Assembly: GCA_947630935.1 (NCBI GenBank)
Contig: CANRJL010000001.1
Span: 1 to 47,372 of the forward strand
Reading direction: 5' to 3'
From: an uncultured Bacilli bacterium
GTDB taxonomy: Bacteria; Bacillota_I; Bacilli_A; RF39; UBA660
Length of the DNA stretch: 47,372 nucleotides
Shown here: positions 1-47,372 of the stretch, in pieces
Layout: each line of letters starts with the position of its first letter
Position numbering within the stretch: position 1 is the first letter of the stretch
The notes under the pieces: model-generated
The model's database searches: none
Seen by the model: only the letters and a program-made list of their open reading frames with translations
Told to the model about the DNA's origin: nothing
Position numbers and translations under genes: made by a program

Positions 1-2
1 AA

Positions 3-737
3 AATATAGAAAGTAAGTTTAATGAATACTTAAAATATGGTGGTCTTCCAGCAATAACACTAATTAAAGATAATAATGATTTAGTATTATCATATTTAAG
101 CGATATATATAATTCAATTGTAAAAAAAGATATAATAGATAGAAATAATATAAAAGATACTGCATTACTTGATAATATAATAAAGTATTTATCTTATAAT
201 ATTGGCAGCAGTGTTTCTTCAACTAAAATAAGTGATTATCTAAATAGTAATAAGATAATAGAAAAGTCTAACCATCAAACTATAGATAATTATTTAAATA
301 TGTTAGAAAAATCATTTATAATGTATAAAGCAGATAGAACGGATATTAAGAGTAAATCATTACTAAAAACACTTGGTAAATATTATATATCAGATATAGG
401 AATAAGAAATATTATATTAGGTTTTAGAAACATTAATGAGGGACATTTACTTGAAAATGTTGTATATTTAGAGCTTTTAAGAAGAGGATGTAGAGTTAAT
501 ATCGGTAAATCAAATGAATATGAGGTAAATTTTGTAGCCGAAAATCCTAATGACATAAAGTACTATCAGGTAACAAAGTCTATAGCAAGCGATGAAGTAA
601 GAAATAGAGAACTTAGAAGCTTGGAAAGTATAGATGATAATTATGAAAAGATAATATTAACTATGGATAGAACAATAAATAATGATTTTAATGGTATAAA
701 AGTTAAAAATATAATAGATTGGTTATTGGAGGAATAA
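3..737 (+). CDS. AAA-family ATPase, DUF4143-like C-terminal portion (5' end outside window)
   Basis: The frame of the listed 300..737 ORF stays open back to nt 3, so ATG-300 is internal. The C-terminal sequence (KYYISDIGIRN, LLENVVYLEL, KYYQVT) matches my memory of the DUF4143 ATPase family. No search run. Confidence 0.55.
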   Translation, partial: NIESKFNEYLKYGGLPAITLIKDNNDLVLSYLSDIYNSIVKKDIIDRNNIKDTALLDNIIKYLSYNIGSSVSSTKISDYLNSNKIIEKSNHQTIDNYLNMLEKSFIMYKADRTDIKSKSLLKTLGKYYISDIGIRNIILGFRNINEGHLLENVVYLELLRRGCRVNIGKSNEYEVNFVAENPNDIKYYQVTKSIASDEVRNRELRSLESIDDNYEKIILTMDRTINNDFNGIKVKNIIDWLLEE

Positions 738-927
738 GATAATAATTCGCGTTCGATATAGTTTTTTGTTTTTCGGTTTCAAATTTACAATATATAAGAA
801 TATTTTATTTGGCATATCCAAAAAAACTTTTACGTAGAAAAAGTATTAGAAAGTAATCAGTAACTAAAAGAATATTTATATAAATAAATTGACATAAAAT
901 TTTAAAAGCAAGAAAAAATAATAACAG

Positions 928-947
928 GGAAACATATAATCGTTTCC
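928..947 (+). promoter_or_regulatory. Inverted repeat GGAAAC-N8-GTTTCC enclosing a perfect TATAAT (935..940), 56 nt upstream of the uvrB ATG; candidate -10/operator
   Basis: Read directly. There is no convincing -35 at 17-nt spacing (TTGACA at 889..894 is 40 nt away), so the call is weak. Confidence 0.25.
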
Positions 948-1002
948 TTGTTTTGCTTATAAAATAATGATAAAATATATTAATTCAGTGAGGAGGAAAA
1001 TT

Positions 1003-2952
1003 ATGTTCGATTTAGTAACAAAATATAAACCTAATGGTGACCAACCAAAAGCAATTCAAGAACTTGTTTCTGGCATTAAAAGTGGGAAAAAAGAACAGGT
1101 TTTACTAGGGGCAACTGGTACTGGTAAGACTTTTACAATTGCAAATATCATTAAAGAAGTTAATCGCCCTACTCTAGTTTTAGCTCATAATAAAACACTT
1201 GCAGGACAACTTTATGCAGAGTTTAAAGAATTGTTTCCTAATAATCATGTGGAATATTTTGTATCATATTACGATTATTTTCAACCAGAAGCGTATGTGC
1301 CATCAACTGATACTTATATTGAAAAAGACTCTTCTATAAATGATGAAATTGATGAATTAAGACATGCGGCAACATCTTCTTTGATTAATTATCGGGATAC
1401 AATTGTTGTAGCCTCAGTTTCTTGTATATATGGAATTGGGGAAAAGGAAGAATATATTAATGGAACTTTAACTCTAAGTGTTGGGCAAATTGTTAAAAGA
1501 AATGCTATTATAAATAAATTAGTTGAGATGACTTATGAACGAAATGATATTGATTTTCACCGAGGAACTTTTAGAAGTCGCGGTGATACAATTGATATTG
1601 TGCCAGTTAATGAGCATACTAAAGGAATTAAAATTGAACTTTTTGGCGATGAAATTGAACGAATATGTCAATTTGACCCAGTAACTGGTGTTATTTTAAA
1701 AAGTATGAAAAATGTTACAATTTTCCCGGCAAGTCATTTCGTAACTAGTGAGGAAAAATTACATGAAGCAATTAAGAGAATTGAAGAAGAATTAAAAGAA
1801 AGACTTGCAGAATTAAAAGAAGAAAATAAATTAATTGAAGAACAACGATTACGTGAAAGAACTAATTATGATATTGAAATGTTAAAAGAAACTGGCTTTT
1901 GTAGTGGAGTTGAAAATTATTCTAGACATTTAGCTCTTAGGGGACCTGGTGAAACCCCTACTTGTTTGATTGATTTTTTTCCTGATGATTTTTTATTGGT
2001 CGTTGATGAAAGTCATGTTACCCTACCCCAAGTCCGAGGTATGTATAATGGGGATAGGATGCGAAAGCAAACTTTAGTTGATTATGGTTTTAGATTACCA
2101 AGTGCCCTAGATAATCGGCCTTTAAAATTTGAAGAATTTGAAAAGAAAATAAATCAAGCAATTTATGTTTCAGCAACACCTGGTTCTTATGAACTTGCTA
2201 AAACTAATAATACTTTTGTTGAACAAATAATAAGACCTACTGGTTTGTTAGACCCTTTGATTGATGTGCGGAAAACAGAAGGTCAAGTGGATGATATAAT
2301 TGAAGAGATAAGACTTCGTAAAGCTAAAAATGAACGAGTTTTAATAACTACTTTAACTATTCGAATGAGTGAAGAATTAACAAATTATTTAAAAGAAATG
2401 AATATTAAAGTAGCTTATTTACATAATGAAATTAAAACTTTAGAACGATTGAAAATTATTCATGATTTACGAGTTGGAATATATGATGTGGTAGTAGGAA
2501 TAAATCTTTTAAGAGAAGGTATTGATATTCCCGAAGTAAGCTTAATTTGTATTTTAGATGCTGATAAACAAGGCTTTTTAAGAAGTAGTCGCAGTTTAAT
2601 TCAAACTATAGGACGGTGTGCTAGAAATAGTAATGGTAAAGTTATAATGTATGCTGATACTTATAGTGAAGCAATGCAAGAAGCTATTAATGAAACAAAG
2701 CGAAGAAGAGAGATTCAAGAAAAATATAATCAAGAACATCATATTATTCCTCAAACAATTATTAAAGATATTAAAGAAGTAGTTTCTAATGAAATTAAAG
2801 AAAGTAGTCAAAAGAAAAAAATAACTAAAAAAGAAAAAGAAAGAATGATTAGTGAAATTGAAACAGAAATGAAGATAGCAGCGAAGAATTTAGATTTTGA
2901 ACGGGCGATGGAACTAAGAGATATTCTTTTTGAAATGAAAAGTGATTCCTAA
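1003..2952 (+). CDS. uvrB: Excinuclease ABC subunit B
   Basis: Walker [17 protein letters not shown] box, helicase C-terminal motifs and a C-terminal UVR motif ([11 protein letters not shown]). The preferred start is ATG 1003, preceded by AGGAGG at 991..996; the ORF-track start at 967 has no RBS. Confidence 0.97.
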
Positions 2953-2969
2953 CTATTAGGAATTTTTTT
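2946..2969 (+). terminator. Putative intrinsic terminator of uvrB
   Basis: Stem TTCCTAA/TTAGGAA (2946-2952 / 2956-2962), 3-nt loop, then T7 (2963-2969). The stem is short and AT-rich and includes the stop codon. Confidence 0.4.
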
Positions 2970-3018
2970 CATAATGAAAGTTTTTTAACATATATTTTAT
3001 TATGAAAGAGGAAAAAAG

Positions 3019-3648
3019 ATGAAGATTACTGATGAATTAATTCATAAAACTAGTTATTTAAAACATGGTGATTGTTTTTTGAAAAAGATTGATTATAATG
3101 CCTTATATTTCTTTTTAAATTCTGAGCTTTTAGGACACTTTCACCCAAATGATGCTTATGATATGACTATTCATAGTACTTTAAATGGTTTTGAAATTAT
3201 TAATTTAATAACTAACAAAGAATATCTTTTAACTTTAAAAAATTACTTGTTACTACTGCAAGATAAAAATGAAGAAAAAATATATGGGCAAATTACCGCT
3301 TTAGATAATAAATGGCAAAATATAGTAAGAAGTTACTTTATTAAATCTTATGTTGATTGTATTTTTACTATTGAAAATAGAGATTCGCAAGTGTCTTATT
3401 ATTTATATAAGGTAGACGCTAGTAAAATTATTTATGGTGGTAGTTATACACCCCTTTATTTAAAGATTAAAGATAATTTATATTTTGAATATAAAAATAT
3501 GGGAGCTTTAAAAAATAATGCTTCTTCTTTTAAAACAAATAAGGTTTTTATTAACCCAAATGATAATTTTTATGAAAAGTTATTTCAAAGTTTAGAAGAA
3601 CAATTAGTTAAAGATTCTTGGCAAAGAAAAAGAAAGTTAAAATTTTAA
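3019..3648 (+). CDS. Hypothetical cytoplasmic protein
   Basis: 209-aa ORF with AGAGGA upstream of the ATG. No recognisable motif. Its 3' end overlaps the convergent gene by 4 nt. Confidence 0.6.
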   Translation: MKITDELIHKTSYLKHGDCFLKKIDYNALYFFLNSELLGHFHPNDAYDMTIHSTLNGFEIINLITNKEYLLTLKNYLLLLQDKNEEKIYGQITALDNKWQNIVRSYFIKSYVDCIFTIENRDSQVSYYLYKVDASKIIYGGSYTPLYLKIKDNLYFEYKNMGALKNNASSFKTNKVFINPNDNFYEKLFQSLEEQLVKDSWQRKRKLKF

Positions 3649-4145
3649 CTTTCCTTTTCGACAATAAATTTTAATTGATAAGGAACAAAATTTTCACCTT
3701 GTTCATCATTATATAAACGAAATTCATATATTTTTTCAGCAGCAGTTAAACTGTTTGTATCTAATAAATAATAAGTATATTCATTATCGGCATAATTAGT
3801 TTTTTCGGATATGTATTGAACTTCAGCCATTGCAATTTTTAAATGGTCAGTGGCAATTGTTTGGGGTATTCCTATATAAAGTTTATAATTTTCGTGCCGA
3901 TAAGTTGTATTTTGTAAAACTAAATGATATTTAGGTAATTTTTGAGCCATTTCATCAGATATAGCATATAAGATTTTGGAATATACTTTATCTTCAACTA
4001 CTTCAATTAAACTATTTTCAGTATAATAAGCAGCTGTTTGTTTAATATCTGGAAAATCCCATAAATAATAAGTTATGCCAACAAAGAAAAGCCAAAAACA
4101 AATTTCAATTATTTTACGACGTTTTAATTCTTTTAGATAACGCAT
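3645..4145 (-). CDS. Hypothetical membrane-anchored protein, last gene of the SipW block
   Basis: 166 aa with an N-terminal TM (IIEICFWLFFVGITYYLW). AAGGGGGA RBS upstream of the ATG. Confidence 0.6.
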   Translation of the reverse strand: MRYLKELKRRKIIEICFWLFFVGITYYLWDFPDIKQTAAYYTENSLIEVVEDKVYSKILYAISDEMAQKLPKYHLVLQNTTYRHENYKLYIGIPQTIATDHLKIAMAEVQYISEKTNYADNEYTYYLLDTNSLTAAEKIYEFRLYNDEQGENFVPYQLKFIVEKES

Positions 4146-4215
4146 ATATTGTTCCCCCTTTTGCTAGTTGTATTATAACACAGAAGGACGTTTTTGTCAA
4201 ATTAATGTAAAATGG

Positions 4216-5031
4216 TTATTTTTTCTTTTTCTTTTTTGGCTCTTTTAGTTTAGGAATATCTTCTATTTTTTTATTTTTTTTATTTTTACCTACTTCAATA
4301 ATAACTGAAGTTTTCTTTAAAGGGTCTTCTTCATTTTCACTTCTTTTTATGCCATATTTAGAATTTAGTTTTTCTTCTATTTCTTTTTTCTTTTTAGCAT
4401 TTTCTTCTTTTTTCTGTTCTTCTTTTAAAACAATATCAGCAATATCTTTTTGAGCACTTTGTAATCTTATTAATTTTAAGATATCAAAAAGAATGATTAA
4501 AAAGGCTGGGATTACAACAAGAATTAACCAACCCCATCTCGTTGTTAGAATTGATTGAAGTCTTCCTAATTGGGGAATTTTAAAGATTACTTTACCAATA
4601 ATGTTTTCAAATCTTACTGTAGCACTGTCAGGGACTTCATTATTATCCCCTTTTGTTTGGAATTGATAACCATTCTCATCGTTTGTTATGGAGTAAACAC
4701 GATGGGTTATCGTAAACCCTTTGGAAATGGTAGATGTTGAAATAAATGTAATAACATCACCAACTTTAATATCTTCAGGTTTTTTAACTTTGACATTAAC
4801 TATTACATCATAAATGTTTAGATTTGGCTCCATACTTGGTGAAATAATTGTATATAAACCAAAAGATGCTTTATAATCAGGGTTTTTATTTGCATAAACT
4901 TTAGTAGCAATAAAATAGTAAAGAAGAACTATTGCCACTAGAATTAATAAGATAAAAATAGTCCAAGATATAACAGTTGTAACAAAATGGACTTTATGTT
5001 TAATTGAGCTGTATTTTTCTTGTTTCTTCAT
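4216..5031 (-). CDS. sipW: Signal peptidase I, ER/archaeal (SipW) type
   Basis: N-terminal TM, then SPSMEP (catalytic Ser), ITHRV (His) and KGDNN boxes typical of SipW-type S26 peptidases. A second TM (WGWLILVVIPAFLIILF) and a Lys/Glu-rich tail follow. Confidence 0.8.
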   Translation of the reverse strand: MKKQEKYSSIKHKVHFVTTVISWTIFILLILVAIVLLYYFIATKVYANKNPDYKASFGLYTIISPSMEPNLNIYDVIVNVKVKKPEDIKVGDVITFISTSTISKGFTITHRVYSITNDENGYQFQTKGDNNEVPDSATVRFENIIGKVIFKIPQLGRLQSILTTRWGWLILVVIPAFLIILFDILKLIRLQSAQKDIADIVLKEEQKKEENAKKKKEIEEKLNSKYGIKRSENEEDPLKKTSVIIEVGKNKKNKKIEDIPKLKEPKKKKKK

Positions 5032-5134
5032 GTTTATACCCTTTCTATTCTATACTATATTATTATAATAAAATCATTGAAAAAATTCAATAAATAGAAT
5101 TCATAAAATAATGCATTCACTAGTTTTTGACAAT

Positions 5135-7282
5135 TTATTTTAAAGTTGGATAACCTGTTTCTTGGTCAATAACCCAATCACTTAAGGCTAAATTAAAGTA
5201 ATTGCTATTATATTTATGGTTTATTAAGTCATTATTAATATTTGGCAAGTTGATATCTTGGCGGCCTTTTGTTAATTTGTATATTAAACCATTGGTGTTT
5301 GTGGGGTCTGTTATTTTCATATAAGTTTCACTTAAGGCTTGGGCACTTGTATTATTACTTCCCGATGCACCACCACTTTTATAGTAGGTATCTTTAACAT
5401 CACCATTATATAAGTAGCCAATTTGATATCTAGTACTTCCGCCTAGAACATCTCCCGAGTTATAGGTATTATAAATCTGCTTATGAACATCGTTATTCCA
5501 AGTAACGGTATTAGCAATGCCGCCAACATAATTATGCGAAGTATTATCTTTGATAGTACCTGCATTATAACTATTTAAGATATGGCCACCACCTTGCACT
5601 AAACCAATTAAACCAGCTACTGAACCATTGTAAGCGACAGTTCCGGTATAGGTTACGCTTCCTTTATTATAACTATTTACTATAAAGGTTGTTCCATAAT
5701 TAGCAGCAACTAAACCACCTAAAGATATGATGCCTGTATCAGTTCCTTTACCATTAGTTGATATTTCACCAGCATTATACGAATTATTTATATAGCAATT
5801 ACCATTACTTAAAGCAAGAATACCAGCATTAGTAATAATTGAGTTTTGAACAGTACCTTCATTATAACTATCACTAACGAATAAATGCGAATCATTACCA
5901 ATCGCACCAACTATGCCACCACCATGATTGCCGCCTTGTAATGTACCATGATTAGAACAATTTTCTAGTCGAACATTATCACCTTTTAAATTAATGTTGT
6001 CGTTACCAACACTGCCAATAATACCACCAACAGAATAACCACTGCCATAACTAGTTACATTAACATAATTGTGAACATTTGCTAATTCAACATTAGAGGC
6101 ATAGCTAACTAGTCCCCCAATATTGGCAGTTTCATCAGTATAGGTATTACCTGTAATAGTTAAATTTTTAATACTTCCTCCAACTACAAAACCAAATAAG
6201 CTGGCAACTGTTCGTTCTGGTTTGCCATTATTGCTATGAATATGGATATAGAGATTTTCTAAAGTATGGTTATTGCCATTAAGACTCCCCAGAAAATAAT
6301 GTTCAAAATTGCCAATTGGAGGAAAACCGGTACCATTTTGATTAGTTAATTCTGTGATTAGAGGTTCAACATCATTCACGTTGTTAAGATTACCAAAGTC
6401 TAAACGCTCGCTGTTACGGTAACTTTGGGAATCGGTAAAATCTAAATTACTATCTAAAATAAAGGTTTCATTTTGGAAATTTGCCCCACTATTTACTGAA
6501 TTACTTAAGGTTACTAAATCTTCAACTCTTTGAATGTATTTTGATTTTATTTCTAAATCAGCTGTTATATTATCAACTATTAAAGTATCATTTTCATAAC
6601 GATAATTTACTTCTTGACCAGCAATAAATGGTTTAGCGCCAATTGGATATGGTTTTTGGAGCTCCATTGCAAATGAATCATTATCAATTACTTCTTGTGG
6701 GTAAATACTAGTATCACTATCAAAGGCTGTATAAGTTACTTTATGCATTACCCGAAAATCAAAATTTAAGTCAACAAAATAATCTAGCTTATCCTTATTA
6801 TAGCCATTTTCTTTATATTTAATAATGAAATAAATTTCTTTTTGCATGCCTAAATTACATTTTAATTGGTCATCACATAATTTATCTTTTAGGGTATAAT
6901 TTACAATTTCATATTCTAAATTGTCGGCTAAGCCAGTAATATCATAGATTCCCATCGGAAGATTACCAAAGTTAGTAATTTCGATTTTATATTTTATTTG
7001 GGAATTCTCATTTGGTAAATAAACTGATGTCTTAACTTTTTTAACATTATATTCTTCCCAATTAGATATTGCTTCGTTTTGGTTAAAACTACTATCAGTT
7101 GCTACTGAAATATCAGTGACTCTAATGTCAGCTTGTGCTCTTACAGTTAAAGTAACATCATCCACTAAAAGATTTTGACTAAAAGTTGCCCACCCAAGAG
7201 AAAGAAAGAAAACCATTATAGCTAAAATAAAGAAAATAAGAGAAAAAAGAGGTTTTTCATTACCTATTTTACTTTTTTTCAT
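5135..7282 (-). CDS. Secreted/surface protein: SipW-type signal, TasA-like N-terminal region and GLUG-type repeat (beta-helix-like) C-terminal region
   Basis: 715 aa. N-terminus ends ...FFLSLGWATFSQNLLVDD. KYKIEITNFGN motif. Residues ~380-600 carry recurring N-x-G...GG[IL][IV]G/A units (IGGLVSYA, VGGIIGSV, GGGIVGAI, LGGLVAAN, VAGLIGLV, VGGIANTV). The start overlaps the upstream gene by 14 nt. Confidence 0.7.
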   Translation of the reverse strand: MKKSKIGNEKPLFSLIFFILAIMVFFLSLGWATFSQNLLVDDVTLTVRAQADIRVTDISVATDSSFNQNEAISNWEEYNVKKVKTSVYLPNENSQIKYKIEITNFGNLPMGIYDITGLADNLEYEIVNYTLKDKLCDDQLKCNLGMQKEIYFIIKYKENGYNKDKLDYFVDLNFDFRVMHKVTYTAFDSDTSIYPQEVIDNDSFAMELQKPYPIGAKPFIAGQEVNYRYENDTLIVDNITADLEIKSKYIQRVEDLVTLSNSVNSGANFQNETFILDSNLDFTDSQSYRNSERLDFGNLNNVNDVEPLITELTNQNGTGFPPIGNFEHYFLGSLNGNNHTLENLYIHIHSNNGKPERTVASLFGFVVGGSIKNLTITGNTYTDETANIGGLVSYASNVELANVHNYVNVTSYGSGYSVGGIIGSVGNDNINLKGDNVRLENCSNHGTLQGGNHGGGIVGAIGNDSHLFVSDSYNEGTVQNSIITNAGILALSNGNCYINNSYNAGEISTNGKGTDTGIISLGGLVAANYGTTFIVNSYNKGSVTYTGTVAYNGSVAGLIGLVQGGGHILNSYNAGTIKDNTSHNYVGGIANTVTWNNDVHKQIYNTYNSGDVLGGSTRYQIGYLYNGDVKDTYYKSGGASGSNNTSAQALSETYMKITDPTNTNGLIYKLTKGRQDINLPNINNDLINHKYNSNYFNLALSDWVIDQETGYPTLK

Positions 7283-8411
7283 TAATATTTGGCCTTTCTA
7301 TATCACTTGCTTTTAATTGCAACAAATAAATATCATCATTGTTTTTTAAATAAAAATAGCATTTTTGATGTTTGGTAACATTGTAATACATAATAGGTAT
7401 TTTTAAATTATCCCGAACATCTAGTAATTCCGTAAATTCAGTTATTTTAAAGATATGATATTTATTAAAGTCTATTTTAGTCTTTGTTTCAACAATTAAT
7501 CTATCATAAGTTTTTAATATATTATTTAAATATTTATCATAAGCTGTTTTAGGTTTGAAGAAAATAGTTGTTAATTTAAGAAGATTAACTAAAGCCAGAA
7601 TAGCTATAATAAACGTTATAATTTCAAAAGAAAAAGTTAGAGGGTTAAATTGCCATTCTTCGGGAAGCGATAATTCATTACTTTTATTTAATGTTTCATC
7701 ATCAAATTTAATTTGCACAGCACTTTCGGATAAAGGTATAGTTACTCCACTGGTACTTGTATCTTGAAAATTCAAATGATATTTTTGACCATTTTTATTA
7801 ACTTTTAAATATACTTTTAAGTAGCTTTCTTCATTCACACCATAATTGGTTTTAAAATTATTAACTAAACTATTATAGTAATCATAATCAATAGCAATAC
7901 TTTCAGTTATAGTAAAATCTTTTTGATTTTGCATCGATAACAAAGAAGATGTAAAAAGAGGATATTCTTTTTCAAAATAACTAGCTTTTGTTTGGGGATT
8001 GGCGATGATTAATTTACCAATTATTTGATAATCAAAATCAAGAGATAAAGGTTTAGTTATATTAAATTGATAATTAAAATCAAATTTTATTTCATCTATT
8101 AAGTTGGCAACATACATCATATTTTTTTCTAAATATTCTTTTTCGTAGAAATCATTGGGTTTTAAATATACTTTGTAATCAACAGTTTGATTATCAGTAT
8201 ATTTAAGTGGTTCTGTATTTTTTATTGTAAAAGAGTTGATGGCTAAATAAAAGCAAGTTAAAAGAAAGACAATAAAGATTATGAATAAAAATGCTACTCT
8301 AATTGGATAACTAATATAAATAGGTTTTTTATTTTCTTTTTTTAAGGGTGTTGTTTTGTTTATAGTTTGTTTGGTATTCTTACGCCCTGTTGCATTGTGT
8401 TTTTTAACCAT
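7269..8411 (-). CDS. Two-TM membrane protein, possibly DUF5305 family (SipW-associated)
   Basis: Preferred start is ATG 8411 with GGTGG 5 nt upstream (ORF-track start 8444). TM near the N-terminus (VAFLFIIFIVFLLTCFYLAI) and a second TM near residue ~290 (FEIITFIIAILALVNLL). The family assignment is from memory only. Confidence 0.6.
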   Translation of the reverse strand: MVKKHNATGRKNTKQTINKTTPLKKENKKPIYISYPIRVAFLFIIFIVFLLTCFYLAINSFTIKNTEPLKYTDNQTVDYKVYLKPNDFYEKEYLEKNMMYVANLIDEIKFDFNYQFNITKPLSLDFDYQIIGKLIIANPQTKASYFEKEYPLFTSSLLSMQNQKDFTITESIAIDYDYYNSLVNNFKTNYGVNEESYLKVYLKVNKNGQKYHLNFQDTSTSGVTIPLSESAVQIKFDDETLNKSNELSLPEEWQFNPLTFSFEIITFIIAILALVNLLKLTTIFFKPKTAYDKYLNNILKTYDRLIVETKTKIDFNKYHIFKITEFTELLDVRDNLKIPIMYYNVTKHQKCYFYLKNNDDIYLLQLKASDIERPNINEKK

Positions 8412-8433
8412 ATTAACCACCTTTATTTTTCTT

Positions 8434-9558
8434 TTATTTTTCATTTAGCCAAACTGTTGGTAACCCAATATAGGGAATTTTAATATTAACTACACCAATA
8501 AACATATCTTTAGTAACAGGATAGCCATCTAAATCATCATTGGCATCTCCTTTAGTATATAAATAATATTCATTAGCATATTTTAATTTTTCAACTAAAC
8601 GGTGAACTACAATAATATTATTATATTTGAAAGCTATTACTTGACCAATAGCAACTTCATCTAAATTTTGTTTTTTTTCAACAATTACCACATCACCTTT
8701 GTGGATATTAGGACTCATACTAGCACTAGCAATAGCTAGAGCATAGTATTTAAAATAACCAGATGTAATATATACTAAAAATATGGTAATAATTATGGGA
8801 ATTATTAAAGTTCCTATTTTCTTTTTATGATATTCACGTAAGATTTCTTCATCTTTTTCTTTTTGATAAAAAAGATATATTTTACGAAGTAAGAAAAATG
8901 GAACAAACAGCCAAACTATTGAATATATGTATTGATTTGGGTTAGGAATAAATGGCAGTAAATACATAAATAATTCAATTATTAGCCGAATATATATTAC
9001 AGGTTTATAACCTGTTTTATAACTTATATAACTATATGCAATATTAGCACTTATAGTTGGTAAAACAGTTATAGCAATATAGATGAATTTATCATAAATT
9101 GGATAATTCATATTTCTTAAAAGAGATGTTGATAAATCTAAAAATATAAATAAAATGGTTGTGATTATTCTTAATAATTTTTTATCAGCAGTTTTTAAAA
9201 GCATTTGATAACGAATTATTTCTTTTAAGAAAACAATTATAATAAGGGGAATAATAATATTTGTCATACTTTTTAAAGTATAATAATTTTCAACTTTGGC
9301 AAAACCAAAAAAAATCCCCGAAAGATAATATATTAGAAAAAAGATGATTATAAATATTGATTCTTCCATTATTATATCTTTGGTATACCGGTGATTATCT
9401 TTTTCAAGGCCTAAAAACAGATGAAAACTAGCAAGCATGAGCAGAAGAAATATAATCATTTTCGTACTATCTAATATACTTGAAACAAAACTATTTAATA
9501 TTAAGATAATGAAGATGATTATTTCATATATTAATAAATTCCTATAACCTTTTTTCAT
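8434..9558 (-). CDS. Fusion protein: ~8-TM N-terminal domain + SipW-type signal peptidase I domain
   Basis: 374 aa with AGGAGG RBS. About 8 hydrophobic helices in residues 1-230, then a basic loop (QKEKDEEILREYHKKK), a TM, then SASMSPN (Ser), VHRLV (His) and KGDANDD boxes. Confidence 0.75.
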   Translation of the reverse strand: MKKGYRNLLIYEIIIFIILILNSFVSSILDSTKMIIFLLLMLASFHLFLGLEKDNHRYTKDIIMEESIFIIIFFLIYYLSGIFFGFAKVENYYTLKSMTNIIIPLIIIVFLKEIIRYQMLLKTADKKLLRIITTILFIFLDLSTSLLRNMNYPIYDKFIYIAITVLPTISANIAYSYISYKTGYKPVIYIRLIIELFMYLLPFIPNPNQYIYSIVWLFVPFFLLRKIYLFYQKEKDEEILREYHKKKIGTLIIPIIITIFLVYITSGYFKYYALAIASASMSPNIHKGDVVIVEKKQNLDEVAIGQVIAFKYNNIIVVHRLVEKLKYANEYYLYTKGDANDDLDGYPVTKDMFIGVVNIKIPYIGLPTVWLNEK

Positions 9559-9583
9559 TCTTCCTCCTAAATAGTTTTGTGAA

Positions 9584-9613
9584 AATATATTAAAGAATAC
9601 GCTTTAATATATT
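9584..9613 (-). other. Perfect 12-bp AT-rich stem-loop between the 217-aa subunit gene and the downstream peptidase-fusion gene
   Basis: AATATATTAAAG (9584-9595) / CTTTAATATATT (9602-9613) with a 6-nt loop. No T-run follows on the minus strand, so it is not a canonical terminator. Confidence 0.3.
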
Positions 9614-9620
9614 ATGGTTT

Positions 9621-10274
9621 TTAATTGGCATCTGATGAACTATATGTTAATGTTATGTCGCCAAAGGTAACATCGAAATCACCGTCGATTGGTGATGAAT
9701 CGGAATATTCTAAAATTACTTTAACTTCTTTGCTTGTTTTAGTTGAAATTGATTTAGTAGTAATATTTTCTTTATTTTGAGTATATTCATCTTGGTCCAC
9801 TATTACTTTTATTGAAACATCAGAACAAGCTGTGTTAGCTAATTCGGCATCGGCTGGACTATCACCAGCTGTTGGAGTACATTGAGGTTTTTCTTGCGCA
9901 AATGATACTTTTTTTAAGTAAGCATCAAGTTCGCCATTATTATATACATAAAAACTATAGGTTGCAGTTTGTTTGCCTTTGCCTTTAGTGAAAGTAGCAT
10001 TTAAGTTACTAATTGTTGTTGACATTAAATTAGCATCTGTAGCTGAAAATCCATCTTCTTCTGGTGGAACAAGTGTTGGTTTGACAGAGCCAGTACTGGC
10101 TTCTTCAGATTCGGTCGAAAATTTGACATCAAATTTACTTCTGTCTCCTTTAACATTGGCACTGGAAGAAATTGTTAAGTTTTGAGAATATGAAGCGAAA
10201 CCTAGTGATACACCAAGAACTGCAATAATTAAAGCAATAATAGCAATTATTTTGGAACTACGGTCTTTTTCCAT
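9621..10274 (-). CDS. Secreted TasA/camelysin-like protein with SipW-type signal
   Basis: 217 aa with AGGAGGTG RBS. N-terminus KIIAIIALIIAVLGVSLGFASYSQNLTISS. YSFYVYNNG motif. The C-terminal beta-strand-like end is DFDVTFGDITLTYSS. Confidence 0.6.
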   Translation of the reverse strand: MEKDRSSKIIAIIALIIAVLGVSLGFASYSQNLTISSSANVKGDRSKFDVKFSTESEEASTGSVKPTLVPPEEDGFSATDANLMSTTISNLNATFTKGKGKQTATYSFYVYNNGELDAYLKKVSFAQEKPQCTPTAGDSPADAELANTACSDVSIKVIVDQDEYTQNKENITTKSISTKTSKEVKVILEYSDSSPIDGDFDVTFGDITLTYSSSDAN

Positions 10275-10485
10275 TTTTTCACCTCCTATTCTTTACATTC
10301 TCATTATAAATAGTTTTTTTACTATTCATAAATGGCGGTGAATATCTTGTAAAGTATCATTAGTTGTGATATATCTTTTGCTATCTTACAATTTATTCTT
10401 ATATAAATTATATATATTTATTAATAATTTAGCAAGATATTTTTAATGCTTTATGTTCAAAATGTTAACCAAAATGGCAATTAAA

Positions 10486-10520
10486 AAACCTATAAAATAT
10501 TTTTTTTATTTTATAGGTTT
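10486..10520 (-). terminator. Putative terminator after the giant repeat gene
   Basis: 13-bp stem AAACCTATAAAAT / ATTTTATAGGTTT with a 9-nt loop and flanking A/T runs, 15 nt below the TAG stop at 10535-10537. Confidence 0.5.
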
Positions 10521-10534
10521 ATTACATTAGCCAA

Positions 10535-13500
10535 CTAATCTTTTAGTGATTTATCTTCACCAATAGCAATTGCTGCACTGTATTTTTTACCTTGTTGTTT
10601 GTTTTGGTCTTGTAAAGTATCTTTGAAAGTGTATATAACATCATAACTATAAACGGTATGAGCTGGTATCATAATCTCTGGGAATAAGACGCCATCTTCG
10701 ATTGGCGATGGACTTTCGCCTTTATCCAGAGCTCTATCTTTTTTGATAACGTATACTAAATCGGACGGTGGGTCAAATTCATTAGTTACACTTTCAAAAT
10801 TGATACTATAGAATATCGCTCGGTCAGTTGAATTGTTTATAGTGAAGGTTTGAGTTCCTGTCCAATTCGGCATGATTCCGGTTTCATTAATGCCTTTAAC
10901 GTAATTTATTAAAAAGACGCCATCATCACCACAATTAAAGTCACAGTTACCATCATGGTCATTATCAACAAATTTATCTGGTTTACCATCACCATTGGTA
11001 TCACAGTTTAAATCACAATGGTCATCGTTATCGATATCACAGTTTAAATCGCAGTGGGAATCACCATCTAAGAAGCAATTCCAATCACATTTACCATCTT
11101 TATCTTTATCGACATTTTTATCTGGTTTACTATCACCATCGGTATCACAGTTTAAGTCACACTGGTCATCCCAATCGGTATCACAATCAATATCACATAA
11201 ACCATCTTTATCTTTGTCTAAGTTTTTATCTGGGATATCATCATCATCAGTGTCACAGTTGGTATCGCAACGACCATCGCCATTATTATCACAGTTTAGG
11301 TCACATTTACCATCTTTGTCAGTATCACAATTGGTATCACATTTACCATCATTGTTATTATCACAGTTTAGGTCGCATTTGCCGTCACCATCTTTATCGA
11401 CATTGGTATCAGGTTTATCATCATTATCAGTATCACAGTTAGTGTTACATTTATCGCTACCCTCATTATAGCAATTTAAGTCACACTTACCATCGCCATC
11501 TTTATCAACGTTTTTATCTGGCTTATCATCGCCGTTGGTATCACAGTTAGTGTTACATTTATCGCTACCCTCATTGTAACAATTTAAGTCACACTTACCA
11601 TCACCATTTTTATCGACATTTTTATCTGGCTTGTCATCATCGTTGGTATCACAGTTTAAATCACATTTGCCATCATTGTTGGTGTCACAATTTAAATCGC
11701 ATTTGCCGTCACCGTTTTTATCGACATTGGTATCAGGTTTGTCATCATTATTGGTATCGCAGTTTAATTCGCACTTACCATCATTGTTGGTATCACAATT
11801 TAAGTCACATTTACCATCGTTGTTATTATCACAATTTAGGTCACATTTATCGTCGTTATTGGTATCACAATTTAAGTCACACTTGCCGTCGCCGTTTTTA
11901 TCAACATTGGTATCAGGTATTTTATTGTTGTCAGTATCACAGTTAAGGTCACATTTGCCATCATTGTTGGTGTCACAGTTTAAGTCACACTTACCATCAT
12001 CATTTTTATCAACATTAGTATCTGGTTCTCCATCGCCATTATTATCACAATTTTTATCGCAAGTGCCATCATTATTGATATCGCAATTTAAGTCACACTT
12101 ACCATCTTTATTGGTGTCACAGTTTAAATCACACTTACCATCGCCATTCGTATCGCAATTTAAGTCACATTTACCGTCATTGTTGGTATCGCAATTAGTA
12201 TCGCATTTACCATCGTTATCGGTATCACAGTTTAAATCACAAATACCATCACCGTTTTTATCAACATTAGTATCTGGTTCTCCATCAGCATTGGAGTCAC
12301 AGTTGGTATCACATTTGCCGTCACCATCAATATCACAGTTGTAGTTACATGTTTTATCATCACAATTATAATCGCATTTACCATCGCCATTACTATCACA
12401 ATATTTGTTACATAAACCATCACCAGTGGTATCACAATTTAAATCACAGAAGCCATCTTTATTATTATCTAAATTTTTATCAGGAATATTATCATTATTG
12501 GTGTCACAATTTAATTCGCATTTGCCATCATTGTTGGTATCACAGTTTAAATCACAAACACCATCATTATCTTTGTCAACATTTAAATCAGGAATACCAT
12601 CGTTATTCGTGTCACAATTTTTATCACATTTATCATCATTATTGATATCACAGTTTAAATCGCAAGTACCATCATTATTGGTATCACAATTATAATCACA
12701 TTTACCATCATTATTGGTATCGCAGTTTACATCGCATTTGCCGTCGCCAGTAATGTCAACATTAGTATCTGGTAGGCCATCACCATTGGTGTCACAGTTT
12801 AGGTCACACTTACCATCGTTGTTGGTATCGCAATTTAAGTCACATTTACCGTCACCATTGGTATCGCAATTTAAGTCACACTTATCATCATTATCTTTGT
12901 CAATGTTTAAATCAGGAGTGCCATCATTATTCGTGTCACAATTTAGGTCACATTTACCATCACCGTCTTTATCAATGTTTAAATCAGGTTCATCATCACC
13001 ATTGGTGTCACAATTTAATTCACATTTGCCATCACCATTGGTATCGCAGTTTAAATCGCAAATGCCATCATCATTTTTATCGACGTTTTTATCTGGCTTA
13101 TCATCATTGTTGGTATCACAGTTAGTATCGCAGGTACCATCACCGTTGATGTCACAGTTTAAGTCACAAGTACCATCGCCATCAGTATCAACATTAGTAT
13201 CTGGTTTATCATCATTATTGGTATCGATATTTTTATCAGGAATATCATCATTATTAGTATCACAATTTAATTCACATTTGCCGTCATTGTTGGTATCACA
13301 GTTTAAATCACACTTACCATCGCCGTTTTTATCAACGTTTTTATCTGGCTTGTCATCATTGTTGGTATCACAATTTAATTCACATTTGCCATCACCATTG
13401 GTATCACAATTTAGGTCACACTTACCATCACCATCTTTATCGATGTTACTATCAGGAATATTATCACCATTGGTATCGCAGTTTAAATCGCAATAATAAT

Positions 13501-14374
13501 CACCATTGGTATCACAGTTTAGGTCACACTTACCATCGCCATCAAGGTCAACATTTAAATCAGGTTTTTGGTCATTGTTTTTATCGATATTTTGGTCAGC
13601 TAAACCATCGTTATTAGTATCACAGTTTATATCACATTTGCCGTCACCATCAGTATCAATATTTAGGTCTGGTTTGCCATCACCATCGACATCGATGTTG
13701 ATATCTGGAAAACCATCGTTATTAGTATCACAGTTTAAGTCACATTTACCATCACCGTTTTTATCTTGATTCATTAAATTTTCATTTGGTTTGCCATCAC
13801 CAGTAGTATCAATATTAATATCTGGTTTACCATCTCTGTCAATATCAATATTAATATCTGGTTTGCCATCACCATCGACATCAATGTTTAAGTCTGCTTG
13901 GCCATCACCATCAATATCAATATTAATATCTGGGCGATTATCTTTATCAATATCACAGTTTAAATCACACTTACCATCATTATCAGTATCTTGATTAATC
14001 ATATTTTTGTCAGCGATGCCATCGCCATTAGAATCAACATTAAATACTGCAGAATGAATTTGACCATAACTTATATTAACATCTGGCAATTTATCATCAT
14101 TAGTGTCAATATCATAGTCAGCTTTACCATCATTATTATAATCACAGTTTAAATCACAGATGCCGTCACCATTTAAATCTTGATTTAAGGTATTACGACT
14201 GGAATGAAAAATCTTAATATAGCTATAAGTAGAACCTACTATTCCTAAAAACATAATTAAAAATAACAGAATAATAATTATTATAGTTCTTCTTCTTTCT
14301 TTTTCTTTTTCATTATCTAGTAAATCAGCATATTTTTTTTCTAAACCGTAGTCATTTAAACTATTTTTATCCAT
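10535..14374 (-). CDS. Giant secreted Asp/Asn/Cys-rich repeat protein (thrombospondin type-3-like Ca-binding repeats) with SipW-type signal and TasA-like C-terminal domain
   Basis: 1279-aa uninterrupted ORF with AGGAG RBS. N-terminus RRRTIIIIILLFLIMFLGIVGSTYSYIKIF. Residues ~66-1152 are 12-aa units such as CDLNCDTNNDGK and PDTNVDKNGDGK. The last 127 aa are non-repetitive (IMPNWTGTQTFTINNS ... QGKKYSAAIAIG). Confidence 0.85.
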   Translation of the reverse strand: MDKNSLNDYGLEKKYADLLDNEKEKERRRTIIIIILLFLIMFLGIVGSTYSYIKIFHSSRNTLNQDLNGDGICDLNCDYNNDGKADYDIDTNDDKLPDVNISYGQIHSAVFNVDSNGDGIADKNMINQDTDNDGKCDLNCDIDKDNRPDINIDIDGDGQADLNIDVDGDGKPDINIDIDRDGKPDINIDTTGDGKPNENLMNQDKNGDGKCDLNCDTNNDGFPDINIDVDGDGKPDLNIDTDGDGKCDINCDTNNDGLADQNIDKNNDQKPDLNVDLDGDGKCDLNCDTNGDYYCDLNCDTNGDNIPDSNIDKDGDGKCDLNCDTNGDGKCELNCDTNNDDKPDKNVDKNGDGKCDLNCDTNNDGKCELNCDTNNDDIPDKNIDTNNDDKPDTNVDTDGDGTCDLNCDINGDGTCDTNCDTNNDDKPDKNVDKNDDGICDLNCDTNGDGKCELNCDTNGDDEPDLNIDKDGDGKCDLNCDTNNDGTPDLNIDKDNDDKCDLNCDTNGDGKCDLNCDTNNDGKCDLNCDTNGDGLPDTNVDITGDGKCDVNCDTNNDGKCDYNCDTNNDGTCDLNCDINNDDKCDKNCDTNNDGIPDLNVDKDNDGVCDLNCDTNNDGKCELNCDTNNDNIPDKNLDNNKDGFCDLNCDTTGDGLCNKYCDSNGDGKCDYNCDDKTCNYNCDIDGDGKCDTNCDSNADGEPDTNVDKNGDGICDLNCDTDNDGKCDTNCDTNNDGKCDLNCDTNGDGKCDLNCDTNKDGKCDLNCDINNDGTCDKNCDNNGDGEPDTNVDKNDDGKCDLNCDTNNDGKCDLNCDTDNNKIPDTNVDKNGDGKCDLNCDTNNDDKCDLNCDNNNDGKCDLNCDTNNDGKCELNCDTNNDDKPDTNVDKNGDGKCDLNCDTNNDGKCDLNCDTNDDDKPDKNVDKNGDGKCDLNCYNEGSDKCNTNCDTNGDDKPDKNVDKDGDGKCDLNCYNEGSDKCNTNCDTDNDDKPDTNVDKDGDGKCDLNCDNNNDGKCDTNCDTDKDGKCDLNCDNNGDGRCDTNCDTDDDDIPDKNLDKDKDGLCDIDCDTDWDDQCDLNCDTDGDSKPDKNVDKDKDGKCDWNCFLDGDSHCDLNCDIDNDDHCDLNCDTNGDGKPDKFVDNDHDGNCDFNCGDDGVFLINYVKGINETGIMPNWTGTQTFTINNSTDRAIFYSINFESVTNEFDPPSDLVYVIKKDRALDKGESPSPIEDGVLFPEIMIPAHTVYSYDVIYTFKDTLQDQNKQQGKKYSAAIAIGEDKSLKD
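10919..14179 (-). repeat. In-frame tandem coding repeat, 36-nt period (108-nt higher order), ~90 units
   Basis: The periodicity is visible in both the DNA and the translation. The opposite strand is stop-free over long stretches as a side effect. Confidence 0.9.
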
Positions 14375-14405
14375 ATTTACTCTCTCCTAGCATACTATTG
14401 CAATT

Positions 14406-14434
14406 ATTATAACATAAATAAATTTTGAACACAA
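14406..14434 (-). promoter_or_regulatory. Candidate sigma-A promoter of the giant repeat gene (extended -10)
   Basis: On the minus strand: TTGTGT (14434-14429), 17-nt spacer, TGTTATAAT (14414-14406). It lies ~30 nt upstream of the RBS. Confidence 0.4.
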
Positions 14435-14481
14435 TATTGAAAAGATATTCTAAGTTAAAATTTTTAGAAATGTTTTATAAG

Positions 14482-14503
14482 AAAAAAAAAGACCAACGGT
14501 CTT
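14482..14503 (-). terminator. Intrinsic terminator of the 221-aa TasA-like gene
   Basis: On the minus strand: AAGACC-GTT-GGTCTT followed by T9, starting 2 nt after the stop codon. Confidence 0.6.
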
Positions 14504-14504
14504 C

Positions 14505-15170
14505 TTATGCAGCATCGTTTACTTCAAAACCAATATCTAAACTAAATGTTTTGCCTTGTTCAGCATTTTGGTCTTGACCAGCGTCATTAACATATTCTAG
14601 ATATAAATAATACATACTATCAGTAGAAGTATCAACAGTAATATCTTCAGTAATAGGAGTATCAGATGCAATTATTTGAGCATTATGACCAGCAACTTCT
14701 TTACCTTCTAATGAAGTTAAAGTACAAGTCATTTTATCATAATGTTTATGGTCATCAGTTTCAGGGTCTGATGGTTGAGATGAAGTACATAATTCTTCTG
14801 CTGTAATATCAGAATAATCAGGACTATCAACTTTGTAAAGAGTATATTTCATATGACTTGGAAATAATGTTGAACCTGTTGGAGTCAATTTAATAGTTGC
14901 TTTAGTTGACTCAGCTCCAGCTTCTCCTCCTCCTTTAACTTTTAAAGTTTTTATTCCTTTCCAGCCTGGTAAAGCATCTGTTACTTCGATTTTATCTCCT
15001 AATGTCATAGTAGCTGATGCTAATGCTTTAGTTTTAATTTGAGTAGTATTATTAGCTGGGTTATCAATTTTTACATTTGCAGTGAAATATGCGAATGTTG
15101 CCCCAACAACTGCTACTAATAAAGTGGCAACAGCTATTACTGTTAATAAAACCATATTTTTCCTTTCCAT
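14505..15170 (-). CDS. Secreted TasA/CalY/camelysin-like matrix-fibre protein with canonical SipW-type signal
   Basis: 221 aa with GAGAGGAG RBS. N-terminus VLLTVIAVATLLVAVVGATFAYFTANV is close to the G-T-F/Y-A-F/Y-F-S/T signature of SipW-cognate signals. LPGWKGIKTLKVKGG motif. C-terminal DQNAEQGKTFSLDIGFEV resembles the camelysin-family C-terminus. The gene has its own promoter-like and terminator elements. Confidence 0.7.
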   Translation of the reverse strand: MERKNMVLLTVIAVATLLVAVVGATFAYFTANVKIDNPANNTTQIKTKALASATMTLGDKIEVTDALPGWKGIKTLKVKGGGEAGAESTKATIKLTPTGSTLFPSHMKYTLYKVDSPDYSDITAEELCTSSQPSDPETDDHKHYDKMTCTLTSLEGKEVAGHNAQIIASDTPITEDITVDTSTDSMYYLYLEYVNDAGQDQNAEQGKTFSLDIGFEVNDAA

Positions 15171-15197
15171 ATTTTTTTATCTCCTCTCTATGATAAA

Positions 15198-15226
15198 AAT
15201 ATATCAAATAATTTTTTATTTTTCAA
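15198..15226 (-). promoter_or_regulatory. Candidate sigma-A promoter of the 221-aa TasA-like gene
   Basis: On the minus strand: TTGAAA (15226-15221), 17 nt, TATATT (15203-15198). Chance matches are common in DNA this AT-rich. Confidence 0.3.
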
Positions 15227-15410
15227 TACTTTTTTTGTTAATTGTGTCAAAAGATGACAGAAAATTTTGAAAAGCTTGTAATGTCTTTTTTTTAAGCCTT
15301 TTTTAATAAAAATTTAAATAATTAAAAAAAGAAGAACTTACTAGGAAAAAGAAAATAATAATTTTTAAACTTTTATTAGGTTCTTTTTACTCTTCTTCTT
15401 TTTATTTGGT

Positions 15411-17768
15411 TTAATTAATTGTTGGGTCAAATTTATGAAATATTTTTTGACAAAAATCGTACAATTTTTTAAAGACATATAAGGAATCTAAAATTAAGAC
15501 AAAACTTATTAGAATTGTTTCAGGACTAAATTTAGTTAAGTTAAAAAATTCGTTTTGAAATGTGATACAATAGATGAAGCCAATTAACATAATGCTAAAC
15601 AAAATTCTTCTTAGCCAACTAAAGGGAATACTTATTTTGTAAAGGAATATTAAACCTGTAATACCTGTTAGATATACAGCTAAGGTGTTGATAAGGGTAT
15701 AATCAAGATGAAAAATATTAGCAAAAGCGGTTATTAAGATTATGTTAAAAAATACCGTTAAAGCAGTAGGCAGGCTTTTACTAATTATTCGTAAAAGAAA
15801 TTTCCCTCTTACTAAATCATTGTTGGGCTCTAAAGCTAAAATAAATGAGGGAATACCAATAGTAAAACTGGTAATTAGGGTTAATTGAATAGGTACAAAA
15901 AAGTATTTAGAACCAACGATGATGCTAAAGATGATTAAAAGCATGGTATAAATAGTTTTAACTAAAAGTAAAGAACTAGACCGTTCAATGTTATTAATGG
16001 TACGTCTTCCTTCGGCTACTATTTTAGGTAAAGAATCAAAATTATCATTTAATAAGACTAATTGCGCAACATTACGAGCTGAATCAGTGGCACTAGCAAG
16101 AGAAATGGCACAGTCACTTTTTTTCAATGCTAAGACATCATTTACACCATCGCCAGTCATAGCTACACATTTACCATTATTTTGTAATGTTTCAATAATT
16201 ACTTTTTTTTGATTAGGCGTTACTCTACCAAAAATAGCATATTCGGATACCGCATTTTTTAATTCTTCTTCACTTAGATTAGCCGTATCAAGGGCTTTGG
16301 CGGTAGTTAAGCCAACTTTGTTAGCAATTTTTAAAACTGTTTGGTAACTATCACCGGAAATTATTTTGACATCTACTCCTTGTTTTTTAAAGTAAGCTAA
16401 GGTATCTTTAGCTTCTTGTCTTATTACATCTTCCAAAGTTATGAAAGCTAAAGGTTCCAAATTTTTAGGGTTTTTAGAGATATCTGTTTTACTTTTAGCA
16501 ACTAATAAAACCCGATATTCTTTTTGATAAGAATTTAATTTAGGATATTGGTTTTGGCGTTTTTCTTCTAATAAATATTCTGGGGCTCCTAAATAAATTG
16601 TCTCGTCTTTAAAAGCAATAGCCGAAAATTTGCGTTCACTAGAAAATGGTAACTTATCTAAGACTTCAAGTTTTTTTTCTTCTTTAAAGTATTCTTTTAA
16701 AGCACGCATGGTGGCATTATTATCTGAAGATGCTGAGGCAAAAGCATTTATAATTTCAGTAACTTCTTCTTGAGAAGAATTAAGAGGTATTATTTCTTTT
16801 ACTAACATATTGCCTTTAGTTAAGGTGCCAGTTTTATCTAAGCAAATAGTATCAACTCTTGCTAGAGTTTCTATGCAATATAATTGCTGAACTAAAACTT
16901 TATATTTTGCTAATCTAATAACACTTACAGCCATGACAGAACTGGTTAGTAAAACTAAACCTTCAGGAATCATTCCTATTAAGGAAGCAACTGTTGTAAA
17001 AATAGCTTCGGAAACATTGCCATTGGTACTGTTATATTGACTGAAAAACATAACAATTCCAATTGGAATAATTAAATAAGAAATTAGTTTTAAGATATCT
17101 TCAAAAGATTTCATTATAATGGAATTGATTGGTTTTTGATATTTAGCTTCTTTAGATATTTTAGAGGTATAATTGTCAGCTCCAATATGTTCTATTTTGG
17201 CTAGACAACTACCACTGACAATAAAAGAACCTGATAAAAGCATATCTTTTTTTCTTTTAATAATTGTATCAGATTCACCAGTGATAAATGATTCATTTAC
17301 TTCTACTTCATCTTCCATAATAATGGCATCAGCAGTGATTTGGTCGCCAGCACTTACTTTAATAATATCATCTAAGACTAATTCTTCTAAATTACATTTT
17401 TTTTCGGTACCATCTCTAATAACAGTTATTGCAGATTCACTAATAATAGAAAGTCTATCTATTATTTTTTTGGAAATTATTTCTTCAATAATACTAATAA
17501 TTGAATTGATAATAATAACACCCATGAAAAGACAATTTTTTAAACCATTTAAAAAATTATTATTTAATAAACCAGCAATGAAAACGGCGATGCCTAAAGC
17601 AATATTTAAAAAATTAAAGTAAGTAAAAAAATTATCTTTAATTATTTGGGCAATTGTTTTGGTTTTAGGTTGGTCATTATAATTTGTTAAACCATCTTTT
17701 ATTCGTTGTTCTACTTCTTCGGTTGTTAGACCTTTGGTAAGAGGTGGTGAATATCGTTGAACTTTCAT
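15411..17768 (-). CDS. Cation-translocating P-type ATPase (P2-like, substrate unknown)
   Basis: 785 aa with TGES (ITGESD), PEGL (MIPEGLVLL), DKTGTLT and MTGDGVNDVLALKK motifs and multiple C-terminal TMs. Confidence 0.9.
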   Translation of the reverse strand: MKVQRYSPPLTKGLTTEEVEQRIKDGLTNYNDQPKTKTIAQIIKDNFFTYFNFLNIALGIAVFIAGLLNNNFLNGLKNCLFMGVIIINSIISIIEEIISKKIIDRLSIISESAITVIRDGTEKKCNLEELVLDDIIKVSAGDQITADAIIMEDEVEVNESFITGESDTIIKRKKDMLLSGSFIVSGSCLAKIEHIGADNYTSKISKEAKYQKPINSIIMKSFEDILKLISYLIIPIGIVMFFSQYNSTNGNVSEAIFTTVASLIGMIPEGLVLLTSSVMAVSVIRLAKYKVLVQQLYCIETLARVDTICLDKTGTLTKGNMLVKEIIPLNSSQEEVTEIINAFASASSDNNATMRALKEYFKEEKKLEVLDKLPFSSERKFSAIAFKDETIYLGAPEYLLEEKRQNQYPKLNSYQKEYRVLLVAKSKTDISKNPKNLEPLAFITLEDVIRQEAKDTLAYFKKQGVDVKIISGDSYQTVLKIANKVGLTTAKALDTANLSEEELKNAVSEYAIFGRVTPNQKKVIIETLQNNGKCVAMTGDGVNDVLALKKSDCAISLASATDSARNVAQLVLLNDNFDSLPKIVAEGRRTINNIERSSSLLLVKTIYTMLLIIFSIIVGSKYFFVPIQLTLITSFTIGIPSFILALEPNNDLVRGKFLLRIISKSLPTALTVFFNIILITAFANIFHLDYTLINTLAVYLTGITGLIFLYKISIPFSWLRRILFSIMLIGFIYCITFQNEFFNLTKFSPETILISFVLILDSLYVFKKLYDFCQKIFHKFDPTIN

Positions 17769-17858
17769 AATATCTTTCCTTTCGCTTTTTATTATAACAT
17801 GTATTTTAATATCTCGTAAATAATAGCAAAAGAAAGTTAGTATAAAAAAAGAAAGAAA

Positions 17859-20450
17859 TTAAACACCTCTTTTAATACCTTTCTTTTTAAGAATTATTTT
17901 GCGGATAAAATCAATGGGAATGACAGTGAGACTTAAAATGATGACTAACATTAATTCAAAAGGAGTTAAACCAAAGGTGCGAAAAAGACTACCTCCTTTA
18001 TATATTAGAAAAATTTGAACACTGGCAATGAAAATGATTGTTATGATAAAAACAATATTTTTTCTTAAATGAGCAAATAAATTTAAACGATAGGTTCGAG
18101 CATTAAAAGCATTTGCTATACCAATAAATATAAATAAAGCAAAGTAAGCAGTCATTAAATATTTTAATTCTTGGTCTGTTCTAATTAAGGTTTTTATCCA
18201 AGAAGATTTGAGAAAAAAAATACAGAGCATGGCTGAATATAAACCTGTCCAAATTACTTCGGAAATCATATATTTGTTTAAGATTGGTTCATTTTTCTTT
18301 TTGGGAGGTTCTTTCATAGTTTCTGGTAAAGCTGGTTCAAAGGAAAAAGCTAAGCCGGCAAAAGTATCCATAATCATATTTATCCAAAGCATTTGAATTA
18401 TGGTTATTGGCGTATTTACACCAATAAAAGGGCCAATTATTGATAAGAATAAAGCACAGAAATTACAGGTTAGTTGATATATAAGAAATTTACGAATACT
18501 TTTAAAGATAGTTCGACCATATAAAATAGCTTTACTAATTGACATTATGTTATCATCTAAAATGACAATATCACTAGCTTGTTTGGCAACTTCGGTGCCA
18601 CTGCCCATGGCAAACCCAACATTAGCTTTTTTGAGGGCTGGAGCATCATTTACCCCATCGCCAGTCATTCCCACAATTAATTCTTTATTTTCGGCAATTT
18701 TGATTAATTTACTTTTATCTTTTGGTAAAGCCCTGGCAATTACGCGAAGATTGGGCAGCATTTTTTCAAGTTCATATTCTGAATAGGAATTTAATTGGTC
18801 ACTTGTTAAGACAAGGTCAGTAGGTTTAGTAATTATCCCTACTTCTTTGGCAATGGCTGTAGCTGTTTCTTTAGCATCACCAGTAATCATGACAACTTGA
18901 ATTTGAGCGTCTTTAATTAATTTAACTCCTTCTTTAGCTTCTTTTCTTAAATCATCTTTTAAAGTAACAAACCCAATAAAAGTTAAATCATCTAAAGACT
19001 TTCCATAGGCTAAAGAAATAACTCGACAGCCTTGTTTGGTCAAATTATTAATTTCAGTTTCTATTTTTTGCTTGTCTAATAAATATTTTTCGGTGCCATT
19101 TTTTAATAACATTTTATGACATTTAGGTAAAATTTTTTCACTAGCTCCTTTGATATAAAAGTATTGTTCATGGTTGTCGATGATGGTTGCAGTTGAATAT
19201 TTATTAGCACTATCAAAAGGAGTTTTAGCAATAATTTGCACATTGGCAGTTTTTTCATGAGCTAAAAAGGAAAGTAATGCTTGGTCAGTGGAATTACCGC
19301 CAATAATTTTATTTTGAGAAAAAACACTGCTGTTGTTATAATATAAGTTATTTTCAATATGTTTTGCTAATTGTTCATATTTCCAAAAGTCATTTTTAGT
19401 TTTGAAATTAAGTAATTCACCAGTAGTTATGCCTATTACTTCTAATTTTCCTTTGGTTAGAGTACCTGTTTTATCAGTAAATAAAATGTTTAAAGAACCT
19501 GTTGTTTCGATTCCGACTAATTTACGAACTAAAACATTATTTTTTAACATTCTTTTCATATTGCTAGATAACACTAAAGTAATCATCATCGGCAGTCCTT
19601 CAGGTACTGCTACTACTATGATGGTGACAGATAAGGTTAAGGCATAAATTAAGTAATCTGCCATTTGCTGAAAATCTGTCAAGGTATTTATAATTTCTGG
19701 CATAGAAAAATGATTATTGATTACTATGACAGAAAATAAATAAGAAAATGTAACCAACACCGCCCCGATATAACCAATTTTACTAATTGTTTTAGCTAAG
19801 CCACGCAAGCGAAGTTTTAAGGGACTCATAGGTTCTTTTTCTTGAATTTCTTGAGCAAGTGCTCCATAAACAGTATTTTCGCCAACTTTAGTTACTAACA
19901 TTTTAGCTTGTCCCGAATAAACAACTGAGCCTCGTAAAACTTGCGATTTAAGATTGTCTTTAGCGATAGCTTCTTTCTTAATTTCTTTGCTTTCACCATT
20001 TAATTTAGATTCATCAACTGATATACTTCCTTCTATTAGATAACCATCTGCAGGAATGGCATCACCAGAAGTAAGAATAATGACGTCATCAACTACTACT
20101 TGTTCTAAAGGTATTTCTTTTAAAAGATTATTTCTAAATACTTTCACAAAAGTTTTAGCACTTTCTTCTTGTAATCTTTTAAAGGCTTCTTCACTACCAT
20201 ATTCACTGATGGTTGAGATAAATGAGGACAAAAAAATAGCAATTAAAATTCCTAAGGTTTCAAACCAGTCAAAATCGCGAAACAAAAAAACTATTTTAAT
20301 AGCTAAGGCTATTAAAAGAATTTTGATAATAGGATCGCCTAAAGACTCTAAAAGGAGTCTTAAAAAGCCTTTTTGTTTGACTTTGATAATTGTATTTGTT
20401 CCATATTCTTTTCTTCGTTTTTCGACTTCTTTGTCTGTTAGTCCTATCAT
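17859..20450 (-). CDS. P-type ATPase, Ca2+-ATPase-like (PMCA/SERCA-type P2)
   Basis: 863 aa. N-terminal GLTDKEVEKRRKEYGTN, VPEGLPMMITL (PEGLP), TDKTGTLT, MTGDGVNDAPALKKANVGFAMG and 10-TM-like hydrophobic segments. Confidence 0.85.
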   Translation of the reverse strand: MIGLTDKEVEKRRKEYGTNTIIKVKQKGFLRLLLESLGDPIIKILLIALAIKIVFLFRDFDWFETLGILIAIFLSSFISTISEYGSEEAFKRLQEESAKTFVKVFRNNLLKEIPLEQVVVDDVIILTSGDAIPADGYLIEGSISVDESKLNGESKEIKKEAIAKDNLKSQVLRGSVVYSGQAKMLVTKVGENTVYGALAQEIQEKEPMSPLKLRLRGLAKTISKIGYIGAVLVTFSYLFSVIVINNHFSMPEIINTLTDFQQMADYLIYALTLSVTIIVVAVPEGLPMMITLVLSSNMKRMLKNNVLVRKLVGIETTGSLNILFTDKTGTLTKGKLEVIGITTGELLNFKTKNDFWKYEQLAKHIENNLYYNNSSVFSQNKIIGGNSTDQALLSFLAHEKTANVQIIAKTPFDSANKYSTATIIDNHEQYFYIKGASEKILPKCHKMLLKNGTEKYLLDKQKIETEINNLTKQGCRVISLAYGKSLDDLTFIGFVTLKDDLRKEAKEGVKLIKDAQIQVVMITGDAKETATAIAKEVGIITKPTDLVLTSDQLNSYSEYELEKMLPNLRVIARALPKDKSKLIKIAENKELIVGMTGDGVNDAPALKKANVGFAMGSGTEVAKQASDIVILDDNIMSISKAILYGRTIFKSIRKFLIYQLTCNFCALFLSIIGPFIGVNTPITIIQMLWINMIMDTFAGLAFSFEPALPETMKEPPKKKNEPILNKYMISEVIWTGLYSAMLCIFFLKSSWIKTLIRTDQELKYLMTAYFALFIFIGIANAFNARTYRLNLFAHLRKNIVFIITIIFIASVQIFLIYKGGSLFRTFGLTPFELMLVIILSLTVIPIDFIRKIILKKKGIKRGV

Positions 20451-20509
20451 TTTTTGGATGTCCTCCTAGAAAAGAATATTCTATTTTAAAAAAATTAGAA
20501 CTAGATAAT

Positions 20510-20548
20510 AAAAAAATTGTCTTAGAAATTAAATTAATTTCAAGACAA
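20510..20548 (-). terminator. Intrinsic terminator after the NPKTG surface-protein gene
   Basis: ~14-bp stem (20517-20531 / 20535-20548, one bulged A) followed by T6 on the minus strand (complement of 20511-20516). Confidence 0.65.
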
Positions 20549-20561
20549 CTTTTATAATTTT

Positions 20562-21710
20562 TTATAATTTATAAATTTTTTTATGTTTAGTGTAGTAGTA
20601 GATTGCTCCACCACCAATACCACCTATTCCTAATATTACAATTGGTAAAACTATACCAGTTTTAGGGTTTTCTACTTCGGTACAACGAGCATCCCATTCT
20701 TCTTTCGTAACTTCTTTTCCTTTGTCGTCATAATACTTATTGTTTTCAATTCGACATTTAGGGTTACATTCTTTTTCGTAAGTTGCTTTATCTATTTCTT
20801 GGCCATTTTGATTATAATATTTGTTGTTTTCAAATTTACATTTAGGATTACATTCCTTTTCGAAAGTTGTTTTATCTACTTCTTGACCACTTTGATTGTA
20901 ATATTTATTATCTTTAAATTCACATTTAGGGTTACATTCTTTTTCGTAAGTTTCTTTATCTATTTCTTGGCCACTTTGATTATAATATTTATTATTTTTA
21001 AATTCACATTTAGGGTTACATTCTTTTTCGAAAGTTGTTTTATCTACTTCTTGGCCATTTTGATTGTAATATTTATTATCTTTAAATTCACATTTAGGGT
21101 TACATTCTTTTTCGTAAGTTGCTTTATCTATTTTATCACCATCATTATTATAATAATTACCTTCATATAGTTCACAAGTTGGATATCTTTGTTCTATTTC
21201 AGCTTGAAAATTAGCTTTACAATCTTCACCTGCAATATCGACTTTTAAAACAACTTGAGCAACTTCAGGTCTTTCACCTTTTTTCAAAGTGTATTTGCCA
21301 TTTGGAGGGGTGATGGTAAAACCTGTTACATTATTACCAGTGATTGTCCAATTGTTCAAACCACTAATACTATCAAATTCTGTATCAACAAATTGATTGA
21401 CAAAAGCATTTTGTAAATTTGTTATTTCAACGAAATCGGCCACTGGTTCACTAGTTGCTTGCTCATCTTCTAAGTATAAAAAGACAATACAATTTTCATA
21501 TACTTCTAATGGTTTACCATCTTTAGTATAAGTTGGTGAACAATGGTCTAAAACAGCAATTGCATCACCATTGGTTCCTTTTTCTTGATTGGCTTTATAA
21601 CCACCAAAAGCAACTCGAGCAAGGTCTTTTTTAGCACTTACAGTGACAGGTGATAATATAATTAAAAGTAATAGTACACTAATAAATGGAAATGCAACAT
21701 TTTTCTTCAT
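20562..21710 (-). CDS. Cell-wall-anchored surface protein with six Cys-bracketed 28-aa repeats and an NPKTG sorting signal
   Basis: Preferred start is ATG 21710 with AGGAG 9 nt upstream (ORF-track start 21719 is TTG). Signal peptide ends ...SPVTVSA. Repeats are CNPKCEFKDNKYYNQNGQEVDKTTFEKE. The C-terminus is NPKTG + hydrophobic helix + KHKK. Confidence 0.85.
   Translation of the reverse strand: MKKNVAFPFISVLLLLIILSPVTVSAKKDLARVAFGGYKANQEKGTNGDAIAVLDHCSPTYTKDGKPLEVYENCIVFLYLEDEQATSEPVADFVEITNLQNAFVNQFVDTEFDSISGLNNWTITGNNVTGFTITPPNGKYTLKKGERPEVAQVVLKVDIAGEDCKANFQAEIEQRYPTCELYEGNYYNNDGDKIDKATYEKECNPKCEFKDNKYYNQNGQEVDKTTFEKECNPKCEFKNNKYYNQSGQEIDKETYEKECNPKCEFKDNKYYNQSGQEVDKTTFEKECNPKCKFENNKYYNQNGQEIDKATYEKECNPKCRIENNKYYDDKGKEVTKEEWDARCTEVENPKTGIVLPIVILGIGGIGGGAIYYYTKHKKIYKL
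20685..21176 (-). repeat. In-frame tandem repeat, 84-nt period, ~6 units (four near-identical)
   Basis: Derived from the protein repeats at residues 182-345 (ORF-track numbering). The DNA copies are visibly near-identical. Confidence 0.85.
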
Positions 21711-21773
21711 TTTTTTCAACTCCTTAATATTTAGCTATTATATGCTTTTTTGTGAATAAGTCAAGTTTTATTT

Positions 21774-21795
21774 AAAAAAGGTAGTTTGCACTACC
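21774..21795 (-). terminator. Intrinsic terminator after the NPQTG surface-protein gene
   Basis: GGTAGT-GCAA-ACTACC on the minus strand followed by T6; it starts 6 nt after the stop. Confidence 0.55.
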
Positions 21796-21800
21796 TATTT

Positions 21801-22496
21801 TTATACATGATATATTTTATTATTTTTCTTAGCTACAAAATATAGGCCACCTGCTACGGCAATTCCAGCAATTACAATTGTAAATGGTAAGAAACTTCCT
21901 GTTTGAGGGTTTTCTTTAACATTACAAGATTTTTCATATTGTTCTTTGCTTACTTCATTACCATTCGCGTCATAATATTTATTGTTAGATACTGTACATT
22001 TTGGAGTTGTTGGAGTAGGCTCTGGTTTTTCTTCGTCTTCAATAGCAGTTATTGTAATTTTACATGTTTCGGTAGATAAGATTGAATCACTAACTTCTAG
22101 GTTAATTCTAGCAACAAGCTCTTTAGTGCTAGTTGCTTTTATACCAGCATTGGTAAGTCTGACATCAATTTCAGTGCCATCATCGTTAGCTGTAAAAGCG
22201 CCAGAACCACCTTTCCATTGTTTTAATTGTTGACCTGATTTAAAACGGAAATTAGAATTTTCTAATTTAATATGAACATTGTATTCAGTTAATGTTCCTT
22301 CAGTAACATCTACTCCTAAATAGAATGTAGTATTGTCACCACTATTTTCTAACTCAAATGAATTTCCTGCTAAAGTAGTTTGAGTTAAAGCTGTGTCTTT
22401 AGCAGCATAAACTGTAGCTTTTAAGGCTTTGGCATTTATTGGCATTAAAACACTAGCCACTACAGCCATAATACATAAAACTATTCCCTTTTTCAT
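21801..22496 (-). CDS. Cell-wall-anchored surface protein with an NPQTG sorting signal
   Basis: 231 aa. Signal peptide MKKGIVLCIMAVVASVLMPINAKA. One copy of the C..NNKYYDANGNEVSKEQYEKSC module. NPQTG (nt 21897-21911) + hydrophobic helix + KKNNK. Confidence 0.85.
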   Translation of the reverse strand: MKKGIVLCIMAVVASVLMPINAKALKATVYAAKDTALTQTTLAGNSFELENSGDNTTFYLGVDVTEGTLTEYNVHIKLENSNFRFKSGQQLKQWKGGSGAFTANDDGTEIDVRLTNAGIKATSTKELVARINLEVSDSILSTETCKITITAIEDEEKPEPTPTTPKCTVSNNKYYDANGNEVSKEQYEKSCNVKENPQTGSFLPFTIVIAGIAVAGGLYFVAKKNNKIYHV

Positions 22497-22683
22497 TTTC
22501 TAACCTCTTTCTTCTATTTATATTATGAACTTATTATATCATAAAAATACCTTTTTTCTACTTTTTTTTCAAAATTTTTTGCTTTTTTGTAAATAAATGA
22601 CAATTCCAAAAAAATGCGAATAATTCGTGCAAATTTTAATAAAATATGTTAATATATATAAAGAATAGAAATGTGGTGAAAAA

Positions 22684-24261
22684 ATGAAGAAAATCTTAAT
22701 TCGATTGCAGGCTAATTCTTTATTTTTTTCCTACAAAAAAAATAAACTTGTTCGAGAAGACTTAATGAATACTAATATAATTAGTGATAGTGAACTTATT
22801 TTTTCAGATGATTATATTATTGATAATGCCAATATTGTATTACCTTTTTTTAAAGAATTATGTGAAATGAATCAAATTCAGGTATTAACATTTCAAAATA
22901 AAGAACTTGCTTGTTTTTTATTAAAATATTTTAAAGGTATTAAACAAATTCAAAAAGTACGAATTAAAAAAGAAGAAAATGTTAGTTATGAACTTTGTGA
23001 AGTCTTAGTTGCTCAAAAAACAATTCATGAATTAGAATGTTATTCTATTCCTAGTTATATGTTGGAATATTTAGATAAACATCATATTCATGTAACTACT
23101 TTAAGTGAAGTTTTTTATATTTCACCTTTTATGCAAAGAAATTTTTTAACAGATTATTCACGAATATACTATAAAAAAGAAATTGAAATATTTAGTCCAA
23201 TGAGTGATGAAGATAAGCAAGATTTTCAATCTTTTTTAAGAATTAATCGTTATTTAATTGTTGTAAAATTTCAAATGCTTGACCGAAGTGATTTAGAATT
23301 TGTAATTGAAGAGTTAAAAAGTAATCGTTATCGCGATATTTATATTGAATTATATGAAGATATTCTTGATATGGGAGATATTTTGTATTTAAAAGAATTA
23401 AATAAAAAAAATAAAAAGAAAAAAATTGTTATTGAATTAAATTATTCAAAAGAATATTTACGAAATAATTTAATTAAACAGATTAGTCTAAATACTTTAA
23501 AAGTTTGTGGTTTAATTCTTATTGGTATTGTTGGGGGTTCTTTTGGATATGTTTTGGTGCGCAATTATGTGTCAATGCAAGAAGTTTCCCAAATTCAAGA
23601 AGTGGTCAAAGATAAAATTAAAGATTCCGAAAATTTAGTGATGCCTGATGAAGAAACTGAAGAAGAAGTTGATAATTCTTCAGAGATTAAGAATAAGTAT
23701 ATCTTTGCTTTATCAACTATTAATCCCGATGTTGTTGGCTATTTAAAAGTTAATAATACAAGTGTAGATTATCCAGTAGTTATTTCAAATGATAATGTTT
23801 ATTATTTAAATCATAATTTATATCAACAGTATGACCAAAATGGCTGGATTTATATGGATTTTCGAAATTCAGCTACTTCCTTAAATGATAATACAATTAT
23901 TTATGGTCATAATATGTATTATAGTGGGGTTATGTTTGGAACTTTACATAAAGTCTTAAATGCTAGTTGGCTTAATGACCCGAATAATTTAATTATTTCT
24001 TTTAATACAATGTATGAAACAATGAATTGGCAGATTTTTTCAATTTATACTATTCCTAAAACAAGTGATTATTTAAGAGTTTCTTTTGATACAAAAGAAG
24101 ATAAGTTAAGCTATATTGATATGGTTAAAAAAAGAAGTAAAAAAGATTTTCAAATAGATGTTAATGAAAATGATAAAATGCTTACCCTATCAACTTGTAC
24201 TGGAGATAATTCAAGATTAGTTATTCATGCGAAGCTTTTAGAGACTCAGACATCAGTTTAA
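22684..24261 (+). CDS. srtB: Class B sortase with a ~270-aa N-terminal cytoplasmic extension
   Basis: 525 aa. TM at ~residues 275-295. The C-terminal domain has VDYPVV, TIIYGHNM (His), LTLSTCT (Cys) and RLVIHAKL (Arg), as in SrtB enzymes. Adjacent substrates carry NPKTG/NPQTG. Confidence 0.85.
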   Translation: MKKILIRLQANSLFFSYKKNKLVREDLMNTNIISDSELIFSDDYIIDNANIVLPFFKELCEMNQIQVLTFQNKELACFLLKYFKGIKQIQKVRIKKEENVSYELCEVLVAQKTIHELECYSIPSYMLEYLDKHHIHVTTLSEVFYISPFMQRNFLTDYSRIYYKKEIEIFSPMSDEDKQDFQSFLRINRYLIVVKFQMLDRSDLEFVIEELKSNRYRDIYIELYEDILDMGDILYLKELNKKNKKKKIVIELNYSKEYLRNNLIKQISLNTLKVCGLILIGIVGGSFGYVLVRNYVSMQEVSQIQEVVKDKIKDSENLVMPDEETEEEVDNSSEIKNKYIFALSTINPDVVGYLKVNNTSVDYPVVISNDNVYYLNHNLYQQYDQNGWIYMDFRNSATSLNDNTIIYGHNMYYSGVMFGTLHKVLNASWLNDPNNLIISFNTMYETMNWQIFSIYTIPKTSDYLRVSFDTKEDKLSYIDMVKKRSKKDFQIDVNENDKMLTLSTCTGDNSRLVIHAKLLETQTSV

Positions 24262-25312
24262 GATTACTTTGATATCTTGGAACATTGGGGTTTATTTTAA
24301 GAGCTTTTTTTAAATATTTAATTGCTTCTTTAGGATGACCATTATAAAAATAAATAATACTTACTAAATCATAAAATGAATCATTCCAAGCAAATTCTTC
24401 GTTAATGTAAGATTTGCTTTTTTCTTTTATTTTTAAAGCTTCTTTGATATATTTTAAGGCTTTTGGATAATCTTTTGTTTGATAATAAAAATAGGCTATT
24501 TCAACATAAGGCTCTTTTAAGTATGGAGCTTCATAGATGGCTTTTTGATACCATAATTCAGTCTCAGGTAAATAATTTTTCTTAAAGTAACTTCTTGCTA
24601 TAAAACGCATTGAAGCGCATCGTTCGTCTGGCCAAGTGGCATTGGGACAAGCTAAATGTTTATGTAAAGTAGCAATGCATAAATCATTTTGATTATAAAA
24701 CATGTATTCTCTTCCTAAATAGTGTAAATTTCGGTCATCATTGGGGTCTTCTTTGACACTTAATTCTAAAAGTGGTAAATAATTAGCACGAGATTTGTGG
24801 GTATCTGGATAGTGTTTAATGACAATATCAGTTTCAATATATGTTTCTGGTTCAGAGGTTGTTAAGATTTCATGAACTGGATGAAGCCAAGTATAATTTT
24901 TTAAAGAATGAATTTTATCCTGTCTAAATGTGACTAAAGGAACATCAAATTCATTTAATTTCCAGTGATAAGTATAACGGTATCTGGTGTTATCTTGATG
25001 ATTCCATGCTTTTTCTAATTTTTCGCGCCAACCACTGACAATTACTTCATCTAAATCAAGACTACAACAAATATCTGCATCAGCCGGAAGCATTTTTAAG
25101 GCAAGATTGCGAGCTTCATCAAACCGCCAAGGAGTGATTATTTTTTCTTGGACAATAACTCCCCTTTCTTTTAAAAGTTTGACTGTATTATCAGTTGAAC
25201 CAGTATCTAATACATAAATTTCATCGGCTTCTTTGATTGAATCAAGCCAACGATTTACAAATTGTTCTTCATTTTTACTAATAGCATAGACAATTATTTT
25301 ACATTTTTTCAT
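24221..25312 (-). CDS. Glycosyltransferase family 2-like domain fused to TPR repeats
   Basis: 363 aa with GAGGGAGA RBS. The N-terminus (IIVYAISKNEEQFVNRWLDSI...YVLDTGSTDNT) is GT2-like. The C-terminal ~130 aa have TPR-like A/Y/K periodicity (AIYEAPYLKEPYVEIAYFYYQTKDYPKALKYIKEALKI). Confidence 0.7.
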   Translation of the reverse strand: MKKCKIIVYAISKNEEQFVNRWLDSIKEADEIYVLDTGSTDNTVKLLKERGVIVQEKIITPWRFDEARNLALKMLPADADICCSLDLDEVIVSGWREKLEKAWNHQDNTRYRYTYHWKLNEFDVPLVTFRQDKIHSLKNYTWLHPVHEILTTSEPETYIETDIVIKHYPDTHKSRANYLPLLELSVKEDPNDDRNLHYLGREYMFYNQNDLCIATLHKHLACPNATWPDERCASMRFIARSYFKKNYLPETELWYQKAIYEAPYLKEPYVEIAYFYYQTKDYPKALKYIKEALKIKEKSKSYINEEFAWNDSFYDLVSIIYFYNGHPKEAIKYLKKALKINPNVPRYQSNLKLMSESLKASHE

Positions 25313-25343
25313 ATGTTATTTCTCCCTCTTTGTATTCTATGCC

Positions 25344-25370
25344 AAAAAAAAAGTTTGTCTTATGACAAAC
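25344..25370 (-). terminator. Intrinsic terminator of the Pro-rich membrane protein gene
   Basis: GTTTGTC-ATAA-GACAAAC on the minus strand, overlapping the stop codon, followed by T9. Confidence 0.65.
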
Positions 25371-26847
25371 TACACTTATCACCTAAATTTTCATGGAATG
25401 TAGATATTTCTTGGAATGTTTGAGGCGCTTGTTCTAAGTTAAATTCGGCTTTTAAATCTTCAAGCTTCATTTCGGTTTTTAAAGATAATTTATTATCACT
25501 ATCTTTAAAAGTCGCTACTCCTTTATTGTTATCAATTGTGGAATTTTGATTATATTCTTCTTTGGCTTTTAAGTAGTCTTCAGACCCTTTAAATTGATAA
25601 TCTAATATTTTGTTAATTGAAACAATTTCGTTATTAGCAGATATGCCATATTTATAGCTACTTGTTACTGTAGCAGAGGTTGTTGTTTCTTCTTCAGCAT
25701 TGCTTACGCAATCTAGAACCATTACTGGAGCATTTTCAGTAACAATTAATGAAGCATTTACTTTAGTTTCATGATTTAAATCATCACGAATAGTTAATGG
25801 AATTGTATATTCGCCTTCTTTTTTAACTAATTCTTCTAAAGAAATTGTTTCATCCGCTATTATTATTTCACATTTATCTTCTAAAGATGGGTCTTCACAA
25901 CTAAGAACAAAATCTTCTAAAGATACATTAGTATTTGGAGTTGTGAATACTTCTTTTAATTCTACTTCTGGTCCTAGAGTATCATGAACAGTAATATCTT
26001 TGGTTATTGGTTGTTTTAATGATGGGCAAGTTATTGTATATGAATAATTGCCAGTCTCATTGATATTTATATTCGAAACATCTAAGGTACATGAATTAGC
26101 ATCTATTCCAGTAAAATCAGCAAAATCAGTTATTTTTGAGGAAAGTGTTTTTCCTAATTCCCATTCACTTATTTTAGGAGTTACGATTGTTTGAGGAGTT
26201 TTAGTATTAGCTATATTTAAAAAATAATATACACCCATGCCAATGGATAAGATTAAGATAACAACTAAAATAATGATTATAATCTTTTTAGTATTATCTT
26301 TCTTGTGTGGCTCTTGGACAGGCAAAGGGTTAGAATTTTCTGTAGGTGTGGCAATTCCCCCAAAAGTCGGTGGGTTTGTTTCAATTACATTAATATTATT
26401 ATTTACATTTGGTTGTTCAGATGCAATAGGTTGAGTCTTTTCTTCTGGTTTCTTTATTAATGGTGTATCAGCAGTTAAGGTACTTCCGACTAATGGCTCT
26501 GGAGTTGGGGTTGTTACTTCATTTACGACAACTCCCTCTGGTGCAAGATTTAATTCTTCTACTTGTTCATTAACTGGTTGAAGGTTTTCTAAAACACTTG
26601 GCTGGGAAGTTGGTTGTTCAGGTAAAATAGCAGCTTGCGGTGCTGGTTGGGGTGCCATAGGTGGTATAGGAGGCGTGATAGGTGTTGGTGGAATAGGGTT
26701 AATATTTTCGGATAAAGCTTCTACTTGTGGCGCTGGTTCGTTATTAGGTACAGGTGGTGTTTGGGTTGGTTGTAATGGTTCAACTGGTGGAGTTGAACCT
26801 GCATTTGAATTAGTTTCATTATTTAAATTTAAGTCATCAATATTCAT
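25360..26847 (-). CDS. Bitopic membrane protein: Pro-rich N-terminal region, TM, Ig-like extracellular domains
   Basis: Preferred start is ATG 26847 with GAGGGG 8 nt upstream (ORF-track start 26889 is TTG). About 200 aa rich in P/Q/T/N (PPTPITPPIPPMAPQPAPQ), TM KKIIIIILVVILILSIGMGVYYFL, then beta-rich sequence. Confidence 0.65.
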   Translation of the reverse strand: MNIDDLNLNNETNSNAGSTPPVEPLQPTQTPPVPNNEPAPQVEALSENINPIPPTPITPPIPPMAPQPAPQAAILPEQPTSQPSVLENLQPVNEQVEELNLAPEGVVVNEVTTPTPEPLVGSTLTADTPLIKKPEEKTQPIASEQPNVNNNINVIETNPPTFGGIATPTENSNPLPVQEPHKKDNTKKIIIIILVVILILSIGMGVYYFLNIANTKTPQTIVTPKISEWELGKTLSSKITDFADFTGIDANSCTLDVSNININETGNYSYTITCPSLKQPITKDITVHDTLGPEVELKEVFTTPNTNVSLEDFVLSCEDPSLEDKCEIIIADETISLEELVKKEGEYTIPLTIRDDLNHETKVNASLIVTENAPVMVLDCVSNAEEETTTSATVTSSYKYGISANNEIVSINKILDYQFKGSEDYLKAKEEYNQNSTIDNNKGVATFKDSDNKLSLKTEMKLEDLKAEFNLEQAPQTFQEISTFHENLGDKCSLS

Positions 26848-26939
26848 ACTGATTACCCCTCTTCTATTTTCATAATTAATATTATACAATTATTTTTTTA
26901 AAATAGCAACTATCTTTCTTTATGTGTTAAAGCTTAATT

Positions 26940-26962
26940 AAAAAAACATTGAATATTCAATG
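26940..26962 (-). terminator. Intrinsic terminator at the end of the Tad-like operon
   Basis: 16-nt perfect palindrome CATTGAATATTCAATG directly after the TAG stop, followed by T7 on the minus strand. Confidence 0.55.
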
Positions 26963-28000
26963 CTATTTAAAAATATTAAATAATTTACCATTTTTACTTT
27001 CAATATTTTGAGAGTCAAATCTATCAAAACCCATTTTTATTAAGAGTTCATCAATTTGTGGATAATTATCTAACTTATCATCTAAATATGGTAAATTAAA
27101 ATAAACCTTGCTACTTGATTCATATTCAAAATCAGTAACATCATTTTTATTTAAAACACTTCGATTTAAAATAATTTTTTTACCTTTTAATTTTTCAAAA
27201 ATTTTTTGGTCTCTTCTAATTAATTTATTTAATTTAATTAAACCTGGTTCAATTAAATAAAGAACGTCATTGCAATAATCTTCTTTGCCTTCTTCGTTTA
27301 AATCAATTAATAAAACATCAGCATTATAATTAGATGATATAAATTTTTGGAGTTCAAAATGATTGGTATTTTTTAAGGTACGGTCATTTAAGTAAATAAA
27401 ATCATTTTTATCTACTTCAACAGCAATTACTTTATATTTTTTTTCTAATTCTTTTTTTAACAAGTAAGTAAGAGTTGTACTTCCAGCATGGTCAGTAACA
27501 TTTTTAAGGCCAATAATACGAAGATGTTTTATTGGTTCTTCTTCTCTTTTTTCTTTATCTTTATTTTTCTTAGAATTAGAATGAGAAGCATGTTCTTCTT
27601 CATCATCAGTTATAAAACCACCTAATTGATGATATTGAGCAACATCTTTATAACTATTAGGGTTATCTATTAAAAAGTTAATAGAATCGATATTTCTGGT
27701 AAAATTATAAATTCCCATTGAAACTAATGCTGATAAATATTTGGGACTATTTACAACTTCAGAATCATCTAAAAGAATAATTACTTTACTCATGTCTAAA
27801 TTAACAGATAATTGTTGCATAGTTGTAATATTTTGATAATCTTTAATTGCTGTAATATCTAATATCATTTTGTTATAAAAGAAATTACTAAATTGAGCAA
27901 TTAATTCTTCGGGTGTAAATTCTCCAGATATACTTTTGATAATATCAATATCAAGATTATTTAGTAATGTTTCATATTTATTTACTACTTTTACATTCAT
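26963..28000 (-). CDS. TadZ/CpaE-like protein: receiver-like N-domain + ParA/MinD-like domain with degenerate Walker A
   Basis: 345 aa with AGGAGG RBS. Acidic/basic linker (DDEEEHASHSNSKKNKDKEKREEE). RIIGLKNVTDHAGSTTLTYLL...KVIAVEVD...DVLLIDL...IILNR follows the MinD/ParA strand pattern but lacks the GKT lysine. Confidence 0.5.
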   Translation of the reverse strand: MNVKVVNKYETLLNNLDIDIIKSISGEFTPEELIAQFSNFFYNKMILDITAIKDYQNITTMQQLSVNLDMSKVIILLDDSEVVNSPKYLSALVSMGIYNFTRNIDSINFLIDNPNSYKDVAQYHQLGGFITDDEEEHASHSNSKKNKDKEKREEEPIKHLRIIGLKNVTDHAGSTTLTYLLKKELEKKYKVIAVEVDKNDFIYLNDRTLKNTNHFELQKFISSNYNADVLLIDLNEEGKEDYCNDVLYLIEPGLIKLNKLIRRDQKIFEKLKGKKIILNRSVLNKNDVTDFEYESSSKVYFNLPYLDDKLDNYPQIDELLIKMGFDRFDSQNIESKNGKLFNIFK

Positions 28001-28012
28001 TTTAGTCCTCCT

Positions 28013-28492
28013 TTATTGCCAAGTTAAATCATCTATTGGATTGGTCATTTCTAATGTTGAGCCTTTAATATCAAAGGTAAGTAAATCACCAATTACAGGC
28101 AATTTGAAATTAAAAAATAGTTTTACTTCATATTTAAATTGATTGGCATTAGCACTACTGGATTGTGATTTTTGCTTTTTAATGCAATATAAATATCTTG
28201 TTTTATCATTAGATTCTACATATTTTAATTCTGGACTATTGAGACTTGATACACCATATTCTCCAGTTTTACAAGTATGAACTGTATTATAACTATTATA
28301 TGTTAGATAATTGTTAATGATATTGATACTTGTTTCTTGCACACCTTCATATTTTTCAATTATAGATAGTATTTCATTTTTTAATTTAAATGATTTACTA
28401 TAATTTAAAGATAATGATAAAAATGATGCAAAAATAAGAATAAAAGCTACAACTAAACCTAATAACCATGTAGACCCGATTGATTCTCTCAT
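28013..28492 (-). CDS. Pseudopilin-like (TadE/TadF-like?) protein
   Basis: 159 aa. N-terminus MRESIGSTWLLGLVVAFILIFASFLSL. The start overlaps the upstream stop (ATGA). Confidence 0.55.
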   Translation of the reverse strand: MRESIGSTWLLGLVVAFILIFASFLSLSLNYSKSFKLKNEILSIIEKYEGVQETSINIINNYLTYNSYNTVHTCKTGEYGVSSLNSPELKYVESNDKTRYLYCIKKQKSQSSSANANQFKYEVKLFFNFKLPVIGDLLTFDIKGSTLEMTNPIDDLTWQ

Positions 28493-29031
28493 GAAACTAC
28501 ATCACCTACCATTGTTTTCGTATCTCCTTTAATTTTAAAGTTAAAAATATTATGAAATATTGGCAAATCTAATTGATAAAAGACAATTACTCGATAGTAT
28601 AATACATTAGGAAGTTCATTCATTACACAATTTCCGCCATTACCACAAATTCTATTTTGAATATTTTTATCACTTTCGATTTTAGCAATGCAAAAAGCAG
28701 GATTTTTATCATCTGATTTGCCATTTCTTGAAAAGCCATGATAAGTAACTTTTTCATCATTAATATATTCATCGGTTGGGCATTCTCCTGTAACACGGTA
28801 TGCACTTTCATTTAAATAATTAGCAATTTCACAAATTTCAGTATTATCGTTTGAATTAACACATGATGTTGCCATCTCAATACCATTATAACTTTGAATA
28901 GTTTGAATTATTTTATCTTTTACATTAAATGCTTTGGACTGATTTATTGTAAGGCACATAAAGCCCGCGAAAAGCAAGACAAAAAATATAACTATTTGAA
29001 ATAGAAAACTGCCACCTATTGCTTCTCTCAT
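28489..29031 (-). CDS. Pseudopilin-like (TadE/TadF-like?) protein, Cys-containing
   Basis: 180 aa. N-terminus MREAIGGSFLFQIVIFFVLLFAGFMCL. Contains 8 Cys. Confidence 0.55.
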   Translation of the reverse strand: MREAIGGSFLFQIVIFFVLLFAGFMCLTINQSKAFNVKDKIIQTIQSYNGIEMATSCVNSNDNTEICEIANYLNESAYRVTGECPTDEYINDEKVTYHGFSRNGKSDDKNPAFCIAKIESDKNIQNRICGNGGNCVMNELPNVLYYRVIVFYQLDLPIFHNIFNFKIKGDTKTMVGDVVS

Positions 29032-29049
29032 CAGGCTACTCCTTTCTTT

Positions 29050-29313
29050 TTATCCTTTCCAAGGGCATTCAAATGTATTTTGGGTACTAGAGCAACTTTT
29101 TTGCTCACCATTTTGCTCAGTAGGCATACAACATTTTACGGTAATACAATTTCCAGAACTACATTTTTCACATACAGCTTGAGAGCATTTAGTATTTTCA
29201 TCCATATTTTGACGAATTAAAGGCCAAATAGTAAAATAGAAAAAGGCTGACAAAGCCCCTATTCCAATAACTATTGCTACTGTAATATTTAATTCGCCTG
29301 TTGCCTCTTTCAT
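29050..29313 (-). CDS. Pilin-like protein 2 (Flp-sized hydrophobic N-terminus + Cys-rich tail)
   Basis: 87 aa with perfect AGGAGG RBS. MKEATGELNITVAIVIGIGALSAFFYFTIWPLIRQ is followed by a 45-aa tail with 8 Cys. Confidence 0.65.
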   Translation of the reverse strand: MKEATGELNITVAIVIGIGALSAFFYFTIWPLIRQNMDENTKCSQAVCEKCSSGNCITVKCCMPTEQNGEQKSCSSTQNTFECPWKG

Positions 29314-29331
29314 TTATTCCTCCTAATATTA

Positions 29332-29598
29332 TTATGGATTTGGGTTTTCTGGTGAGCTTTCATCTTTGTATGTGCAAGAAAAAGTCTCAGATTCTCCAGG
29401 TATTGAACAGCCTGTACAAGTTCTCGTACCTCCTACGCCTTCATCACAATTCGTACATTGAGCAGCAGCACATTTTGTATTGTTTGTAATAGAATTTCTT
29501 ACAGTTGGCCAGACAAATGCATAGAAGAATGCAGCTACAGCAGCTATTGCTACTACAGTGATAACAGTCATATTTAATTCACCTGTTGCTTCTTTCAT
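29332..29598 (-). CDS. Pilin-like protein 1 (paralogue of 29050..29313)
   Basis: 88 aa with perfect AGGAGG RBS. MKEATGELNMTVITVVAIAAVAAFFYAFVWPTVRN is followed by a tail with 6 Cys. Confidence 0.65.
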   Translation of the reverse strand: MKEATGELNMTVITVVAIAAVAAFFYAFVWPTVRNSITNNTKCAAAQCTNCDEGVGGTRTCTGCSIPGESETFSCTYKDESSPENPNP

Positions 29599-29675
29599 AA
29601 TATTCCTCCTAACTCTATATATAATTTTATTATATCTTTTTTTGCTTTTTTTATCAATAAATTTTTATTTGTTTA

Positions 29676-30464
29676 CTATACATTTAACATCATTAATAAG
29701 GCAAAGACTAGAAGAACCATTACTCCTACTCCTGTAGCTACAAGCATTTGCATTGTTTTCTTTTCCATTTTTTCTAATCGCTCTTTATATTTTAATTCCC
29801 GAGCCTTTTGTTGAAGATTAGAAATTGTTCTAGAAAACGCTAATAATTGTTCTTGCTTATGTTCTTGTCTTCCCAAAGATAAACGATATAAAAGACGCAT
29901 CATTCGCATTGAATCACGAACTGGGTAGGTTTTAGCAAAATTTATGTAAGGGTTTATAGTATTATCGCCGGAATTAATTTCGTTAATTAATTCTTGTAAA
30001 CCTTCTTTAAAAATTGGGGGAGCATCTTCAATAGACTTTCCTAAAGCTACAGGAACTGTATAATGTTGAATTAAGATTTCTAAGCTTTTTAAATAGTAAG
30101 GTAACATTGAATCAATATCATGTAAATGACGACGATAGTATTTTTTTAAATTACTATAGTCCATTTTAAAAACTAAATAACCAATTATTATTGAGAATAA
30201 AACGGTGATGTAAGAAATGTTTGAGATAAAGAAACATAATAGAACAACGATAATAATTAAGCCTCTTTTGACTCTTTTATTAAATAGAAAATCTGGGTTT
30301 ACTGAGTCACCATATCTTGCTCTTACATAAAAGTCCCAATCACTTTCTTTTAACTTTTGAAAATAAACTTCATTATCTGATACAAAACGATTGACACTGA
30401 TACGTCCGGTATAATTTAAAGCAAAGAATAAAATCAAGGCTAAAGCTATTATTTCAAAATACAT
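29676..30464 (-). CDS. TadC-like (T2SS F-family) membrane protein
   Basis: 262 aa. N-terminal TM, paired central TMs, a helical cytoplasmic domain and a C-terminal TM. The start overlaps the upstream stop (TAATG). Sits directly after the TadB-like gene. Confidence 0.6.
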   Translation of the reverse strand: MYFEIIALALILFFALNYTGRISVNRFVSDNEVYFQKLKESDWDFYVRARYGDSVNPDFLFNKRVKRGLIIIVVLLCFFISNISYITVLFSIIIGYLVFKMDYSNLKKYYRRHLHDIDSMLPYYLKSLEILIQHYTVPVALGKSIEDAPPIFKEGLQELINEINSGDNTINPYINFAKTYPVRDSMRMMRLLYRLSLGRQEHKQEQLLAFSRTISNLQQKARELKYKERLEKMEKKTMQMLVATGVGVMVLLVFALLMMLNV

Positions 30465-31360
30465 TATTCCACCCCCACATCTTCATAATAAAACCTTTCT
30501 CCTTTATATAAGAAGAAACAGTTTATCCAAATAATGGCATGGAGAATAAATTGAACATACCACATATCTAATAGTTTTAAATATGAAGCAGTGCCCAATA
30601 AAAATTGCATAGCCATAACTAATAAGAATAATGCTAGACCAAAAGTAACAAATCTTTTATGAAAATCAGCTCGGTCTATTTGGTCCCGATAAACTCCTTC
30701 AACTAGTGAGTCGATGTCCATTGATAAATTTTCTAATGCTTCACCAGAGTCTTTAGCGCCTTCTTTAGTTATTTGTAAAAATAATTGATTCATATTTTTA
30801 ACCATATAATAAGGATATTTTTTATTAAAGAAATCAATTGATTCATCGATAGTACCATTTTGATAAGACATATTTATCATGGTTTTAACATCTTCTAAAA
30901 CAGGGTTTTCTAAAATGCCAGAATCTCTTACTCCTTCAAGAGATTTAACAAAACTTTGCGTTGTTGTAAATTCCATAATGACATTGGTTGTATATGTCTG
31001 AATTTGTTCAAAAATAAATTCGGAATAAGCTTTTTGGCAGCGAAGATAAGCTAAAAAAGGAATAAATAAAACTGCTATAACTGCATATATAATAGCAACA
31101 ATTATATTGTAAAAATATAAATAAGATATAACTCCGGCAAAACCTGCAAATAAAATAACTTGGGTTATATATTGCCGAGGAGTATATTCTTGACCTAATT
31201 CTTTTACTTTTTCTCTTACTTTGACAAAACTATAATTGGAATATTTATTATAAGCATTGTTAATGCTTGTTGCAAAAAACTTATAAACATTTTCCCCATT
31301 ATTCAGATAATAGGATACAGCAAAAATGGCCAAAGCTAATAATAATATAAGTTCAATCAT
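30464..31360 (-). CDS. TadB-like (T2SS F-family) membrane protein
   Basis: 298 aa. The topology (N-terminal TM, two central TMs, soluble helical domain, two C-terminal TMs) and the position after the ATPase fit TadB/TadC. Confidence 0.6.
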   Translation of the reverse strand: MIELILLLALAIFAVSYYLNNGENVYKFFATSINNAYNKYSNYSFVKVREKVKELGQEYTPRQYITQVILFAGFAGVISYLYFYNIIVAIIYAVIAVLFIPFLAYLRCQKAYSEFIFEQIQTYTTNVIMEFTTTQSFVKSLEGVRDSGILENPVLEDVKTMINMSYQNGTIDESIDFFNKKYPYYMVKNMNQLFLQITKEGAKDSGEALENLSMDIDSLVEGVYRDQIDRADFHKRFVTFGLALFLLVMAMQFLLGTASYLKLLDMWYVQFILHAIIWINCFFLYKGERFYYEDVGVE

Positions 31361-31375
31361 TTTTATTCCTTCTTT

Positions 31376-32479
31376 CTATAGAGTTTCTATAGCGCTTTTT
31401 TGAGGTGATTCATTTACTTTATCTTCACCTTGATAAATATCATCTGGCAAAGTTATACCCGAAATGGCTAAATAATCTTTTAAATGTTTAGTTGGGTTGT
31501 TCATGGTTATTTCGCCTGTAAGAGTTTTTTGAAAGATGGTATTAACTTGGGCTTTATTATTTTCATCAACATAAAATTCACATATTTCCATAATTTCTCT
31601 TTGAAATCTGCCTAATTCTTTACTCATGTATCCTTTAACATATATTCCTATTTGAACATAACGATGGATAGTTGATAGAAACTGGTCAACATCAATATTA
31701 CTTTCTATAAGGGCAAACATTCGCAATGGAATTAAACTGGCTTTGTCAGAGTGAATAGTTGATAAAATATGATGCCCTGATGATATACTATTTCTAACAG
31801 CCATGACAGCTTCAGCGCTTCGCACTTCGGAAAGTAAAATCCAGATTGGGTTTTGCCGCATACAGGTTACTAAAACATCGGTATAACTGGCAATATTATT
31901 TGTTTTCATAGCAATTATATCACGATGAGGAAAAATGCGGTCTAGATGAAGCTCTAAGGTATCTTCAATGGTAATTATTTTTTCGTTTTCTTTAGTATGT
32001 GCGGCTAAATATTTGACAAGCTCAGTTTTTCCTGAACCTGTTTCCCCACTTACGATAATATTAGCATGACCTTCGACACATTTTAATAAAAAATCAAGTA
32101 GACTTGCCGAAACATATTTTTCGTTTAATAATTTTTCACGATTTAATCTTATTTTGGATGGTGTTTTACGAATTTGGCACGCAATACCATTCGTAGCAAT
32201 TGAATCGTGGATAAAGTTTAAACGAAGTTCTGCACTTTCAGCATCCAAAAAAGGATGAGCCATATTAAATGTTTTTCCCATAACATTAGCACATTGAAAT
32301 GCTAATTTTTCTAAAAGTGCATTATTTATTTCTGGCCTTTCTACTTGATAAACTCCTTTTGTAAGGGATTTTAACCAAACCTGTCCATTATTGTCATATG
32401 AGATATCAGTAATATCTTCGTCTCTTAGAAATTCTTCAATAGGTCCAAAATCTAATTGTGAAAATATTGCATCATTCAT
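31376..32479 (-). CDS. tadA: TadA/CpaF-family secretion ATPase (T2SSE/VirB11 superfamily)
   Basis: 367 aa. ITDISYDNNGQVWL, RLNFIH...IRK, Walker A SGETGSGKTE, ITIEDTLEL, Walker B-like IWILLSEVRSAEA and His box SGHHILSTIHS. Confidence 0.85.
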   Translation of the reverse strand: MNDAIFSQLDFGPIEEFLRDEDITDISYDNNGQVWLKSLTKGVYQVERPEINNALLEKLAFQCANVMGKTFNMAHPFLDAESAELRLNFIHDSIATNGIACQIRKTPSKIRLNREKLLNEKYVSASLLDFLLKCVEGHANIIVSGETGSGKTELVKYLAAHTKENEKIITIEDTLELHLDRIFPHRDIIAMKTNNIASYTDVLVTCMRQNPIWILLSEVRSAEAVMAVRNSISSGHHILSTIHSDKASLIPLRMFALIESNIDVDQFLSTIHRYVQIGIYVKGYMSKELGRFQREIMEICEFYVDENNKAQVNTIFQKTLTGEITMNNPTKHLKDYLAISGITLPDDIYQGEDKVNESPQKSAIETL

Positions 32480-32511
32480 TATGGCTCATCCCTTTCTATT
32501 CTTTTTATTCT

Positions 32512-33366
32512 TTAATTATTTGAATTGTTATTATTATTGTTGTTATTATTGTTATTGTTATTTGTATTACTATTTGTTCCTGTTGAAATTTGTTCATCAG
32601 GGATAACAGCAGCTTTAGATAGAATAAATTCTCTTACATAAGCACTGGCAACTTCTGTTTCGCCAGGATTTGCCGTATAATTTTTATTTCTTGGAACAGG
32701 AATTATATCTATTCCCGTATATTGAGCTTTACGTAATAAAGAATACATATCATCTGGTACAGCAAATAGTAATGATGCTGGGGTTCTACTTTCAGTTGAT
32801 GTTTCAAATACTGATTGTCCAGAACCATCACGAACATCTAAAACCCGAATACTCCGGATTAAATTAGTGTATATTAATTTATTATAATTGTCATTACCTT
32901 TAACCCATAAATCAATATAGTTTCCTGGGAAAATAGAATTTCCGTAAGTTGTATGAATATCTACTCCTAATTCAAATAGTGTATAACCATCTGGAATATC
33001 AGCAATTACATTATCAGGTTGACTTTCAGGAGAAACAATTGCTGATGTATAGAAAAAACTATTTTGAGGAATGGTTGTTCCATACATTACTTCTTTACCT
33101 ATTAATTGATTAGCATTTCTTATCATATTATTACTTTTACTTAATACAGCATTAGATACTTCCATATATCCTATATCATCAGCCGTAATAACGTGTCTTG
33201 ATGATAAAGCGTTTTTAGCATAAGGAATAGTTGTAGGATTGGTTGCTGTATTAACTCGCCAAGTATATCCTATATATAATACTAAGATTCCAGCTATGAC
33301 ACATATAATGGTTACAGTATTTTTGTTACTCAAAAATTTTTTAATTCTTGTTATTAAATTTCCCAT
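32512..33366 (-). CDS. CpaB/RcpC-like (SAF-domain) pilus assembly protein with a poly-Asn tail
   Basis: 284 aa. N-terminal TM (VTIICVIAGILVLYIGY), then a SAF-like segment (RHVITADDIGYMEVS...LIGKEVMYGTTIPQNSFF). The C-terminus is NSNTNNNNNNNNNNNNNSNN. Confidence 0.55.
   Translation of the reverse strand: MGNLITRIKKFLSNKNTVTIICVIAGILVLYIGYTWRVNTATNPTTIPYAKNALSSRHVITADDIGYMEVSNAVLSKSNNMIRNANQLIGKEVMYGTTIPQNSFFYTSAIVSPESQPDNVIADIPDGYTLFELGVDIHTTYGNSIFPGNYIDLWVKGNDNYNKLIYTNLIRSIRVLDVRDGSGQSVFETSTESRTPASLLFAVPDDMYSLLRKAQYTGIDIIPVPRNKNYTANPGETEVASAYVREFILSKAAVIPDEQISTGTNSNTNNNNNNNNNNNNNSNN
32515..32574 (-). repeat. (AAT/AAC)n low-complexity tract encoding poly-Asn
   Basis: Read directly: ATT/GTT triplets on the plus strand immediately above the stop codon. 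Confidence 0.9.
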
Positions 33367-33384
33367 TTTTATTCCTCCTTAATT

Positions 33385-33786
33385 CTAATTTCCTAATTCT
33401 AAAATAGAATCTACACGATTAACTATATCAAAAGATTCGGAATTAGAACTTATTTGATAAGTGTTGCTTTTAGTAGTAACTTGGACACCAGCTTTTGGTG
33501 GTGATTCATATATTTCGTAAAAGTCAATTTGATAAGTATTTAGATTAGCACTTTCAGCAAATCTTCTTAAAAAATTTTCAACATATTTTTCACGATTAAT
33601 ACGTAATTCACCACTTTCTCTGTAGTAGCCATAGTCGACAGCATCGACCATAGCTGCTTCAGATACTTCTTTAATTAAATAATAATCTTGGGTACTGGTT
33701 GTAGATACATTGGAAACTAACATCATGATAACTATGATAAATACGCCTAATGCAATTAACCAATATCCCCAATAGCTTTCTTTCAT
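33385..33786 (-). CDS. Pseudopilin-like small protein
   Basis: 133 aa. N-terminus MKESYWGYWLIALGVFIIVIMMLVS shares the M[KR]E[AS] start and single N-terminal helix with the four other subunit-like genes. Confidence 0.5.
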   Translation of the reverse strand: MKESYWGYWLIALGVFIIVIMMLVSNVSTTSTQDYYLIKEVSEAAMVDAVDYGYYRESGELRINREKYVENFLRRFAESANLNTYQIDFYEIYESPPKAGVQVTTKSNTYQISSNSESFDIVNRVDSILELGN

Positions 33787-33796
33787 CTATGCCTCC

Positions 33797-36700
33797 CTAT
33801 TTCCATGAAGGACCGACGCCAGTAACTCTATCTAAGCAAACGCCGCCTTGACAGTAATTTGTATTAGTCCATAAAACAAAATCTTCATTACGTTTATTTT
33901 CGGTGAAATAGTCATTTTCTTCACCAATATCTAAGAATCTTGATTTACAATTAACGCTGTAATCAACACCATTAATTGTATGATTTTCACAATAGATAGC
34001 ATCTTCACCACTTGCACTTAAACTACTAATAGTTGGAATTGCTGTGTTAGAATAACTGCCTGCTGCTTTGTTATATTTTCGCAAATTTATCATATTTTGT
34101 CTAGTTAAAGTATATGAATATTCAGATTGTGTATAAGCATATTCACCAGTTTCTTCAATTTCATTTCTGGTAACTTCAGCCTTTTTACTTGCATCAGTCG
34201 TATTTCCACTCGCTTGAGTTTGACCACTATTTTGACCTTCTGTTGAAGTTTGGCCTCCTGATTGACTAGTTGTTTTACCGCCATTTGATAAATTCCAGTT
34301 ATATCCAGTTTGGCGACAATTTTCAGTATTGCCATCTTTGCATTCATTTGGGAATAAATTGCCAGTTGTAACAGAACGGAAGACAGCTTTTGACGTTAAT
34401 TCATCATTATCTTCAATTTCATCTGATCCATCAACTATACATGTAGGACAATCTTTTTTAGAATCATTTGTAATATCACAAGAACCACCTTCACATGTTA
34501 CATGGCATGTTGGACAGTTGTTAATGTAATGACAAACATAACCACCATCAATACTTGTTGGAGTTGTAGTACCACATTTATTTTCTTCTGGTAAATTACT
34601 ATATGCTTCGATAACGCTTTTTACCTCTTCTGATTTGCCATCTTCGGCAGCATCATTAATTAATCTTCCTAACTCGCCATTGGTATTATTTTGACCAATA
34701 TTTTTAAAGTAGAATTTAAATTGGAACACTCCTTTATGTTGTCTTAATGATACTGGAAGTGAACTATCAGGAAGTCTTGTCCATAAGCAATCTTTATAGA
34801 CACCATTAGAATCTTGAATACATTGTTCAGCATTTACTTTAATTGCTCCATATTGAGTATAAGTAGAAAATTGGCCTCGTGGTACATAAACACCGGTGTT
34901 AGTTACTGTTTTTTGAACTCTTTGAACTGTATATCTTGTTTTATTTTCTAACTTACAAGTAGCATCATTACAACTTACTATTTGTTCAGTTGTTGTTAAA
35001 TTTTCTTTCATCTGTTCATCATTATAACTTTGACCAGTACATTTATATTCATCATTTACGTCCGTTCCACAATAAACATTTTTGGAATCAGTAGTTTTAC
35101 TTTTTTCGCTAAATGCTGGTAAATTGTCTTCTTTTTTAGTAACTATATCATTGTAGGCATTATCAACAGTTTTTTCATCATTATTATCTTCACCATAAGT
35201 ATATTTAATTATAGGATCAAATTTCATATCATTTGTCCATTCTGTACATTGCTTGTAGCTATTTTGAACATTTTCTAAAGCTTGTTTAGCATTATTATAT
35301 GTCTTTTCAGCATCATCTTTTTTAGCTGTAAATGTTGATTTTACACCATTAAATGTTGATGTTACTTTAGCTTCAGTCAATTTATTCTCTTCATCTGGTT
35401 TATAAATATACCATACATATTGAGCTTGGAATTCATCGCTAGCTCCTTCAGCAACAGTTTCTGGAGCACTTTCTTCGGCTTTTTTATATTTAATATATTC
35501 ATTGAAAGCATTTATTAAATTTTGTTGAGCAGTTTTAACATCTTTCAAATATTTAGTTTCATCAATACCTTTAGATGGATCAGTTGCTCCACTAATATAG
35601 CAATTTCGGGTGCCTTTTATAGTAGTTTCTAATTCGAAGTAACCACCACTTTGCGAATATTTAGCTGTTGGAACTGTAAAATTATATTCTTCATCACACC
35701 AAACTTTGCAATAAGGATTACCTTTAAAAATGCTTGTTGCTTCAAATGAATTATTCATTTGATCTGTATGGTCAATTACACATTTTTTTACTTGATTTGC
35801 ACTAGAATTACATTCTGTTGGTGTTCGATTTATGTCGCTTATTGTTCCCGAAACAGTAGATTCTGCATCAAAATCATTACATGTCGATGGAAGAGTTACA
35901 TTGGCAAAACAGTTAGTACAATATGTCTTGTAATCTTCACATGAAGAGCTATCGCCCTCTTTACATTCTTTTTCATATTTGCCACATTCACATTCTGTTT
36001 TATATTGTTCTTCACTAGCACATTCTTCACCATTAGAGCAAATATAATGTTTAACATCATCAATTTCTTCAATACTGCATTCTTTTGTACATTCTGCTAA
36101 ATATGTTGCTTCATTATCGTCTTCTTCACTTTCAGGATCTGGTCCATAGAATGTTGTTACACCATTTTTAGTAACTTTTTGGCAAGTTTTTTTACATTGA
36201 TTTAAATATGTTTTTTTAGTTGTAACTTTACCTTCTTTATCATAATATGTGCCATTATCTTCCCGACAGCCACATTGTTTAGTAAATTCTTCAGCATTTG
36301 CTAATTTGCTACCATCATTGCCATAATAAACACCATCAACAATTTCGCATTTATGATTTTCATCTTCTTGGCAAAGATCTGGAGAACAATGATAATTTTT
36401 TTCAAAAGTAGAAGCATTTTTATCATCTAAATACATTTTTTCAGTTGTTGTTTTGCCTGTAGGTTCATCATTTACTTTTTCTACTCTAGTTACTTCGTAA
36501 TAGTATTTACCTTGATTGTCTTTTTTACATTCACATGTGTCATTATCCCATACTAAATCTAAATCTGATAAATAGATATCATCTGAACCATAATTACGAA
36601 GAAGTAATTGATTTTGTAAGCTATAATTACGGTCACCATTGGAATTTATAGGGCCATAATAGGCAACGTTTGCCTGAGCTGAATGCTTATCACTCCAAGC

Positions 36701-37645
36701 TGTTTTTAAAGTTATTCCATATGCTTTGTTGTTTTTTTGAGCTTCTTTAAACTTGCCATCTTCCGTATTAACATGAATTATAAATTCAGCTTTTTTGCCA
36801 TTTTCACTTACTGTTATTAGTTTTTTATCATTTTCTTTTCTGATATTACATTTATAACCATATTCACAACTTACTGTAAAATCATCCCAATATACTTTTT
36901 CAATATTGCTAGCATTTTTAATTTCAATTGTAAGGATTTCACTATGGTCATTTTCATGTTCTACTTTTTTGATTTTTGTTTCCCATTTAGCATCCCAAAT
37001 GATTCCACTATCAACTAATGAATTATAGATTTCTTTAGCACTTTTACCTTTATTAGCATCACTATTTACAGAATTTCCAGCCTCAATAGCTTTTTGATAT
37101 ATTTCTTTTAAAAATTTAGTATCATTTTGCCAACTAGGCCAATAATTTGAATTTGTAAATAAGGTATCTTTTCGATAAGGTGCAACAGCATTTTGATCAC
37201 CACCAGTATCAAGTTTACCATAATATCCTTCAATTAATCTAAATAATGCTGTGCCTAATTTAACGCTTGTATTTGAACCTTTGCCTGCGCCAATTCCGGC
37301 GTCAATTAATTCTTGATAGCCAACCGTTAAAGCGACATCTAAGTCCTGTTTATTAGATTCCTGTGGATGAAGCGTTCTAATACATTTACTATTACTACCA
37401 GAATTATGACTTTTTCCAGGAGCCATGCAAAATAATTTACCGACTATGCCACCATTTACATAAGCATTATAATTATGAATTTCATGTTTACCTGCTGCAT
37501 AAAAGGCACCACCAGTAAGTGATACTCTAACTAACTCATATGGGCAAGTATAAACATTTAAATCAATTGTTGTTGCTTTGACTGGCAAAACTTGAAAAAA
37601 TGTTAAGATGCATACAAATGCAATTGTTTCTAATATCTTTTTCAT
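33797..37645 (-). CDS. Very large secreted Cys-rich protein (candidate adhesin or filament-associated protein)
   Basis: 1282 aa with AGGGGGA RBS. Sec signal MKKILETIAFVCILTFFQVLPVKA. Many Cys throughout (count not tallied), in C-x-C, CxxC and CPTC contexts. Residues ~371-556 carry YY-x-x-x-G modules like those in the sortase substrates. No cell-wall sorting signal or C-terminal TM. Confidence 0.8.
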   Translation of the reverse strand: MKKILETIAFVCILTFFQVLPVKATTIDLNVYTCPYELVRVSLTGGAFYAAGKHEIHNYNAYVNGGIVGKLFCMAPGKSHNSGSNSKCIRTLHPQESNKQDLDVALTVGYQELIDAGIGAGKGSNTSVKLGTALFRLIEGYYGKLDTGGDQNAVAPYRKDTLFTNSNYWPSWQNDTKFLKEIYQKAIEAGNSVNSDANKGKSAKEIYNSLVDSGIIWDAKWETKIKKVEHENDHSEILTIEIKNASNIEKVYWDDFTVSCEYGYKCNIRKENDKKLITVSENGKKAEFIIHVNTEDGKFKEAQKNNKAYGITLKTAWSDKHSAQANVAYYGPINSNGDRNYSLQNQLLLRNYGSDDIYLSDLDLVWDNDTCECKKDNQGKYYYEVTRVEKVNDEPTGKTTTEKMYLDDKNASTFEKNYHCSPDLCQEDENHKCEIVDGVYYGNDGSKLANAEEFTKQCGCREDNGTYYDKEGKVTTKKTYLNQCKKTCQKVTKNGVTTFYGPDPESEEDDNEATYLAECTKECSIEEIDDVKHYICSNGEECASEEQYKTECECGKYEKECKEGDSSSCEDYKTYCTNCFANVTLPSTCNDFDAESTVSGTISDINRTPTECNSSANQVKKCVIDHTDQMNNSFEATSIFKGNPYCKVWCDEEYNFTVPTAKYSQSGGYFELETTIKGTRNCYISGATDPSKGIDETKYLKDVKTAQQNLINAFNEYIKYKKAEESAPETVAEGASDEFQAQYVWYIYKPDEENKLTEAKVTSTFNGVKSTFTAKKDDAEKTYNNAKQALENVQNSYKQCTEWTNDMKFDPIIKYTYGEDNNDEKTVDNAYNDIVTKKEDNLPAFSEKSKTTDSKNVYCGTDVNDEYKCTGQSYNDEQMKENLTTTEQIVSCNDATCKLENKTRYTVQRVQKTVTNTGVYVPRGQFSTYTQYGAIKVNAEQCIQDSNGVYKDCLWTRLPDSSLPVSLRQHKGVFQFKFYFKNIGQNNTNGELGRLINDAAEDGKSEEVKSVIEAYSNLPEENKCGTTTPTSIDGGYVCHYINNCPTCHVTCEGGSCDITNDSKKDCPTCIVDGSDEIEDNDELTSKAVFRSVTTGNLFPNECKDGNTENCRQTGYNWNLSNGGKTTSQSGGQTSTEGQNSGQTQASGNTTDASKKAEVTRNEIEETGEYAYTQSEYSYTLTRQNMINLRKYNKAAGSYSNTAIPTISSLSASGEDAIYCENHTINGVDYSVNCKSRFLDIGEENDYFTENKRNEDFVLWTNTNYCQGGVCLDRVTGVGPSWK

Positions 37646-37661
37646 TTCTTATTCCCCCTTA

Positions 37662-38378
37662 CTAAATCTTCCTCTTTTTATTTCTTTTTATTTGAACAAT
37701 GATAGCAATCATCATTATTACTATAAGAACGGTGCCACCGATATACCAGTAAATTCTATTTTTAGATGCTAATTCTTCAGCTCCTTTAAAATAATTGTTA
37801 TTGCTATTTACATATTCATTTTGAATTTTTTCTTCATCTACTTCAATGTTTGTTGTAACATATTTTTCACAATAATATGCATCTTTATTTTCGCAAAGGG
37901 CTTGGTCAGCTAATTCATTATACATTGGAGTCAATACTTTTATTTCTCTTAATTCTTCATTAGAACATCCGGAAACATCGGAAAAAATTTTGATAGTATA
38001 AGTTCTTATCTTTTGAGTATCAGGAACTCTTAAAGAAAAACTACCATTAACTAAATCTCTAGCGTGATACTCTTCATCAATATGTTCTTCTTCATTTGTA
38101 ATTCGAAAATAAATTTGATCAGTTATATTGTATATTTTAACATTAAAATGTTCAGCAAAGTAATAACCACTATTCAAGGTATTAGCTATTTCATCAGATA
38201 CTTCTGGATGGGGATTACCTTCATAATCTTCTTTTACTCGTTCCATTTCATAAGTGCCTACGACATTAGCCGCAGCTGTACTGATTTCATTTTGTGTTTT
38301 ATAATCACATTCAGCATGTACTGTTTGGCTTAACAACGCACACATAGCAATTAAAAAAATTAACCCTTTTTTTCGCAT
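37662..38378 (-). CDS. Type I membrane protein, first gene of the Tad-like block
   Basis: Preferred start is ATG 38378 (MRKKGLIFLIAMCALLSQTVHA signal); ORF-track start 38438 is TTG. C-terminal TM YWYIGGTVLIVIMMIAIIV plus a KRNKKRK tail. Confidence 0.65.
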   Translation of the reverse strand: MRKKGLIFLIAMCALLSQTVHAECDYKTQNEISTAAANVVGTYEMERVKEDYEGNPHPEVSDEIANTLNSGYYFAEHFNVKIYNITDQIYFRITNEEEHIDEEYHARDLVNGSFSLRVPDTQKIRTYTIKIFSDVSGCSNEELREIKVLTPMYNELADQALCENKDAYYCEKYVTTNIEVDEEKIQNEYVNSNNNYFKGAEELASKNRIYWYIGGTVLIVIMMIAIIVQIKRNKKRKI

Positions 38379-38532
38379 AATTATTCCATCCAATCTAAAA
38401 TATATAAGTATTGTATCAAAATATCTTTTGTTTTTCAATCATTTTATACTTTTTCTATTTTATTAATTTCTACTATTCAAAAATGCTTCTTTATGATATA
38501 TTTTTAATTAGAAAAATAGATTGGAGTTATAT

Positions 38533-39249
38533 ATGAAAAGTATACATTTTAAAGAATTATTAAAGGCTTTTGGAATTATTTTATTGTATTTAGTTTTGGT
38601 TCCAACTTTTGTAACAATTATTTTTAAAATTTTTATTAAAGATATTAATAATCTTTCTATGGCTATTTTAGTAAATCTGATATCTTATTTTATAGATATT
38701 GTTATTATTTATCTTATTTATCATAAAAGTTTGAAAGAAGAATGGAAACGATTCATTAAAAATTTTAAAGCTTATGCCAAAATTGCTTTGCAAAATTGGG
38801 CTAAAGGTTTTCTAGCTATGTTTTTATTTAATTTTTTAATTATTTTAGTTTATCATAATATGGCGGCTAATGAAGAATCTAATCGTCAATTACTAGAACA
38901 ATTACCTATTTTTTCACTTATTTCTATGATCTTTTTAGGTCCTTTCTTTGAAGAAATTACTTTTCGAAAAGGTTTTAAAAAAGCTTTTGATAATCCCAAG
39001 ACATTTTTAATTGTTACTTCATTATTATTTGGTGGCGCTCATTTAATTACTAGTTTTGATTTGCATTCTTTTGATGCTTTTGTAAAAAGTCTTCCTCAAT
39101 TATTATACATTTTTTCATATGGCTCTTTAGGTTATTTTTTTGGAAAAGCTTATTATGAAACAGATTGTATTTTTACAAGTATTTTAGCTCACGTTTTGCA
39201 TAATGGTTTGACAGTTTTTATTTTATTATTAAGTGCTAGTCTTTTATAG
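38533..39249 (+). CDS. CPBP-family intramembrane glutamic protease (CAAX/Abi type)
   Basis: Preferred start is ATG 38533 (ORF-track start 38521 is TTG). Motifs EEITFRKG, FGGAHL and HVLHN lie in a polytopic membrane protein. Confidence 0.8.
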   Translation: MKSIHFKELLKAFGIILLYLVLVPTFVTIIFKIFIKDINNLSMAILVNLISYFIDIVIIYLIYHKSLKEEWKRFIKNFKAYAKIALQNWAKGFLAMFLFNFLIILVYHNMAANEESNRQLLEQLPIFSLISMIFLGPFFEEITFRKGFKKAFDNPKTFLIVTSLLFGGAHLITSFDLHSFDAFVKSLPQLLYIFSYGSLGYFFGKAYYETDCIFTSILAHVLHNGLTVFILLLSASLL

Positions 39250-39259
39250 GTGAAAGTTT

Positions 39260-40111
39260 ATGGAAAATATAGTTAGTGATAAAAAAAAATTAGGGCTTTT
39301 ACCTAAAATTCTTATTATTCTTTTTTTATTAATTCTTCTTATTTACTGTTGGATGCATTTTGGTGAGCCAAAAATTATAACGGTGAAAGATTTTATTATT
39401 CAAGATGAAAAAATTCCTTTATCTTTTGATGGGTTTACAATTGTTCATTTTTCAGATATCCATTTTGGAAGAACTACTAATGAAAAAGAATTAAATAAAG
39501 TTGTCGATAAAATTAATGAAATTGATGCAGATATTGTTTTGTTTTCAGGTGATTTATTTGATCCTTATATTACTTTGTCTGATGAAAATATTTCTTATTT
39601 ACAAGATACTTTTAAAAAGATAAATGCCAAAATGAAAAAATATGCTGTAGTTGGCGATTATGATACGGACCATTTAGATGTTTATGAACAAATTTTAAAA
39701 TCTAGTAATTTTGAATTATTAAATGGTCATAATCAAAGTATTTATTATAAAGGAAATGTTCCAATTTATATAAGTGGTATTGCTTCTATTTCAAAAATTA
39801 CACCTGATTATAGCAACGCTTTTAGTAAAGATGGTGATTATTTACAATTATTTTTAAGTCATGAACCAGGAGTTATTAATGATATCAAAAATAAAGCAGA
39901 TTATGTTTTTAGTGGTCATACCCTAGGTGGTCAAATACGAATTCCTTTTGTGGGCGGAATTAAAAAAATGCCTAACTCTTCTATTTATGAAATTGGAAAA
40001 TATAATGTGGATAAGGCAACTTTATTTGTAAATAATGGGATTGGTACCCAAGATATTTCATTACGGCTGTTTAATTTGCCAACTATTTATTGTTATCGTT
40101 TTGTTAAGTAA
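39260..40111 (+). CDS. Membrane-anchored metallophosphoesterase (calcineurin-like)
   Basis: 283 aa with AGGTGA RBS. N-terminal TM, then HFSDIHFG, SGDLFD, GDYD and SGHTLGGQIRIP motifs. Confidence 0.85.
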   Translation: MENIVSDKKKLGLLPKILIILFLLILLIYCWMHFGEPKIITVKDFIIQDEKIPLSFDGFTIVHFSDIHFGRTTNEKELNKVVDKINEIDADIVLFSGDLFDPYITLSDENISYLQDTFKKINAKMKKYAVVGDYDTDHLDVYEQILKSSNFELLNGHNQSIYYKGNVPIYISGIASISKITPDYSNAFSKDGDYLQLFLSHEPGVINDIKNKADYVFSGHTLGGQIRIPFVGGIKKMPNSSIYEIGKYNVDKATLFVNNGIGTQDISLRLFNLPTIYCYRFVK

Positions 40112-40164
40112 TATTTGAAGTTTTAGTATCTCATAAAAAAAACCGCTGATTGGCAGTTTTTTTA

Positions 40165-40587
40165 TTAGACACATTCTACATATGTATCTGATAAACAGCG
40201 AAGTGCGCATACACAACTTAAATCAATTGTAAAAAATGAATTTGTTGCAACGTATGGATTTAAACTTGTCGTATCTGGATTATCTTCAAGAACTCTACAA
40301 GTACAGCAGTTATTATCTACTTTTTCTACTCGAAAGATAGTAGATGTTGTTTGTGGTGTGACGGGATCTTTGGTAGTTGGCATAGATAATGGTGTTCCAT
40401 TAGCACAGCAAGTGAAAAGTTGAATTGGTCTAGTATTACATACTAAGCAGTTTGGGCCGCCTCCTAATACAGGTCGGTCACATGAATCTAAGCAAGAATC
40501 TGGACATGCATTTTGTTGTAAAACTAAGATGACATTTAGTATTTCTGAGATGCAGTTAGAATTATTATCGTTGTTACACATAAACAT
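40165..40587 (-). CDS. CotY/CotZ/ExsY-family Cys-rich spore coat/crust protein
   Basis: 140 aa. CISEILNVILVLQQNA, IFRVEKVDNNCCTCRVL and FFTIDLSCVCALRCL parallel B. subtilis CotZ segments as I recall them (FFRVERV..., IEVDLDCFCAINCL). Contains 19 Cys. Confidence 0.7.
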   Translation of the reverse strand: MFMCNNDNNSNCISEILNVILVLQQNACPDSCLDSCDRPVLGGGPNCLVCNTRPIQLFTCCANGTPLSMPTTKDPVTPQTTSTIFRVEKVDNNCCTCRVLEDNPDTTSLNPYVATNSFFTIDLSCVCALRCLSDTYVECV

Positions 40588-40691
40588 TTTCCCCTTTCCT
40601 ATATTCTCACTAATAATTTATGTTAATTTTTAAAAATCGTGCATTTTTCCAAAAAGTATAGTATAATTCTTTTAAAGTGAGGTTGATAGAA

Positions 40692-41009
40692 ATGGATCAA
40701 TGGTTAATTTATACCATTATTATATGTAGTTTGTTATTTATTTCGCTAATTGTTGCTAAGTTAATGCGAAAAGATTTTAATATTGAAGCTAATAAATTAA
40801 TTACTTATTTAGGTGGAAAAGACAATATTGTTAATGCAGAATGTAATATGTCGCGTTTTAAAGTTATTTTAAAAGATGTTAGCATTGTGGACAAAGATGC
40901 AATTACGAAACTTGGCGCGAAAGGAATTGTGGAAATTGATAATCAGTTAAAAATTATTTTTGGTAAGGATGCCAAAGAATTAAAACGCTATATTGATCAA
41001 TTAATATAG
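40692..41009 (+). CDS. Membrane-anchored PTS EIIB-like domain protein (orphan)
   Basis: Preferred start is ATG 40692 (ORF-track start 40677 is GTG). N-terminal TM, then LITYLGGKDNIVNAECNMSRFKVILKD, which resembles the glucose-family EIIB Cys loop (canonical C-[AI]-T-R-L-R). Confidence 0.55.
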   Translation: MDQWLIYTIIICSLLFISLIVAKLMRKDFNIEANKLITYLGGKDNIVNAECNMSRFKVILKDVSIVDKDAITKLGAKGIVEIDNQLKIIFGKDAKELKRYIDQLI

Positions 41010-41021
41010 CGTTTTTTTTTT
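40982..41021 (+). terminator. Strong intrinsic terminator of the EIIB-like gene
   Basis: 13-bp stem AAAACGCTATATT / AATATAGCGTTTT with an 8-nt loop, running into a T10 tract. It overlaps the stop codon. Confidence 0.7.
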
Positions 41022-41023
41022 AT

Positions 41024-41065
41024 AATAAAAAGGCCTGTGAGTGAACCCCCTTAGACACCCACAGG
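41024..41065 (-). terminator. Putative terminator of the glucosaminidase gene
   Basis: Stem CCTGTGAGTG / CACCCACAGG (one mismatch) with a 12-nt loop. On the minus strand it is followed by CCTTTTTATTAT. A T6 on the plus side makes it potentially bidirectional. Confidence 0.5.
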
Positions 41066-41069
41066 TTTT

Positions 41070-41750
41070 TTAACTATTTTGTATTTTTTCCATATAATCT
41101 CTAATTTTAGTTGCCCATGTATTACTCATTGCATAACGAGGTCCAATAGTTTCTGGAGTCGTTAAGCCTTTTGAAACATAATTATTTGCTAAATTGCTAA
41201 TCATGGCTTTTATTCCTGAATCTAAGGAATCAAAACTTCCGTATGCGCCACAACCACTGCCTTTCATACCCCCAACATTATTACAAGTTTTGACTAAATA
41301 ACTACATTCCCAAGTACATCCTGTTTCATGAAGAGTAACTGCGACAGCTAAAAATGGGTCGACACCATATTCAAGAGAATAATTAGCAAAAGCATAGCCA
41401 TATCCGGTTAAATCGCTTTTAAAGGAACGGTCTAACTTAGCTGTTAATTCATCTAAAGTCATTCCTTCATAAACAATTACAGGAGATGAGGTTGCAAATT
41501 TAGCAACTTCAATTTCTTGTTTTAATGAGCTTAAATCATTTAAAGCTAAGACATCAATATTTTGTTTTTCAATATTATTTTTGACAACAATTGATTCTAA
41601 AACCGTGTTGCCTAATGTGGTAAATGCTGCTGTAGGTTGTAATACAGTAATTTCTTTAATTTTATTTGCTGTAAACTCAATACAACTAATTGCGATAACG
41701 GCTAATAAAATGGCCTTTATCGACGGTAATTTTTTCATTTTAATTCCCAT
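41070..41750 (-). CDS. Glucosaminidase-domain cell-wall hydrolase (LytD/FlgJ-type fold)
   Basis: 226 aa. Signal/anchor KKLPSIKAILLAVIAISC. FLAVAVTLHETG...NNVGGMKG...FDSLDSGIKAMISNL fits the mannosyl-glycoprotein endo-beta-N-acetylglucosaminidase pattern. The start could instead be ATG 41738. Confidence 0.65.
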   Translation of the reverse strand: MGIKMKKLPSIKAILLAVIAISCIEFTANKIKEITVLQPTAAFTTLGNTVLESIVVKNNIEKQNIDVLALNDLSSLKQEIEVAKFATSSPVIVYEGMTLDELTAKLDRSFKSDLTGYGYAFANYSLEYGVDPFLAVAVTLHETGCTWECSYLVKTCNNVGGMKGSGCGAYGSFDSLDSGIKAMISNLANNYVSKGLTTPETIGPRYAMSNTWATKIRDYMEKIQNS

Positions 41751-41902
41751 CCTTCTTTTTTTCCGGAAGTGATTACATTGTACTACAGTTTATTTATTTT
41801 GTCAAATTTTCAGAGCCGGTTTTAGCGAACTATTGTTTTCTTTAAATGCTAGTTTAGCTTTTGGTTAAGCTATATAAATATTAGTAATATTTTTTTTAAT
41901 AT

Positions 41903-42424
41903 TTAGCCAAAAAAGAGAAATGTTATAAAAAAGGCAGCCAAAATACCAACGGCATCGGCAAATAAACCAGCACTTAAAGCATGCCTAGTTTTGGTCACTT
42001 TAATTGAGCCAAAATACAAAGCAAGAACGTAAATAGTTGTATCAGTACAGCCTTGTAAGGTCGAAGCTAAACGACCAACTAAAGAATCAGGACCATAAAC
42101 ATTAAAAATATTATTCATTATAGCAAGCGTAGCTGTTCCAGAAATTGGTCTTATAAAAGCCATTGGCAAGATACTAATGGGAATTTGGAAATGGTTAAAA
42201 ATGGGGTTTAGAAAAGAAAAAACAAATTCTAAAAAATGAGAATTTAAAAATAAATTAGTGGCAAAAACCATGGCAATAACAGCAGGCGCAATATGAAATG
42301 TAGTTATAATACCATCTTTAGCCCCTACTAAAAAAGAATCATAAATTTTAGTTTTATGTTTTAAGGCATAAAGTAAAATAAACAAAACAAATATAGGAAC
42401 GATATAATTTGATATTTGATTCAT
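41903..42424 (-). CDS. spmB: Spore maturation protein B
   Basis: 173-aa polytopic nucleoside-recognition-type membrane protein. It overlaps spmA by 4 nt, in the dacB-spmA-spmB order known from B. subtilis. Confidence 0.8.
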   Translation of the reverse strand: MNQISNYIVPIFVLFILLYALKHKTKIYDSFLVGAKDGIITTFHIAPAVIAMVFATNLFLNSHFLEFVFSFLNPIFNHFQIPISILPMAFIRPISGTATLAIMNNIFNVYGPDSLVGRLASTLQGCTDTTIYVLALYFGSIKVTKTRHALSAGLFADAVGILAAFFITFLFFG

Positions 42425-42996
42425 CTTTTCCTCCTTTTTCGATAATCATAATACAATCCCGCGAGTGAAGAACAAGTGGTCGCTAATAAACTTGTAATAA
42501 TGATTTCAGAAGGATTGGCACTTTGATTCATCATTCGAAGGGCAATGACAGTTGTGGGGATAATTGTTACTCCGCCAGTATTTAAAATTAAAAAGGTTAC
42601 CATTGCTTCTGTAGCAGTATCTTTTTGCTGATTATCTTTTTGCATTGCTTCCATGGCTTTTAAACCAAAGGGAGTTGCTGCACTTCCTAAGCCTAAGGCG
42701 TTGGCAGCAATATTAGAGGCAATATAACCTAAAGCAGGATGATTAGGTTTTAAAGAAGGAAAAAGTTTAGTTAATAAAGGTCTAACAATATTCGAAAATT
42801 TTTGTAATAAACCCGAATCTTCAGCAATTTGCATAATTCCTGACCATAACACTAATAAGGGCAACATATCCCATAATAATTGTAAACCATCAATTCCTCC
42901 TTTTAAAATTTCATTATTTAAGAGTGAGATATTGCCAGTAATTATCATATAAAATGCTGATATGATAATAAATGATACCCATATTATATTTACCAT
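42421..42996 (-). CDS. spmA: Spore maturation protein A
   Basis: 191-aa polytopic membrane protein. It overlaps the dacB stop by 7 nt, in the conserved operon position. Confidence 0.8.
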   Translation of the reverse strand: MVNIIWVSFIIISAFYMIITGNISLLNNEILKGGIDGLQLLWDMLPLLVLWSGIMQIAEDSGLLQKFSNIVRPLLTKLFPSLKPNHPALGYIASNIAANALGLGSAATPFGLKAMEAMQKDNQQKDTATEAMVTFLILNTGGVTIIPTTVIALRMMNQSANPSEIIITSLLATTCSSLAGLYYDYRKRRKR

Positions 42997-44051
42997 TTAA
43001 ATAACCACCGAAAGAACCTGTTAAAAAATCCTTCTTTCTTATTATTTATCTGTTGTTCTTCTTTTTTATATATCTTTACAGTTCCTAATAATTGATTTTC
43101 TAAATAAATATTGGCTACTCCTACTTCAGGTTCATTTTGATTATTAATTTGAAAATCAATTTTTATTTTTTCTTGTTCTTCAGTTGTTAGTAAAGCATAA
43201 AAAGGTTCTTTTAAATAATACTTGTCTTCATTTTCAGGGTCTATTACTGTTTTCTCGTCTAAAAGTTTTACGCGATTATATTTTTGCAAATTTCGTTCAT
43301 GAAGATTTTTATGGTCTGCAAAATCATTGCCATCATTTAAAGTTACAACAATTGTTGTCTTAGAATTTTCTTGGGCAGAGGTAACTAAAGTTCGCTTAGC
43401 TTTTTTGGTAAAACCAGTTTTACCACCAATTAATTTATTATAAGAAAATAAAAGTTTATTTTTATTTTGCCATACATAAGTTTTGCCATCTGTTTTAGCT
43501 GTATAAGATTTTGTCTTAATAATTTCTTTAAATACAGCATTATTTAGAGCATAACGCATTAATAAGGCCATATCATAGGCAGTTGATGTGTTACCTTCGC
43601 CATCTTTTTCTTCTAAGCCATGGTTATTTAAAAATTTAGTATGACTCATTCCTAATTCATAAGCTTTTTCATTCATTTTTTTGACAAAATTTTCCATATT
43701 ACCACTTACGGCATAAGCTATTTCAATCGCAGCATCATTCCCACTTCTTAGCATTAAACCATAGAGCAAATCTTTTAAGGTTATTTGTTCATTCATAGTT
43801 ATATAAATAGCACTTCCATAAGCATTTAAAACTTCTTTACCAACTTTGACAATAGTATCTAATTTCTTATTTTCTAAGGCTATAATACAAGTCATTATTT
43901 TAGTTGTACTAGCAATTAATTTTTCTTTATCAATATTTTTTCCTTCTAATACTCTTTTAGAATCGGCATCCATAACAATATATGCTTCGGCAGATATAGC
44001 ACTTATTTTTAAGGGTATTAGTAATAAAAAAATTGCAATTATCCCTTTCAT
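42990..44051 (-). CDS. dacB: D-alanyl-D-alanine carboxypeptidase (sporulation-type PBP5*)
   Basis: SxxK (ASTTKIMT), SGN (RSGNDAA) and KTG (GKTGFT) boxes. Preferred start is ATG 44051 (MKGIIAIFLLLIPLKISA signal) with an AGGTGA RBS; ORF-track start is 44114. Confidence 0.85.
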   Translation of the reverse strand: MKGIIAIFLLLIPLKISAISAEAYIVMDADSKRVLEGKNIDKEKLIASTTKIMTCIIALENKKLDTIVKVGKEVLNAYGSAIYITMNEQITLKDLLYGLMLRSGNDAAIEIAYAVSGNMENFVKKMNEKAYELGMSHTKFLNNHGLEEKDGEGNTSTAYDMALLMRYALNNAVFKEIIKTKSYTAKTDGKTYVWQNKNKLLFSYNKLIGGKTGFTKKAKRTLVTSAQENSKTTIVVTLNDGNDFADHKNLHERNLQKYNRVKLLDEKTVIDPENEDKYYLKEPFYALLTTEEQEKIKIDFQINNQNEPEVGVANIYLENQLLGTVKIYKKEEQQINNKKEGFFNRFFRWLFKW

Positions 44052-44071
44052 ATTTTCACCTAAAAAAGTAT

Positions 44072-44100
44072 ATGAAAAAATAGACTTTTTTAGTCTATTT
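44072..44100 (-). terminator. Hairpin/terminator between the 101-aa gene and dacB
   Basis: AAATAGACT-AAAAA-AGTCTATTT on the minus strand directly after the TGA stop, running into a T-rich stretch. Confidence 0.45.
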
Positions 44101-44406
44101 TCACAGTAATTCAATTTTTTTTATACTAGCAATGGGAATTTGTTTATTATCTAAGGTTAACAAATTATTATTATTTTTGCCTACTAATACAATCTCTTTT
44201 ATTCCTGCATCAGTAATAATTCGAACTTTTTTTTTATAGACAAAATCTTTTCGAGCAAAGATGGAATTAATTTCTTCAGTAATTTCATAATTACTCTGCT
44301 CTTTTGGTTCTTTTAATGTGCCATAAAAGTAATCTTCATTATTTCTGATTTCTTTTTCAATGGGGTTTTTAAATACTTTTGGTAAATCTTTTTTCACTTT
44401 TTTCAC
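44101..44406 (-). CDS. Hypothetical small protein
   Basis: 101-aa ORF, Lys/Glu-rich, with no recognisable motif. Confidence 0.5.
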   Translation of the reverse strand: MKKVKKDLPKVFKNPIEKEIRNNEDYFYGTLKEPKEQSNYEITEEINSIFARKDFVYKKKVRIITDAGIKEIVLVGKNNNNLLTLDNKQIPIASIKKIELL

Positions 44407-44458
44407 CTTCTTTAGTATTTTATGTTTAAATTTTTATTTTTTGACTCATATTAGTAAT

Positions 44459-45583
44459 ATGACTAAAACAGATAAATGGACAATCTTTTTTTTCTTATTA
44501 TTTTTTACAATTCTTTTAGGAATTAGTCTTTTGTTAATGTATCACGCTAAGTTTATTACAAATATGTTTGCTTATCATTTTGAAAAACAATGTTTATGGA
44601 TTCTTATTGGGATTATTTTAGGTATTATATTTTATTTTATTCCAGCAAAGTTCCTTTTTCGCTTTAGTTTTCTTTTTTATCTTTTAAATCTTTTATTATT
44701 ATTGTTAGTTTTAATCGTTGGAAAAAATGTTAATGGTGCGAAAGCATGGATTCAGGTTGGTAATTGGCAATTTCAACCAAGTGAATTGATGAAAATATCT
44801 TATTCTCTTTTCTTAGCCCAATTTTGTTCTAATCGTTCTTTTTATACCCTAAAAGATGAATTTAAATTTATTTTTAAAGTTCTTCTTATCTTTTTCTTTC
44901 CGGCAATTTTAGTTTTTTTGGAGCCAGATACAGGAGCGATTATTTTCTTTTTATTGATTACAATTGTATTACTGTGGAATACTAAAATTTCCAAAAAATG
45001 GTTTTTTATTTTCTTATTTATTATAGGACTTATTTTAGGTTTATTTTTCTATTGTTATTTTTTCCAAAGAGATTTATTAGTCAAAATGTTAGGAACTAGT
45101 TTTTTTTATCGAGTTGAACGGGTATTGTCTTTAGGTAGTGGTTTGCAAATTGAAAATGCTACCACAGCTTTAGGAAGTGCTCCTCTTTATCGCTTTAATT
45201 TATTAGAAACAGGCATTTATATTCCTGAAGCTCCGACTGATTTTATTTTTGCTCTTTCTAGTAATGTATTTGGGTTATGCGGTCCTTTAGCTATTTTAAT
45301 ATGTTATTTTGGTCTTGATTTAGTTTTTTTACATTTTTATAAATTAGAAAAAAGAAAAACCCAAAAACTTTTCTTTTTAGCTTTTTTAACAATTTTTTTC
45401 TTTAGTCAATTTGAAAATATCGGGATGAATTTAGGACTATTACCTATTATTGGAATTCCGTTACCTTATCTAAGTTATGGTGGTTCTTTTATGATTATTT
45501 TATTTATTTTTTTAGGAATTTTATTTCAACAAAAGAAAAGTTTCACTAAAAAAAGCAAAACTTTTCATATTGATTACCGATAA
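44459..45583 (+). CDS. SEDS-family peptidoglycan glycosyltransferase (FtsW/RodA/SpoVE)
   Basis: QPSELMKISYSLFLA, PEAPTDFIFA and GIPLPYLSYGGS motifs with ~10 TMs. Start is placed at ATG 44459 (MTKTDKW...) to avoid the antisense overlap of ORF-track start 44360; the RBS is weak, so the start is uncertain. Confidence 0.85.
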   Translation: MTKTDKWTIFFFLLFFTILLGISLLLMYHAKFITNMFAYHFEKQCLWILIGIILGIIFYFIPAKFLFRFSFLFYLLNLLLLLLVLIVGKNVNGAKAWIQVGNWQFQPSELMKISYSLFLAQFCSNRSFYTLKDEFKFIFKVLLIFFFPAILVFLEPDTGAIIFFLLITIVLLWNTKISKKWFFIFLFIIGLILGLFFYCYFFQRDLLVKMLGTSFFYRVERVLSLGSGLQIENATTALGSAPLYRFNLLETGIYIPEAPTDFIFALSSNVFGLCGPLAILICYFGLDLVFLHFYKLEKRKTQKLFFLAFLTIFFFSQFENIGMNLGLLPIIGIPLPYLSYGGSFMIILFIFLGILFQQKKSFTKKSKTFHIDYR

Positions 45584-45807
45584 GGATAGTAATAATTATA
45601 AGAATAGTTTCCATATGGGCCATATGGTGGGTTATAAGGTTGATAAGGTGCTACATTATATATTGGCCTGGGTCTTGTTAAACCTACCGCAGCTCCCCCT
45701 GTAACGGCGCCTACTAAAAAAGGAAATATGAAGCGTTCACCATTATAATTTGGTCCATAAAAATTTCTATCTCTTAGGTATGGCATATTATTAATATATG
45801 GGTTCAT
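45574..45807 (-). CDS. Small Tyr/Pro/Asn-rich protein with a central Gly-rich hydrophobic segment
   Basis: 77 aa. Y/P/N-rich flanks surround FIFPFLVGAVTGGAAVGL. Its 3' end overlaps the SEDS gene by 10 nt (convergent). Confidence 0.5.
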   Translation of the reverse strand: MNPYINNMPYLRDRNFYGPNYNGERFIFPFLVGAVTGGAAVGLTRPRPIYNVAPYQPYNPPYGPYGNYSYNYYYPYR

Positions 45808-45864
45808 AAACTTCTCCTCTCGTGATAGTTTATGTTTATTTTTTAATTTCGTTTATGTTGCAAT

Positions 45865-46263
45865 TTAACATAGGTCAATTAATTTATTTTTGTCTTTGCC
45901 AATTAATATATCTTTACCACTATATTTAGAATCTATTTTATTACATTCAATTAAGTAATATGTTTCATTAACTACTTGATAAGAATAGATTTTAGTACCT
46001 CCATCGTCTAACATATCGATAGGTTCAGAATATTTATGGATACAATCGTAAGTGCAATTGGTTTTTGGTAATTCTTCTTTAATTGATACTTTTTGATTGT
46101 TAAGTATAAATAAAGGGTCTTTTTCATCTGAATAAATTTTGCGATTATTATTTTCTAATAAATAATATAATTGGCGATTATCTTGTGAAAAATTTCGATT
46201 TTGACAGCCAGTAGTTATGAATAATGCAAAAGATAAAATTATAAAAATAACTATTTTTTTCAT
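45865..46263 (-). CDS. Lipoprotein, unknown function
   Basis: Preferred start is ATG 46263 with AGGAGA 6 nt upstream. The lipobox-like sequence is LFITTGC. Confidence 0.65.
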   Translation of the reverse strand: MKKIVIFIILSFALFITTGCQNRNFSQDNRQLYYLLENNNRKIYSDEKDPLFILNNQKVSIKEELPKTNCTYDCIHKYSEPIDMLDDGGTKIYSYQVVNETYYLIECNKIDSKYSGKDILIGKDKNKLIDLC

Positions 46264-46273
46264 AAGCATTCTC

Positions 46274-47209
46274 CTAAAACAACTTTCTTTTTTTTAGCCA
46301 AATGGCAATTATAATAGAAATAACAATAGATAAAATAAAGATTAAAAGGAAAGAAGCTTTATTAGTTGCTAAAATACCAAGAGGAACATTCATTCCTAAA
46401 AATGAAGCAACCATAGTTGGAATAGAAAAAACTATAGTTATACTTGCTAGAAAACGCATTGCTTCATTTAAATTATTAGAAATAATCGTGCCATAAGTGG
46501 CAATTGTTGATGATAAAATTTCACGGTAAATAGTACTCATCTCAATACATTGTTTATTATCAATAATAGTATCTTCTAAAAATTCTTTATCTTCTTCATA
46601 GATATCTATTACATATTCTTTACTTATTTTTTCTAAAACAGTATTATTATATTTTAATGATGTAATAAAATAGACTAATGATTTCTCAATTGTTAATAAC
46701 CCCATTAGTTGTTTATTACTAGTAGAATTTAATAATTGTTGTTCTTTTGGCTCAATTTTTGTTTCAATTTTATTTAAAGCTCTTAAATATTCTTTAGATG
46801 TTTCTTCAAATATTTGAAGACAAAATCTACTTTTTTTAGCTGTATAGAAATTAGGTATTTCATTTTTAATAAAATGTTGCAAAATTGAATTTTCTTTTAA
46901 AGAAACTGTAATAATATGAAAATCATTGCAAATAATTATTCCCATTGAATATGTATTATATTCTTTTGACTCAGTTTGGTAAGGAATATCAATGACCATT
47001 AAAGTGCCAAATTTTGTTTTTTTAATTCGTGGCAAATCTTTTTCAACTAATACTTCAGTTATTGTTTTTTTATCAATATTGACATTTGCAAGAACTTTGG
47101 CAATTTCATCTTTTGTAGGATTTAATAAATCTATCCAGCAGTCTTTTTCAATATTAGATATTTCTTTTAATGTTTCTTTAGTTTCTTCATTCTTATATAT
47201 CTTTATCAT
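46274..47209 (-). CDS. corA: CorA-family Mg2+/Co2+ transporter
   Basis: Soluble N-domain plus two C-terminal TMs, with a GMN motif (FLGMNVP) between them. Preferred start is ATG 47209 with an AGGTGA RBS (ORF-track start 47218 is GTG). Confidence 0.8.
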   Translation of the reverse strand: MIKIYKNEETKETLKEISNIEKDCWIDLLNPTKDEIAKVLANVNIDKKTITEVLVEKDLPRIKKTKFGTLMVIDIPYQTESKEYNTYSMGIIICNDFHIITVSLKENSILQHFIKNEIPNFYTAKKSRFCLQIFEETSKEYLRALNKIETKIEPKEQQLLNSTSNKQLMGLLTIEKSLVYFITSLKYNNTVLEKISKEYVIDIYEEDKEFLEDTIIDNKQCIEMSTIYREILSSTIATYGTIISNNLNEAMRFLASITIVFSIPTMVASFLGMNVPLGILATNKASFLLIFILSIVISIIIAIWLKKRKLF

Positions 47210-47290
47210 TTTACTCACCTTCAGTTTTATTATAACGCATTTTTAAAATTTATAAAGATAATTCACTTATACGTAGATAGTCTTTCATTT

Positions 47291-47320
47291 AAAAGAAAAG
47301 GATAACTTTATATCGTTATC
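47291..47320 (-). terminator. Intrinsic terminator of a gene entering from the right edge
   Basis: GATAAC-GATATAAA-GTTATC on the minus strand followed by CTTTTCTTTT. It overlaps the TAA at 47316-47318. Confidence 0.45.
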
Positions 47321-47372
47321 TCTTTTGTTTCTCAAAATTGATTAAATGACCTTTTCCTGCTAAAATAAATTT
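47316..47372 (-). CDS. 3' end (18 codons) of an unidentified gene truncated by the window edge
   Basis: This is the only open minus-strand frame at the edge (KFILAGKGHLINFEKQKR-stop), and it ends inside the terminator hairpin. It is too short to identify. Confidence 0.3.
   Translation of the reverse strand, partial: KFILAGKGHLINFEKQKR

Follow-up and report, generated by a model that had tools for sequence, protein, structure and literature searches.

The question raised by this locus is whether a row of eight genes in an uncultured bacterium of the Bacilli encodes one fibre system or two. The window, that is, the whole 47,372-nucleotide stretch of DNA analysed, carries between positions 3645 and 15170 eight open reading frames (ORFs), all on the minus strand. 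An earlier note had placed them correctly and had read them as one much larger, multi-subunit system. We find two separate gene sets, one nested within the other. In each, a dedicated signal peptidase goes with a set of secreted proteins of its own, of the surface or fibre type. Module A consists of p221, p1279, SipW271, and g166. Module B consists of p217, p374, a gene for a DUF5305 protein, and p715, and lies inside module A, between p1279 and SipW271. It is probable that these are two independent secretion-and-assembly modules, each with its own SipW-type peptidase and substrate class. Both are variants of already described fibre systems and not a new kind.

The features of module A, in the order in which they are read, are the following.

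15198..15226, minus strand: promoter-like site TTGAAA-17-TG-TATATT upstream of p221 (consensus scan only)
14505..15170, minus strand: p221 (221 aa), putative major TasA-like subunit (TIGR04088, Foldseek, homologues)
nt 15090-15170, minus strand: p221 signal peptide, aa 1-27, predicted cleavage between ...GATFA and YFTANV
14486..14506, minus strand: terminator-like hairpin and T-run directly 3' of the p221 stop
10535..14374, minus strand: p1279 (1279 aa), giant protein (TRF, hhalign, orthologues)
nt 14222-14374, minus strand: charged 29-aa N-region and transmembrane (TM) segment of p1279, with the junction GSTYS/YIKIF
nt 11000-14197, minus strand: Cys/Asp 12-aa repeats of p1279, ~1050 aa
nt 10538-10999, minus strand: C-terminal domain of p1279, TasA-like by alignment
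10482..10524, minus strand: AT-rich hairpin (18-nt arms, 7-nt loop) and T-run past the p1279 stop (inverted repeat)
5062..5090, minus strand: promoter-like site TTGAAT-17-TATAAT upstream of SipW271 (consensus scan)
4216..5031, minus strand: SipW271, SipW-like peptidase (TIGR02228)
4172-4200, minus strand: perfect extended -10 promoter-like site of g166 (consensus scan)
3645..4145, minus strand: g166, small single-pass membrane protein, last gene of the module

By modelled fold and by profile, p221 is TasA-like. It passes the curated model of the SipW-dependent signal, TIGR04088 (23.6 bits, cut-off 19). Among its relatives (1627 homologues found), 9 of 36 sampled family members match PF12389 at E<=0.01 (best 4.2e-6); p221 itself scores 17.7 bits, below the gathering score of 22.5. 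The three best Foldseek matches of its AF2 model (pLDDT 80.5) in the PDB are the TasA fibre 8aur (E 9.4e-5), the archaeal bundling pilus 7ueg, and the cannulae 9h8b, with TM-scores that are modest (~0.4) since the model still carries the signal helix. In the monomer, the N-terminal extension, aa 25-51, is modelled as coil of low pLDDT.

The C-terminal domain of p1279 is, as judged by alignment, homologous to p221 and likewise TasA-like (hhalign against the p221 family: probability 96%, E 4.5e-9, 115 columns). The alignment begins past the donor-strand region, and the two genes also have a 52-nt stretch of DNA in common at 71% identity. These results, together with the signal match and fold of p221, bear out the proposal that a dedicated SipW-type peptidase is encoded alongside TasA-family substrates. 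Most of the remainder of p1279 is repetitive: TRF finds a 36-nt unit repeated 60 times and a 108-nt unit repeated 20 times, and the protein has 114 Cys and ~82 DxNxDG-like loops. The repeat unit C-D-x-N-C-D-T-N-x-D-G-x is one that we take to resemble thrombospondin type-3/EF-hand-like DxDxDG calcium-binding repeats, the likeness lying in the DxNxDG loop spacing and the paired cysteines. No Pfam, NCBIfam, or PDB match links the repeats to calcium-binding families (thrombospondin type 3, EF-hand); the PDB sequence search returned only polcalcin, at E ~1. From the sequence, then, there is resemblance to calcium-binding repeats and no family membership. The MSCRAMM and Filamin matches of p1279 are compositional. 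For a TasA-domain protein, a giant Asp/Cys-repeat region of this kind, a putative stalk, is a new architecture.

SipW271 has N- and C-terminal TM helices, the residues S66/H110/D129, and a Lys-rich cytoplasmic tail. Orthologues of p1279 were found in four related loci (L001, L091, L092, and L093), with a SipW271 orthologue 3' of the giant gene in each. For g166, searches of Pfam and NCBIfam gave no match, and its orthologues hold the same position in L001 and L093. The p1279 orthologue in L092 is without the junction and has a lipobox-like GCCAS in its place. Because of this, and because the N-region of p1279 is atypically long and charged, p1279 may not be a substrate of a signal peptidase at all.

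As a whole, module A would be a fibre system of the TasA type that still occupies its ancestral place beside uvrB. The abundant subunit p221 would be exported by Sec and cut by SipW271 after ...GATFA, and its freed N-terminal strand would enter the next subunit. TasA itself assembles by donor-strand exchange and is nucleated by TapA (PMC9674648), and assembly of this type can reasonably be supposed for module A. In p1279, the ~1050 residues of disulfide-stapled, Asp-rich 12-residue loops would form a Ca2+-binding rod, and its TasA-like domain, having no adjacent donor strand, would accept a strand of p221. As such an acceptor, p1279 could serve the fibre as stalk, anchor, or cross-linker.

Module B has the following features.

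10407..10435, minus strand: promoter-like site TTGCTA-17-TATAAT upstream of p217 (consensus match only)
9621..10274, minus strand: p217 (217 aa), putative major subunit (family search, AF2, synteny)
8434..9558, minus strand: p374, putative dedicated peptidase (TIGR02228, homologues, TM scan)
nt 8824-9558, minus strand: N-domain of p374, ~9 TM helices (TM scan)
nt 8437-8823, minus strand: archaeal/ER-type S26 catalytic domain of p374, S280/H319/D338
7269..8444, minus strand: DUF5305 protein (PF17231), probable true start 8411
5135..7282, minus strand: p715 (715 aa), putative minor or tip subunit, junction ...SLGWA/TFSQNLLV
nt 6383-7282, minus strand: conserved N-terminal ~300 aa of p715
nt 5138-6382, minus strand: variable C-terminal part of p715, weak GLUG-like repeats

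The junction of p217 reads ...SLGFA followed by SYSQNLTISSSANV. The mature protein is acidic (pI 4.43, 14.7% D+E) and is predicted to be an Ig-like beta-sandwich with two invariant Cys; the AF2 model (pLDDT 87.6) has an unstructured N-terminal extension. Its family is large, with 3008 cluster representatives at E<=1e-3. Foldseek gave no significant fold match in the PDB. The best related matches are the Saci_0406 thread (E 0.046) and TasA (E 0.13), and AbpX, a filament subunit of the TasA superfamily, is absent from the best 50. The family profile has no PDB hit even at E<=10, in a library that contains AbpX. Aligned with the p221 family by hhalign, the p217 family matches in the signal peptide only. 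PF12389 or TIGR04088 was matched by 0 of 35 family members, and such faint Pfam matches as there are suggest generic Ig-like (ASH/PapD-type) sandwiches. By profile and model, the mature domains of p217 and p715 are thus without detectable TasA similarity and belong to a large unannotated Ig-like family. The TasA-family similarity that the earlier note's reading requires of all four secreted proteins holds for p221 and for the C-terminal domain of p1279, and fails for p217 and p715 in both profile and fold. An x-V/I-x-N-x-G motif, also attributed to all four, is present in p217 (YVYNNG) and p715 (EITNFG) and absent from p221 and p1279.

The N-terminal part of p715 aligns with the p217 family at a probability of 95.9% when the signal peptide is included, which falls to 2.5% when it is left out. 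Genes like this part occur in 52 of 79 loci and encode 147-1328 aa. The description of p715 as a GLUG adhesin is not fully borne out, as its C-terminus matches PF07581 in three stretches at 14.8 bits (E 0.04), below the gathering score of 20.5.

The two archaeal/ER-type S26 peptidases recognized by the earlier note, at 4216-5031 and in the C-terminal domain of 8434-9558, both exceed the TIGR02228 cut-off of 51.85 bits (SipW271, 106.7; p374, 74.9), and both keep the Ser/His/Asp boxes SM, HR, and GDxN. Against the Bacillus SipW equivalog NF046067 (cut-off 190) they score 97.1 and 53.3 bits, respectively. On these profiles they are SipW-like and no SipW orthologues. p374 is without a C-terminal TM helix, and its S280/H319/D338 are invariant in 28 homologues.

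The DUF5305 protein was identified correctly (PF17231, 46.9 bits, cut-off 29) and has two TM helices (aa 51-69 and 271-289). Its ATG at 8444 has no Shine-Dalgarno sequence, and that at 8411 is preceded by AAGGTGG; starting there leaves a 22-nt gap past the p374 stop, as in the relative L006. Ribosome-binding sites, previously assigned to every gene, precede seven of the eight starts and are lacking at the remaining one. As for the two gene overlaps described, that at 7269-7282 is real and kept in relatives, and that at 8434-8444 hinges on the longest-ORF start. The gene adjoins the TM-peptidase gene in 77 of 79 loci. In the archaeal Tafi system, deletion of the peptidase TafD blocks processing of TafA, and a DUF5305 protein, TafG, accompanies TafD (PMC11821415). 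By analogy, and in line with what the literature proposes for this family, we propose that the DUF5305 protein is an accessory subunit of the signal peptidase.

Module B appears to have been inserted as a cassette of its own between p1279 and SipW271; it lies just past the terminator-like hairpin and has a promoter-like site to itself. In the mechanism we propose, p374, with the DUF5305 protein as its accessory subunit, would cut both the major subunit p217 and the variable tip or adhesin p715 at their G-[FWY]-[AS]-x-F junction. Cleavage would lay bare an amphipathic N-terminus (x-F/Y-S-x-x-L-x-I...), by which the Ig-like subunits would be joined into a filament or matrix at the surface, in a manner analogous to archaeal Tafi and AbpX loci. 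Alternatively, module B might build no filament, p374 and the DUF5305 protein forming a specialised signal-peptidase complex for monomeric Ig-like surface proteins or adhesins; the p217 paralogues and the variable-headed p715 would then stay cell-associated or form an envelope layer. The generic Ig-like fold of p217, with no significant match to a donor-strand pilin, speaks for this, as do the 1-6 p217 paralogues per locus, the long C-terminal extensions of many family members, which are typical of adhesins, and a peptidase that is far better conserved than its substrates. The N-terminus of p217 speaks for strand donation. Its first ~14 mature residues have a conserved alternating hydrophobic pattern (F2, L6, I8, A12, V14), which is in register with the donor strand of AbpX (W2, L6, L8, A10, I12) through Y/F2, L6, and I8; position 4 is Q or variable. 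In monomer models, the ~20-25 N-terminal mature residues of both p217 and p221 lack structure or have low confidence, as is reported for the donor strands of AbpX (bioRxiv 10.64898/2026.01.04.697558). Moreover, the layout of signal peptidase (SPase), DUF5305 protein, small subunit, and variable tip is known to date only from donor-strand filaments. Donor-strand exchange in module B is thereby weakly suggested, and the filament-free alternative is a serious though distinctly less probable one. Membership of p217 in the AbpX clade by sequence was considered and rejected, since hhalign gives a probability of 2.5% over the signal and donor strand only (9SJ2/9RHP).

The case for two modules comes from comparison with ~90 related loci. 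In the four loci with a p1279 orthologue, p221-like gene(s), giant, and SipW occur with no module B gene, and uvrB lies beside module A in three of them, as it does in the window. Conversely, a module A gene was sought within 8 kb of 79 species-representative loci with a p374-type peptidase and found at one. Beside the TM-peptidase there is a p217-like gene in 73 of the 79, almost always upstream. In L034, L038, L079, and Lapin-008 bin31 there are two or three p374-type copies, and every copy is accompanied by subunit and DUF5305 genes of its own. The two modules are independent cassettes, each recurring on its own.

The secretion signals divide in the same way. A hydrophobic N-terminus ending in a G-x-[FYW]-[AS]-x-[FYI] junction is found in p221, p1279, p217, and p715, and the junctions are as first quoted (GATFAYF, GSTYSYI, GFASY, and GWATF). 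When all 46 ORFs of at least 100 aa in the six frames of the window were surveyed, G-x(0-2)-[FYW]-[AS]-x-[FYI] right after a hydrophobic stretch occurred in these four and in no others. Beside p374-type peptidases, the G-[FYW]-[AS]-type junction is present in 85 of 96 p217-like and 51 of 54 tip-like ORFs, and the module A type, T-[FY]-[AS]-Y-[FI], in none of the 150. Junction type tracks peptidase type across loci. Within the p221 family the signal peptide is 89% identical, against 35% for the mature part.

That all eight genes serve a single expanded SipW system, two peptidases and four substrates making one composite fibre (p221 as shaft, p1279 as rod, p217 and p715 as accessory and adhesin subunits), is the reading of the earlier note, and we regard it as improbable. 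It draws on the contiguity and common orientation of the genes, on the nesting of B in A in this window, and on the relatedness of the p221- and p217-family signal peptides (hhalign, 30 columns, probability 62%). Against it, almost all related genomes have the modules apart, each module goes with a peptidase and a junction type of its own, no junction type crosses from one module to the other, and the two subunit classes have unrelated mature domains. Further, the hairpin at 10482..10524, likely a terminator dividing the first two module A genes from module B, and a promoter-like site stand between p1279 and p217, with more promoter-like sites 5' of SipW271 and g166. The nesting could nevertheless reflect a functional coupling beyond the reach of synteny statistics. 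That p374 is the general housekeeping signal peptidase of the lineage, with p217 beside it by chance, is very unlikely: the enzyme is strongly conserved (1525 homologues; the 120 matches listed are ~374 aa long, 366-398, and 50-69% identical) and widespread in the clade (161 tblastn-confirmed stretches in the species-representative genome set, some genomes with two), but p217-like and DUF5305 genes accompany it in nearly every locus, each copy in multi-copy genomes has its own set of both, and in bacteria, enzymes of the archaeal/ER type are known to be dedicated peptidases, e.g., SipW.

Returning to two independent modules, the analysis establishes homologies, folds, synteny, and the correlation of junction with peptidase, and from synteny and by analogy we infer cleavage, peptidase-substrate pairing, and polymerisation in this organism. 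A fuller version, tentative and on balance doubtful as a whole, joins four elements. Recognition would act through the whole conserved TM signal plus a junction code (GATFAYF versus G-[FWY]-[AS]-x-F), giving orthogonal signal/peptidase pairs. The 9-TM p374 and the DUF5305 protein would form a bacterial multi-subunit SPase complex dedicated to the ~3000-cluster unannotated Ig-like family in gut Mycoplasmatota-like Bacilli. These Ig-like subunits would assemble by strand donation with no detectable TasA ancestry. Finally, p1279 would be a disulfide-stapled, Ca2+-stiffened stalk of ~80 loops and would display, beyond the cell wall, a TasA domain that accepts a strand. If the proposed steps hold, widespread uncultured Bacilli of the animal and human gut build two kinds of surface fibre or matrix, whose parts are akin to those of TasA biofilm fibres and of the archaeal Tafi/AbpX systems. 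In the window, two dedicated signal peptidases stand naturally side by side and their substrate junctions can be told apart, so that peptidase specificity and the roles of the DUF5305 protein and the polytopic N-domain are directly testable. The large p217-like family also gains a functional prediction based on gene context. The clade is annotated variously, as Bacilli, Tenericutes/Mycoplasma, or Erysipelotrichaceae MAGs.

Among known systems, module A compares with B. subtilis tapA-sipW-tasA, B. cereus sipW-tasA-calY, and C. perfringens sipW-bsaA-bsaB-bsaC. It shares with them a SipW-like peptidase, TasA-superfamily subunits, the SipW-dependent signal type, and a large accessory secreted protein (compare BsaC). 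The known fibres form by N-terminal donor-strand exchange. It differs in having no TapA homologue, in an accessory protein that is a 1279-aa Cys/Asp-repeat giant ending in a TasA-like domain, and in scores under the Bacillus SipW equivalog cut-off for SipW271 and under the PF12389 gathering score for p221. The host, an uncultured gut Bacilli/Mycoplasmatota-like lineage, is also unlike the hosts of those systems.

For p217, TM-peptidase, DUF5305 protein, and p715, tapA-sipW-tasA had been taken as the precedent; judged by analogy of layout, archaeal Tafi and AbpX-type loci are the closest. AbpX-type loci, known from P. abyssi and, among bacteria, from Clostridia, encode a multi-TM SPase I with ten TM helices, a DUF5305 protein, minor subunits, and tip proteins (bioRxiv 10.64898/2026.01.04.697558). 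Module B differs in that p217 has no sequence or fold match to AbpX and lacks its conserved acidic Ca2+ ligand at position 4, that p374 has ~9 predicted TM helices instead of ten and none at the C-terminus, and that its surroundings contain neither an SLH or LPXTG anchor nor c-di-GMP genes. The subunits resemble each other in part: that of module B is likewise small and acidic, has two Cys, is aromatic at mature position 2, and starts with a donor-strand-like stretch of alternating hydrophobic residues. The loci share their make-up, a dedicated multi-TM SPase I encoded together with a DUF5305 accessory protein and tip proteins that vary. Tafi (haloarchaeal and Thermococcales; TafA/E pilins, TafD, TafG) differs in being archaeal, in Tat dependence in haloarchaea, in a TafD with four TM helices and an N-terminal catalytic domain, and in pilins unrelated in sequence to p217. 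It has in common with module B a dedicated SPase I with a DUF5305 partner and small pilin-type along with larger variable structural proteins, and in Tafi the peptidase is shown to be required for pilin processing.

The simplest reading of the gene cluster between 3645 and 15170 is that one cassette, module B (p217, p374, a DUF5305 protein and p715), has been inserted into another, module A (p221, the giant protein p1279, the peptidase SipW271 and g166); numbers in the names are protein lengths in amino acids. The cluster lies on a complete NCBI MAG contig of 47,372 bp with a G+C content of about 28%. Its eight minus-strand ORFs stand where the earlier note had placed them.

Features of the cluster and its flank
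967–2952, plus strand: uvrB, flanking the cluster on the strand opposite to module A
3645–4145, minus strand: ORF, g166
5' of g166 and 5' of SipW271: promoter-like sites
4216–5031, minus strand: ORF, SipW-like peptidase SipW271, 271 aa
5135–7282, minus strand: ORF, p715
7269–8444, minus strand: longest ORF, DUF5305 protein, 391 aa
8434–9558, minus strand: ORF, p374
9621–10274, minus strand: ORF, p217
10407–10435 (-): promoter-like site 5' of p217
10482–10524 (-): AT-rich hairpin and T-run 3' of p1279
10535–14374, minus strand: ORF, p1279
14486–14506 (-): terminator-like hairpin 3' of p221
14505–15170, minus strand: ORF, p221

Ribosome binding sites had been claimed for all of these genes. A clear Shine-Dalgarno sequence precedes seven of the eight starts, but the DUF5305 gene, taken at its longest ORF, lacks one. 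An ATG at 8411 in the same gene has AAGGTGG in front of it and leaves a 22-nt gap from the p374 stop, the same spacing as in relative L006. Therefore, the reported overlap at 8434–8444 is probably an artefact. The other overlap, at 7269–7282, is kept in relatives. The site upstream of g166 (4172–4200, -), directly 5' of the gene, is a perfect extended -10 sigma-70-type consensus (TTGACA-17-TG-TATAAT), which suggests that this uncharacterised membrane protein is strongly expressed on its own. Rfam and tRNA scans across the whole window gave no matches.

The two cassettes occur separately in related genomes. The closest p221 homologue (53% identity, locus L001) is directly followed by genes for a 735-aa Cys/Asp-repeat protein, a 283-aa SipW and a 178-aa g166-like protein, and no p217, p374, DUF5305 or p715 genes are found among these module A genes. 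The order p221-like gene, giant, SipW is seen again in L091, L092 and L093, and a g166-like gene closes the L093 set. Because uvrB adjoins module A in L001, L091 and L093 as well as in the window, module A appears to occupy its ancestral site here. The L092 copy (1–16705; p221-like genes, an 898-aa giant and a 406-aa SipW with a long tail) directly adjoins conjugation genes (TraC-like, TraG/VirD4-type).

For module B, scanning 185,579 species-representative genomes with a p374-family alignment confirmed 161 stretches, from which 79 loci were retained. The source of every one is an uncultured gut MAG with the label Bacilli, Tenericutes/Mycoplasma, Erysipelotrichaceae or Ca. Faecisoma. In 73 of the 79 loci the peptidase has between one and six p217-like neighbours, almost always directly upstream, and DUF5305 is present in 77, almost always directly downstream. 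The N-terminal ~300 aa of p715 are matched in 52 loci, in proteins of 147–1328 aa with a variable C-terminus. A p221-like gene within 8 kb of the peptidase occurs in only one (L039). Six p217-like genes stand in tandem in L021. A second, divergent module B copy (subunit, 380–386-aa TM-peptidase and 342–352-aa DUF5305) is in tandem with the main one in L034 (1856–4689), L038 (1884–4708) and L079 (11006–13797). A repeat search of the window found no direct or inverted repeats flanking module B as marks of mobile insertion. The earlier note had read the region as one expanded SipW locus. Its observation is essentially correct, but its single-system reading is only partly supported, as the two cassettes recur apart in relatives.

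The presence of two ER/archaeal-type peptidases is confirmed by model TIGR02228 (106.7 bits for SipW271 and 74.9 bits for p374; cut-off 51.85); neither reaches the cut-off of the Bacillus SipW equivalog. Both retain the Ser (SM box), His (HR box) and Asp (GDxN box), at S66, H110 and D129 in SipW271 and at S280, H319 and D338 in p374, residues whose catalytic role is well established for SipW and Sec11-type enzymes. SipW271 has the usual TM helices at its N- and C-terminus, whereas p374 carries about nine TM helices N-terminal to the catalytic domain and no C-terminal TM. The p374 N-domain has no Pfam match and contains an invariant E113-x-x-R116; judged by eye, this departs from the CPBP protease motif in its E-to-R spacing, and the domain has no conserved His. 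A total of 1525 p374 homologues were found, and the 120 listed are uniform in length (about 374 aa, range 366–398) and 50–69% identical, which places p374 conservation much above that of its presumed substrates. The DUF5305 assignment holds (46.9 vs 29 bits), and the protein has two TM helices. That g166 is a truncated DUF5305 was discarded, since a pairwise BLAST match (E 0.002) was not reproduced by a 73-sequence DUF5305 profile.

The junction, the motif closing the hydrophobic N-terminal helix, is present in all four proposed substrates, and no further instance occurs in the window's 46 ORFs of at least 100 aa. Beside p374-type peptidases, a G-[FYW]-[AS]-x-[FY]-type junction is found in 85 of 96 p217-like and 51 of 54 tip-like proteins, and the module A form T-[FY]-[AS]-Y-[FI] in none of these 150. 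Module A subunits bear (G)ATFAYF, with TYSY[IF] in four of five giants. From this co-variation of junction and peptidase, together with synteny, we infer, short of proof, that SipW271 serves p221 (and perhaps p1279) and p374 serves p217 and p715.

The earlier note had likened the locus to systems that mature TasA-family proteins. Profile and fold matches support TasA likeness for p221 and p1279, whereas p217 and p715 are not detectably TasA-like. p221 scores 23.6 bits against the SipW-dependent signal model TIGR04088 (cut-off 19), and Peptidase_M73, the Pfam TasA/camelysin family, is matched by 9 of 36 sampled among 1627 homologues. The three best PDB matches of its AlphaFold model (pLDDT 80.5) are the TasA fibre, an archaeal bundling pilus and cannulae; the family profile has no match among PDB sequences even at E≤10. 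The p221-family signal peptide (MEKKNTILLTVIAIATLLVAVVGATFAYFTA; aa 1–31 of the ORF at 14505–15170, alignment A1) is conserved far beyond ordinary Sec signals, with a mean pairwise identity of 89% over residues 1–31 vs 35% for the remainder. The trend is weaker in the p217 family (59% vs 38%). We propose that the whole TM segment of the p221 family is recognised sequence-specifically.

Over its last ~125 residues p1279 shows homology with the p221 family (hhalign probability 96%, E 4.5e-9), spanning the PGWK motif through to the C-terminal QNxxQGKxF; a counterpart of the first ~28 mature p221 residues, the presumed donor strand, is missing from this stretch. Between the junction and this domain lie ~1050 residues of 12-residue units (C-D-x-N-C-D-T-N-x-D-G-x) grouped into 36-residue super-repeats, with 114 Cys and about 82 DxNxDG-like loops. 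Judging by the loop pattern the repeats may bind calcium; no HMM or PDB match to them backs such binding, and thrombospondin or EF-hand identity is likewise unsupported by any such match. Matches of p1279 to MSCRAMM ClfA/Sdr and Filamin are compositional and far under cut-offs, and were not accepted as homology. Immediately upstream of p221 are two tandem P-type ATPase-like ORFs (785 and 863 aa; 15411–20450, -), both with DKTGTLT and GDGVND motifs by eye; these may be Ca2+/cation pumps, possibly relevant if the repeats bind calcium. All five giants have a charged cytoplasmic N-region of 29–42 residues, and in L092 a lipobox-like GCCAS (...LLIIGCCAS) replaces the TYSY junction. As a result, the giant may stay membrane-tethered.

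The p217 family is large and lacks annotation (3008 cluster representatives at E≤1e-3), and many members among the matches listed have C-terminal extensions. The p217 model (pLDDT 87.6) is a beta-sandwich with no significant PDB fold (Saci_0406 thread E 0.046, Fim/Pap pilins about 0.1, TasA 0.13). Family members match Ig-like ASH/PapD-type domains weakly in Pfam, none of 35 match TasA or TIGR04088 models, and the profile has no match among PDB sequences even at E≤10. Alignment of the p221- and p217-family profiles is confined to the signal peptide. With the signal peptide included, the p715 N-terminal region matches the p217 family at 95.9% probability; without it the figure falls to 2.5%, though the two share a co-linear motif order (t-Y-x-F-Y-V-x-N-x-G, then a Cys pair). 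The GLUG assignment of p715 falls under threshold. None of the eight proteins has an obvious LPXTG motif; a 525-aa protein at 22684–24261 (+) has a C-terminal sortase domain (aa 354–518) after a long unannotated N-terminal part.

On the TasA model, cleavage would release the N-terminal strand of one subunit to complete the fold of its neighbour. Three features fit strand donation: past the predicted cleavage site p221 and p217 have alternating hydrophobic starts (Y-F-T-A-N-V-K-I and S-Y-S-Q-N-L-T-I-S-S-S-A-N-V), the monomer models show no structure for these segments, and the p217/p715 pattern keeps register with the donor strand of AbpX (Q-W-S-E-T-L-S-L-S-A-T-I). We propose that the strand-less domain of p1279 takes up a p221 strand; the giant would then serve as stalk, anchor or cross-linker. 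The corresponding role of p715 would be that of variable tip or adhesin in module B.

Elsewhere in the window, a minus-strand cluster at 28013–37645 with a T2SSE/PilB-like ATPase (31376–32479) ends with a 1282-aa ORF (33797–37645) without a Pfam match, and is a candidate type IV pilus or Tad-like locus. Secretion of sipW-bsa operon products in C. perfringens is influenced by type IV pilus genes.

Both modules are variants of already known kinds of fibre system. What is new is the nesting of two orthogonal sets of peptidase and substrates, a TasA-domain protein with a giant repeat stalk, and a large subunit family, so far without annotation, from uncultured gut bacteria. Module A represents a variation on the tapA-sipW-tasA / sipW-bsaABC type. 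SipW cleaves TasA, which forms fibres via N-terminal donor-strand exchange, and TapA provides a nucleating strand (PMC9674648). Module B shares its layout of SPase I, DUF5305, small subunit and variable large subunit with haloarchaeal Tafi, in which pilins are no longer processed once the TafD peptidase is deleted and TafG, the DUF5305 protein, is a proposed helper of TafD (PMC11821415, PMC12337348). The layout is also common to the AbpX loci of archaea and Clostridia described in January 2026, where the SPase I has ten TM helices and is called 'structurally distinct', and where DUF5305 is a putative accessory subunit (bioRxiv 10.64898/2026.01.04.697558). Like AbpX, which is acidic with two Cys, mature p221 (pI 4.5) and p217 (pI 4.4) have about 15% D+E and two Cys each; where AbpX has the Ca2+ ligand E4, p217 and p715 have Q. 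Neither the p221 nor the p217 family matches the AbpX sequence (preprint supplement) significantly by hhalign; the AbpX/Tafi check covered the best 150 of the 3008 p217 relatives. Since p217 has no demonstrable homology to AbpX or Tafi, module B is best described by analogy as one that probably works like Tafi and AbpX, rather than as a member of either.

Follow-up and report, generated by a model that had tools for sequence, protein, structure and literature searches.

Genes and features of the locus

The window, which is the whole stretch of 47,372 nucleotides analysed, carries a gene for a polytopic signal peptidase in which an eight-helix membrane domain (here called the module) is joined to a catalytic domain. 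The reading frame of this fusion gene is continuous and is preceded by a strong ribosome-binding site, AGGAGG at 9563-9568, located 4 nt 5' of the ATG. A gene for a small secreted protein, here named sec217, precedes it, and genes for a two-TM protein and for a large secreted protein follow it (Table 1).

The two-TM protein matches DUF5305 (PF17231; 3.1e-12, 46.9 bits, cut-off 29). It has an extracellular beta-rich domain between its two TM helices and a cytoplasmic C-terminal domain that is highly conserved among 73 homologues. Its longest open reading frame, beginning at ATG 8444, shares 11 nt with the peptidase gene, and ATG 8411, which has a better ribosome-binding site (AAGGTGG), leaves a 22-nt gap. 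Since, with two exceptions among 72 homologous loci, the fusion and DUF5305 genes are spaced by -14 to +25 nt, they are tightly coupled at either start. The original prediction had linked the peptidase to this two-TM protein through an overlap of their genes. The tight coupling holds; the overlap itself gives way to a gap at the better-supported start. The link has gained substance: in about 78 of 80 genome loci, and in the majority of the more distant metagenome loci, the DUF5305 gene comes next after the fusion gene.

The gene for the 715-aa protein begins 14 nt inside the end of the DUF5305 gene, and the C-terminal half of its product is rich in Gly and shows a faint GLUG motif (E 0.029). 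Sortase and LPXTG genes lie nearby, and another neighbour is a protein scoring above the threshold of TIGR04088, the model for SipW-cognate signals. The promoter-like site 5' of sec217 is no evidence of function, because a promoter and terminator scan gave site counts equal to those in shuffled sequence (10 of 12 hexamer positions match at the site itself).

Table 1. Positions of the features of the locus within the window
Feature	Position	Strand	Basis or remark
Second, canonical SipW-type peptidase	4216-5031		Within the window
715-aa secreted protein gene	5135..7282	(-)	Candidate tip or adhesin subunit; shared signal and N-terminal motif
DUF5305 two-TM protein gene	7269..8444	(-)	PF17231, conserved position and spacing, ribosome-binding site; probable true start 8411
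Polytopic signal peptidase gene	8434..9558	(-)	Intact ORF, 374 aa; stop codon 8434-8436
Extracytoplasmic ER/archaeal-type (SipW/Sec11-like) signal peptidase I domain	8437..8760	(-)	TIGR02228, SEC11A alignment
Ninth TM helix (residues 248-266), anchoring the peptidase domain	8761..8817	(-)	Hydropathy, conservation, motif positions
Eight-helix N-terminal membrane domain (residues 1-246)	8821..9558	(-)	AlphaFold2 model, conservation over 214 sequences
sec217, 217-aa secreted acidic beta-sandwich protein	9621..10274	(-)	Directly 5' of the fusion gene
Promoter-like site 5' of sec217	10407..10435	(-)	10/12 hexamer matches; weak consensus only

Architecture and topology of the fusion enzyme

Kyte-Doolittle hydropathy and an AlphaFold2 model of residues 1-246 (pLDDT 83, pTM 0.81) place the module helices at residues 3-25, 31-48, 59-84, 95-122, 127-149, 154-182, 185-200 and 209-238. 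A basic cytoplasmic loop, YQKEKDEEILREYHKKK (residues 231-247), lies just before the ninth TM helix, which leads into the peptidase domain. This brings the total to nine TM helices. A C-terminal TM helix is absent, and the tail past PTVWL measures 2-12 aa in 214 relatives. In these full-length relatives, the predicted cytoplasmic loops carry on average 16.2 Lys and Arg residues and the outer loops 3.0. Because of this bias, the N-terminus is predicted to be inside and the peptidase domain on the trans (outer) side of the membrane. The architecture had been foreseen correctly: about eight hydrophobic helices within the first ~230 residues, then a charged loop, one more TM helix and the catalytic boxes, with the peptidase outside. 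All of these elements were located as described, and such a polytopic fusion is indeed unusual among S26 enzymes.

The catalytic part is readily assigned. Residues 250-372 match TIGR02228 (E 6e-21, 74.9 bits, cut-off 51.85), and the enzyme also exceeds the Pfam gathering scores of both S24 and S26. The boxes SASMSPN (278-284), VHRLV (318-322) and KGDANDD (336-342) align with SGSMEP, VHRV and KGDNN..DD of human SEC11A (7P2P). They contain the catalytic residues S280 (8719-8721), H319 (8602-8604) and D338 (8545-8547), conserved in 100%, 99% and 100% of the 214 relatives, respectively. Judged by its sequence, the fusion enzyme is an ER/archaeal-type signal peptidase I (S26B), which uses Ser-His(-Asp) instead of the Ser-Lys dyad of the LepB type. 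Its identity as Bacillus SipW proper was rejected, given a score of 53.3 bits against the SipW equivalog NF046067, below the cut-off of 190, together with nine TM helices and the absent C-terminal one. A further motif, SGxFxY, follows TM9 on the outer face and is family-specific.

Conservation of the module and the search for its relatives

Among 214 sequences, E113 (9220-9222), R116 (9211-9213) and N172 (9043-9045) of the module are conserved in 99%, 100% and 95%, respectively; they sit in TM4 and TM6, toward the cytoplasmic leaflet. G81, P202, P205 and P220 are likewise near-invariant. Most of the conserved polar residues lie on the cytoplasmic side, and no Cys or His of the module is conserved over the 214 sequences. 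The near-invariance of E113, R116 and N172 within the membrane may point to an activity and not to a scaffolding role.

A whole-protein search gave no Pfam or NCBIfam match to the module, and 25 diverse N-domains produced only scattered chance Pfam matches, none consistent, at E values up to 5. In a sequence search of the PDB, the peptidase part alone was matched. Foldseek comparison of the model of residues 1-246 with the PDB returned nothing significant and nothing below E 2.2; the top match, itself not significant, was the non-catalytic scaffold APH-1B (E 2.2, TM-score 0.35-0.40). Because Pfam and NCBIfam do not cover it, the module readily qualifies as a candidate new domain family.

Several more specific identities were considered and rejected. 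An internal 4+4 duplication received a probability of 2% in an hhalign comparison of the two halves, and short matches that might have been stand-alone versions of the module proved to be ragged fragments. Exosortase/archaeosortase or CPBP/Rce1 identity finds no support in Cys or His residues, Pfam or Foldseek; when the module was checked against the CPBP motifs EExxxR, FxxxH and HxxxN, only E113-x-x-R116 and N172 stood out. The analogy with sortase-like polytopic enzymes, suggested earlier, lacks a conserved Cys or His and a Pfam or structural match to rest on.

Distribution and the conserved cassette

The family is large. A profile of the N-domain finds 1,082 clusters at 50% identity, the same architecture is present in 294 close proteins, and relatives occur in at least 117 species-level genomes of uncultured gut Bacilli, whose hosts are humans, ruminants, rabbits and birds. 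A homology search with a divergent profile returned 14 matches. The fusion of module and peptidase is obligate, since complete members are nearly all 360-391 aa long, shorter ones are ragged fragments and there is no stand-alone class. NCBI records label the relatives simply 'signal peptidase I'.

In all 80 genome loci, and also in more distant metagenome loci, the fusion gene belongs to one cassette, in which one or more genes for small acidic secreted beta-sandwich proteins are followed by the fusion peptidase, the DUF5305 protein and, usually, a large secreted protein. A sec217 homologue is found 5' of the fusion gene in 76 of the 80 loci, in 1-3 copies, and homologues of the 715-aa protein occupy the same place as here in most loci. 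A further metagenome scan added 50 loci with the same cassette, and a tenth TM helix was absent from all 50. Paralogous cassettes occur within one genome or locus (L022; L039; L001 and L005 in one MAG), which argues for a dedicated rather than a housekeeping role. The second SipW-type gene was considered as a cassette member and rejected, as only 2 of 80 loci have such a gene close to the cassette. In the literature, DUF5305 proteins have been proposed as accessories of signal peptidase I, to which they are in some cases fused, and the protein encoded here is likewise proposed as an accessory subunit of the peptidase.

Presumed substrates and their shared motif

The presumed substrate of the fusion peptidase is sec217, a candidate major fibre subunit. 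Its predicted cleavage context is ...LGFA↓SYSQNLTISSSANV (↓ marks the cleavage site), and that of the 715-aa protein is ...SLGWA↓TFSQNLLV. The AlphaFold2 model of sec217 (pLDDT 89.7) contains a signal helix at residues 5-23, an unstructured segment at 24-48 and, following it, a beta-sandwich. The cysteines C132 and C150 are invariant. The mature protein has a pI of 4.43 and 14.7% D+E. Such acidity (pI 4.4, about 15% D/E) fits the description of AbpX-like proteins.

The secreted proteins of the cassette have a motif in common at the cleavage site and N-terminus, GFA↓AFSxxLxI. In 69 of 79 loci, one or more of the small upstream proteins carry it, as do 44 of 56 large downstream proteins, compared with 3 of 380 background ORFs. 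The segment resembles a donor strand: it reads SYSQNLTISSSA in the protein of the window and AFSxxLxIxxSA in the family, with Leu instead of an aromatic residue at position 2 in one distant branch. The h-regions of these substrates are about 18 residues long. The signal and donor segment of sec217 aligns in register with archaeal AbpX 'TYA↓QWSETLSLSATI' (E 0.007), with the TIGR04088 neighbour (E 2e-4) and with the N-terminus of the 715-aa protein (E 3.7e-4), and the hydrophobic positions 2, 6 and 8 of the family strand match W2, L6 and L8 of AbpX.

Beyond this segment, sec217 was rejected as a homologue of TasA/camelysin or of AbpX. In the PDB it has no match by single sequence or by profile, and in Pfam no Peptidase_M73 match; hhalign gives TasA a probability of 0.4% and a global alignment to AbpX 0.2%. 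Foldseek yields a best E value of 8.7e-3, with TasA and AbpX absent among the best 50 matches listed. These weak best matches include the donor-strand pilins CfaE, FimA/FimI, PapK and CupB6.

Comparison with known systems

Fibre loci that combine a multi-TM dedicated signal peptidase I with DUF5305 are already known, and were outlined only recently. Such enzymes, described as having "ten TM" helices, were noted with DUF5305 accessories in loci of AbpX, a member of the TasA superfamily, in Bacillota, Chloroflexota and Thermoproteota (bioRxiv 10.64898/2026.01.04.697558); examples are WP_338249487.1 and A0A2R7Y7S8. The extra helices are covered there in a single sentence that gives their number and no function (bioRxiv 10.64898/2026.01.04.697558). 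The likeness to the present cassette is considerable: a multi-TM ER-type signal peptidase I (TIGR02228) adjoins a secreted subunit that is small and acidic and carries an amphipathic donor strand at its N-terminus, and the locus also encodes a DUF5305 protein and a large tip-like one. The AbpX subunit and sec217 are also alike in size (217-aa precursor), in having two Cys, in pI and in D/E content. The systems differ in that the AbpX-locus peptidase is described as having ten TM helices, whereas the enzyme studied here has 9 and lacks a C-terminal one. Moreover, the globular domains of AbpX and sec217 have no significant similarity, and position 4 of the strand, at which AbpX shows an acidic feature linked to calcium, is Q in sec217 and variable across its family. 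The hosts of the present family are uncultured gut Bacilli, and a metagenome scan with AbpX gave no matches.

A second parallel is provided by the haloarchaeal Tat-fimbriae (tafi), in which the genes for a DUF5305 protein, TafG, and for donor-strand subunits adjoin that for a dedicated peptidase of the S26 family; when this peptidase gene, tafD, is deleted, TafA is no longer processed and no fimbriae form (PMC11821415, PMC12337348). Unlike the fusion enzyme, TafD has four TM helices, carries its peptidase at the N-terminus and an additional outside domain at the C-terminus, and lacks the eight-helix module. The Taf substrates use Tat signals, in contrast to those of the cassette.

In the tapA-sipW-tasA operon of Bacillus subtilis, too, the fibre subunits have a dedicated signal peptidase, which is of the ER type and uses Ser-His. 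The cleavage contexts are alike, ...GTWA↓AFNDIK in TasA, whose mature start was confirmed against 8AUR, and ...LGFA↓AFSxxL here, and the window additionally carries a canonical SipW and a TIGR04088 protein. SipW of B. subtilis differs from the fusion enzyme in having one N-terminal and one C-terminal TM helix, and the cassette has DUF5305 in place of TapA. As for the eukaryotic signal peptidase complex (7P2P, 7P2Q), the catalytic domain aligns with SEC11A/C (7e-6 and 3e-5). The idea shared with SEC11A/C and SPCS1-3 is that extra TM helices around a single catalytic anchor form the working unit, but in eukaryotes they come from separate subunits, whereas here eight are supplied in cis and two by DUF5305. 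Between the module and the SPCS proteins, no similarity of sequence or fold was detected.

Proposed role of the fusion peptidase

Taken together with these parallels, the fusion enzyme is probably the dedicated peptidase of a four-gene fibre cassette for a pilus or biofilm matrix, exposing donor strands and working with DUF5305. According to this model, the subunits would be exported with long, TM-like signal peptides and meet, on the outer face, a Ser-His(-Asp) peptidase held by TM9 and the module and probably in complex with the two-TM DUF5305 protein. Cleavage would occur after the small residue of the G-[F/Y/W]-[A/S] motif and free an amphipathic N-terminal strand (x-aromatic-S-x-x-L-x-I...). 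The freed strand could then insert into the beta-sandwich of the next subunit, the donor-strand complementation known from TasA, AbpX, tafi and archaeal bundling pili. We infer that the enzyme acts on sec217 and the 715-aa protein and that both polymerise by strand donation, the latter being a candidate tip or adhesin subunit.

The module is most likely non-catalytic. It would act as a membrane scaffold that positions the peptidase and docks DUF5305, uncleaved signal anchors or both. Perhaps it also shapes a thinned membrane window, a task that falls to accessory subunits in the eukaryotic signal peptidase complex.

Donor-strand fibres such as those of TasA, AbpX and tafi represent an emerging cross-domain route to biofilm matrices and pili. 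With its fixed gene order and large family, the cassette is a compact four-gene system for probing DUF5305 and the extra helices. It is also suited to asking whether these poorly known gut bacteria produce adhesive fibres with a bearing on colonisation.

Alternative explanations

A bolder extension of the same idea, speculative and unlikely, is that the module is no passive anchor but an undescribed membrane machine by which Gram-positive gut bacteria couple the cleavage of signal peptides to the assembly of fibres. Such a machine may hold the uncleaved subunit through the conserved E/R/N site, which lies in the membrane and faces the cytoplasm, hand the freed donor strand on to the growing fibre, or degrade the released TM-like signal peptide. 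If so, the module and DUF5305 would be a minimal pilus-assembly platform that is fused to a peptidase and dispenses with both chaperone-usher and sortase.

It is distinctly unlikely that the module is itself an enzyme or transporter, whether a built-in signal-peptide peptidase or the seat of a lipid- or ion-dependent activity at the buried E113/R116/N172 site. The conservation of these three residues near the cytoplasmic leaflet and the obligate fusion are in keeping with such a function, as is the length of the substrate h-regions, owing to which cleared peptides would stay in the membrane. However, the module lacks a conserved His/Cys/Ser/Asp pair of the kind found in Rce1/CPBP, rhomboid, presenilin/SPP, site-2 protease and exo/archaeosortase. 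The diverse members agree on no Pfam family, and the nearest structural match, below significance, is non-catalytic.

Another reading, of equally low probability, treats the module as a membrane anchor or assembly platform of the fibre, in line with the anchoring platform of the original prediction and by analogy with TapA or AbpB. The module would keep hold of the base subunit, or act as a chaperone of the freed donor strand until the next subunit receives it. No small anchor protein is encoded separately in the cassette, and the conserved outer loops G81-F86-A87 and P202-P205-Y210 form a two-stranded bridge at 86-88/203-205 in the model; the SGxFxY motif lies on the same outer face. TapA is reported as a TasA chaperone acting via strand complementation. 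Against this stand the conserved polar residues, most of which face the cytoplasm, and the nearby sortase and LPXTG genes, which offer an alternative route of anchoring.

That the protein is a general (housekeeping) type I signal peptidase with an oversized anchor and an incidental neighbourhood is highly improbable. The plain database label and the small genomes of these gut Bacilli would agree with it, but synteny with motif-bearing proteins is strict over at least 130 loci, cassettes are duplicated within genomes, and the window carries a second, canonical SipW-type peptidase.

Finally, an assembly or frameshift artefact joining two genes can be dismissed, and the module matches no known unrelated family in Pfam, NCBIfam or the PDB. 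Two long relatives look chimeric (P0214, 812 aa; P0192, 458 aa), but these are exceptions in a family whose architecture and length are constant over hundreds of independent assemblies, and in the window the frame is unbroken behind its strong ribosome-binding site.

Architecture of the fusion peptidase

The fusion peptidase, an eight-helix N-terminal module joined through a ninth transmembrane (TM) helix to a SipW/Sec11-type signal peptidase, is encoded by an unbroken reading frame of 374 aa, with an AGGAGG ribosome binding site (RBS) 4 nt 5' of the ATG. Eight helices are given for residues 1-246 both by hydropathy and by an AlphaFold2 model built from 15 relatives (pLDDT 83, pTM 0.81), and a basic loop (231-247) then leads to TM9 (248-266). 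Residues 250-372 form an ER/archaeal-type signal peptidase I (TIGR02228, 74.9 bits versus a cut-off of 51.85; Pfam S24 and S26 models also exceed threshold), to which human SEC11A and SEC11C align through the Ser, His and Asp boxes. Since the protein ends a few residues past the last peptidase motif, it has nine TM helices and lacks the C-terminal one that is present in SipW.

Catalytic S280, H319 and D338 are kept in 99-100% of 214 full-length members, in which the mean K+R content is 16.2 in predicted cytoplasmic loops versus 3.0 in outer loops. Together with the recurrence of the architecture, these features argue that the fusion is obligate and genuine, that the enzyme is probably active, and that its peptidase domain is predicted to lie outside the membrane. 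The original prediction of a polytopic signal peptidase is confirmed by the intact frame, the eight helices plus TM9, and the translation, in which every motif it quoted is in place; a frameshift, the artefact against which it cautioned, is excluded by the same fusion in 294 proteins and 117 genomes.

The eight-helix module

The module matched nothing in Pfam or NCBIfam, 25 diverse module sequences gave no consistent weak family match, and no internal repeat was detected. Foldseek against the PDB likewise returned nothing significant (top match APH-1B, E 2.2, TM 0.35-0.40), so the known, unrelated family that the original prediction had allowed for was not found. Almost no variation is seen at E113 and R116, which are separated by a single helical turn towards the cytoplasmic end of TM4, at N172 (TM6), at G81, and at P202, P205 and P220; two outer loops, likewise near-invariant, pair as short strands in the AlphaFold2 model.

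The module could have an activity of its own at a buried E/R/N site. It contains no conserved Cys or His, which speaks against chemistry of the sortase, CPBP/Rce1, rhomboid or presenilin kind and leaves the sortase analogy drawn at first reading unsupported. Alternatively, it could act as a fibre anchor or a strand chaperone. The function suggested at first reading, in docking or polymerisation, is likewise putative, so the original interpretation is supported in part.

Distribution and gene neighbourhood

The N-terminal domain alone, used as a query, retrieved the 294 proteins, nearly all of 374-376 aa with S24/S26 domains; the named ones are entered as "signal peptidase I [Bacilli bacterium]". 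When 1.84 billion cluster representatives were searched exhaustively with a profile, 1,082 matched at E <= 1e-3 and 655 at E <= 1e-10, and among the best 150 of the 1,082 the complete proteins measure 360-391 aa. Shorter matches stop at arbitrary points and are fragments, so a class of stand-alone modules was rejected; two long outliers look chimeric. All 117 species-representative genomes encoding a relative belong to uncultured gut Bacilli or are MAGs labelled 'Tenericutes', sampled from rabbits, ruminants, humans, mice and chickens.

All 80 genome loci examined share a one-strand cassette of identical plan. It opens with one to three small-protein genes (~217-240 aa), continues with the fusion peptidase and a two-TM protein (~360-400 aa), and in most cases closes with a large protein (450-1,300 aa). 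This order is unchanged around more distant family members and in 50 further metagenome loci, many from human gut. In the window, the gene of the small secreted protein, sec217, lies 62 nt from the peptidase gene, which is spaced -11 nt from the two-TM gene, or +22 nt with the alternative start codon of the latter; the two-TM gene is itself spaced -14 nt from the 715-aa gene. In 70 of 72 loci the distance between the peptidase gene and the one that follows it falls within -14 to +25 nt. One distant variant is nearly invariant across many assemblies of human gut metagenome contigs of up to 778 kb (L088-L109, L127), with lengths of 181 aa for the subunit (GYA|ALSTTLNINGTSTI), 386 aa for the fusion peptidase and only ~200 aa for the DUF5305-like protein.

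The fusion peptidase could be a general signal peptidase, yet a dedicated rather than housekeeping enzyme fits better, because some genomes hold the full set of subunit, fusion peptidase and DUF5305 genes twice, either in tandem or at two distinct loci. For instance, second copies lie ~5.4 kb upstream in L022 and ~8.4 kb upstream in L039, and L001 and L005 are two cassettes of one MAG.

Genes of the cassette and its surroundings in the window
Product	Position	Strand	Remarks
uvrB	967-2952		
Two small ORFs	3645-4145; 3019-3648	-; +	downstream edge of cluster, beside uvrB
Normal SipW-type peptidase	4216-5031	-	271 aa; C-terminal TM, Lys-rich tail
Large secreted protein	5135-7282	-	715 aa
Two-TM DUF5305 protein	7269-8444	-	probable start 8411, with AAGGTGG RBS
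Fusion peptidase	8434-9558	-	
sec217	9621-10274	-	small secreted protein
Repeat protein	10535-14374	-	1,279 aa
221-aa protein	14505-15170	-	TIGR04088 SipW-dependent signal, 23.6 bits vs cut-off 19; ...VVGATFAYFTANVKI
Two P-type ATPases	15411-17768; 17859-20450	-; -	directly upstream of the candidate matrix-protein genes
Two surface proteins and neighbouring sortase	20562-21719; 21801-22496; 22684-24261	-; -; +	

The proposed DUF5305 partner and published fibre systems

The two-TM protein belongs to DUF5305 (PF17231, 46.9 bits versus a cut-off of 29) and is most conserved in its cytoplasmic C-terminal domain. This assignment, with the tight spacing over 72 loci, upholds the proposed link between the peptidase and the downstream gene. 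In the Tat-fimbriae of haloarchaea the DUF5305 protein is TafG, whose gene adjoins that of the peptidase TafD; deletion of tafD leaves TafA unprocessed and abolishes fimbria formation (PMC11821415, PMC12337348). In AbpX loci, DUF5305 is a proposed SPase I accessory, sometimes fused to SPase I, and the dedicated SPase I that these loci encode in bacteria and archaea is stated to have ten TM helices instead of the usual two, the extra helices receiving one sentence without a function (bioRxiv 10.64898/2026.01.04.697558). Those enzymes, compared here by description, are thus given ten TM helices versus the nine counted in the fusion peptidase, a difference that may be real or a matter of how helices are counted. 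Because the preprint reports a ten-TM dedicated SPase I and DUF5305 together, this kind of system is already outlined in papers of 2025-2026, of which the cassette system is a new, large, gut-associated example; literature searches turned up nothing more specific.

Presumed substrates

The small-protein family combines a conserved n-region (MEKDR...), an 18-residue h-region and the cleavage motif ...SLGFA|AFSxxLTIxSSAxV. The 715-aa protein carries ...SLGWA|TFSQNLLV, alignable to this signal region at E 3.7e-4, and distant loci show AFA|VLSTTLNI, GYA|FFNSNLNI and GYA|ALSTTLNI. In 69 of 79 loci the motif in its strict form is present in at least one upstream small protein, and a looser form occurs in 44 of 56 large downstream proteins versus 3 of 380 other ORFs of the same loci.

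The signal and donor strand of AbpX (...GLTYA|QWSETLSLSATI; sequence from the preprint supplement, verified against PDB 9SJ2 and 9RHP) align in register with the sec217 profile, although weakly (local E 0.007, probability 5.6%), with W2, L6 and L8 corresponding to F/Y2, L6 and I8 of the sec217 family. Position 4 of the putative sec217 donor strand is non-acidic. The cleavage context also resembles that of TasA, whose mature end is AFNDIK (confirmed against 8AUR).

The AlphaFold2 model of sec217 (50 sequences, pLDDT 89.7) comprises a signal helix, an unstructured stretch (24-48) and a beta-sandwich containing a single helix and two invariant Cys. Mature sec217 is acidic (pI 4.43, 14.7% D+E), as AbpX-like proteins are described to be. 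For its globular part, neither sequence nor fold comparison gave a significant match to TasA, AbpX or any fibre subunit of solved structure; the best Foldseek matches, weak at E 0.009-0.2, are an uncharacterised Clostridioides beta-sandwich and the chaperone-usher pilins CfaE, FimA/FimI, PapK and CupB6.

Residues 1-8 of the sec217 family (window 10251-10274; L001-L080) are conserved as MEKDRSSK, MEKNR or MERDR..., and a conserved signal-peptide n-region is unusual. The module's conserved polar residues face the cytoplasm too, as does the DUF5305 domain of highest conservation, which together hints at recognition from that side.

Proposed mechanism

The evidence best supports a dedicated signal peptidase acting with DUF5305 to expose the N-terminal strand of fibre subunits. 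The peptidase would cut behind the small residue of a G-[F/Y/W]-[A/S] motif, cleavage would free the strand, and the large protein, having the same strand, may serve as tip or adhesin. Most simply, the module would be a scaffold that places the catalytic domain and docks DUF5305 and/or TM-like signal anchors; the idea resembles that of the accessory subunits in the eukaryotic signal peptidase complex. What makes the system interesting is mainly this module, as yet uncharacterised, and the compact set of four genes, well suited to experiments.

Other genes around the cassette

The 1,279-aa protein (25% Asp, 16% Asn, 9% Cys) contains ~60 copies of a 12-aa (36-nt) unit, e.g. DTNNDGKCDLNC, with a super-repeat of 108 nt. 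Its N-terminal TM ends in ...GIVGSTYSYIKIF, similar to SipW-type cleavage regions, and ~150 aa at the C-terminus form a domain free of repeats. The protein resembles a surface or matrix protein that binds calcium, and its MSCRAMM matches are compositional. One of the P-type ATPases is of the Ca/cation type (Cation_ATPase_N and _C domains), and calcium dependence is reported for AbpX fibres (bioRxiv 10.64898/2026.01.04.697558), so the proximity of the two ATPase genes is suggestive but may be coincidence.

A second, canonical SipW-type system flanks the cassette on both sides, formed by the 221-aa protein, whose signal aligns with that of sec217, and the normal SipW-type peptidase; of 80 related loci, just 2 have this peptidase close to the cassette. 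The two small ORFs by uvrB, one of 166 aa with an N-terminal TM, have no family match. The two surface proteins are anchored at the C-terminus by TM or LPXTG/NPXTG-like segments and contain 'NPKCEFKDNKYYNQ.GQE.DK' as a repeated unit; one of the two faintly matches the fimbrial protein TafA (E 0.012), and the adjoining sortase (525 aa) has a long N-terminal extension.

Follow-up and report, generated by a model that had tools for sequence, protein, structure and literature searches.

Precedents come from the SipW-dependent fibres of the TasA superfamily. In TasA, the strand after the SipW site mediates polymerisation, and the N-terminus of TapA gives the first strand (PMC9674648). The oligomers of C. 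perfringens BsaA are membrane-anchored, and no anchor protein is named in the accessible part of that report (PMC11580942). Minor, tip and anchor subunits are often encoded in TasA-superfamily loci (bioRxiv 10.64898/2026.01.04.697558). The Dx[DN]xDG motif is an established, context-independent Ca2+ loop, which needs a later acid or amide ligand, sometimes just two residues past the motif (PMC3123361).

Here we describe a locus from an uncultured Bacilli bacterium, found in a window of 47,372 nucleotides (the whole stretch of DNA analysed), that encodes a 1279-aa protein with a long repetitive stalk. There is about an even chance that this protein belongs to a SipW-dependent TasA-superfamily fibre as a minor, stalk-bearing subunit serving as anchor or spacer, with predicted Ca2+ loading and strand joining.

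The stalk-protein gene and its locus

The stalk gene (Table 1) is an uninterrupted ORF, as a previous sequence-only reading had stated, and this 3.8-kb ORF stays open in DNA of ~29% G+C. Both termini of the protein are kept in 52-57 orthologues from related loci. Units that are identical in peptide always differ in DNA (87-88% nucleotide identity), which argues against an artefact of assembly collapse or recent slippage and for selection on the peptide; longer DNA copies within the array are only 60-80% identical. The 1279-residue protein is real and is a surface protein of an uncultured gut bacterium.

Table 1. Features of the stalk-protein locus, in window coordinates.
Feature	Coordinates	Strand	Basis
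271-aa SipW-type signal peptidase I, conserved partner	4216..5031	(-)	TIGR02228 106.7 bits (cut-off 51.85)
Four-gene module between stalk gene and SipW	5135..10274	(-)	Pfam, NCBIfam, hydropathy
Gene for 1279-aa stalk protein	10535..14374, incl. stop codon	(-)	intact ORF, ATG start
Residues 1153-1279, beta-sandwich, motifs MPNWTGTQTFTINNS, SVTNEF, QNKQQGKKYS	10535..10918	(-)	AF2, homologues
Residues 61-1152, array of 89 tandem ~12-residue units	10919..14194	(-)	unit census, autocorrelation, motif enrichment
Residues 30-56, hydrophobic helix, SipW-type G-S-T-Y-S-Y end, then I-K-I-F	14207..14287	(-)	hydropathy, motif
Residues 1-29, charged, predicted cytoplasmic tail, …NDYGLEKKYADLLDNEKEKERRR	14288..14374	(-)	family motif
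Terminator-like hairpin, 9-bp stem + T run, between 221-aa and stalk genes	14486..14506	(-)	consensus scan, pattern match only
221-aa TasA-like small subunit, presumed major fibre subunit, immediately upstream	14505..15170	(-)	TIGR04088 E 4e-5

The 221-aa neighbour scores 23.6 bits on the SipW-cognate signal model TIGR04088 (cut-off 19) and weakly on PF12389, and in 47 of 68 related loci blastp places an orthologue of it beside the stalk gene. The hairpin between the two genes would be compatible with the stalk gene being expressed at a lower level than the small-subunit gene. The association with SipW suggested by the sequence-only reading is conserved across genomes, SipW being present in 51 of the 68 loci; in related loci L001, L003 and L004 its orthologue (48-53% identity) lies directly downstream of the stalk gene. 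The four-gene module that separates the two in the window encodes a 217-aa secreted protein, a 374-aa multi-TM signal peptidase I, a 391-aa DUF5305 protein and a 715-aa secreted protein; in the 68 related loci, blastp detected no homologue of any of the four. This module resembles AbpX-type loci (bioRxiv 10.64898/2026.01.04.697558) and is probably a second TasA-superfamily system, distinct from that of the stalk protein.

The conserved cassette of TasA-like subunit, stalk protein and SipW recurs in uncultured gut Bacilli. At least 56 distinct orthologues (386-1198 aa) occur in MAGs of gut Bacilli/'Tenericutes', and the 1279-aa protein is the longest family member found; orthologue stalks contain 6-74 motif matches, and the same regex count gives 81 for the 1279-aa protein. 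Literature searches returned no characterised protein of such architecture, which fits the earlier statement that none is known, but the protein is not unique. Besides these orthologues, a Cys-free form of the unit is common as an unmodelled stalk in Firmicutes sortase-type surface proteins, where the distance from its end to the C-terminus has a median of 52 aa and the sorting signal follows at once.

The N- and C-terminal regions

The N-terminus of the stalk protein reads MDKNSLNDYGLEKKYADLLDNEKEKERRR-TIIIIILLFLIMFLGIVGSTYSYIKIF, with a sole hydrophobic segment at residues 30-48, in agreement with the basic stretch and hydrophobic helix described earlier. The tail of 41 of 48 distinct orthologues carries the motif [DNE][YFL][EQ][ED]Q[YF] and, after it, an acidic/basic stretch; KKYADLL in the 1279-aa protein is a diverged version of this motif. 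The end of the helix resembles VGATFAYFTA in the 221-aa neighbour. The strict signature G[AS]T[YF][STA][YF] is found in 18 of the 48 orthologues and relaxed forms in most of the remaining ones. The tail is better conserved than the strict signature, an unusual pattern if the peptide were simply removed. TIGR04088 did not match the N-terminus of the 1279-aa protein, and the family profile aligns residues 26-95 with the small-subunit signal region weakly (11 bits).

The signature bears on a different reading, in which SipW fully removes the signal-anchor and the protein is a released, TapA-like nucleator or cross-linker. The YIKIF… strand would then insert into the first 221-aa subunit, filling its groove and nucleating the fibre, while the C-terminal core would cap another fibre or accept its donor strand, the stalk being a rigid matrix cross-link and not an anchor. 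Besides the T-[YF]-[SA] end of the helix, the gene is flanked by one for a TasA-like subunit and by sipW, an arrangement that recalls the tapA-sipW-tasA operon (PMC9674648), and a profile alignment places the stalk insertion at the donor-strand/linker segment of TasA. However, only ~5-10 residues follow the signature before low-complexity sequence begins, and they read [IY][KR][ILV][YF] where the small subunits have FTA[TS]. Such a role would also leave the conserved cytoplasmic tail without a function, and sequence similarity to TapA is absent. We regard full release as unlikely.

The last 127 aa are non-repetitive, as reported before, and AF2 models them as a 9-strand sandwich with pLDDT mostly >90. 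On profile evidence the domain is placed in a large, divergent TasA/camelysin-like family that includes the 221-aa neighbour. This family comprises 1583 representative homologues (504 at E<=1e-10), among them ~175-aa proteins that consist of a SipW-type signal and the domain. Its profile gives 133 bits on the C-terminus of the 1279-aa protein and 119 bits on the 221-aa neighbour, bearing out the likeness between the two that had been seen by eye. The proposed link to TasA is weak but consistent at the family level: Pfam PF12389 gives relatives 20-40 bits, in some cases less than its 22.5-bit gathering cut-off, and TasA is the top PDB sequence match of the family profile (E 0.08, in the PG(D/W)…N-N motif region). 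It does not extend to the protein's own C-terminus, on which Peptidase_M73 gave no match; the profile checks that the sequence-only reading had called for thus fail on the 1279-aa protein itself. Foldseek relates the domain to generic jelly-roll/CBM folds, with the TasA fibre 8aur in 25th place (E 7e-3) after generic CBM, PA14 and viral jelly-rolls.

From these structural matches one could also envisage a stand-alone stalked adhesin, whose C-terminal sandwich would bind a ligand or glycan on a membrane-anchored stalk without polymerising with the TasA-like subunits. The top matches are PA14, CBM35, the C. perfringens enterotoxin C-terminal domain and C. difficile RBD1, with E values of 1e-3 to 1e-2 that are similar to or better than that of TasA. 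The Cys-free unit carries unrelated adhesin domains elsewhere (MucBP, InlB B-repeat and Big), and the stalk length of orthologues varies widely, as in 'periscope' adhesins. However, TM-scores of ~0.3 and 7-14% identity indicate a generic jelly-roll fold only, the domain shares homology with the small SipW-type subunits encoded alongside it, and one cassette ties the gene to these subunits and SipW. An adhesin acting on its own is quite unlikely.

The repeat array and its cysteine pairs

The repeat array is far from chance. Spacings between the 89 units are exactly 12 in 84 of 88 cases, and self-identity peaks at lags 12 (0.53), 24 (0.53) and 36 (0.60), neighbouring lags being at ~0.06. The 57 C-type units have Cys at position 1 and again at position 5 (consensus C-D-L-N-C-D-T-N-[NG]-D-[GD]-K), the ~27 P-type units have Pro at position 1 and Val/Ile/Leu at position 5 (P-D-x-N-[VI]-D-K-[DN]-G-D-G-K), and five A-type units have Ala with Ile/Leu/Met. 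A 36-residue C-C-P order is superimposed on the 12-residue units. The composition of the protein is dominated by D (25.0%), N (16.2%), G (9.0%), C (8.9%) and K (8.5%), and D+N reach 46% across residues 66-1152. All 114 Cys (residues 73-1148) lie within 57 CxxxC pairs, and there are 43 instances of the strict string CDxNCD. The earlier description of ~90 12-mers of two interleaved kinds, about half Asp or Asn and with well over 100 paired Cys, is thus accurate; the observation on the ORF and repeats as a whole is confirmed, and the reading built on it was right in part. Plus-strand ORFs within the array, such as 11631-12344, are shadows of the repeat.

Each unit is a loop of EF-loop length with the Dx[DN]xDG calcium motif, and its Ca2+ binding is putative. 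Strict motifs number 59, compared with 3.7±1.9 (max 12) in 1000 composition-preserving shuffles, and D/E is found at +9 in 59 of 59, which makes the calcium-loop logic of the sequence-only reading reasonable; the strict form is present in only 59 of the 89 units, Gly being replaced elsewhere by Asp, Asn or Ser. When the unit D-T-N-G-D-G-K-C-D-L-N-C is set against two EF loops of polcalcin, likewise of 12 residues (DTNGDGKISLSE and DTDGDGCIDFNE), every position aligns except 12, which is a bidentate Glu in EF loops and Cys/Val/Ile in stalk units. The coordination sphere would therefore be incomplete unless the Asp of the next unit contributes. The AF2 model of residues 493-636 (pLDDT 88, pTM 0.76) contains neither helices nor strands; one isolated beta-bridge connects successive units, from position 5 to position 3 of the next, with a 12-residue period.

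In the 1279-aa protein, Cys occupies both positions 1 and 5 in 55 of 55 regular C-type units, and V/I/L occupies position 5 in 26 of 26 P-type units. Among 1341 in-phase units of the 56 distinct orthologues, the two positions are (C,C) in 441, (C,x) in 0, (x,C) in 1 and (x,x) in 899, whereas position 5 is uncoupled from position 1 of the next unit (668 mixed, 122 Cys-Cys pairs). Because Cys is present at positions 1 and 5 jointly or not at all, the coupling indicates a putative staple inside one unit. The Pfam matches across the window include no thiol-oxidoreductase, and disulfide formation in this apparently anaerobic gut organism is uncertain.

The cysteines, together with the Asp and Asn residues, might instead make the array an extracellular thiol/carboxylate metal sponge (for Zn, Cu, Cd or Fe) or a redox buffer, with Ca uninvolved. 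Two P-type ATPases are encoded directly upstream, one of them unassigned and with sub-threshold heavy-metal-type scores, and free thiols might be expected in the reduced gut lumen. However, C-type units can stand in for Pro/Ile-type units and vice versa, both within an orthologue and from one orthologue to the next; Cys pairs range from 2 to 57 and some stalks are almost Cys-free, so that cysteine is not essential to the function of the module. Lone C-type units between P-type units are common, and four-Cys sites are therefore not general. The ATPases adjoin the gene in just 1 of the 68 related loci. A metal sponge is very unlikely.

Thrombospondin type 3 (TSP3) repeats have 13- and 23-residue motifs, and their disulfides join consecutive repeats. 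True homology to TSP_3, the family of animal thrombospondins and bacterial OmpA-like proteins, is already disfavoured: both share a D-x-D-x-D-G-x-x-D core with Cys close to the loops, but the stalk unit has 12 residues with its Cys coupled inside a single unit, Pfam gave no TSP_3 match for the whole protein (E<=1) or a 144-aa fragment (E<=10), no thrombospondin chain appeared in a PDB sequence search at E<=10, and Foldseek of the confident stalk model against the PDB returned zero structural matches. Thrombospondin T3 sites belong to the Dx[DN]xDG class, and convergent origin is known for such loops (PMC3123361). The label 'thrombospondin type-3-like' thus fails as a statement of homology, which is extremely improbable.

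Proposed role of the stalk protein

As a minor subunit that anchors or spaces the fibre, the stalk protein would be inserted N-in/C-out into the membrane via its long conserved cytoplasmic tail and single helix, which ends in the signature that marks the SipW substrates encoded alongside. Outside the cell, the 89 units are predicted to fold as a thin, non-helical rod, with a length roughly estimated at tens of nanometres. Each Ca2+ site would consist of residues 6-11 of a unit (D-x-[ND]-x-D-G) and the position-2 Asp of the next unit and would hold one ion, giving up to ~60-85 Ca2+ ions per molecule. Positions 1 and 5 may clamp the unit through two Cys, in the simplest case as a disulfide, or through a Pro/Ile-Val hydrophobic pair.

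The C-terminal jelly-roll may be a TasA-like core that keeps the equivalent of TasA's self-complementing strand. Because the stalk would part this core from its own N-terminal strand, the core is proposed to join the fibre of 221-aa subunits by strand complementation. The shortness of the residual N-terminal strand counts against this reading. A SipW cut after T-Y-S would turn the tethered form into a released one, and the new N-terminus YIKIF… could serve as a TapA-like donor strand. We infer Ca2+ binding, the disulfides, cleavage, strand complementation and the end of the fibre that is occupied. The family is undescribed yet widespread, and its stalk would set the distance from the membrane-proximal N-terminus to the fibre, in the role of a tether or 'periscope'.

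The 12-residue array and its cysteine pairs

The stalk protein, which comprises an N-terminal tail and helix, a repeat array and a C-terminal domain, has 1279 residues encoded by an intact ORF, and is composed of 25% Asp, 16% Asn and 8.9% Cys. Between residues 66 and 1152, self-identity is 0.53, 0.53 and 0.60 at lags of 12, 24 and 36 residues, respectively, and ~0.06 at other lags. A census anchored on the pattern [CPA]-[DEN]-x-[NDYKF]-[CVILMF] gave 89 units, and the spacing is exactly 12 in 84 of the 88 intervals. C-type units (n = 57) have the consensus C-D-L-N-C-D-T-N-[NG]-D-[GD]-K, P-type units (n = ~27) have P-D-x-N-[VI]-D-K-[DN]-G-D-G-K, and Ala occupies position 1 in five units. The units tend to follow each other in the order C-C-P, and the array therefore has a 36-residue period. 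All 114 Cys residues of the protein lie within 57 CxxxC pairs. The sequence-only reading thus described the array accurately, with the refinement that its strict CDxNCD string occurs 43 times and the CxxxC pair 57 times.

At the DNA level the copies of the repeat share only 60-80% identity, and even where two units have identical peptides their sequences differ (87-88% nucleotide identity). This divergence indicates that the array is old and maintained by selection on the peptide, and it makes rapid, slippage-driven length switching unlikely. An assembly artefact, an assembly collapse and recent slippage were all rejected on the same grounds (DNA copies 60-88% identical, no two same-peptide units alike, orthologues in existence). 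The plus-strand ORFs opposite the array, which encode 67-260 aa of a repeating SQFKSHLPS… peptide, are frame shadows of the repeat and not genes.

The two Cys residues of a unit are strictly coupled. In the window, Cys is found at positions 1 and 5 together in 55/55 regular C-type units, and position 5 is Val, Ile or Leu in 26/26 P-type units. Among 1341 in-phase units from 56 distinct orthologues, positions 1 and 5 are both Cys in 441 and both another residue in 899; Cys at position 1 only is never seen, and Cys at position 5 only is seen once. Position 5 and position 1 of the next unit are uncoupled in Cys occupancy in the same orthologue units. It follows that positions 1 and 5 act together inside one unit and that a Pro/Ile-Val pair can take the place of the Cys pair. 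Most simply, the two positions would form a local clamp, closed either by a disulfide or by a hydrophobic contact.

Features of the window discussed in the text, with their coordinates
Feature	Coordinates	Strand
SipW-type signal peptidases (two, the second within the four-gene module)	4216-5031 and 8434-9558	
Four-gene module, between the stalk gene and SipW	5135-10274	-
Stalk gene (1279-aa product)	10535-14374	-
Repeat array of 89 units	10919-14194	-
Frame-shadow ORFs opposite the array	10995-13994	+
Terminator-like hairpin (9-bp stem and T run), between the 221-aa gene and the stalk gene	14486-14506	-
Gene of the 221-aa TasA-like small subunit	14505-15170	-
Two P-type ATPases, directly upstream and on the same strand	15411-20450	-
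Class B sortase (525 aa, ~300-residue N-terminal extension) with neighbours	20562-24261	
Tad/Flp-like pilus cluster adjoining the 1282-aa protein (T2SSE ATPase, RcpC/CpaB-like, DUF5411)	26963-33786	
Another very large secreted protein (1282 aa with 52 Cys; unmatched in Pfam)	33797-37645	-
Sporulation and wall genes (CotZ-like, two spmA/spmB-like 'Gate', D-Ala-D-Ala carboxypeptidase, SpoVE/FtsW-family)	40165-45583	

Affinities of the repeat unit

The array had been labelled thrombospondin type-3-like in the sequence-only reading. When the profile tests proposed there were run on the stalk protein, TSP_3 (PF02412) gave no Pfam match, either with the whole protein (E up to 1) or with a 144-residue stalk fragment (E up to 10). 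A PDB sequence search (phmmer) with the stalk retrieved no thrombospondin chain; its hits were limited to filamin and alphavirus E1 (E>=0.09). For residues 493-636, the AF2 model, built without ions (pLDDT 88.3, pTM 0.76), contains no helices and no strands, only one isolated beta-bridge per unit, from position 5 to position 3 of the next; this bridge pattern recurs in the stalk portion of the C-terminal AF2 model. Foldseek found no match to this stalk model in the PDB at E<=10, although the method may be weak on coil-rich repeats. The disulfides of the TSP3 family join consecutive repeats, whereas the Cys coupling observed here lies within units. The label is therefore not borne out, and membership of the array in that family is undetectable by Pfam, PDB sequence search or Foldseek.

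Other profile matches reflect composition. Filamin (Pfam, 28.1 bits over the whole protein, no single passing stretch) matches the Asp-rich repeats in this way, and the MSCRAMM ClfA/Sdr models of NCBIfam (160-186 bits against cut-offs of 999-2500) do so through Ser-Asp regions only.

The array does carry a calcium-loop motif. The strict Dx[DN]xDG motif occurs 59 times in the protein, compared with 3.7±1.9 in composition-preserving shuffles, and 84 times when Asp, Asn or Ser is also admitted at the Gly position. This motif binds Ca2+ in a nearly identical manner in at least 12 unrelated folds, and it also depends on an additional acid or amide ligand from farther along the chain (PMC3123361); an acidic residue (D/E) follows at +9 after all 59 strict motifs. 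Read from position 6, the unit D-T-N-G-D-G-K-C-D-L-N-C aligns position by position with 12-residue EF loops from a polcalcin, DTNGDGKISLSE and DTDGDGCIDFNE, sharing 6-7 identical positions and possessing D1, N/D3, D5, G6 and D9 of the EF-type loop. The sole mismatch in this register is loop position 12, where the Glu of polcalcin is replaced by Cys, Val or Ile. The units are not EF-hands: the models lack helices, position 12 is Cys, Val, Ile or Leu in place of Glu/Asp, and the loops are joined 89 times in tandem without flanking helices. In our reading, each unit would be one EF-type calcium-motif loop, concatenated head to tail with its neighbours, and an Asp of the next unit would complete each candidate Ca2+ site.

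The Tenebrio molitor antifreeze protein is also built from a 12-residue repeat with two Cys per unit, which forms a thin, regular, disulfide-braced beta-helix rod. Its consensus (TCTxSxxCxxAx) and Cys spacing (6) differ from those of the stalk, and it has no Asp/Asn metal loops. Since the stalk model has no Foldseek match in the PDB, the fold is not detectably shared.

A Cys-free form of the unit is widely distributed. The whole-protein search retrieved mainly large Firmicutes surface proteins (MucBP, InlB B-repeat, Big) with 10-36 Cys-free units each. In proteins with a sorting-signal-like tail, the array stops directly ahead of the sorting signal, with a median of 52 residues left to the C-terminus. 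Carriers of the 12-mer P-D-x-N-[IV]-D-x-D-G-D-G-K among the proteins P0001-P0120 of this search include C. difficile and Coprobacillus proteins, and the unit is also carried by some proteins whose N-termini resemble those of type IV pilins (P0009, P0064) and by an InlB-repeat protein with 10 Cys pairs (P0018). No Pfam or NCBIfam model covers the Cys-free unit. Its arrays across surface proteins thus identify the unit as a widespread stalk module without an existing model.

The C-terminal domain, the signal region and the cassette

Direct BLASTP of the C-terminal domain gave only a 15-residue match (E 0.001) with the 221-aa neighbour, the presumed major fibre subunit, and none with the 217-aa neighbour. 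Because the former match is so short, profiles were needed to examine the kinship of the domain. An exhaustive search with an alignment of the domain and four homologues of the same architecture found 1583 representatives at E<=1e-3, of which 504 reach E<=1e-10. Four architectures occur among them: proteins of ~175 aa with a SipW-type signal (…VGATFAYFTA…) and the domain; proteins in which the signal and the domain are N-terminal and are followed by DUF6273, DUF285, InlB B-repeats or others; the stalk-protein type; and variants with another cytoplasmic N-domain. Four proteins of 500-1250 aa (P0125, P0138, P0147, P0178) have the TasA-like domain at the N-terminus together with DUF6273, DUF285, InlB-repeat or M26-like domains, and are possibly tip adhesins of the same fibres. 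In another homologue, P0157, the domain is C-terminal and the N-terminus resembles type IV prepilin.

Several weak but concordant lines, together with gene context, support the placement of the domain in the TasA superfamily, with no single significant match among them. PF12389 (Peptidase_M73, the TasA/camelysin family) matches neither the whole stalk protein nor its C-terminal 129 aa, in the latter case even at E up to 10; relatives of the first two architectures score 19-40 bits on this model (cut-off 22.5), chiefly through the signal and first strands, and the 221-aa neighbour matches TIGR04088, the SipW-cognate signal, and weakly PF12389 (17.7 bits). The best PDB sequence matches of a 59-sequence family profile are TasA (5of1/8aur, E 0.08-0.11), in an alignment that spans the conserved PG(D/W)…F…N-N region. 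In an AF2 model of residues 1094-1279, the domain is a 9-strand sandwich with pLDDT above 90. Foldseek relates this model to generic jelly-roll, CBM and PA14 domains, with the TasA fibre 8aur_A at rank 25 (E 7e-3) and with the highest query TM-score in the list, 0.37.

The family profile aligns its core with residues 1127-1275 of the stalk protein at 133 bits, and its small-subunit signal region with residues 26-95 at a weak 11 bits. The stalk protein thus resembles a small subunit that the stalk divides in two, and from the TasA alignment the division would fall roughly near the TasA donor strand and linker. The C-terminus, …AIAIGEDKSLKD, has no hydrophobic segment and no LPXTG-type sorting signal. 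At the other end, a cytoplasmic motif, [DN][YF][EQ]EQY…EEKEK…KK, is common to 41/48 orthologues, and the strict form of the helix end, G-[AS]-T-[YF]-[ST]-Y, is found in 18/48; the stalk protein has G-S-T-Y-S-Y. TIGR04088 gave no match in its N-terminal 72 aa, although the 221-aa neighbour matches this model.

A genome-locus scan seeded with the C-terminal domain alone found no relative. Four orthologues (P0017, P0081, P0090, P0104) came from the protein search, and more from a genome scan in which the small subunit served as the seed and which yielded 356 loci; cassette counts refer to 68 related loci. Almost all of the best 80 come from MAGs of uncultured gut 'Bacilli', 'Tenericutes', 'Mycoplasma sp. 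CAG:776' and Erysipelotrichaceae, sampled from mouse, rabbit, human, chicken and rumen. In the cassette, the stalk gene comes right after the small-subunit gene(s) and right before SipW. SipW is present in 51/68 loci, its orthologues are 48-53% identical to the 271-aa peptidase of the window, and in three loci (L001, L003, L004) it lies directly downstream of the stalk gene. The orthologues are 386-1198 aa long, with 2-54 Cys pairs and 6-74 motif matches by regex count (81 in the window), so that the stalk protein of the window is the longest. Its nearest relative, encoded by locus L040 of a rabbit-gut MAG, is 49% identical in the C-terminal domain and 61% in the N-terminus.

The two SipW-type signal peptidases of the window match TIGR02228 at 106.7 and 74.9 bits. 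Two products of the four-gene module are secreted proteins, of 217 aa and 715 aa, whose signals end in SLGFASYSQNL and SLGWATFSQNL, respectively; the other two are a DUF5305 protein and a 374-aa signal peptidase I, the latter with about 8-10 TM segments in its N-terminal part. Blastp of these four genes found no homologues in the related loci. The layout matches the '10-TM SPase I + DUF5305 + minor/tip subunit' arrangement reported for AbpX-type loci. The hairpin after the small-subunit gene would fit a lower expression of the stalk gene, with the major subunit in excess over the minor subunits downstream. One of the two P-type ATPases is a PMCA-type Ca2+ ATPase (TIGR01517, 602 bits, cut-off 507), and its companion has no assignment. 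A functional link between this enzyme and the stalk protein was considered and rejected, since the two are adjacent in only 1/68 related loci, and the adjacency is treated as coincidence.

Elsewhere in the window, the sortase is accompanied by two small surface proteins with NPKTG/NPQTG-type sorting signals at their ends, one of 385 aa with 15 Cys and one of 231 aa. The organism exports several Cys-rich proteins. Together with the sortase B and the NPxTG substrates, the sporulation and peptidoglycan genes indicate that the source is a walled spore-former, even though MAG records list its relatives under 'Tenericutes' or 'Mycoplasma sp.'.

The system resembles TasA/TapA/SipW of Bacillus subtilis (PF12389; PDB 5OF1, 8AUR) in its dedicated SipW-type signal peptidase, in small secreted jelly-roll subunits with G-x-T-[FWY]-A at the end of the signal peptide, in the shared PG(D/W)…N-N and Q-N-x-x-Q-G-K motifs, and in an accessory protein gene between or adjoining the subunit and peptidase genes. 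On the other hand, the domain of the stalk protein has roughly half the size of TasA, to which its similarity is marginal (E about 0.1 to TasA in the PDB, near threshold in Pfam). Fibre polymerisation is known for TasA and is putative here. Unlike TapA, which is not known to have a C-terminal fibre domain, repeat stalk or long conserved cytoplasmic tail, the stalk protein has a C-terminal fibre domain of its own, a repeat stalk of ~1090 residues and a long conserved cytoplasmic tail.

The BsaA/BsaB locus of C. perfringens and the AbpX loci likewise belong to the TasA superfamily, are linked to SipW or SPase I, and comprise major, minor, tip and anchor subunits; the 10-TM SPase I and DUF5305 components of the AbpX loci are both found in the four-gene module. 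AbpX assembly depends on calcium bound at the donor-strand/groove interface, whereas here the candidate calcium sites are in the motifs of the repeat stalk. The anchors described for such loci are SLH or LPXTG proteins, in contrast to the N-terminal signal-anchor and Cys-rich repeat rod of the stalk protein.

Proposed role of the stalk protein

TasA polymerises by means of the strand that follows immediately after the SipW cleavage site, and TapA is thought to act as the anchor of the fibre as well as the donor of its first strand (PMC9674648). TasA-superfamily loci often encode minor, tip and anchor subunits (bioRxiv 10.64898/2026.01.04.697558), and BsaA fibres of C. perfringens are anchored in the membrane, the section that describes them naming no anchor protein (PMC11580942). 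We propose, with a probability of roughly one half, that the stalk protein is a minor subunit in which a calcium-stiffened rod, clamped unit by unit, would join a membrane-proximal N-terminus to a fibre-type core. The C-terminal core would engage the 221-aa subunit by strand complementation, for which the YIKIFHSSRNTL peptide is a second candidate partner of the mature 221-aa subunit. If the stalk protein were instead set free, fibres could be nucleated or cross-linked by its N-terminal strand; a tether is favoured over release, since conservation is higher in the cytoplasmic tail than in the cleavage signature.

Among the repeat stalks of Gram-positive surface proteins, Clf/Sdr SD repeats and 'periscope' stalks are similarly low-complexity, Asp-rich spacers of very variable copy number that connect an anchor to a functional domain, and many MucBP, InlB-repeat and Big proteins contain the Cys-free unit itself. 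These stalks have a C-terminal LPXTG anchor, whereas the stalk protein has a signal-anchor at its N-terminus, and instead of a dipeptide its repeat is an ordered 12-mer that includes a metal-loop motif and in which positions 1 and 5 are coupled as a staple.

Three other readings compete with the minor-subunit tether. The stalk protein may be a stand-alone stalked adhesin. A second rival is that the abundant Cys residues serve as a thiol-based metal sponge; lone C-type units between P-type units are common, and a general four-Cys metal site in the array is thereby ruled out. True TSP3 homology of the array, given the searches and the intra-unit coupling described, is the least likely of the three.

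Literature searches for the peptide strings, the repeat, the family and the architecture found no description. The components are of known kinds (TasA superfamily, SipW cassette, Dx[DN]xDG loops, repeat stalks), and the repeat module may be structurally new. That it represents a new structural class, a helix-free, Ca2+-threaded rod of concatenated EF-type loops without a solved analogue, whose stiffness would be set unit by unit by a switchable clamp (disulfide in C-type, hydrophobic pair in P-type units), is an improbable extension.

Solving the structure of the 12-residue unit would annotate many proteins, a search having returned 748 hits at E<=0.001, and would show whether EF-type loops can form a metal-loaded rod, and the co-occurrence of Cys at positions 1 and 5 offers a clean natural experiment on interchangeable clamps. 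For protein engineering, the module could also be of interest as a spacer that is tunable by calcium or redox state. Fibres of the TasA superfamily are coming into view as a cross-domain means of building biofilm matrices; except in B. subtilis, little is understood about their initiation, their anchoring and their spacing from the cell. The stalk family is a concrete candidate, in which one gene beside the subunit and SipW genes would connect a membrane anchor to a fibre-type domain via a stalk of tunable length. On the improbable reading of a new structural class, the stalk family would constitute a redox- and calcium-responsive tether for uncultured gut Bacilli, its length of 6 to 89 units would tune the distance of the TasA-like fibre or its nucleation site from the membrane, and it would also be the kind of membrane anchor of a SipW-dependent fibre that was inferred, but not named, in the BsaA study.

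Follow-up and report, generated by a model that had tools for sequence, protein, structure and literature searches.

We lean towards reading the operon at positions 26963-38378 (minus strand) as a branch of the Tad/Flp (type IVc) machinery that is specific to Firmicutes and has diverged strongly, that is, as a Tad-derived filament that would display a giant secreted protein. The operon lies in the 47,372-nucleotide stretch of DNA that we analyzed, hereafter the window. Its arrangement is no chance run of open reading frames (ORFs). A collection with one genome per species yields 563 matches to the ATPase, the 80 loci fetched from among them repeat the gene order, and the operon is syntenic in uncultured gut Bacilli.

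An original prediction made from this DNA had proposed a Tad-like core that departs from described Tad loci and may be an undescribed variant. The Tad-like core is supported by the CpaB profile, by the match of one membrane protein (mem298) to TadB/TadC, by a GspF fold and by a TadZ-like fold, and described loci do differ from this one in their subunits, in the peptidase, absent here, and in the giant lead protein. On the other hand, the system is not wholly undescribed, because an operon with DUF5411, CpaF and PilC/GspF proteins has already been predicted computationally in Clostridia (PMC9523054).

Gene order and signals

The window comes from an uncultured spore-forming gut bacterium. The features of the operon and its borders, in the direction of transcription of the operon, are the following.

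38521..39249, plus strand: CPBP/CAAX-type intramembrane protease, divergently transcribed (Pfam Rce1-like, E 1.6e-13)
38410..38438, minus strand: promoter-like site upstream of the operon, TTGAAA-17-TACAAT with extended TG (consensus match only)
37662..38378, minus strand: lead protein, 238 aa, a fast-evolving type I membrane protein (signal peptide, extracellular domain)
33797..37645, minus strand: giant secreted protein, 1282 aa, proposed adhesin or cargo (Sec signal peptide)
33385..33786, minus strand: DUF5411 protein, 133 aa, candidate minor pilin (Pfam PF17424, E 4.7e-56)
32512..33366, minus strand: CpaB/RcpC-like protein, 284 aa, with N-terminal TM helix and poly-Asn tail (Pfam RcpC 26.4 bits, cut-off 28.8 bits)
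31376..32479, minus strand: secretion-superfamily ATPase, 367 aa (Pfam T2SSE 87 bits)
30464..31360, minus strand: platform protein A (mem298), 298 aa, TadB/GspF-like helical membrane protein (hhalign, fold)
29676..30464, minus strand: platform protein B (mem262), 262 aa, homologous to the C-terminal half of fused platform proteins
29629..29657, minus strand: promoter-like site in the 77-nt gap preceding the pilin genes, TTGATA-17-TATAAT, 11/12 (consensus match only)
29332..29598, minus strand: pilin-like protein class A, 88 aa, with invariant MKEATG|ELNxTV and a variable Cys-rich tail
29050..29313, minus strand: pilin-like protein class B, 87 aa, 8 Cys, paralogue of class A
28489..29031, minus strand: minor-pilin-like protein pp180, 180 aa (MREAIGG leader, TM helix, globular domain)
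28013..28492, minus strand: minor-pilin-like protein pp159, 159 aa (MRESIGS leader, TM helix)
26963..28000, minus strand: TadZ-like two-domain protein, 345 aa (predicted structure, fold search)
26940-26962, minus strand: intrinsic-terminator-like hairpin CATTGAATATTCAATG with T7 behind it, recognized in the sequence itself

Twelve tightly packed ORFs on one strand fill the operon. The gaps between genes are 10-32 nt, with the 77 nt before the first pilin gene as sole exception; mem298 and mem262 meet in TAATG (1-nt overlap), and pp180 and pp159 in ATGA (4-nt overlap). The two tandem pilin-like genes indeed have the perfect ribosome binding sites (RBSs) ascribed to them, with AGGAGG 6-7 nt 5′ of each, and the packed single-strand series, the overlaps, the RBSs, the ATPase motifs and the terminator of the original prediction were all found again. 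The site in the 77-nt gap is the best match to a promoter consensus in the region. Because the upstream site overlaps the TTG at 38438, the first gene more likely starts with the ATG at 38378. The hairpin lies directly past the last stop codon of the operon. With its A+T-rich stem, it falls short of the 3 G-C pairs that a generic terminator scan demands as a minimum, and is not listed there. The divergent CPBP/CAAX-type protease gene keeps its position in 23 loci; it is a conserved neighbour, and whether it belongs to the system is uncertain.

Identity of the encoded proteins

The standard libraries (Pfam and NCBIfam) recognize a family only for the ATPase (T2SSE), for CpaB (weakly) and for DUF5411. 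The labels T2SS-F-like, TadZ-like and pseudopilin-like given to other genes were not readable from the sequence alone, and deeper tests have corrected them as described below.

The ATPase has intact motifs (Walker A SGETGSGKTE, Walker B stretch ILLSEVR, His box STIHS) which line up with their catalytic counterparts in CpaF, FlaI and VirB11. Against the PDB it scores almost equally with the three (66.9, 65.8 and 63.7 bits, respectively), and against the NCBIfam equivalogs every score is far under the cut-off. Its nearest annotated relatives are 'CpaF/VirB11 family' ATPases of conjugative plasmids of the pLS20, pXO2 and pZB18 type (31-37% identity, E 1e-34 to 1e-43 for the pLS20 family). A neighbor-joining tree of 19 sequences places it outside canonical CpaF, FlaI, TrbB and VirB11, and the node that unites its clade with the plasmid clade has 64% bootstrap. 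Clustering with conjugative VirB11 had been named as what would speak against a Tad-like machine. The relatives are indeed plasmid proteins, but the ATPase is not within canonical VirB11, and in the plasmids, too, homologues of the two platform-like proteins come after the ATPase. This makes the plasmid module look Tad-derived as well, rather than a classical VirB11 setting.

For the CpaB-like protein, RcpC and TIGR03177 (32 bits) align along its length, and its family profile matches Ralstonia CpaB (91.9%, E 7e-7; hhalign, as are all such pairs below), in agreement with the CpaB-like SAF protein first proposed. Some loci have the gene twice.

The two platform proteins have no T2SSF match in Pfam or NCBIfam, so that the 'T2SS-F-like' label fails at that level, but it is supported for mem298 by profile (TadB/TadC, 91.7%, E 7.6e-7) and by fold. 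This protein has no Pfam or PDB sequence match at all. Its AF2 model (pLDDT 85) has as top Foldseek PDB match the cytoplasmic domain of GspF/EpsF, with an E-value of 3.1 that is not significant, and a TM-score to the EpsF domain of 0.71 (normalized to the target; rmsd 2.9 A). Direct comparison of mem262 with TadB/TadC is weak (17.5%), and it matches the C-terminal half of fused relatives of 500-750 aa (98.4%, E 4.7e-15). One fused relative has a weak Pfam T2SSF match (20.1 bits) in the region equivalent to mem298. The two proteins correspond to the two halves of platform proteins that are fused elsewhere.

The TadZ-like protein consists of a receiver-like domain, a variable acidic linker and a MinD/ParA-fold domain with a degenerate P-loop, GLKNVTDHAGSTT. 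Its name finds no family match, with no hit to Pfam or to PDB sequences, but the predicted model does have the two-domain TadZ fold. That model (AF2, pLDDT 75) matches MinD, ParA, HypB and FlhG (Foldseek, E about 1e-5), and the best-ranked match long enough for both domains is 3fkq, the TadZ of E. rectale (E 1e-4). Both the GspF-like and the TadZ-like identities are thus predictions, from modeled structures and from profile matches at about 92% probability, and do not come from curated thresholds.

Five small proteins have in common an M[KR][EQ][AS]xG leader, invariant across dozens of orthologues, followed by a hydrophobic helix. In the DUF5411 protein, the leader (MKESYWG) precedes a single TM helix and a small domain; in class A, the helix has about 22 residues. 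Class A and class B are paralogues (99.9%, E 8.5e-36), as are pp180 and pp159 (100%, E 9e-43), and class B ends in a conserved ...C[VAP]WKG. What stands of the term 'pseudopilin-like' is this N-terminal architecture, and nothing beyond it is pilin-like. Class A has no match to Flp or pilin families except a faint one to archaeal Pilin_N (Pfam, E 0.09), the pseudopilin-like proteins have no sequence match to a proteobacterial TadE, and the canonical Flp motif G/XXXXEY is absent. Leader cleavage is putative, because the Glu is at +1 and not at +5. The canonical Flp motif does occur, as G|GALIEF, in a distant relative whose ATPase and platform genes come in the same order; another relative has ...TG|ELV. 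No prepilin peptidase was found in the window or within 10 kb in the 80 loci, by a single-query phmmer search of low sensitivity. Absence of the peptidase from the locus is not unusual in itself: in Bifidobacterium breve, tadV is located elsewhere in the genome, and a peptidase gene outside the locus may serve here too.

The two proteins at the front of the operon are as described originally. The lead protein is a type I membrane protein, with a signal peptide, a C-terminal TM helix and a basic tail (KRNKKRKI), and no family match in Pfam or NCBIfam. The giant protein has a signal peptide and 52 Cys (4.1%), has no LPXTG motif or anchor, and ends in a near-invariant ...GP[SA]WK. No Pfam domain was found in 9 members of its family, nor any match in a PDB sequence search.

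Conservation and relation to known systems

Across loci, identity is 76-90% for the ATPase and 61-88% for the platform proteins, and only 23-43% for the two leading secreted proteins. Taken individually, the giant protein is 23-40% identical, the lead protein, encoded 5′ of the giant gene in 69 of the 80 loci, 23-43%, and the DUF5411 protein 42-82%. This contrast is in keeping with a motor that is conserved and a surface component that diversifies. In about 45 of the 80 loci, the block of pilin, minor-pilin and TadZ-like genes is missing beside the core.

Compared with Tad/Flp systems (Caulobacter Cpa, Aggregatibacter Tad, B. breve Tad and the Eubacterium rectale TadZ locus), the operon has the single ATPase of the CpaF/FlaI/VirB11 branch, a platform made of two proteins as with TadB and TadC, a CpaB/RcpC protein and a two-domain TadZ-like protein, and very small pilins next to larger minor pilins with a common leader. 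Unlike in those systems, no protein reaches a curated Tad family threshold, the ATPase is outside the CpaF clade, the pilin leader is MKEATG|ELN, lacking Glu5/Tyr6, the pilins have Cys-rich C-terminal tails, the P-loop of the TadZ-like protein is degenerate, and a membrane protein and a 1282-aa secreted protein open the operon.

The 'secretion-related' operon predicted in Roseburia, Ruminococcus and Eubacterium (Miller et al. 2022, PMC9523054) is also uncharacterized and from Gram-positive gut bacteria. We liken it by description: DUF5411 is found there together with a CpaF-type ATPase, a membrane protein of PilC/GspF type and a large protein that is surface-located or invasion-like. This operon differs in coming from Clostridia and in a platform recognizable as PilC/GspF, and CpaB, a TadZ-like protein and Cys-rich pilins are unreported for it. 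The Tad-like Kil apparatus of Myxococcus is described in the title of a paper (PMC12075869) as having Tad pili with adaptable tips; it is a conceptual parallel only, a conserved motor carrying a variable terminal protein, in a diderm system with a secretin and used for prey killing.

The nearest annotated relatives of four core genes (DUF5411, ATPase, mem298 and mem262) are pLS20 genes 36-39, with their order kept. The matches are 82.6% (E 9.7e-6) for the DUF5411 family to the p36 family, 98.0% (E 2.9e-13) for mem298 to p38, 95.1% (E 3.3e-8) for mem262 to p39, and a weak 47.7% for pp180 to p40. In the literature on these plasmid genes (PMC8557374), p37 has been termed a 'putative VirB11', and the entry for p36 and for p38-40 is 'unknown'. 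They come after the gene of the anchorless Tie (gene 34), a Sec-exported adhesin needed for efficient mating, above all in liquid; the literature concedes that the way in which the cell surface retains it is still to be explained (PMC8092201; PMC8557374). The C-terminus of the giant protein has no significant similarity to that of Tie.

The same order is found in this family of plasmids from Gram-positive bacteria (pLS20 genes 34-40, pXO2, pZB18 of E. faecium, and plasmids of Paraclostridium and Peribacillus). It runs from a large surface protein, exported by Sec and lacking a sortase signal, through a single-TM protein of about 125 aa, the ATPase and membrane proteins of about 270 and 245 aa, to a single-TM protein of about 120 aa (a weak likeness). 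In pZB18, a CPBP protease gene is also just 5′ of the adhesin gene. In contrast, the plasmid modules are within conjugation operons with VirD4, VirB4, VirB6 and relaxase, none of which is in the window; they lack CpaB, the TadZ-like protein and Cys-rich MKEATG pilins; and their adhesins have thioester, isopeptide or MucBP domains, when the giant protein has no known domain.

A possible mechanism and its alternatives

From these homologies we infer a filament and a function. The ATPase, as a hexamer, would dock on the platform of the TadB/TadC-like mem298 and mem262, with the CpaB-like protein and the TadZ-like pseudo-ATPase scaffold to hold it in position. The two small Cys-rich pilins, presumably abundant, and the minor-pilin-like trio of DUF5411, pp180 and pp159 would be extracted from the membrane, their leaders presumably removed, and would polymerize into a short pilus or pseudopilus crossing the cell wall. 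This filament may hold or display the two Sec-exported, fast-evolving front proteins, which have no sortase signal or wall-binding module, probably via the minor pilins. The outcome would be a variable adhesin on a conserved machine, attaching to other cells or to host or particle surfaces. The same core (a DUF5411-like protein, the ATPase and the two platform proteins, in this order) sits behind the mating adhesin in conjugation operons of the pLS20, pXO2 and pZB18 type.

The plasmid homologies also suggest an alternative that we find unlikely, though one to take seriously, in which the operon serves for mating-pair formation. It would then be one part of a pLS20-like conjugation system or type IV secretion system (T4SS) that has become fixed in the chromosome, by domestication or integration, and whose other parts (a VirD4 coupling protein, VirB4, VirB6 and VirB2-like pilins) have their genes at other places in the genome. 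This reading differs from a displaying filament in the purpose of the filament, which would be to bring cells into contact for the transfer of DNA or protein instead of adhesion in general; the identity of the filament is the same, and so the two readings overlap. In nine related genomes, T4SS genes do flank the operon. In 8 of the 80 loci, a coupling protein (T4CP; Pfam T4SS-DNA_transf, E 4.5e-55; 77-92% identical among seven of them, 58% in L075), a lysozyme+M23 wall hydrolase and a lipoprotein are encoded within 10 kb of the operon, on its upstream or its downstream side depending on the locus. In L067, directly behind the TadZ-like gene come two VirB2-like genes (weak Pfam support in sister loci), VirB6-like and VirB3-like genes assigned by eye, and a VirB4-like gene (phmmer, E 7e-14). 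VirB2-like two-TM proteins also come after mem262 in loci that lack the pilin block. Against this alternative, T4SS and relaxase genes are absent from the 47-kb window, a search of the loci for relaxase homologues gave none, the flanks are chromosomal sporulation and housekeeping genes of conserved synteny, and nothing in the plasmids is equivalent to CpaB, the TadZ-like protein or the Cys-rich pilins.

Less probable still is a type II-secretion-like (T2SS-like) exporter, in which a short pseudopilus of the small proteins pushes cargo through the thick peptidoglycan, and the giant Cys-rich protein and the ectodomain of the lead protein are released instead of being retained by a pilus. Such an exporter would be consistent with a giant protein that has a signal peptide and no anchor, with an ATPase, GspF-like platform and pseudopilin-like proteins that are common to T2SS, and with the 'secretion-related' class that a natural language processing (NLP) study gave the Clostridial operon (PMC9523054). 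Yet the accessory set (CpaB, TadZ-like protein, tiny Flp-sized pilins) is of Tad and not of T2SS type. We know of no T2SS-like piston demonstrated in a monoderm. Moreover, Tie, the homologue of this cargo on the plasmid, is an adhesin that works while bound to the cell (PMC8092201).

The neighborhood brings to mind a sporulation-linked appendage or coat assembly system, with Cys-rich small subunits and the giant protein forming disulfide-cross-linked fibres on the spore surface, and to this we give very little credence. CotZ, SpmA/SpmB, DacB and SpoVE are all encoded in the window, synteny with CotZ is kept in 10 loci, and a downstream gene in L014 was identified by eye as SpoIVA from its N-terminal sequence. 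Coat and exosporium proteins include Cys-rich examples, of which the subunits are reminiscent. However, the link is one of chromosomal neighborhood only, with the sporulation genes on the opposite strand or beyond unrelated genes, and homologous modules exist on plasmids of Enterococcus, a non-sporulating genus.

Operon layout and standard annotation

The operon consists of twelve open reading frames on the minus strand between 26963 and 38378, and the gene series originally described for this stretch, with its overlaps, ribosome-binding sites and terminator, is confirmed. First comes the lead protein (238 aa), which has a signal peptide and is anchored by a C-terminal TM helix, and then the giant protein, secreted, with 1282 aa and 52 cysteines. 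They are followed by a DUF5411 protein (133 aa), a CpaB-like protein (284 aa), an ATPase (367 aa) and two membrane proteins, mem298 and mem262, named after their lengths in amino acids. The last five genes encode a pair of small proteins (88 and 87 aa), a larger pair (180 and 159 aa) and a protein of 345 aa. The intergenic gaps are 10-32 nt, except for 77 nt ahead of the 88-aa gene, and the junctions include one TAATG and one ATGA overlap. Both small pilin-like genes (88 and 87 aa) have AGGAGG ribosome-binding sites, and a hairpin with T7 comes after the last stop codon of the operon. Promoter-like sites, called by consensus match, are found ahead of the first gene and ahead of the 88-aa gene. 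The latter is:

29629-29657, minus strand: sigma-70-like site TTGATA-17-TATAAT, the best match in the region, in the sole sizeable intergenic gap, before the two pilin genes

This promoter-like sequence suggests a separate, stronger transcription of the major pilin subunits.

Pfam and NCBIfam recognize three of the operon products: the ATPase, a member of the T2SSE superfamily (Pfam, 87 bits), the DUF5411 protein (E 5e-56), and, below threshold, the CpaB/RcpC protein. Neither database reports a match for mem298, mem262, the four small TM proteins, the 345-aa protein, the lead or the giant. PADLOC run on the twelve operon proteins gave an uninformative call. The context is chromosomal (UvrB, P-type ATPases, a sortase, CotZ, SpmA/B-like proteins, a D-Ala-D-Ala carboxypeptidase and FtsW/SpoVE, at about 29% G+C); given that context and the lack of phage or defence matches, we dropped the prophage and defence-system readings of the operon.

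Candidate components of a type IV filament machine

What kind of secretion ATPase is this? It scores between 89 and 114 bits with the NCBIfam VirB11, TadA-type, TrbB and FlaI models, each far below cut-off: 98 bits vs. 373 for the TadA-type model, and 113.6 vs. 249.95 for the VirB11 equivalog TIGR02788, where the C-terminal domain alone is covered. It is also equidistant from the solved structures (CpaF 66.9, FlaI 65.8 and VirB11 63.7 bits). In a small, distance-based neighbor-joining tree (19 sequences, 224 columns), the window clade joins the ATPase of a distant related locus, L081, with 71% bootstrap and then the ATPases of conjugative plasmids with 64%, both modest, and this group stands apart from CpaF, FlaI, TrbB and VirB11. 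Thus, of the CpaF/TadA type proposed in the original prediction, membership in the T2SSE superfamily stands, but the protein falls outside the CpaF clade of that tree and below the TadA-type cut-off. The alternative considered there, clustering with conjugative VirB11, has a divided outcome as well: the nearest annotated relatives are "CpaF/VirB11 family" ATPases of conjugative plasmids, yet the window protein is outside the VirB11 clade of the same tree.

For mem298, 226 relatives were found among 1.8 billion cluster representatives, and the full-length distant ones that we scanned have no significant Pfam domain. The longer relatives, of 500-750 aa, are fusions in which the N-terminal half resembles mem298 (99.3%) and the C-terminal half resembles mem262 (98.4%). 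Because the fused relatives match both, we read mem298 and mem262 as one two-module platform, as in TadB plus TadC or in PilC. A fused relative reaches 20.1 bits with Pfam T2SSF, below the 25.2 cut-off, the weak match lying in the mem298-like half. The AF2 model of mem298 (pLDDT 85) has the cytoplasmic domain of EpsF (GspF) as its top PDB fold match (target-normalized TM-score 0.71, rmsd 2.9 Å, E-value not significant), and an alignment of diverse mem298 proteins matches a small TadB/TadC alignment with 91.7% and an E-value of 7.6e-7 over 178 columns. From the weak T2SSF match, the model fold and the profile match, we provisionally assign mem298 to the GspF/TadB family. With a direct TadB/TadC match of 17.5% (hhalign) and a link through the fused homologues only, mem262 is placed there by inference. 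The "T2SS-F-like" description is thus suggested for mem298 by profile and fold and for mem262 through the fusions, but neither protein matches Pfam T2SSF. A direct hhalign comparison of mem298 with mem262 gave E 0.053, the relation being seen only via the fused homologues, and profile searches of the PDB with mem298, mem262 and the fused-platform alignment found nothing.

The CpaB-like protein scores 26.4 bits with RcpC, just under cut-off, TIGR03177 aligns along its length, and its family profile matches Ralstonia CpaB with 91.9% and an E-value of 7e-7; its relatives in two distant loci, L094 and L097, match RcpC and SAF. The Tad CpaB/RcpC component originally proposed is therefore upheld by these profile and model alignments.

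The 345-aa protein has two alpha/beta domains with a variable acidic linker between them, as seen in the alignment and in the AF2 model. Foldseek on the model assigns the C-terminal domain a MinD/ParA/HypB fold (E about 1e-5), and the best-ranked match long enough for both domains is 3fkq, the E. rectale TadZ. The structural assignments made here come from predicted models, and for one model the underlying alignment was shallow. The name "TadZ-like" agrees with the two-domain fold of the model, but finds no backing at the sequence level: there is no family match, no signal against Ralstonia CpaE, and no match in a profile search of the PDB. The Walker A lysine is missing from its P-loop (GLKNVTDHAGSTT), which argues that the protein is probably a scaffold rather than an enzyme.

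The two smallest proteins, of 88 and 87 aa, are paralogues of each other (99.9%) and have an invariant MKEATGELNxTV N-terminus, a hydrophobic helix of about 22 residues and Cys-rich tails. The 180- and 159-aa proteins are also paralogues, beginning MRE[AS]IG, and the DUF5411 protein begins MKESYWG. A short leader that ends in Gly and precedes a helix is common to these proteins, and this is how type IV (pre)pilins are built. What was called pilin-like and pseudopilin-like therefore keeps its leader-helix architecture, without the Flp signature and without a match to TadE: the processing motif G/XXXXE[YF] is absent from the window pilins, which read MKEATG|ELN(M/I)TV and have no Flp family match, and the minor pilins and the DUF5411 protein give no signal against Ralstonia TadE. 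In distant relatives the motif is canonical or close to it: G|GALIEF in L081 and TG|ELV in L097. The prepilin peptidase originally noted as missing was not found here either: there is no A24 peptidase (TadV/CpaA) among the window ORFs scanned, and a phmmer search with Ralstonia TadV, which is of low sensitivity, found nothing in the window or in 82 loci.

Relatives in other genomes and on conjugative plasmids

In a collection of one genome per species, 563 matches to the ATPase were confirmed. Of these, the top 80 belong with few exceptions to uncultured gut "Bacilli," "Tenericutes" or "Mycoplasma sp. CAG:776"; "Coprobacillus sp. CAG:605" and Ca. Ventrenecus are also among them. The gene order kept among these 80 loci is lead, giant, DUF5411, CpaB (one or two copies), ATPase, mem298 and mem262; the block of pilins, minor pilins and TadZ-like gene follows this core in 34 of them and is not adjacent in the others. 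Identity to the window proteins is 76-90% for the ATPase, 62-88% for mem298, 61-84% for mem262, 54-77% for the TadZ-like protein and 42-82% for DUF5411, and it is 23-40% for the giant and 23-43% for the lead. Upstream synteny (CPBP protease, metallophosphatase, CotZ) is retained in up to 23 loci, and the divergence of the flanking genes roughly tracks that of the machine genes. The split in identity, the flank synteny and the parallel divergence together point to a vertically inherited, conserved motor with a diversifying surface component, as judged from sequence comparison. That the window operon is a recently acquired mobile element was rejected on the same flank synteny and parallel divergence, with no integrase or relaxase seen.

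Other architectures occur among more distant loci. In L094 (9209-12774), no ATPase gene adjoins the set of RcpC, the membrane protein genes memA and memB, and a TadZ-like gene. L097 (7599-16449) has DUF5411, CpaB, ATPase, memA, memB, a 52-aa pilin, a minor pilin and a downstream 1305-aa protein, and L081 (713-4424) a single fused 500-aa platform protein with a canonical Flp-type pilin.

In a tblastn search of plasmids, the ATPase finds its best annotated relatives on conjugative plasmids of Firmicutes, as "CpaF/VirB11 family" ATPases; they include pLS20 gene 37, pXO2, pXO1, E. faecium pZB18, and Paraclostridium and Peribacillus plasmids, with 31-34% identity, about 90% coverage and E-values down to 1e-43. 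In all six plasmid loci fetched, the ATPase belongs to the same module in the same order: a large surface adhesin (annotated in five of the six; pXO2 has an unannotated gap there), small genes, a single-TM protein of about 125 aa, the ATPase, membrane proteins of about 270 and 245 aa, and a 120-aa single-TM protein. Small genes follow, among them one for a TrbC/VirB2-like protein in some loci, with VirD4 further downstream in four of the six. By hhalign against the pLS20 proteins, named p36 to p41 after their genes, the mem298 family matches p38 (98.0%, E 2.9e-13), mem262 matches p39 (95.1%, E 3.3e-8), DUF5411 matches p36 (82.6%, E 9.7e-6), and the 180-aa minor-pilin-like protein matches p40 weakly (47.7%). 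Homologues of p36, p37 (the ATPase), p38 and p39 are thus present in the operon, in that order. NCBIfam searches with p36-p41 and with small two-TM proteins gave nothing useful. Published work describes p37 as a "putative VirB11," lists p36 and p38-40 as unknown, and states that conjugative pili are not formed by Gram-positive elements (PMC8557374); the product of pLS20 gene 34, Tie, is an adhesin needed for efficient mating, especially in liquid (PMC8092201). A relation of the window pilins to the pLS20 single-TM proteins of 47-60 aa (p41), which they resemble by eye, gave no profile signal and was rejected.

A CPBP/CAAX-type intramembrane protease (38521-39249, plus strand) is divergent from the operon, in a position kept in 23 related loci; in E. 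faecium pZB18, a CPBP protease is likewise situated shortly upstream of the adhesin gene. The enzyme may have a processing role, or its presence may be coincidental.

The giant protein shares with the TIE-type adhesins a common architecture only, namely a Sec signal, large size and no anchor. The thioester and CnaB domains and the conserved C-terminal region of those adhesins were not found in it, and a relation between its C-terminus and that of Tie was rejected (E 0.11). Neither the giant nor eight further homologues have a Pfam domain, and a PDB profile search with it found nothing. Almost all of the more than 60 giant homologues in L001-L080 end in a near-invariant ...[IVLM]GP[SA]WK, the rest of the protein being only 23-40% identical; the class-B pilins (the 87-aa protein of the window) end in ...C[VAP]WKG, and the plasmid adhesins (Tie and others) end differently, in a conserved ...GWSxxDIxWLKK. 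Such C-terminal ends may be docking signals.

A proposed Tad-derived filament and its relation to conjugation

The most economical reading is that the operon encodes a Tad-derived filament machine; what it does, we infer. A conserved Tad-derived motor would display or export a variable, anchorless giant protein, possibly with the lead membrane protein as a partner. Conjugation operons of the pLS20 type would either have taken up this module or have been given it from the other direction as its source, and in them its role would be to present the mating adhesin. The original interpretation, a Tad-like core in a possibly undescribed filament or secretion variant, is partly supported: the locus is placed in the Tad branch of type IV filaments. 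It is organized differently from the classical tad operon of Bulleidia (Erysipelotrichales). A partial precedent is a Clostridia operon with DUF5411, CpaF and PilC, predicted by NLP (PMC9523054).

Is the operon instead part of a pLS20-like conjugation system, with the chromosomal version still cooperating with a T4SS? Genes of the T4CP or VirB4 type are found beside the operon in nine related loci. In eight of the 80 (L004, L007, L008, L014, L015, L018, L022 and L075), a coupling protein, a wall hydrolase (lysozyme plus M23 or NlpC/P60) and a lipoprotein lie immediately upstream or downstream of it. The coupling protein is of the VirD4 type (T4SS-DNA_transf, E 4.5e-55), 77-92% identical among seven of these loci and 58% in L075. 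In L067 (15124-20470), a TadZ-like gene is followed by two VirB2-like, a VirB6-like, a VirB3-like and a VirB4-like gene, the VirB4-like call being a phmmer match, the VirB2-like ones weak Pfam matches in sister loci, and the VirB6- and VirB3-like ones made by eye. On the other side, the window has none of these genes and no relaxase, no relaxase homologue was seen in any related locus, and, unlike in a VirB/D4 T4SS, the window ATPase precedes GspF-like platform proteins and not VirB components. The chromosomal version may still cooperate with a T4SS. A role in secretion only and a role at the spore surface both appear less likely.

In loci without the pilin block, a two-TM protein of 104-147 aa (..IWQIIGWVLW..GMIDLGKAVVASKDDEIKKS..) comes after mem262:

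L057, 12880-13227: two-TM VirB2-like protein
L046, 12889-13254: two-TM VirB2-like protein
L060, 12847-13290: two-TM VirB2-like protein
L014, 20531-20911: two-TM VirB2-like protein

We call it VirB2-like because of a weak match to Pfam T4SS_pilin (24 bits, below cut-off). The downstream genes in L014 resemble SpoIVA (15764-17242) and pyruvate kinase, by eye from the N-terminal sequences.

The link between the operon and the Gram-positive conjugation modules is informative and apparently unreported. Tentatively, and with the balance of our own judgment still against it, we propose that the operon and, by homology, genes 36-40 of pLS20/pXO2/pHT-type conjugative plasmids form an unrecognized branch of type IV filaments, whose task would be to present a giant adhesin that lacks an anchor on a short pilus derived from Tad. 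On this proposal, certain conjugation systems of Gram-positive bacteria do assemble a pilus, of type IV-filament rather than VirB2 origin, and it would serve mating-pair formation. What keeps the TIE adhesin on the cell, a question raised in published work on this sortase-independent protein required for mating in liquid, would then have an answer, and genes 36-40 of the pLS20 family and their "VirB11" would gain a concrete, testable function. In the gut Bacilli, the module would have become a fixed part of the chromosome and gained CpaB, TadZ and disulfide-rich pilins; it may also have gone on working with a conserved chromosomal T4SS. The operon links Tad-type filaments evolutionarily to Gram-positive conjugation, with a bearing on mating-pair formation without classical conjugative pili. 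With 563 ATPase matches, it defines a large conserved family of predicted type IV-filament machines missed by curated Pfam and NCBIfam thresholds, and an abundant, barely studied gut lineage would own a surface organelle with a fast-diversifying tip or cargo protein, a likely colonization determinant.

Other genes in the window

Directly downstream of the operon (25360-26889, minus strand) is a gene for a 509-aa protein whose N-terminus is rich in Pro and Thr and which has a single TM helix plus an extracellular domain; it matches the mobile-element family CD1107-like weakly (E 1.5e-4, below cut-off) and has no counterpart in the 80 related loci. Sporulation genes are found at 40165-40587 and 41903-45583 (CotZ, SpmA/SpmB-like, a DacB-type carboxypeptidase and SpoVE/FtsW). 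The lineage is often labelled "Tenericutes" or "Mycoplasma" in public records, yet the organism appears to be a walled spore-former. A sortase with an N-terminal extension of about 350 aa carrying a TM segment (22684-24261, plus strand) is convergent with a GT2 glycosyltransferase fused to TPR repeats (24221-25312, minus strand), their 3′ ends overlapping by about 40 nt. Finally, what looks like a second surface-structure cluster, resembling SipW-type fibre/pilus loci, occupies 5135-14374 on the minus strand: a 1279-aa protein with a filamin-repeat match, a 217-aa protein, a 715-aa protein without a match, a DUF5305 protein (391 aa), and a 374-aa protein with S24/S26 signal-peptidase domains.

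Follow-up and report, generated by a model that had tools for sequence, protein, structure and literature searches.

Genes of the locus

The window, that is the whole stretch of 47,372 nucleotides from an uncultured Bacilli bacterium analysed here, is contig C1 of a 935-kb assembly and carries on its minus strand an operon which in gene order resembles the loci for Tad/Flp (type IVc) pili. The operon head is formed by the genes for two Sec-type secreted proteins (33797..38438), one of 258 amino acids and a cysteine-rich adhesin of 1282 amino acids, which of 79 related loci 72 and 61, respectively, also have upstream of their DUF5411 gene. Divergent from the head, on the plus strand, is the gene for a CPBP/Rce1-like intramembrane protease of 242 amino acids (38521..39249; PF02517, E 1.6e-13). 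The head is followed by the gene for the DUF5411 protein (133 amino acids, 33385..33786; PF17424, E 4.7e-56) and then, as in Tad/Flp loci, by genes for a CpaB-like protein, a secretion ATPase (CpaF/FlaI/VirB11 group), a pair of neighbouring polytopic membrane proteins, very small pilin-like proteins in tandem, two larger minor-subunit-like proteins and a final cytoplasmic protein. In the part of the window scanned for them no T4SS genes were seen, and a 509 amino acid protein gave one weak match to a CD1107-like mobile-element domain.

The 284 amino acid CpaB/RcpC-like protein (32512..33366) is a weak assignment, because the scores for both PF16976 (26.4 bits, cut-off 28.8) and TIGR03177 (32 bits, cut-off 71) are below cut-off. 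The 367 amino acid secretion ATPase (31376..32479; PF00437, 87 bits) is about equally close to its best solved relatives, CpaF (66.9 bits), FlaI (65.8) and VirB11 (63.7). The polytopic proteins of 298 (30464..31360) and 262 amino acids (29676..30464) occupy the TadB and TadC positions. The former matches no Pfam, NCBIfam or PDB profile, and its position and topology suggest a platform component; the latter has no T2SSF match but aligns by hhalign with p39 of plasmid pLS20. T2SSF (PF00482) gave no match among 34 family members, a comparison with PDB profiles gave none either, and against the genome's own TadB and TadC the hhalign probability was 1% or less. The 345 amino acid protein in the TadZ position (26963..28000), whose gene closes the operon in 45 loci and is conserved there, matched no family and gave a probability of 1% against the genome's own TadZ.

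The two small proteins are a major-pilin-like protein of 88 amino acids (29332..29598), composed of the start MKEATGELNM, a helix and a variable tail with six cysteines, and its paralogue of 87 amino acids starting with MKEATGELNI (29050..29313; hhalign probability 99.9%). Alignment of the relatives of the 88 amino acid protein shows residues 1-31 to be nearly invariant and the tail variable; this small-pilin family comprises 2136 clusters at 90% identity. The minor-subunit-like proteins of 180 (28489..29031) and 159 amino acids (28013..28492), starting with MREAIGGSF and MRESIGSTW, are paralogues of each other (hhalign probability 100%); their family comprises at least 1500 clusters when grouped at 50% identity. 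The AF2 model of the 180 amino acid protein (mean pLDDT 88.4) has a helix at residues 5-47 and a beta-sheet head, and that of the DUF5411 protein, which starts with MKESYWGYW, has a helix at residues 3-48 and an alpha/beta head (mean pLDDT 76). The predicted plan is pilin-like: a long helix at the N-terminus leads into a small head or tail on the outside. The first half of the helix would span the membrane and the shared N-terminal sequence, hereafter the tag, would be cytoplasmic. The five genes with their starts MKEATGELN (twice), MREAIGG, MRESIGS and MKESYWG, as well as the hydrophobic helix of about 20 residues after each, were already recognised in the first-pass annotation, and our analysis agrees. 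All five begin with ATG, preceded at 6-9 nt by a Shine-Dalgarno sequence, and none has a usable start further upstream.

These proteins are best explained as the client subunits of a machine of DUF5411 type, which has relatives in both Tad pili and VirB11-type ATPases, the set comprising two major-pilin-like proteins, two minor-subunit paralogues and the DUF5411 protein. They could instead be static bitopic parts of the machine which do not polymerise and use their conserved cytoplasmic N-terminus to bind a partner, in the way PilN holds PilM by its N-terminus. Foldseek gave no significant match to solved pilins (best PilA4, 6xxd, E 0.23), the polytopic proteins have no T2SSF signature, and DUF5411 is also found outside the operon, fused there to long extensions, all of which would suit static parts. 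Yet tandem genes for 87 and 88 amino acid proteins with an invariant helix and a hypervariable cysteine-rich tail are the classic major-pilin pattern, and one tag is common to five different proteins, which makes static parts very improbable.

Conservation of the N-terminal tag

The tag is strictly conserved and resembles the cutting signal of pilins, but breaks several of its rules. The shared start reads M-[KR]-[EQ]-[AST]-x-(x)-G and is net-neutral and of fixed length, with a conserved Glu or Gln; counted as a leader it has six residues, or seven in the DUF5411 protein. When every possible start of an ORF of 40 amino acids or more in the assembly is considered, the motif ^M[KR]E[AST].{1,2}G occurs only seven times, namely in the five window proteins, a frameshifted DUF5411 paralogue on contig C9 and one unrelated soluble protein, and is therefore not a chance resemblance.

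Conservation extends to the 79 related loci. MKEATGELN begins 114 of 120 pilin clusters (the best 120 of 2136), and the family of the 87 amino acid protein has an entropy of 0-0.64 bits at positions 1-9. In the major pilins both the Gly and the Glu directly after it are invariant. In 96 pilin genes codons 3-8 vary freely at synonymous sites while the residues are constant (Ala4 is encoded by GCA in 39, GCC in 21, GCG in 20 and GCT in 16), so selection acts on the residues of the tag. Of the best 150 minor-subunit representatives at 50% identity, 148 align from their own residue 1 and therefore have no longer leader. Among all 150, K or R occupies position 2 in 148, and E, Q or D occupies position 3 in 138. 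At position 6, 118 have G, 21 have S, 7 have A and 3 have N; in 16 (11%) Gly is missing at both positions 6 and 7. Loci of the Anaerorhabdus type carry tags differing in length and sequence which still end in Gly before the helix.

Taken formally, the five N-termini have the form of class III signals, described as having a hydrophilic leader of 6-26 residues (PMC4471445), an invariant Gly at its end and then about 21 residues that are mainly hydrophobic: the leader is hydrophilic and of at least six residues, ends in Gly in all five, and is followed by about 20 mainly hydrophobic residues. Six residues had been considered very short for a leader; this does not hold, as PilA of P. aeruginosa has the same length (PMC4471445) and the canonical pilins of the host's family have leaders of 4 to about 9. 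Glu is absent at +5 after the Gly in all five proteins (T, T, F, L and A), as first noted, but the single Gln then reported at this position is found in the 180 amino acid protein only when counting from its second Gly. What is unusual is instead the fixed length, the near-invariance, the conserved acidic residue and the missing Gly in homologous plasmid proteins, none of which the first-pass annotation had pointed out.

For comparison we used 31 canonical pilins encoded beside A24 and PilB genes in 21 genomes of the host's family. These have 26 different leaders, mostly of 4-9 residues (one of 15), K/N-rich and nearly all without acidic residues, and G|[FIVM]xxxE after the leader in all 31. 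The tag is thus unlike the ordinary leaders of the family, which vary in length and sequence.

Similar distinctions apply to other filament systems. The window subunits share with Tad/Flp pilins an N-terminal hydrophobic helix after a short hydrophilic stretch ending in Gly, but they have neither the G/XXXXEY motif nor Glu5, and their leader of six residues does not vary and has no net charge, in contrast to the long and variable leaders of Tad/Flp pilins. Nor do the window proteins have Flp, TadE or T2SSF matches, and the CpaB match is sub-threshold and the TadZ-position protein unrecognisable. Type IVa/Com pilins have leaders of similar length (5-8 residues, six being normal) and a Gly before the helix; their substrates in the host's family read M(K/N)nG|F(T/M)xxE, in distinction to the window tag with its conserved acid, Glu or Gly/Ser at +1, no Glu5 and no variation in length. 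Archaeal type IV pilins (substrates of PibD, FlaK and EppA) often have no Glu5 and have short leaders, but at their sites Gly, Ala or Ser occupies -1 and a basic residue stands at -2 or -3, and the Pilin_N match obtained here is not significant (E 0.09).

Relation to pLS20-type plasmid modules

A related module is found on conjugative plasmids of the pLS20 family, whose operon genes 34-41 encode the Tie adhesin, p36, the 'VirB11' p37, p38, p39, p40 and p41, and the same module is carried by E. faecium pZB18 and by Paraclostridium and Peribacillus plasmids. Homologues of p36, p37, p39 and p40 are present in the same order at the window locus: the DUF5411 protein aligns with p36 (hhalign probability 94%), the 262 amino acid protein with p39 (96%, E 1.4e-9) and the 159 amino acid protein with p40 (89%), and the ATPase is about 31% identical to the products of pLS20 gene 37 (tblastn). 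Comparison with p38 gave a probability of 5% over 209 columns. Both loci have a gene for a large adhesin upstream of the module, and small helix proteins of 47-60 amino acids are encoded by the plasmids too, with the genes arranged in tandem on three of the four examined. In distinction to the window operon, the plasmid modules have no CpaB- and TadZ-position proteins and adjoin VirD4/VirB4-type genes, and their small proteins start with MLDQN[AT]DR..W, with no conserved Gly. p36, p40 and the positional counterpart p41 have conserved N-termini of their own, also without a conserved Gly, e.g. MQEQSIMEIVKW and MLDQNTDRSWW. The function of pLS20 genes 36 and 38-41 is listed as unknown (PMC8557374), and the conjugation system of this plasmid is said to have no pilus (PMC8557374, PMC11730352).

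Prepilin peptidase and the fate of the tag

A whole-genome search with PF01478 (E≤10), the check proposed with the first-pass annotation, confirmed that the window has no A24 prepilin peptidase and found one intact A24 gene on contig C70 (35.6-39 bits, cut-off 26.5), so that a peptidase is encoded elsewhere. Both Asp motifs are visible in its product (GGGDMKL and ISDLKYMIILD), which is of bacterial type and has no A24_N_bact domain, in distinction to its orthologue in the related genome G006. A24 is present in 119 of 120 genomes of the same bacterial family, and in relatives the gene is often next to those for canonical G|FxxxE pilins and a PilB-type ATPase, as in G006. In none of the 79 related loci is there an A24 gene at 10 kb or less from the DUF5411 gene, and no TadV gene is found in these or in the window, a difference from Tad/Flp loci. 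Type IV filament loci borrowing a peptidase encoded elsewhere are known, as are MSH loci without their own (PMC6668835), and PilD/ComC-type peptidases can be encoded away from their pilins and be shared among systems. With a housekeeping A24 on another contig, a missing peptidase gene in the window is ordinary, whether the tag is cut or kept, and means little. The alternatives first listed (cleavage by a peptidase encoded elsewhere, use of a different protease, assembly without cleavage) are a fair list, even if two of the premises, the weight given to the missing A24 gene and the very short leader, had to be corrected.

Under the first alternative the housekeeping PilD/ComC-type A24 would cut the tag after Gly6, or after Gly7 in the DUF5411 protein, and the tag would be a genuine class III signal, if an unusually conserved one. 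The mature major pilins would then start with Glu, whose side chain could neutralise the new N-terminal amine as Glu5 does; the minor subunits have no such residue. Besides the availability of A24 in the genome and its family, the documented sharing of peptidases and the PilA-like leader length, the invariant Gly and following Glu of the pilins and the pilin-like plan of the AF2 models fit such cleavage; Glu5 is dispensable for it (PMC4471445). Against it are the fixed length, near-invariance and conserved acid of the tag, unlike the family's canonical leaders, and the absence of Gly from both the plasmid homologues and 11% of the minor-subunit representatives, when Gly-1 is reported to be absolutely critical for prepilin peptidases (PMC4471445). 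A Glu at +1 is also unprecedented among bacterial substrates; some archaeal peptidases discriminate by this residue (PMC4371748), EppA needing Gln. The 17 genomes of the family that have no DUF5411 retain A24 as well, and other type IV systems occur in all the genomes; the presence of A24 is therefore uninformative on the tagged system. We regard A24 cleavage as less likely than not, but as only slightly less probable than a retained tag.

The tag could also be removed by another membrane protease, for which the best candidate is the CPBP/Rce1-like glutamic protease beside the operon head. It is the sole PF02517 protein of the assembly, its EExxxR, FxxxH and HxxxN catalytic motifs are intact, and of the 55 related loci with sufficient flank 38 have the gene upstream of the operon, usually no more than 700 bp away; on pZB18 of E. 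faecium, too, the adhesin and ATPase module is preceded by a CPBP gene, at a distance of three genes. On the other side, the gene is absent upstream in the remaining 17 loci, in the G006 locus and in the pLS20-type plasmids examined, it is always paired with a metallophosphoesterase gene as a separate unit, and synteny within one family is weak evidence. We know of no CPBP enzyme that processes pilins, and consider this role quite improbable.

The reading we prefer, tentatively and at somewhat less than even confidence, is that the N-terminus is a fixed-length recognition tag, kept on the subunit or at least not needing A24 cleavage, and no ordinary disposable prepilin leader. It is based on the fixed tag in pilins and minor subunits, with selection on its residues and its contrast to the family's canonical leaders, on a Gly which is not universal in minor subunits and missing in plasmid homologues, together with the lack of Glu5, and on the absence of a locus-encoded peptidase in 79 loci. 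[quoted passage not shown] The part concerned would pull the subunits from the membrane and build them into a fibre, or a complex at the surface, that carries the upstream adhesin. Several points count against a retained tag. To our knowledge every characterised type IV filament system uses an A24 peptidase on its subunits. The sequences formally conform to class III signals, and practically all genomes of the family have an intact A24; the invariant Glu after the Gly of the pilins could stand in for Glu5 after cleavage; and the Anaerorhabdus-type tags vary yet end in Gly, as disposable leaders would. The broader statement that the tag is not an A24 leader, the subunits and those of the plasmid relatives being assembled with their N-terminus intact or trimmed by a non-A24 protease, we hold to be nearly as probable as its contrary.

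The pilin-like family is very large, as the cluster counts of the small pilin and the minor subunit indicate, and its hosts are uncultured gut Bacilli of people and animals. We found no description of it in Pfam or in the literature; only the DUF5411/CpaF operon has been flagged before, as a predicted secretion system (PMC9523054). If the tag is cut by the housekeeping peptidase, it would represent a new class of leader missed by current pilin finders, and if it is retained, it would be an exception to the rule that the subunits of type IV filaments have to be processed. A tag that is not an A24 leader would make this the first type-IV-filament-like system independent of prepilin peptidase, and would hint at a pilus-like organelle in Gram-positive conjugation modules thought to be pilus-less. 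In either case, cut or retained, the result would show a route for the display of anchorless adhesins and possibly for mating-pair formation in Gram-positive bacteria.

The operon and its pilin-like products

The stretch 28013-33786 is enclosed by an operon spanning 38438 to 26963 on the minus strand. In order, the operon encodes a secreted protein (258 aa), a Cys-rich adhesin (1282 aa), a DUF5411 protein (133 aa), a CpaB-like protein (284 aa) whose family match is under threshold, a secretion ATPase (367 aa) of the CpaF/FlaI/VirB11 group, two polytopic proteins (298 and 262 aa), two small pilin-like proteins (88 and 87 aa), two larger paralogues (180 and 159 aa) and, as the last gene, a cytoplasmic protein of 345 aa. 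The 88-aa and 87-aa proteins, which are major-pilin-like, form one paralogue pair, and the 180-aa and 159-aa proteins, here called minor subunits, form another.

In the AF2 models (pLDDT 88 for the 180-aa protein and 76 for DUF5411) a helix of about 45 residues leads into a small beta-sheet head, so that the predicted plan of both proteins is the general plan of type IV pilins. Foldseek searches of the PDB with the two models brought up nothing significant, the PilA4 of T. thermophilus appearing at rank 7 (E 0.23). The small pilin family comprises 2136 clusters. Residues 1-31 hardly vary in it, and the tail, which keeps six Cys, is hypervariable; this is the classic major-pilin pattern. It is in our estimate highly improbable that the five proteins of the stretch are static, non-polymerising parts. 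The six Cys of the pilin tails (29050-29598, minus strand), including paired CxxC motifs, are kept across relatives and could form disulfide-stapled or metal-binding knobs.

The secretion ATPase is equally distant from CpaF, FlaI and VirB11. The two polytopic proteins gave no T2SSF signal by Pfam, NCBIfam, PDB profile search or hhalign, and neither they nor the 345-aa last protein had detectable similarity to TadB, TadC or TadZ, including the genome's own copies. Directly after the operon a 509-aa bitopic protein (25360-26889, minus strand) weakly matches PF14283, a CD1107-like mobile-element domain (E 1.5e-4, below cut-off), a hint that there was once a connection with a conjugative element. 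In two other genomes (G006 and G013) the genes that follow the operon were suspected of being conjugation genes, but gave nothing in Pfam.

Outside the window, contig C9 of the same assembly carries a second DUF5411 gene (positions 95-1676), preceded by a gene for a 440-aa secreted protein. Its first 32 residues are identical to those of the window copy, after which the frame shifts into a 502-aa ORF that contains the DUF5411 core and continues in a long extension; a frameshift, an error of assembly or variation between strains may account for the change of frame. Relatives too have fused DUF5411 proteins, 200-580 aa in length.

A shared and conserved N-terminal tag

The five N-termini, of the form M-[KR]-[EQ]-[AST]-x-(x)-G, are exactly as written in the first-pass annotation, which had also correctly stated that none of the five proteins has Glu at +5. 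A Shine-Dalgarno sequence precedes each of the five ATG starts by 6-9 nt, and none of them has a start further upstream that could be used instead. Among all possible ORF starts of the 935-kb assembly the pattern ^M[KR]E[AST].{1,2}G occurs seven times, namely in the five operon genes, in the frameshifted DUF5411 paralogue of C9 and in one unrelated soluble protein. The shared motif is confirmed as real and not due to chance.

In 79 related loci the pilins start with MKEATGELN with minimal variation, the 180-aa family with M[KR]E[AS]IGGTW, the 159-aa family with MR[EQ][AS]IG[GST]TW and the DUF5411 proteins with M[KR]E[SAT][YFLI]WGYW. MKEATGELN begins 114 of the best 120 pilin clusters out of the 2136. 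One homologue of the pilins carries the label [Clostridium] spiroforme. When 1.8 billion representatives were searched with a profile, the minor-subunit family proved to have at least 1500 clusters, and among its best 150 representatives the alignment begins at the protein's own residue 1 in all but two. Of these 150, 148 have K or R at position 2. At position 3 there is E in 110, Q in 20 and D in 8, at position 6 there is G in 118, S in 21, A in 7 and N in 3, and 16 have Gly at neither position 6 nor 7. Synonymous change is free in codons 3-8 of the pilin genes, yet the encoded residues are fixed, so that selection acts on the tag peptide. Judged by positional entropy, the tag is less variable than the membrane helix.

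As a control we took 31 canonical pilins of the G|[FIVM]xxxE type, adjoining the prepilin peptidase (A24, PF01478) and PilB genes of 21 genomes of the same bacterial family. These pilins have 26 different leaders, mostly of 4-9 residues (one of 15), rich in K and N and almost never acidic. The Anaerorhabdus-type loci have tags of 8-9 residues which are basic and end in Gly; a search from their DUF5411 protein recovered only the query itself.

Availability of a prepilin peptidase

An A24 gene is absent from the window, as the first-pass annotation had reported; the wider search which it had proposed found one in the genome, on contig C70. This 222-aa ORF scores 35.6-39 bits against PF01478 (cut-off 26.5) and has the GGGDMKL motif and an upstream Asp motif. 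Its neighbours, by our own reading of the sequences, are an EF-P-like ORF and a zinc-ribbon ORF of small size which resembles ribosomal protein L33. The C70 gene is without the A24_N_bact domain carried by its G006 orthologue, which combines A24_N_bact and Peptidase_A24 and lies beside pilins starting MKKNG|FTVVE and MKYLSSKG|FMLVE.

The source assembly is only 77.6% complete, and the census covered 120 family genomes, each at least 90% complete. A24 was found in 119 of them, nearly always as a single copy, and DUF5411 in 103; all 17 genomes lacking DUF5411 retain A24. A PilB-type ATPase (about 400 bits) is present in nearly all 120 and often immediately adjoins A24. It was not found in the source assembly, likely because of the incompleteness of the latter. 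The canonical Tad set with its CpaF occurs in 75 of the 120; in the source assembly it lies on contig C57 (2602-6424) and consists of TadZ (260 aa), CpaF (450 aa), TadB (333 aa) and TadC (232 aa), with no adjoining pilin gene, the gene directly after it being one which we take from its N-terminal sequence to be hrcA.

No A24 homologue was found near the operon in the 79 related loci with 10-kb flanks. A24 is thus a core housekeeping gene of the lineage, always available. The lack of a peptidase in the locus is the rule and no oddity of the window, and what had looked like a missing peptidase is an ordinary situation which is accounted for. Loci which borrow a peptidase are known, as all MSH loci are without their own and tadV may be a loner (PMC6668835).

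Presence and absence arguments from these genomes call for caution. A co-occurrence test of A24 and the machine was uninformative, as no clean genome was found with this machine as its sole type IV-like system; the candidate G449 has only one ATPase match on the scale of the window type, but consists of 100 contigs and is 94% complete. G013 (99% complete) looked like a natural host without A24, as none of the three genomes of its order has A24 or any other T2SSE ATPase, while its 27-kb contig C76 (L092/L120) has an intact MKEASGELN-type locus. This candidate was dropped. The asparaginyl-tRNA synthetase is encoded on C76 by a second, divergent gene, which has only 58% identity to the other copy of the genome and to that of its sister genome, so that the contig is probably mis-binned.

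Readings of the tag and plasmid relatives

The tag could be a class III signal cut after Gly by the housekeeping A24, which we regard as possible while giving it rather more doubt than credence. It formally resembles such a signal, the enzyme is universally available, and the same route is followed in every known type IV filament system, with subunits processed by A24. The Gly-Glu of the major pilins is invariant and counts in the same direction, since the new N-terminal Glu could act as Glu5. The length had been called very short, but at 6 residues the leader equals that of PilA; cleavage depends critically on Gly-1 and does not require Glu5 (PMC4471445). This genome's own pilin-like proteins with Glu at +5 have leaders of 5-6 residues (e.g. 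MNKRG|YALKE and MNNNRG|WGLNE). A prepilin-like start, MKAKLG|FSLKE, is also found on a 380-aa protein of contig C99 (1378-2520) which past the helix resembles, in our own reading, a C-terminal processing protease with a PDZ domain; such a start could serve to anchor an enzyme in the class III manner, or it could be coincidental.

Against cleavage by A24 stand the fixed length of the tag, its invariance and its acidic residue, as well as the loss of Gly from one in ten minor-subunit clusters, the existence of homologues without any Gly and the absence of Glu5. Since these same features fit better with a tag which is retained on the protein and read by the machine itself, we tentatively prefer this reading, at somewhat less than even confidence.

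Trimming by another protease is very unlikely. The candidate would be a CPBP/Rce1-type intramembrane protease, whose gene (PF02517; 38521-39249, plus strand) is the only one of its type in the assembly, has intact motifs and lies divergently at the operon head. The gene is upstream in 38 of the 55 related loci with enough flank and plasmid pZB18 has such a gene near its module as well, but it is absent from other loci and always accompanied by a phosphoesterase gene. At the operon head the genes of the protease and of a metallophosphoesterase are a conserved pair, transcribed divergently from the operon (38521-40111, plus strand).

On plasmids, the ATPase finds its best relatives, at about 31% identity, in gene 37 of the pLS20 family and in the corresponding genes of E. 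faecium pZB18 and of plasmids from Paraclostridium and Peribacillus; in each case a large adhesin gene lies upstream. By hhalign DUF5411 matched p36, the product of pLS20 gene 36, with a probability of 94%, the 262-aa protein p39 with 96%, and the 159-aa protein p40 with 89%, and the comparison of the 298-aa protein with p38 reached 5%; tblastn of DUF5411 against plasmids gave no match. Unlike the window tag, the plasmid homologues have conserved N-termini of their own without a conserved Gly, p40 starting with M-Q-E-x-S-I-M-E-x-V-K-W and the plasmid proteins of 47-60 aa with MLDQN[AT]DR..W.

For pLS20 genes 36 and 38-41 the function is listed as unknown (PMC8557374), and Gram-positive conjugation is still described as pilus-less (PMC11730352). 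Operons with DUF5411 and CpaF have been flagged once, as a predicted secretion system of gut Clostridia (PMC9523054), and literature searches on the tag motif found no paper. The noncanonical, invariant tag on the pilin-shaped subunits of a very widespread and unstudied machine is real, and it is the truly unusual part.
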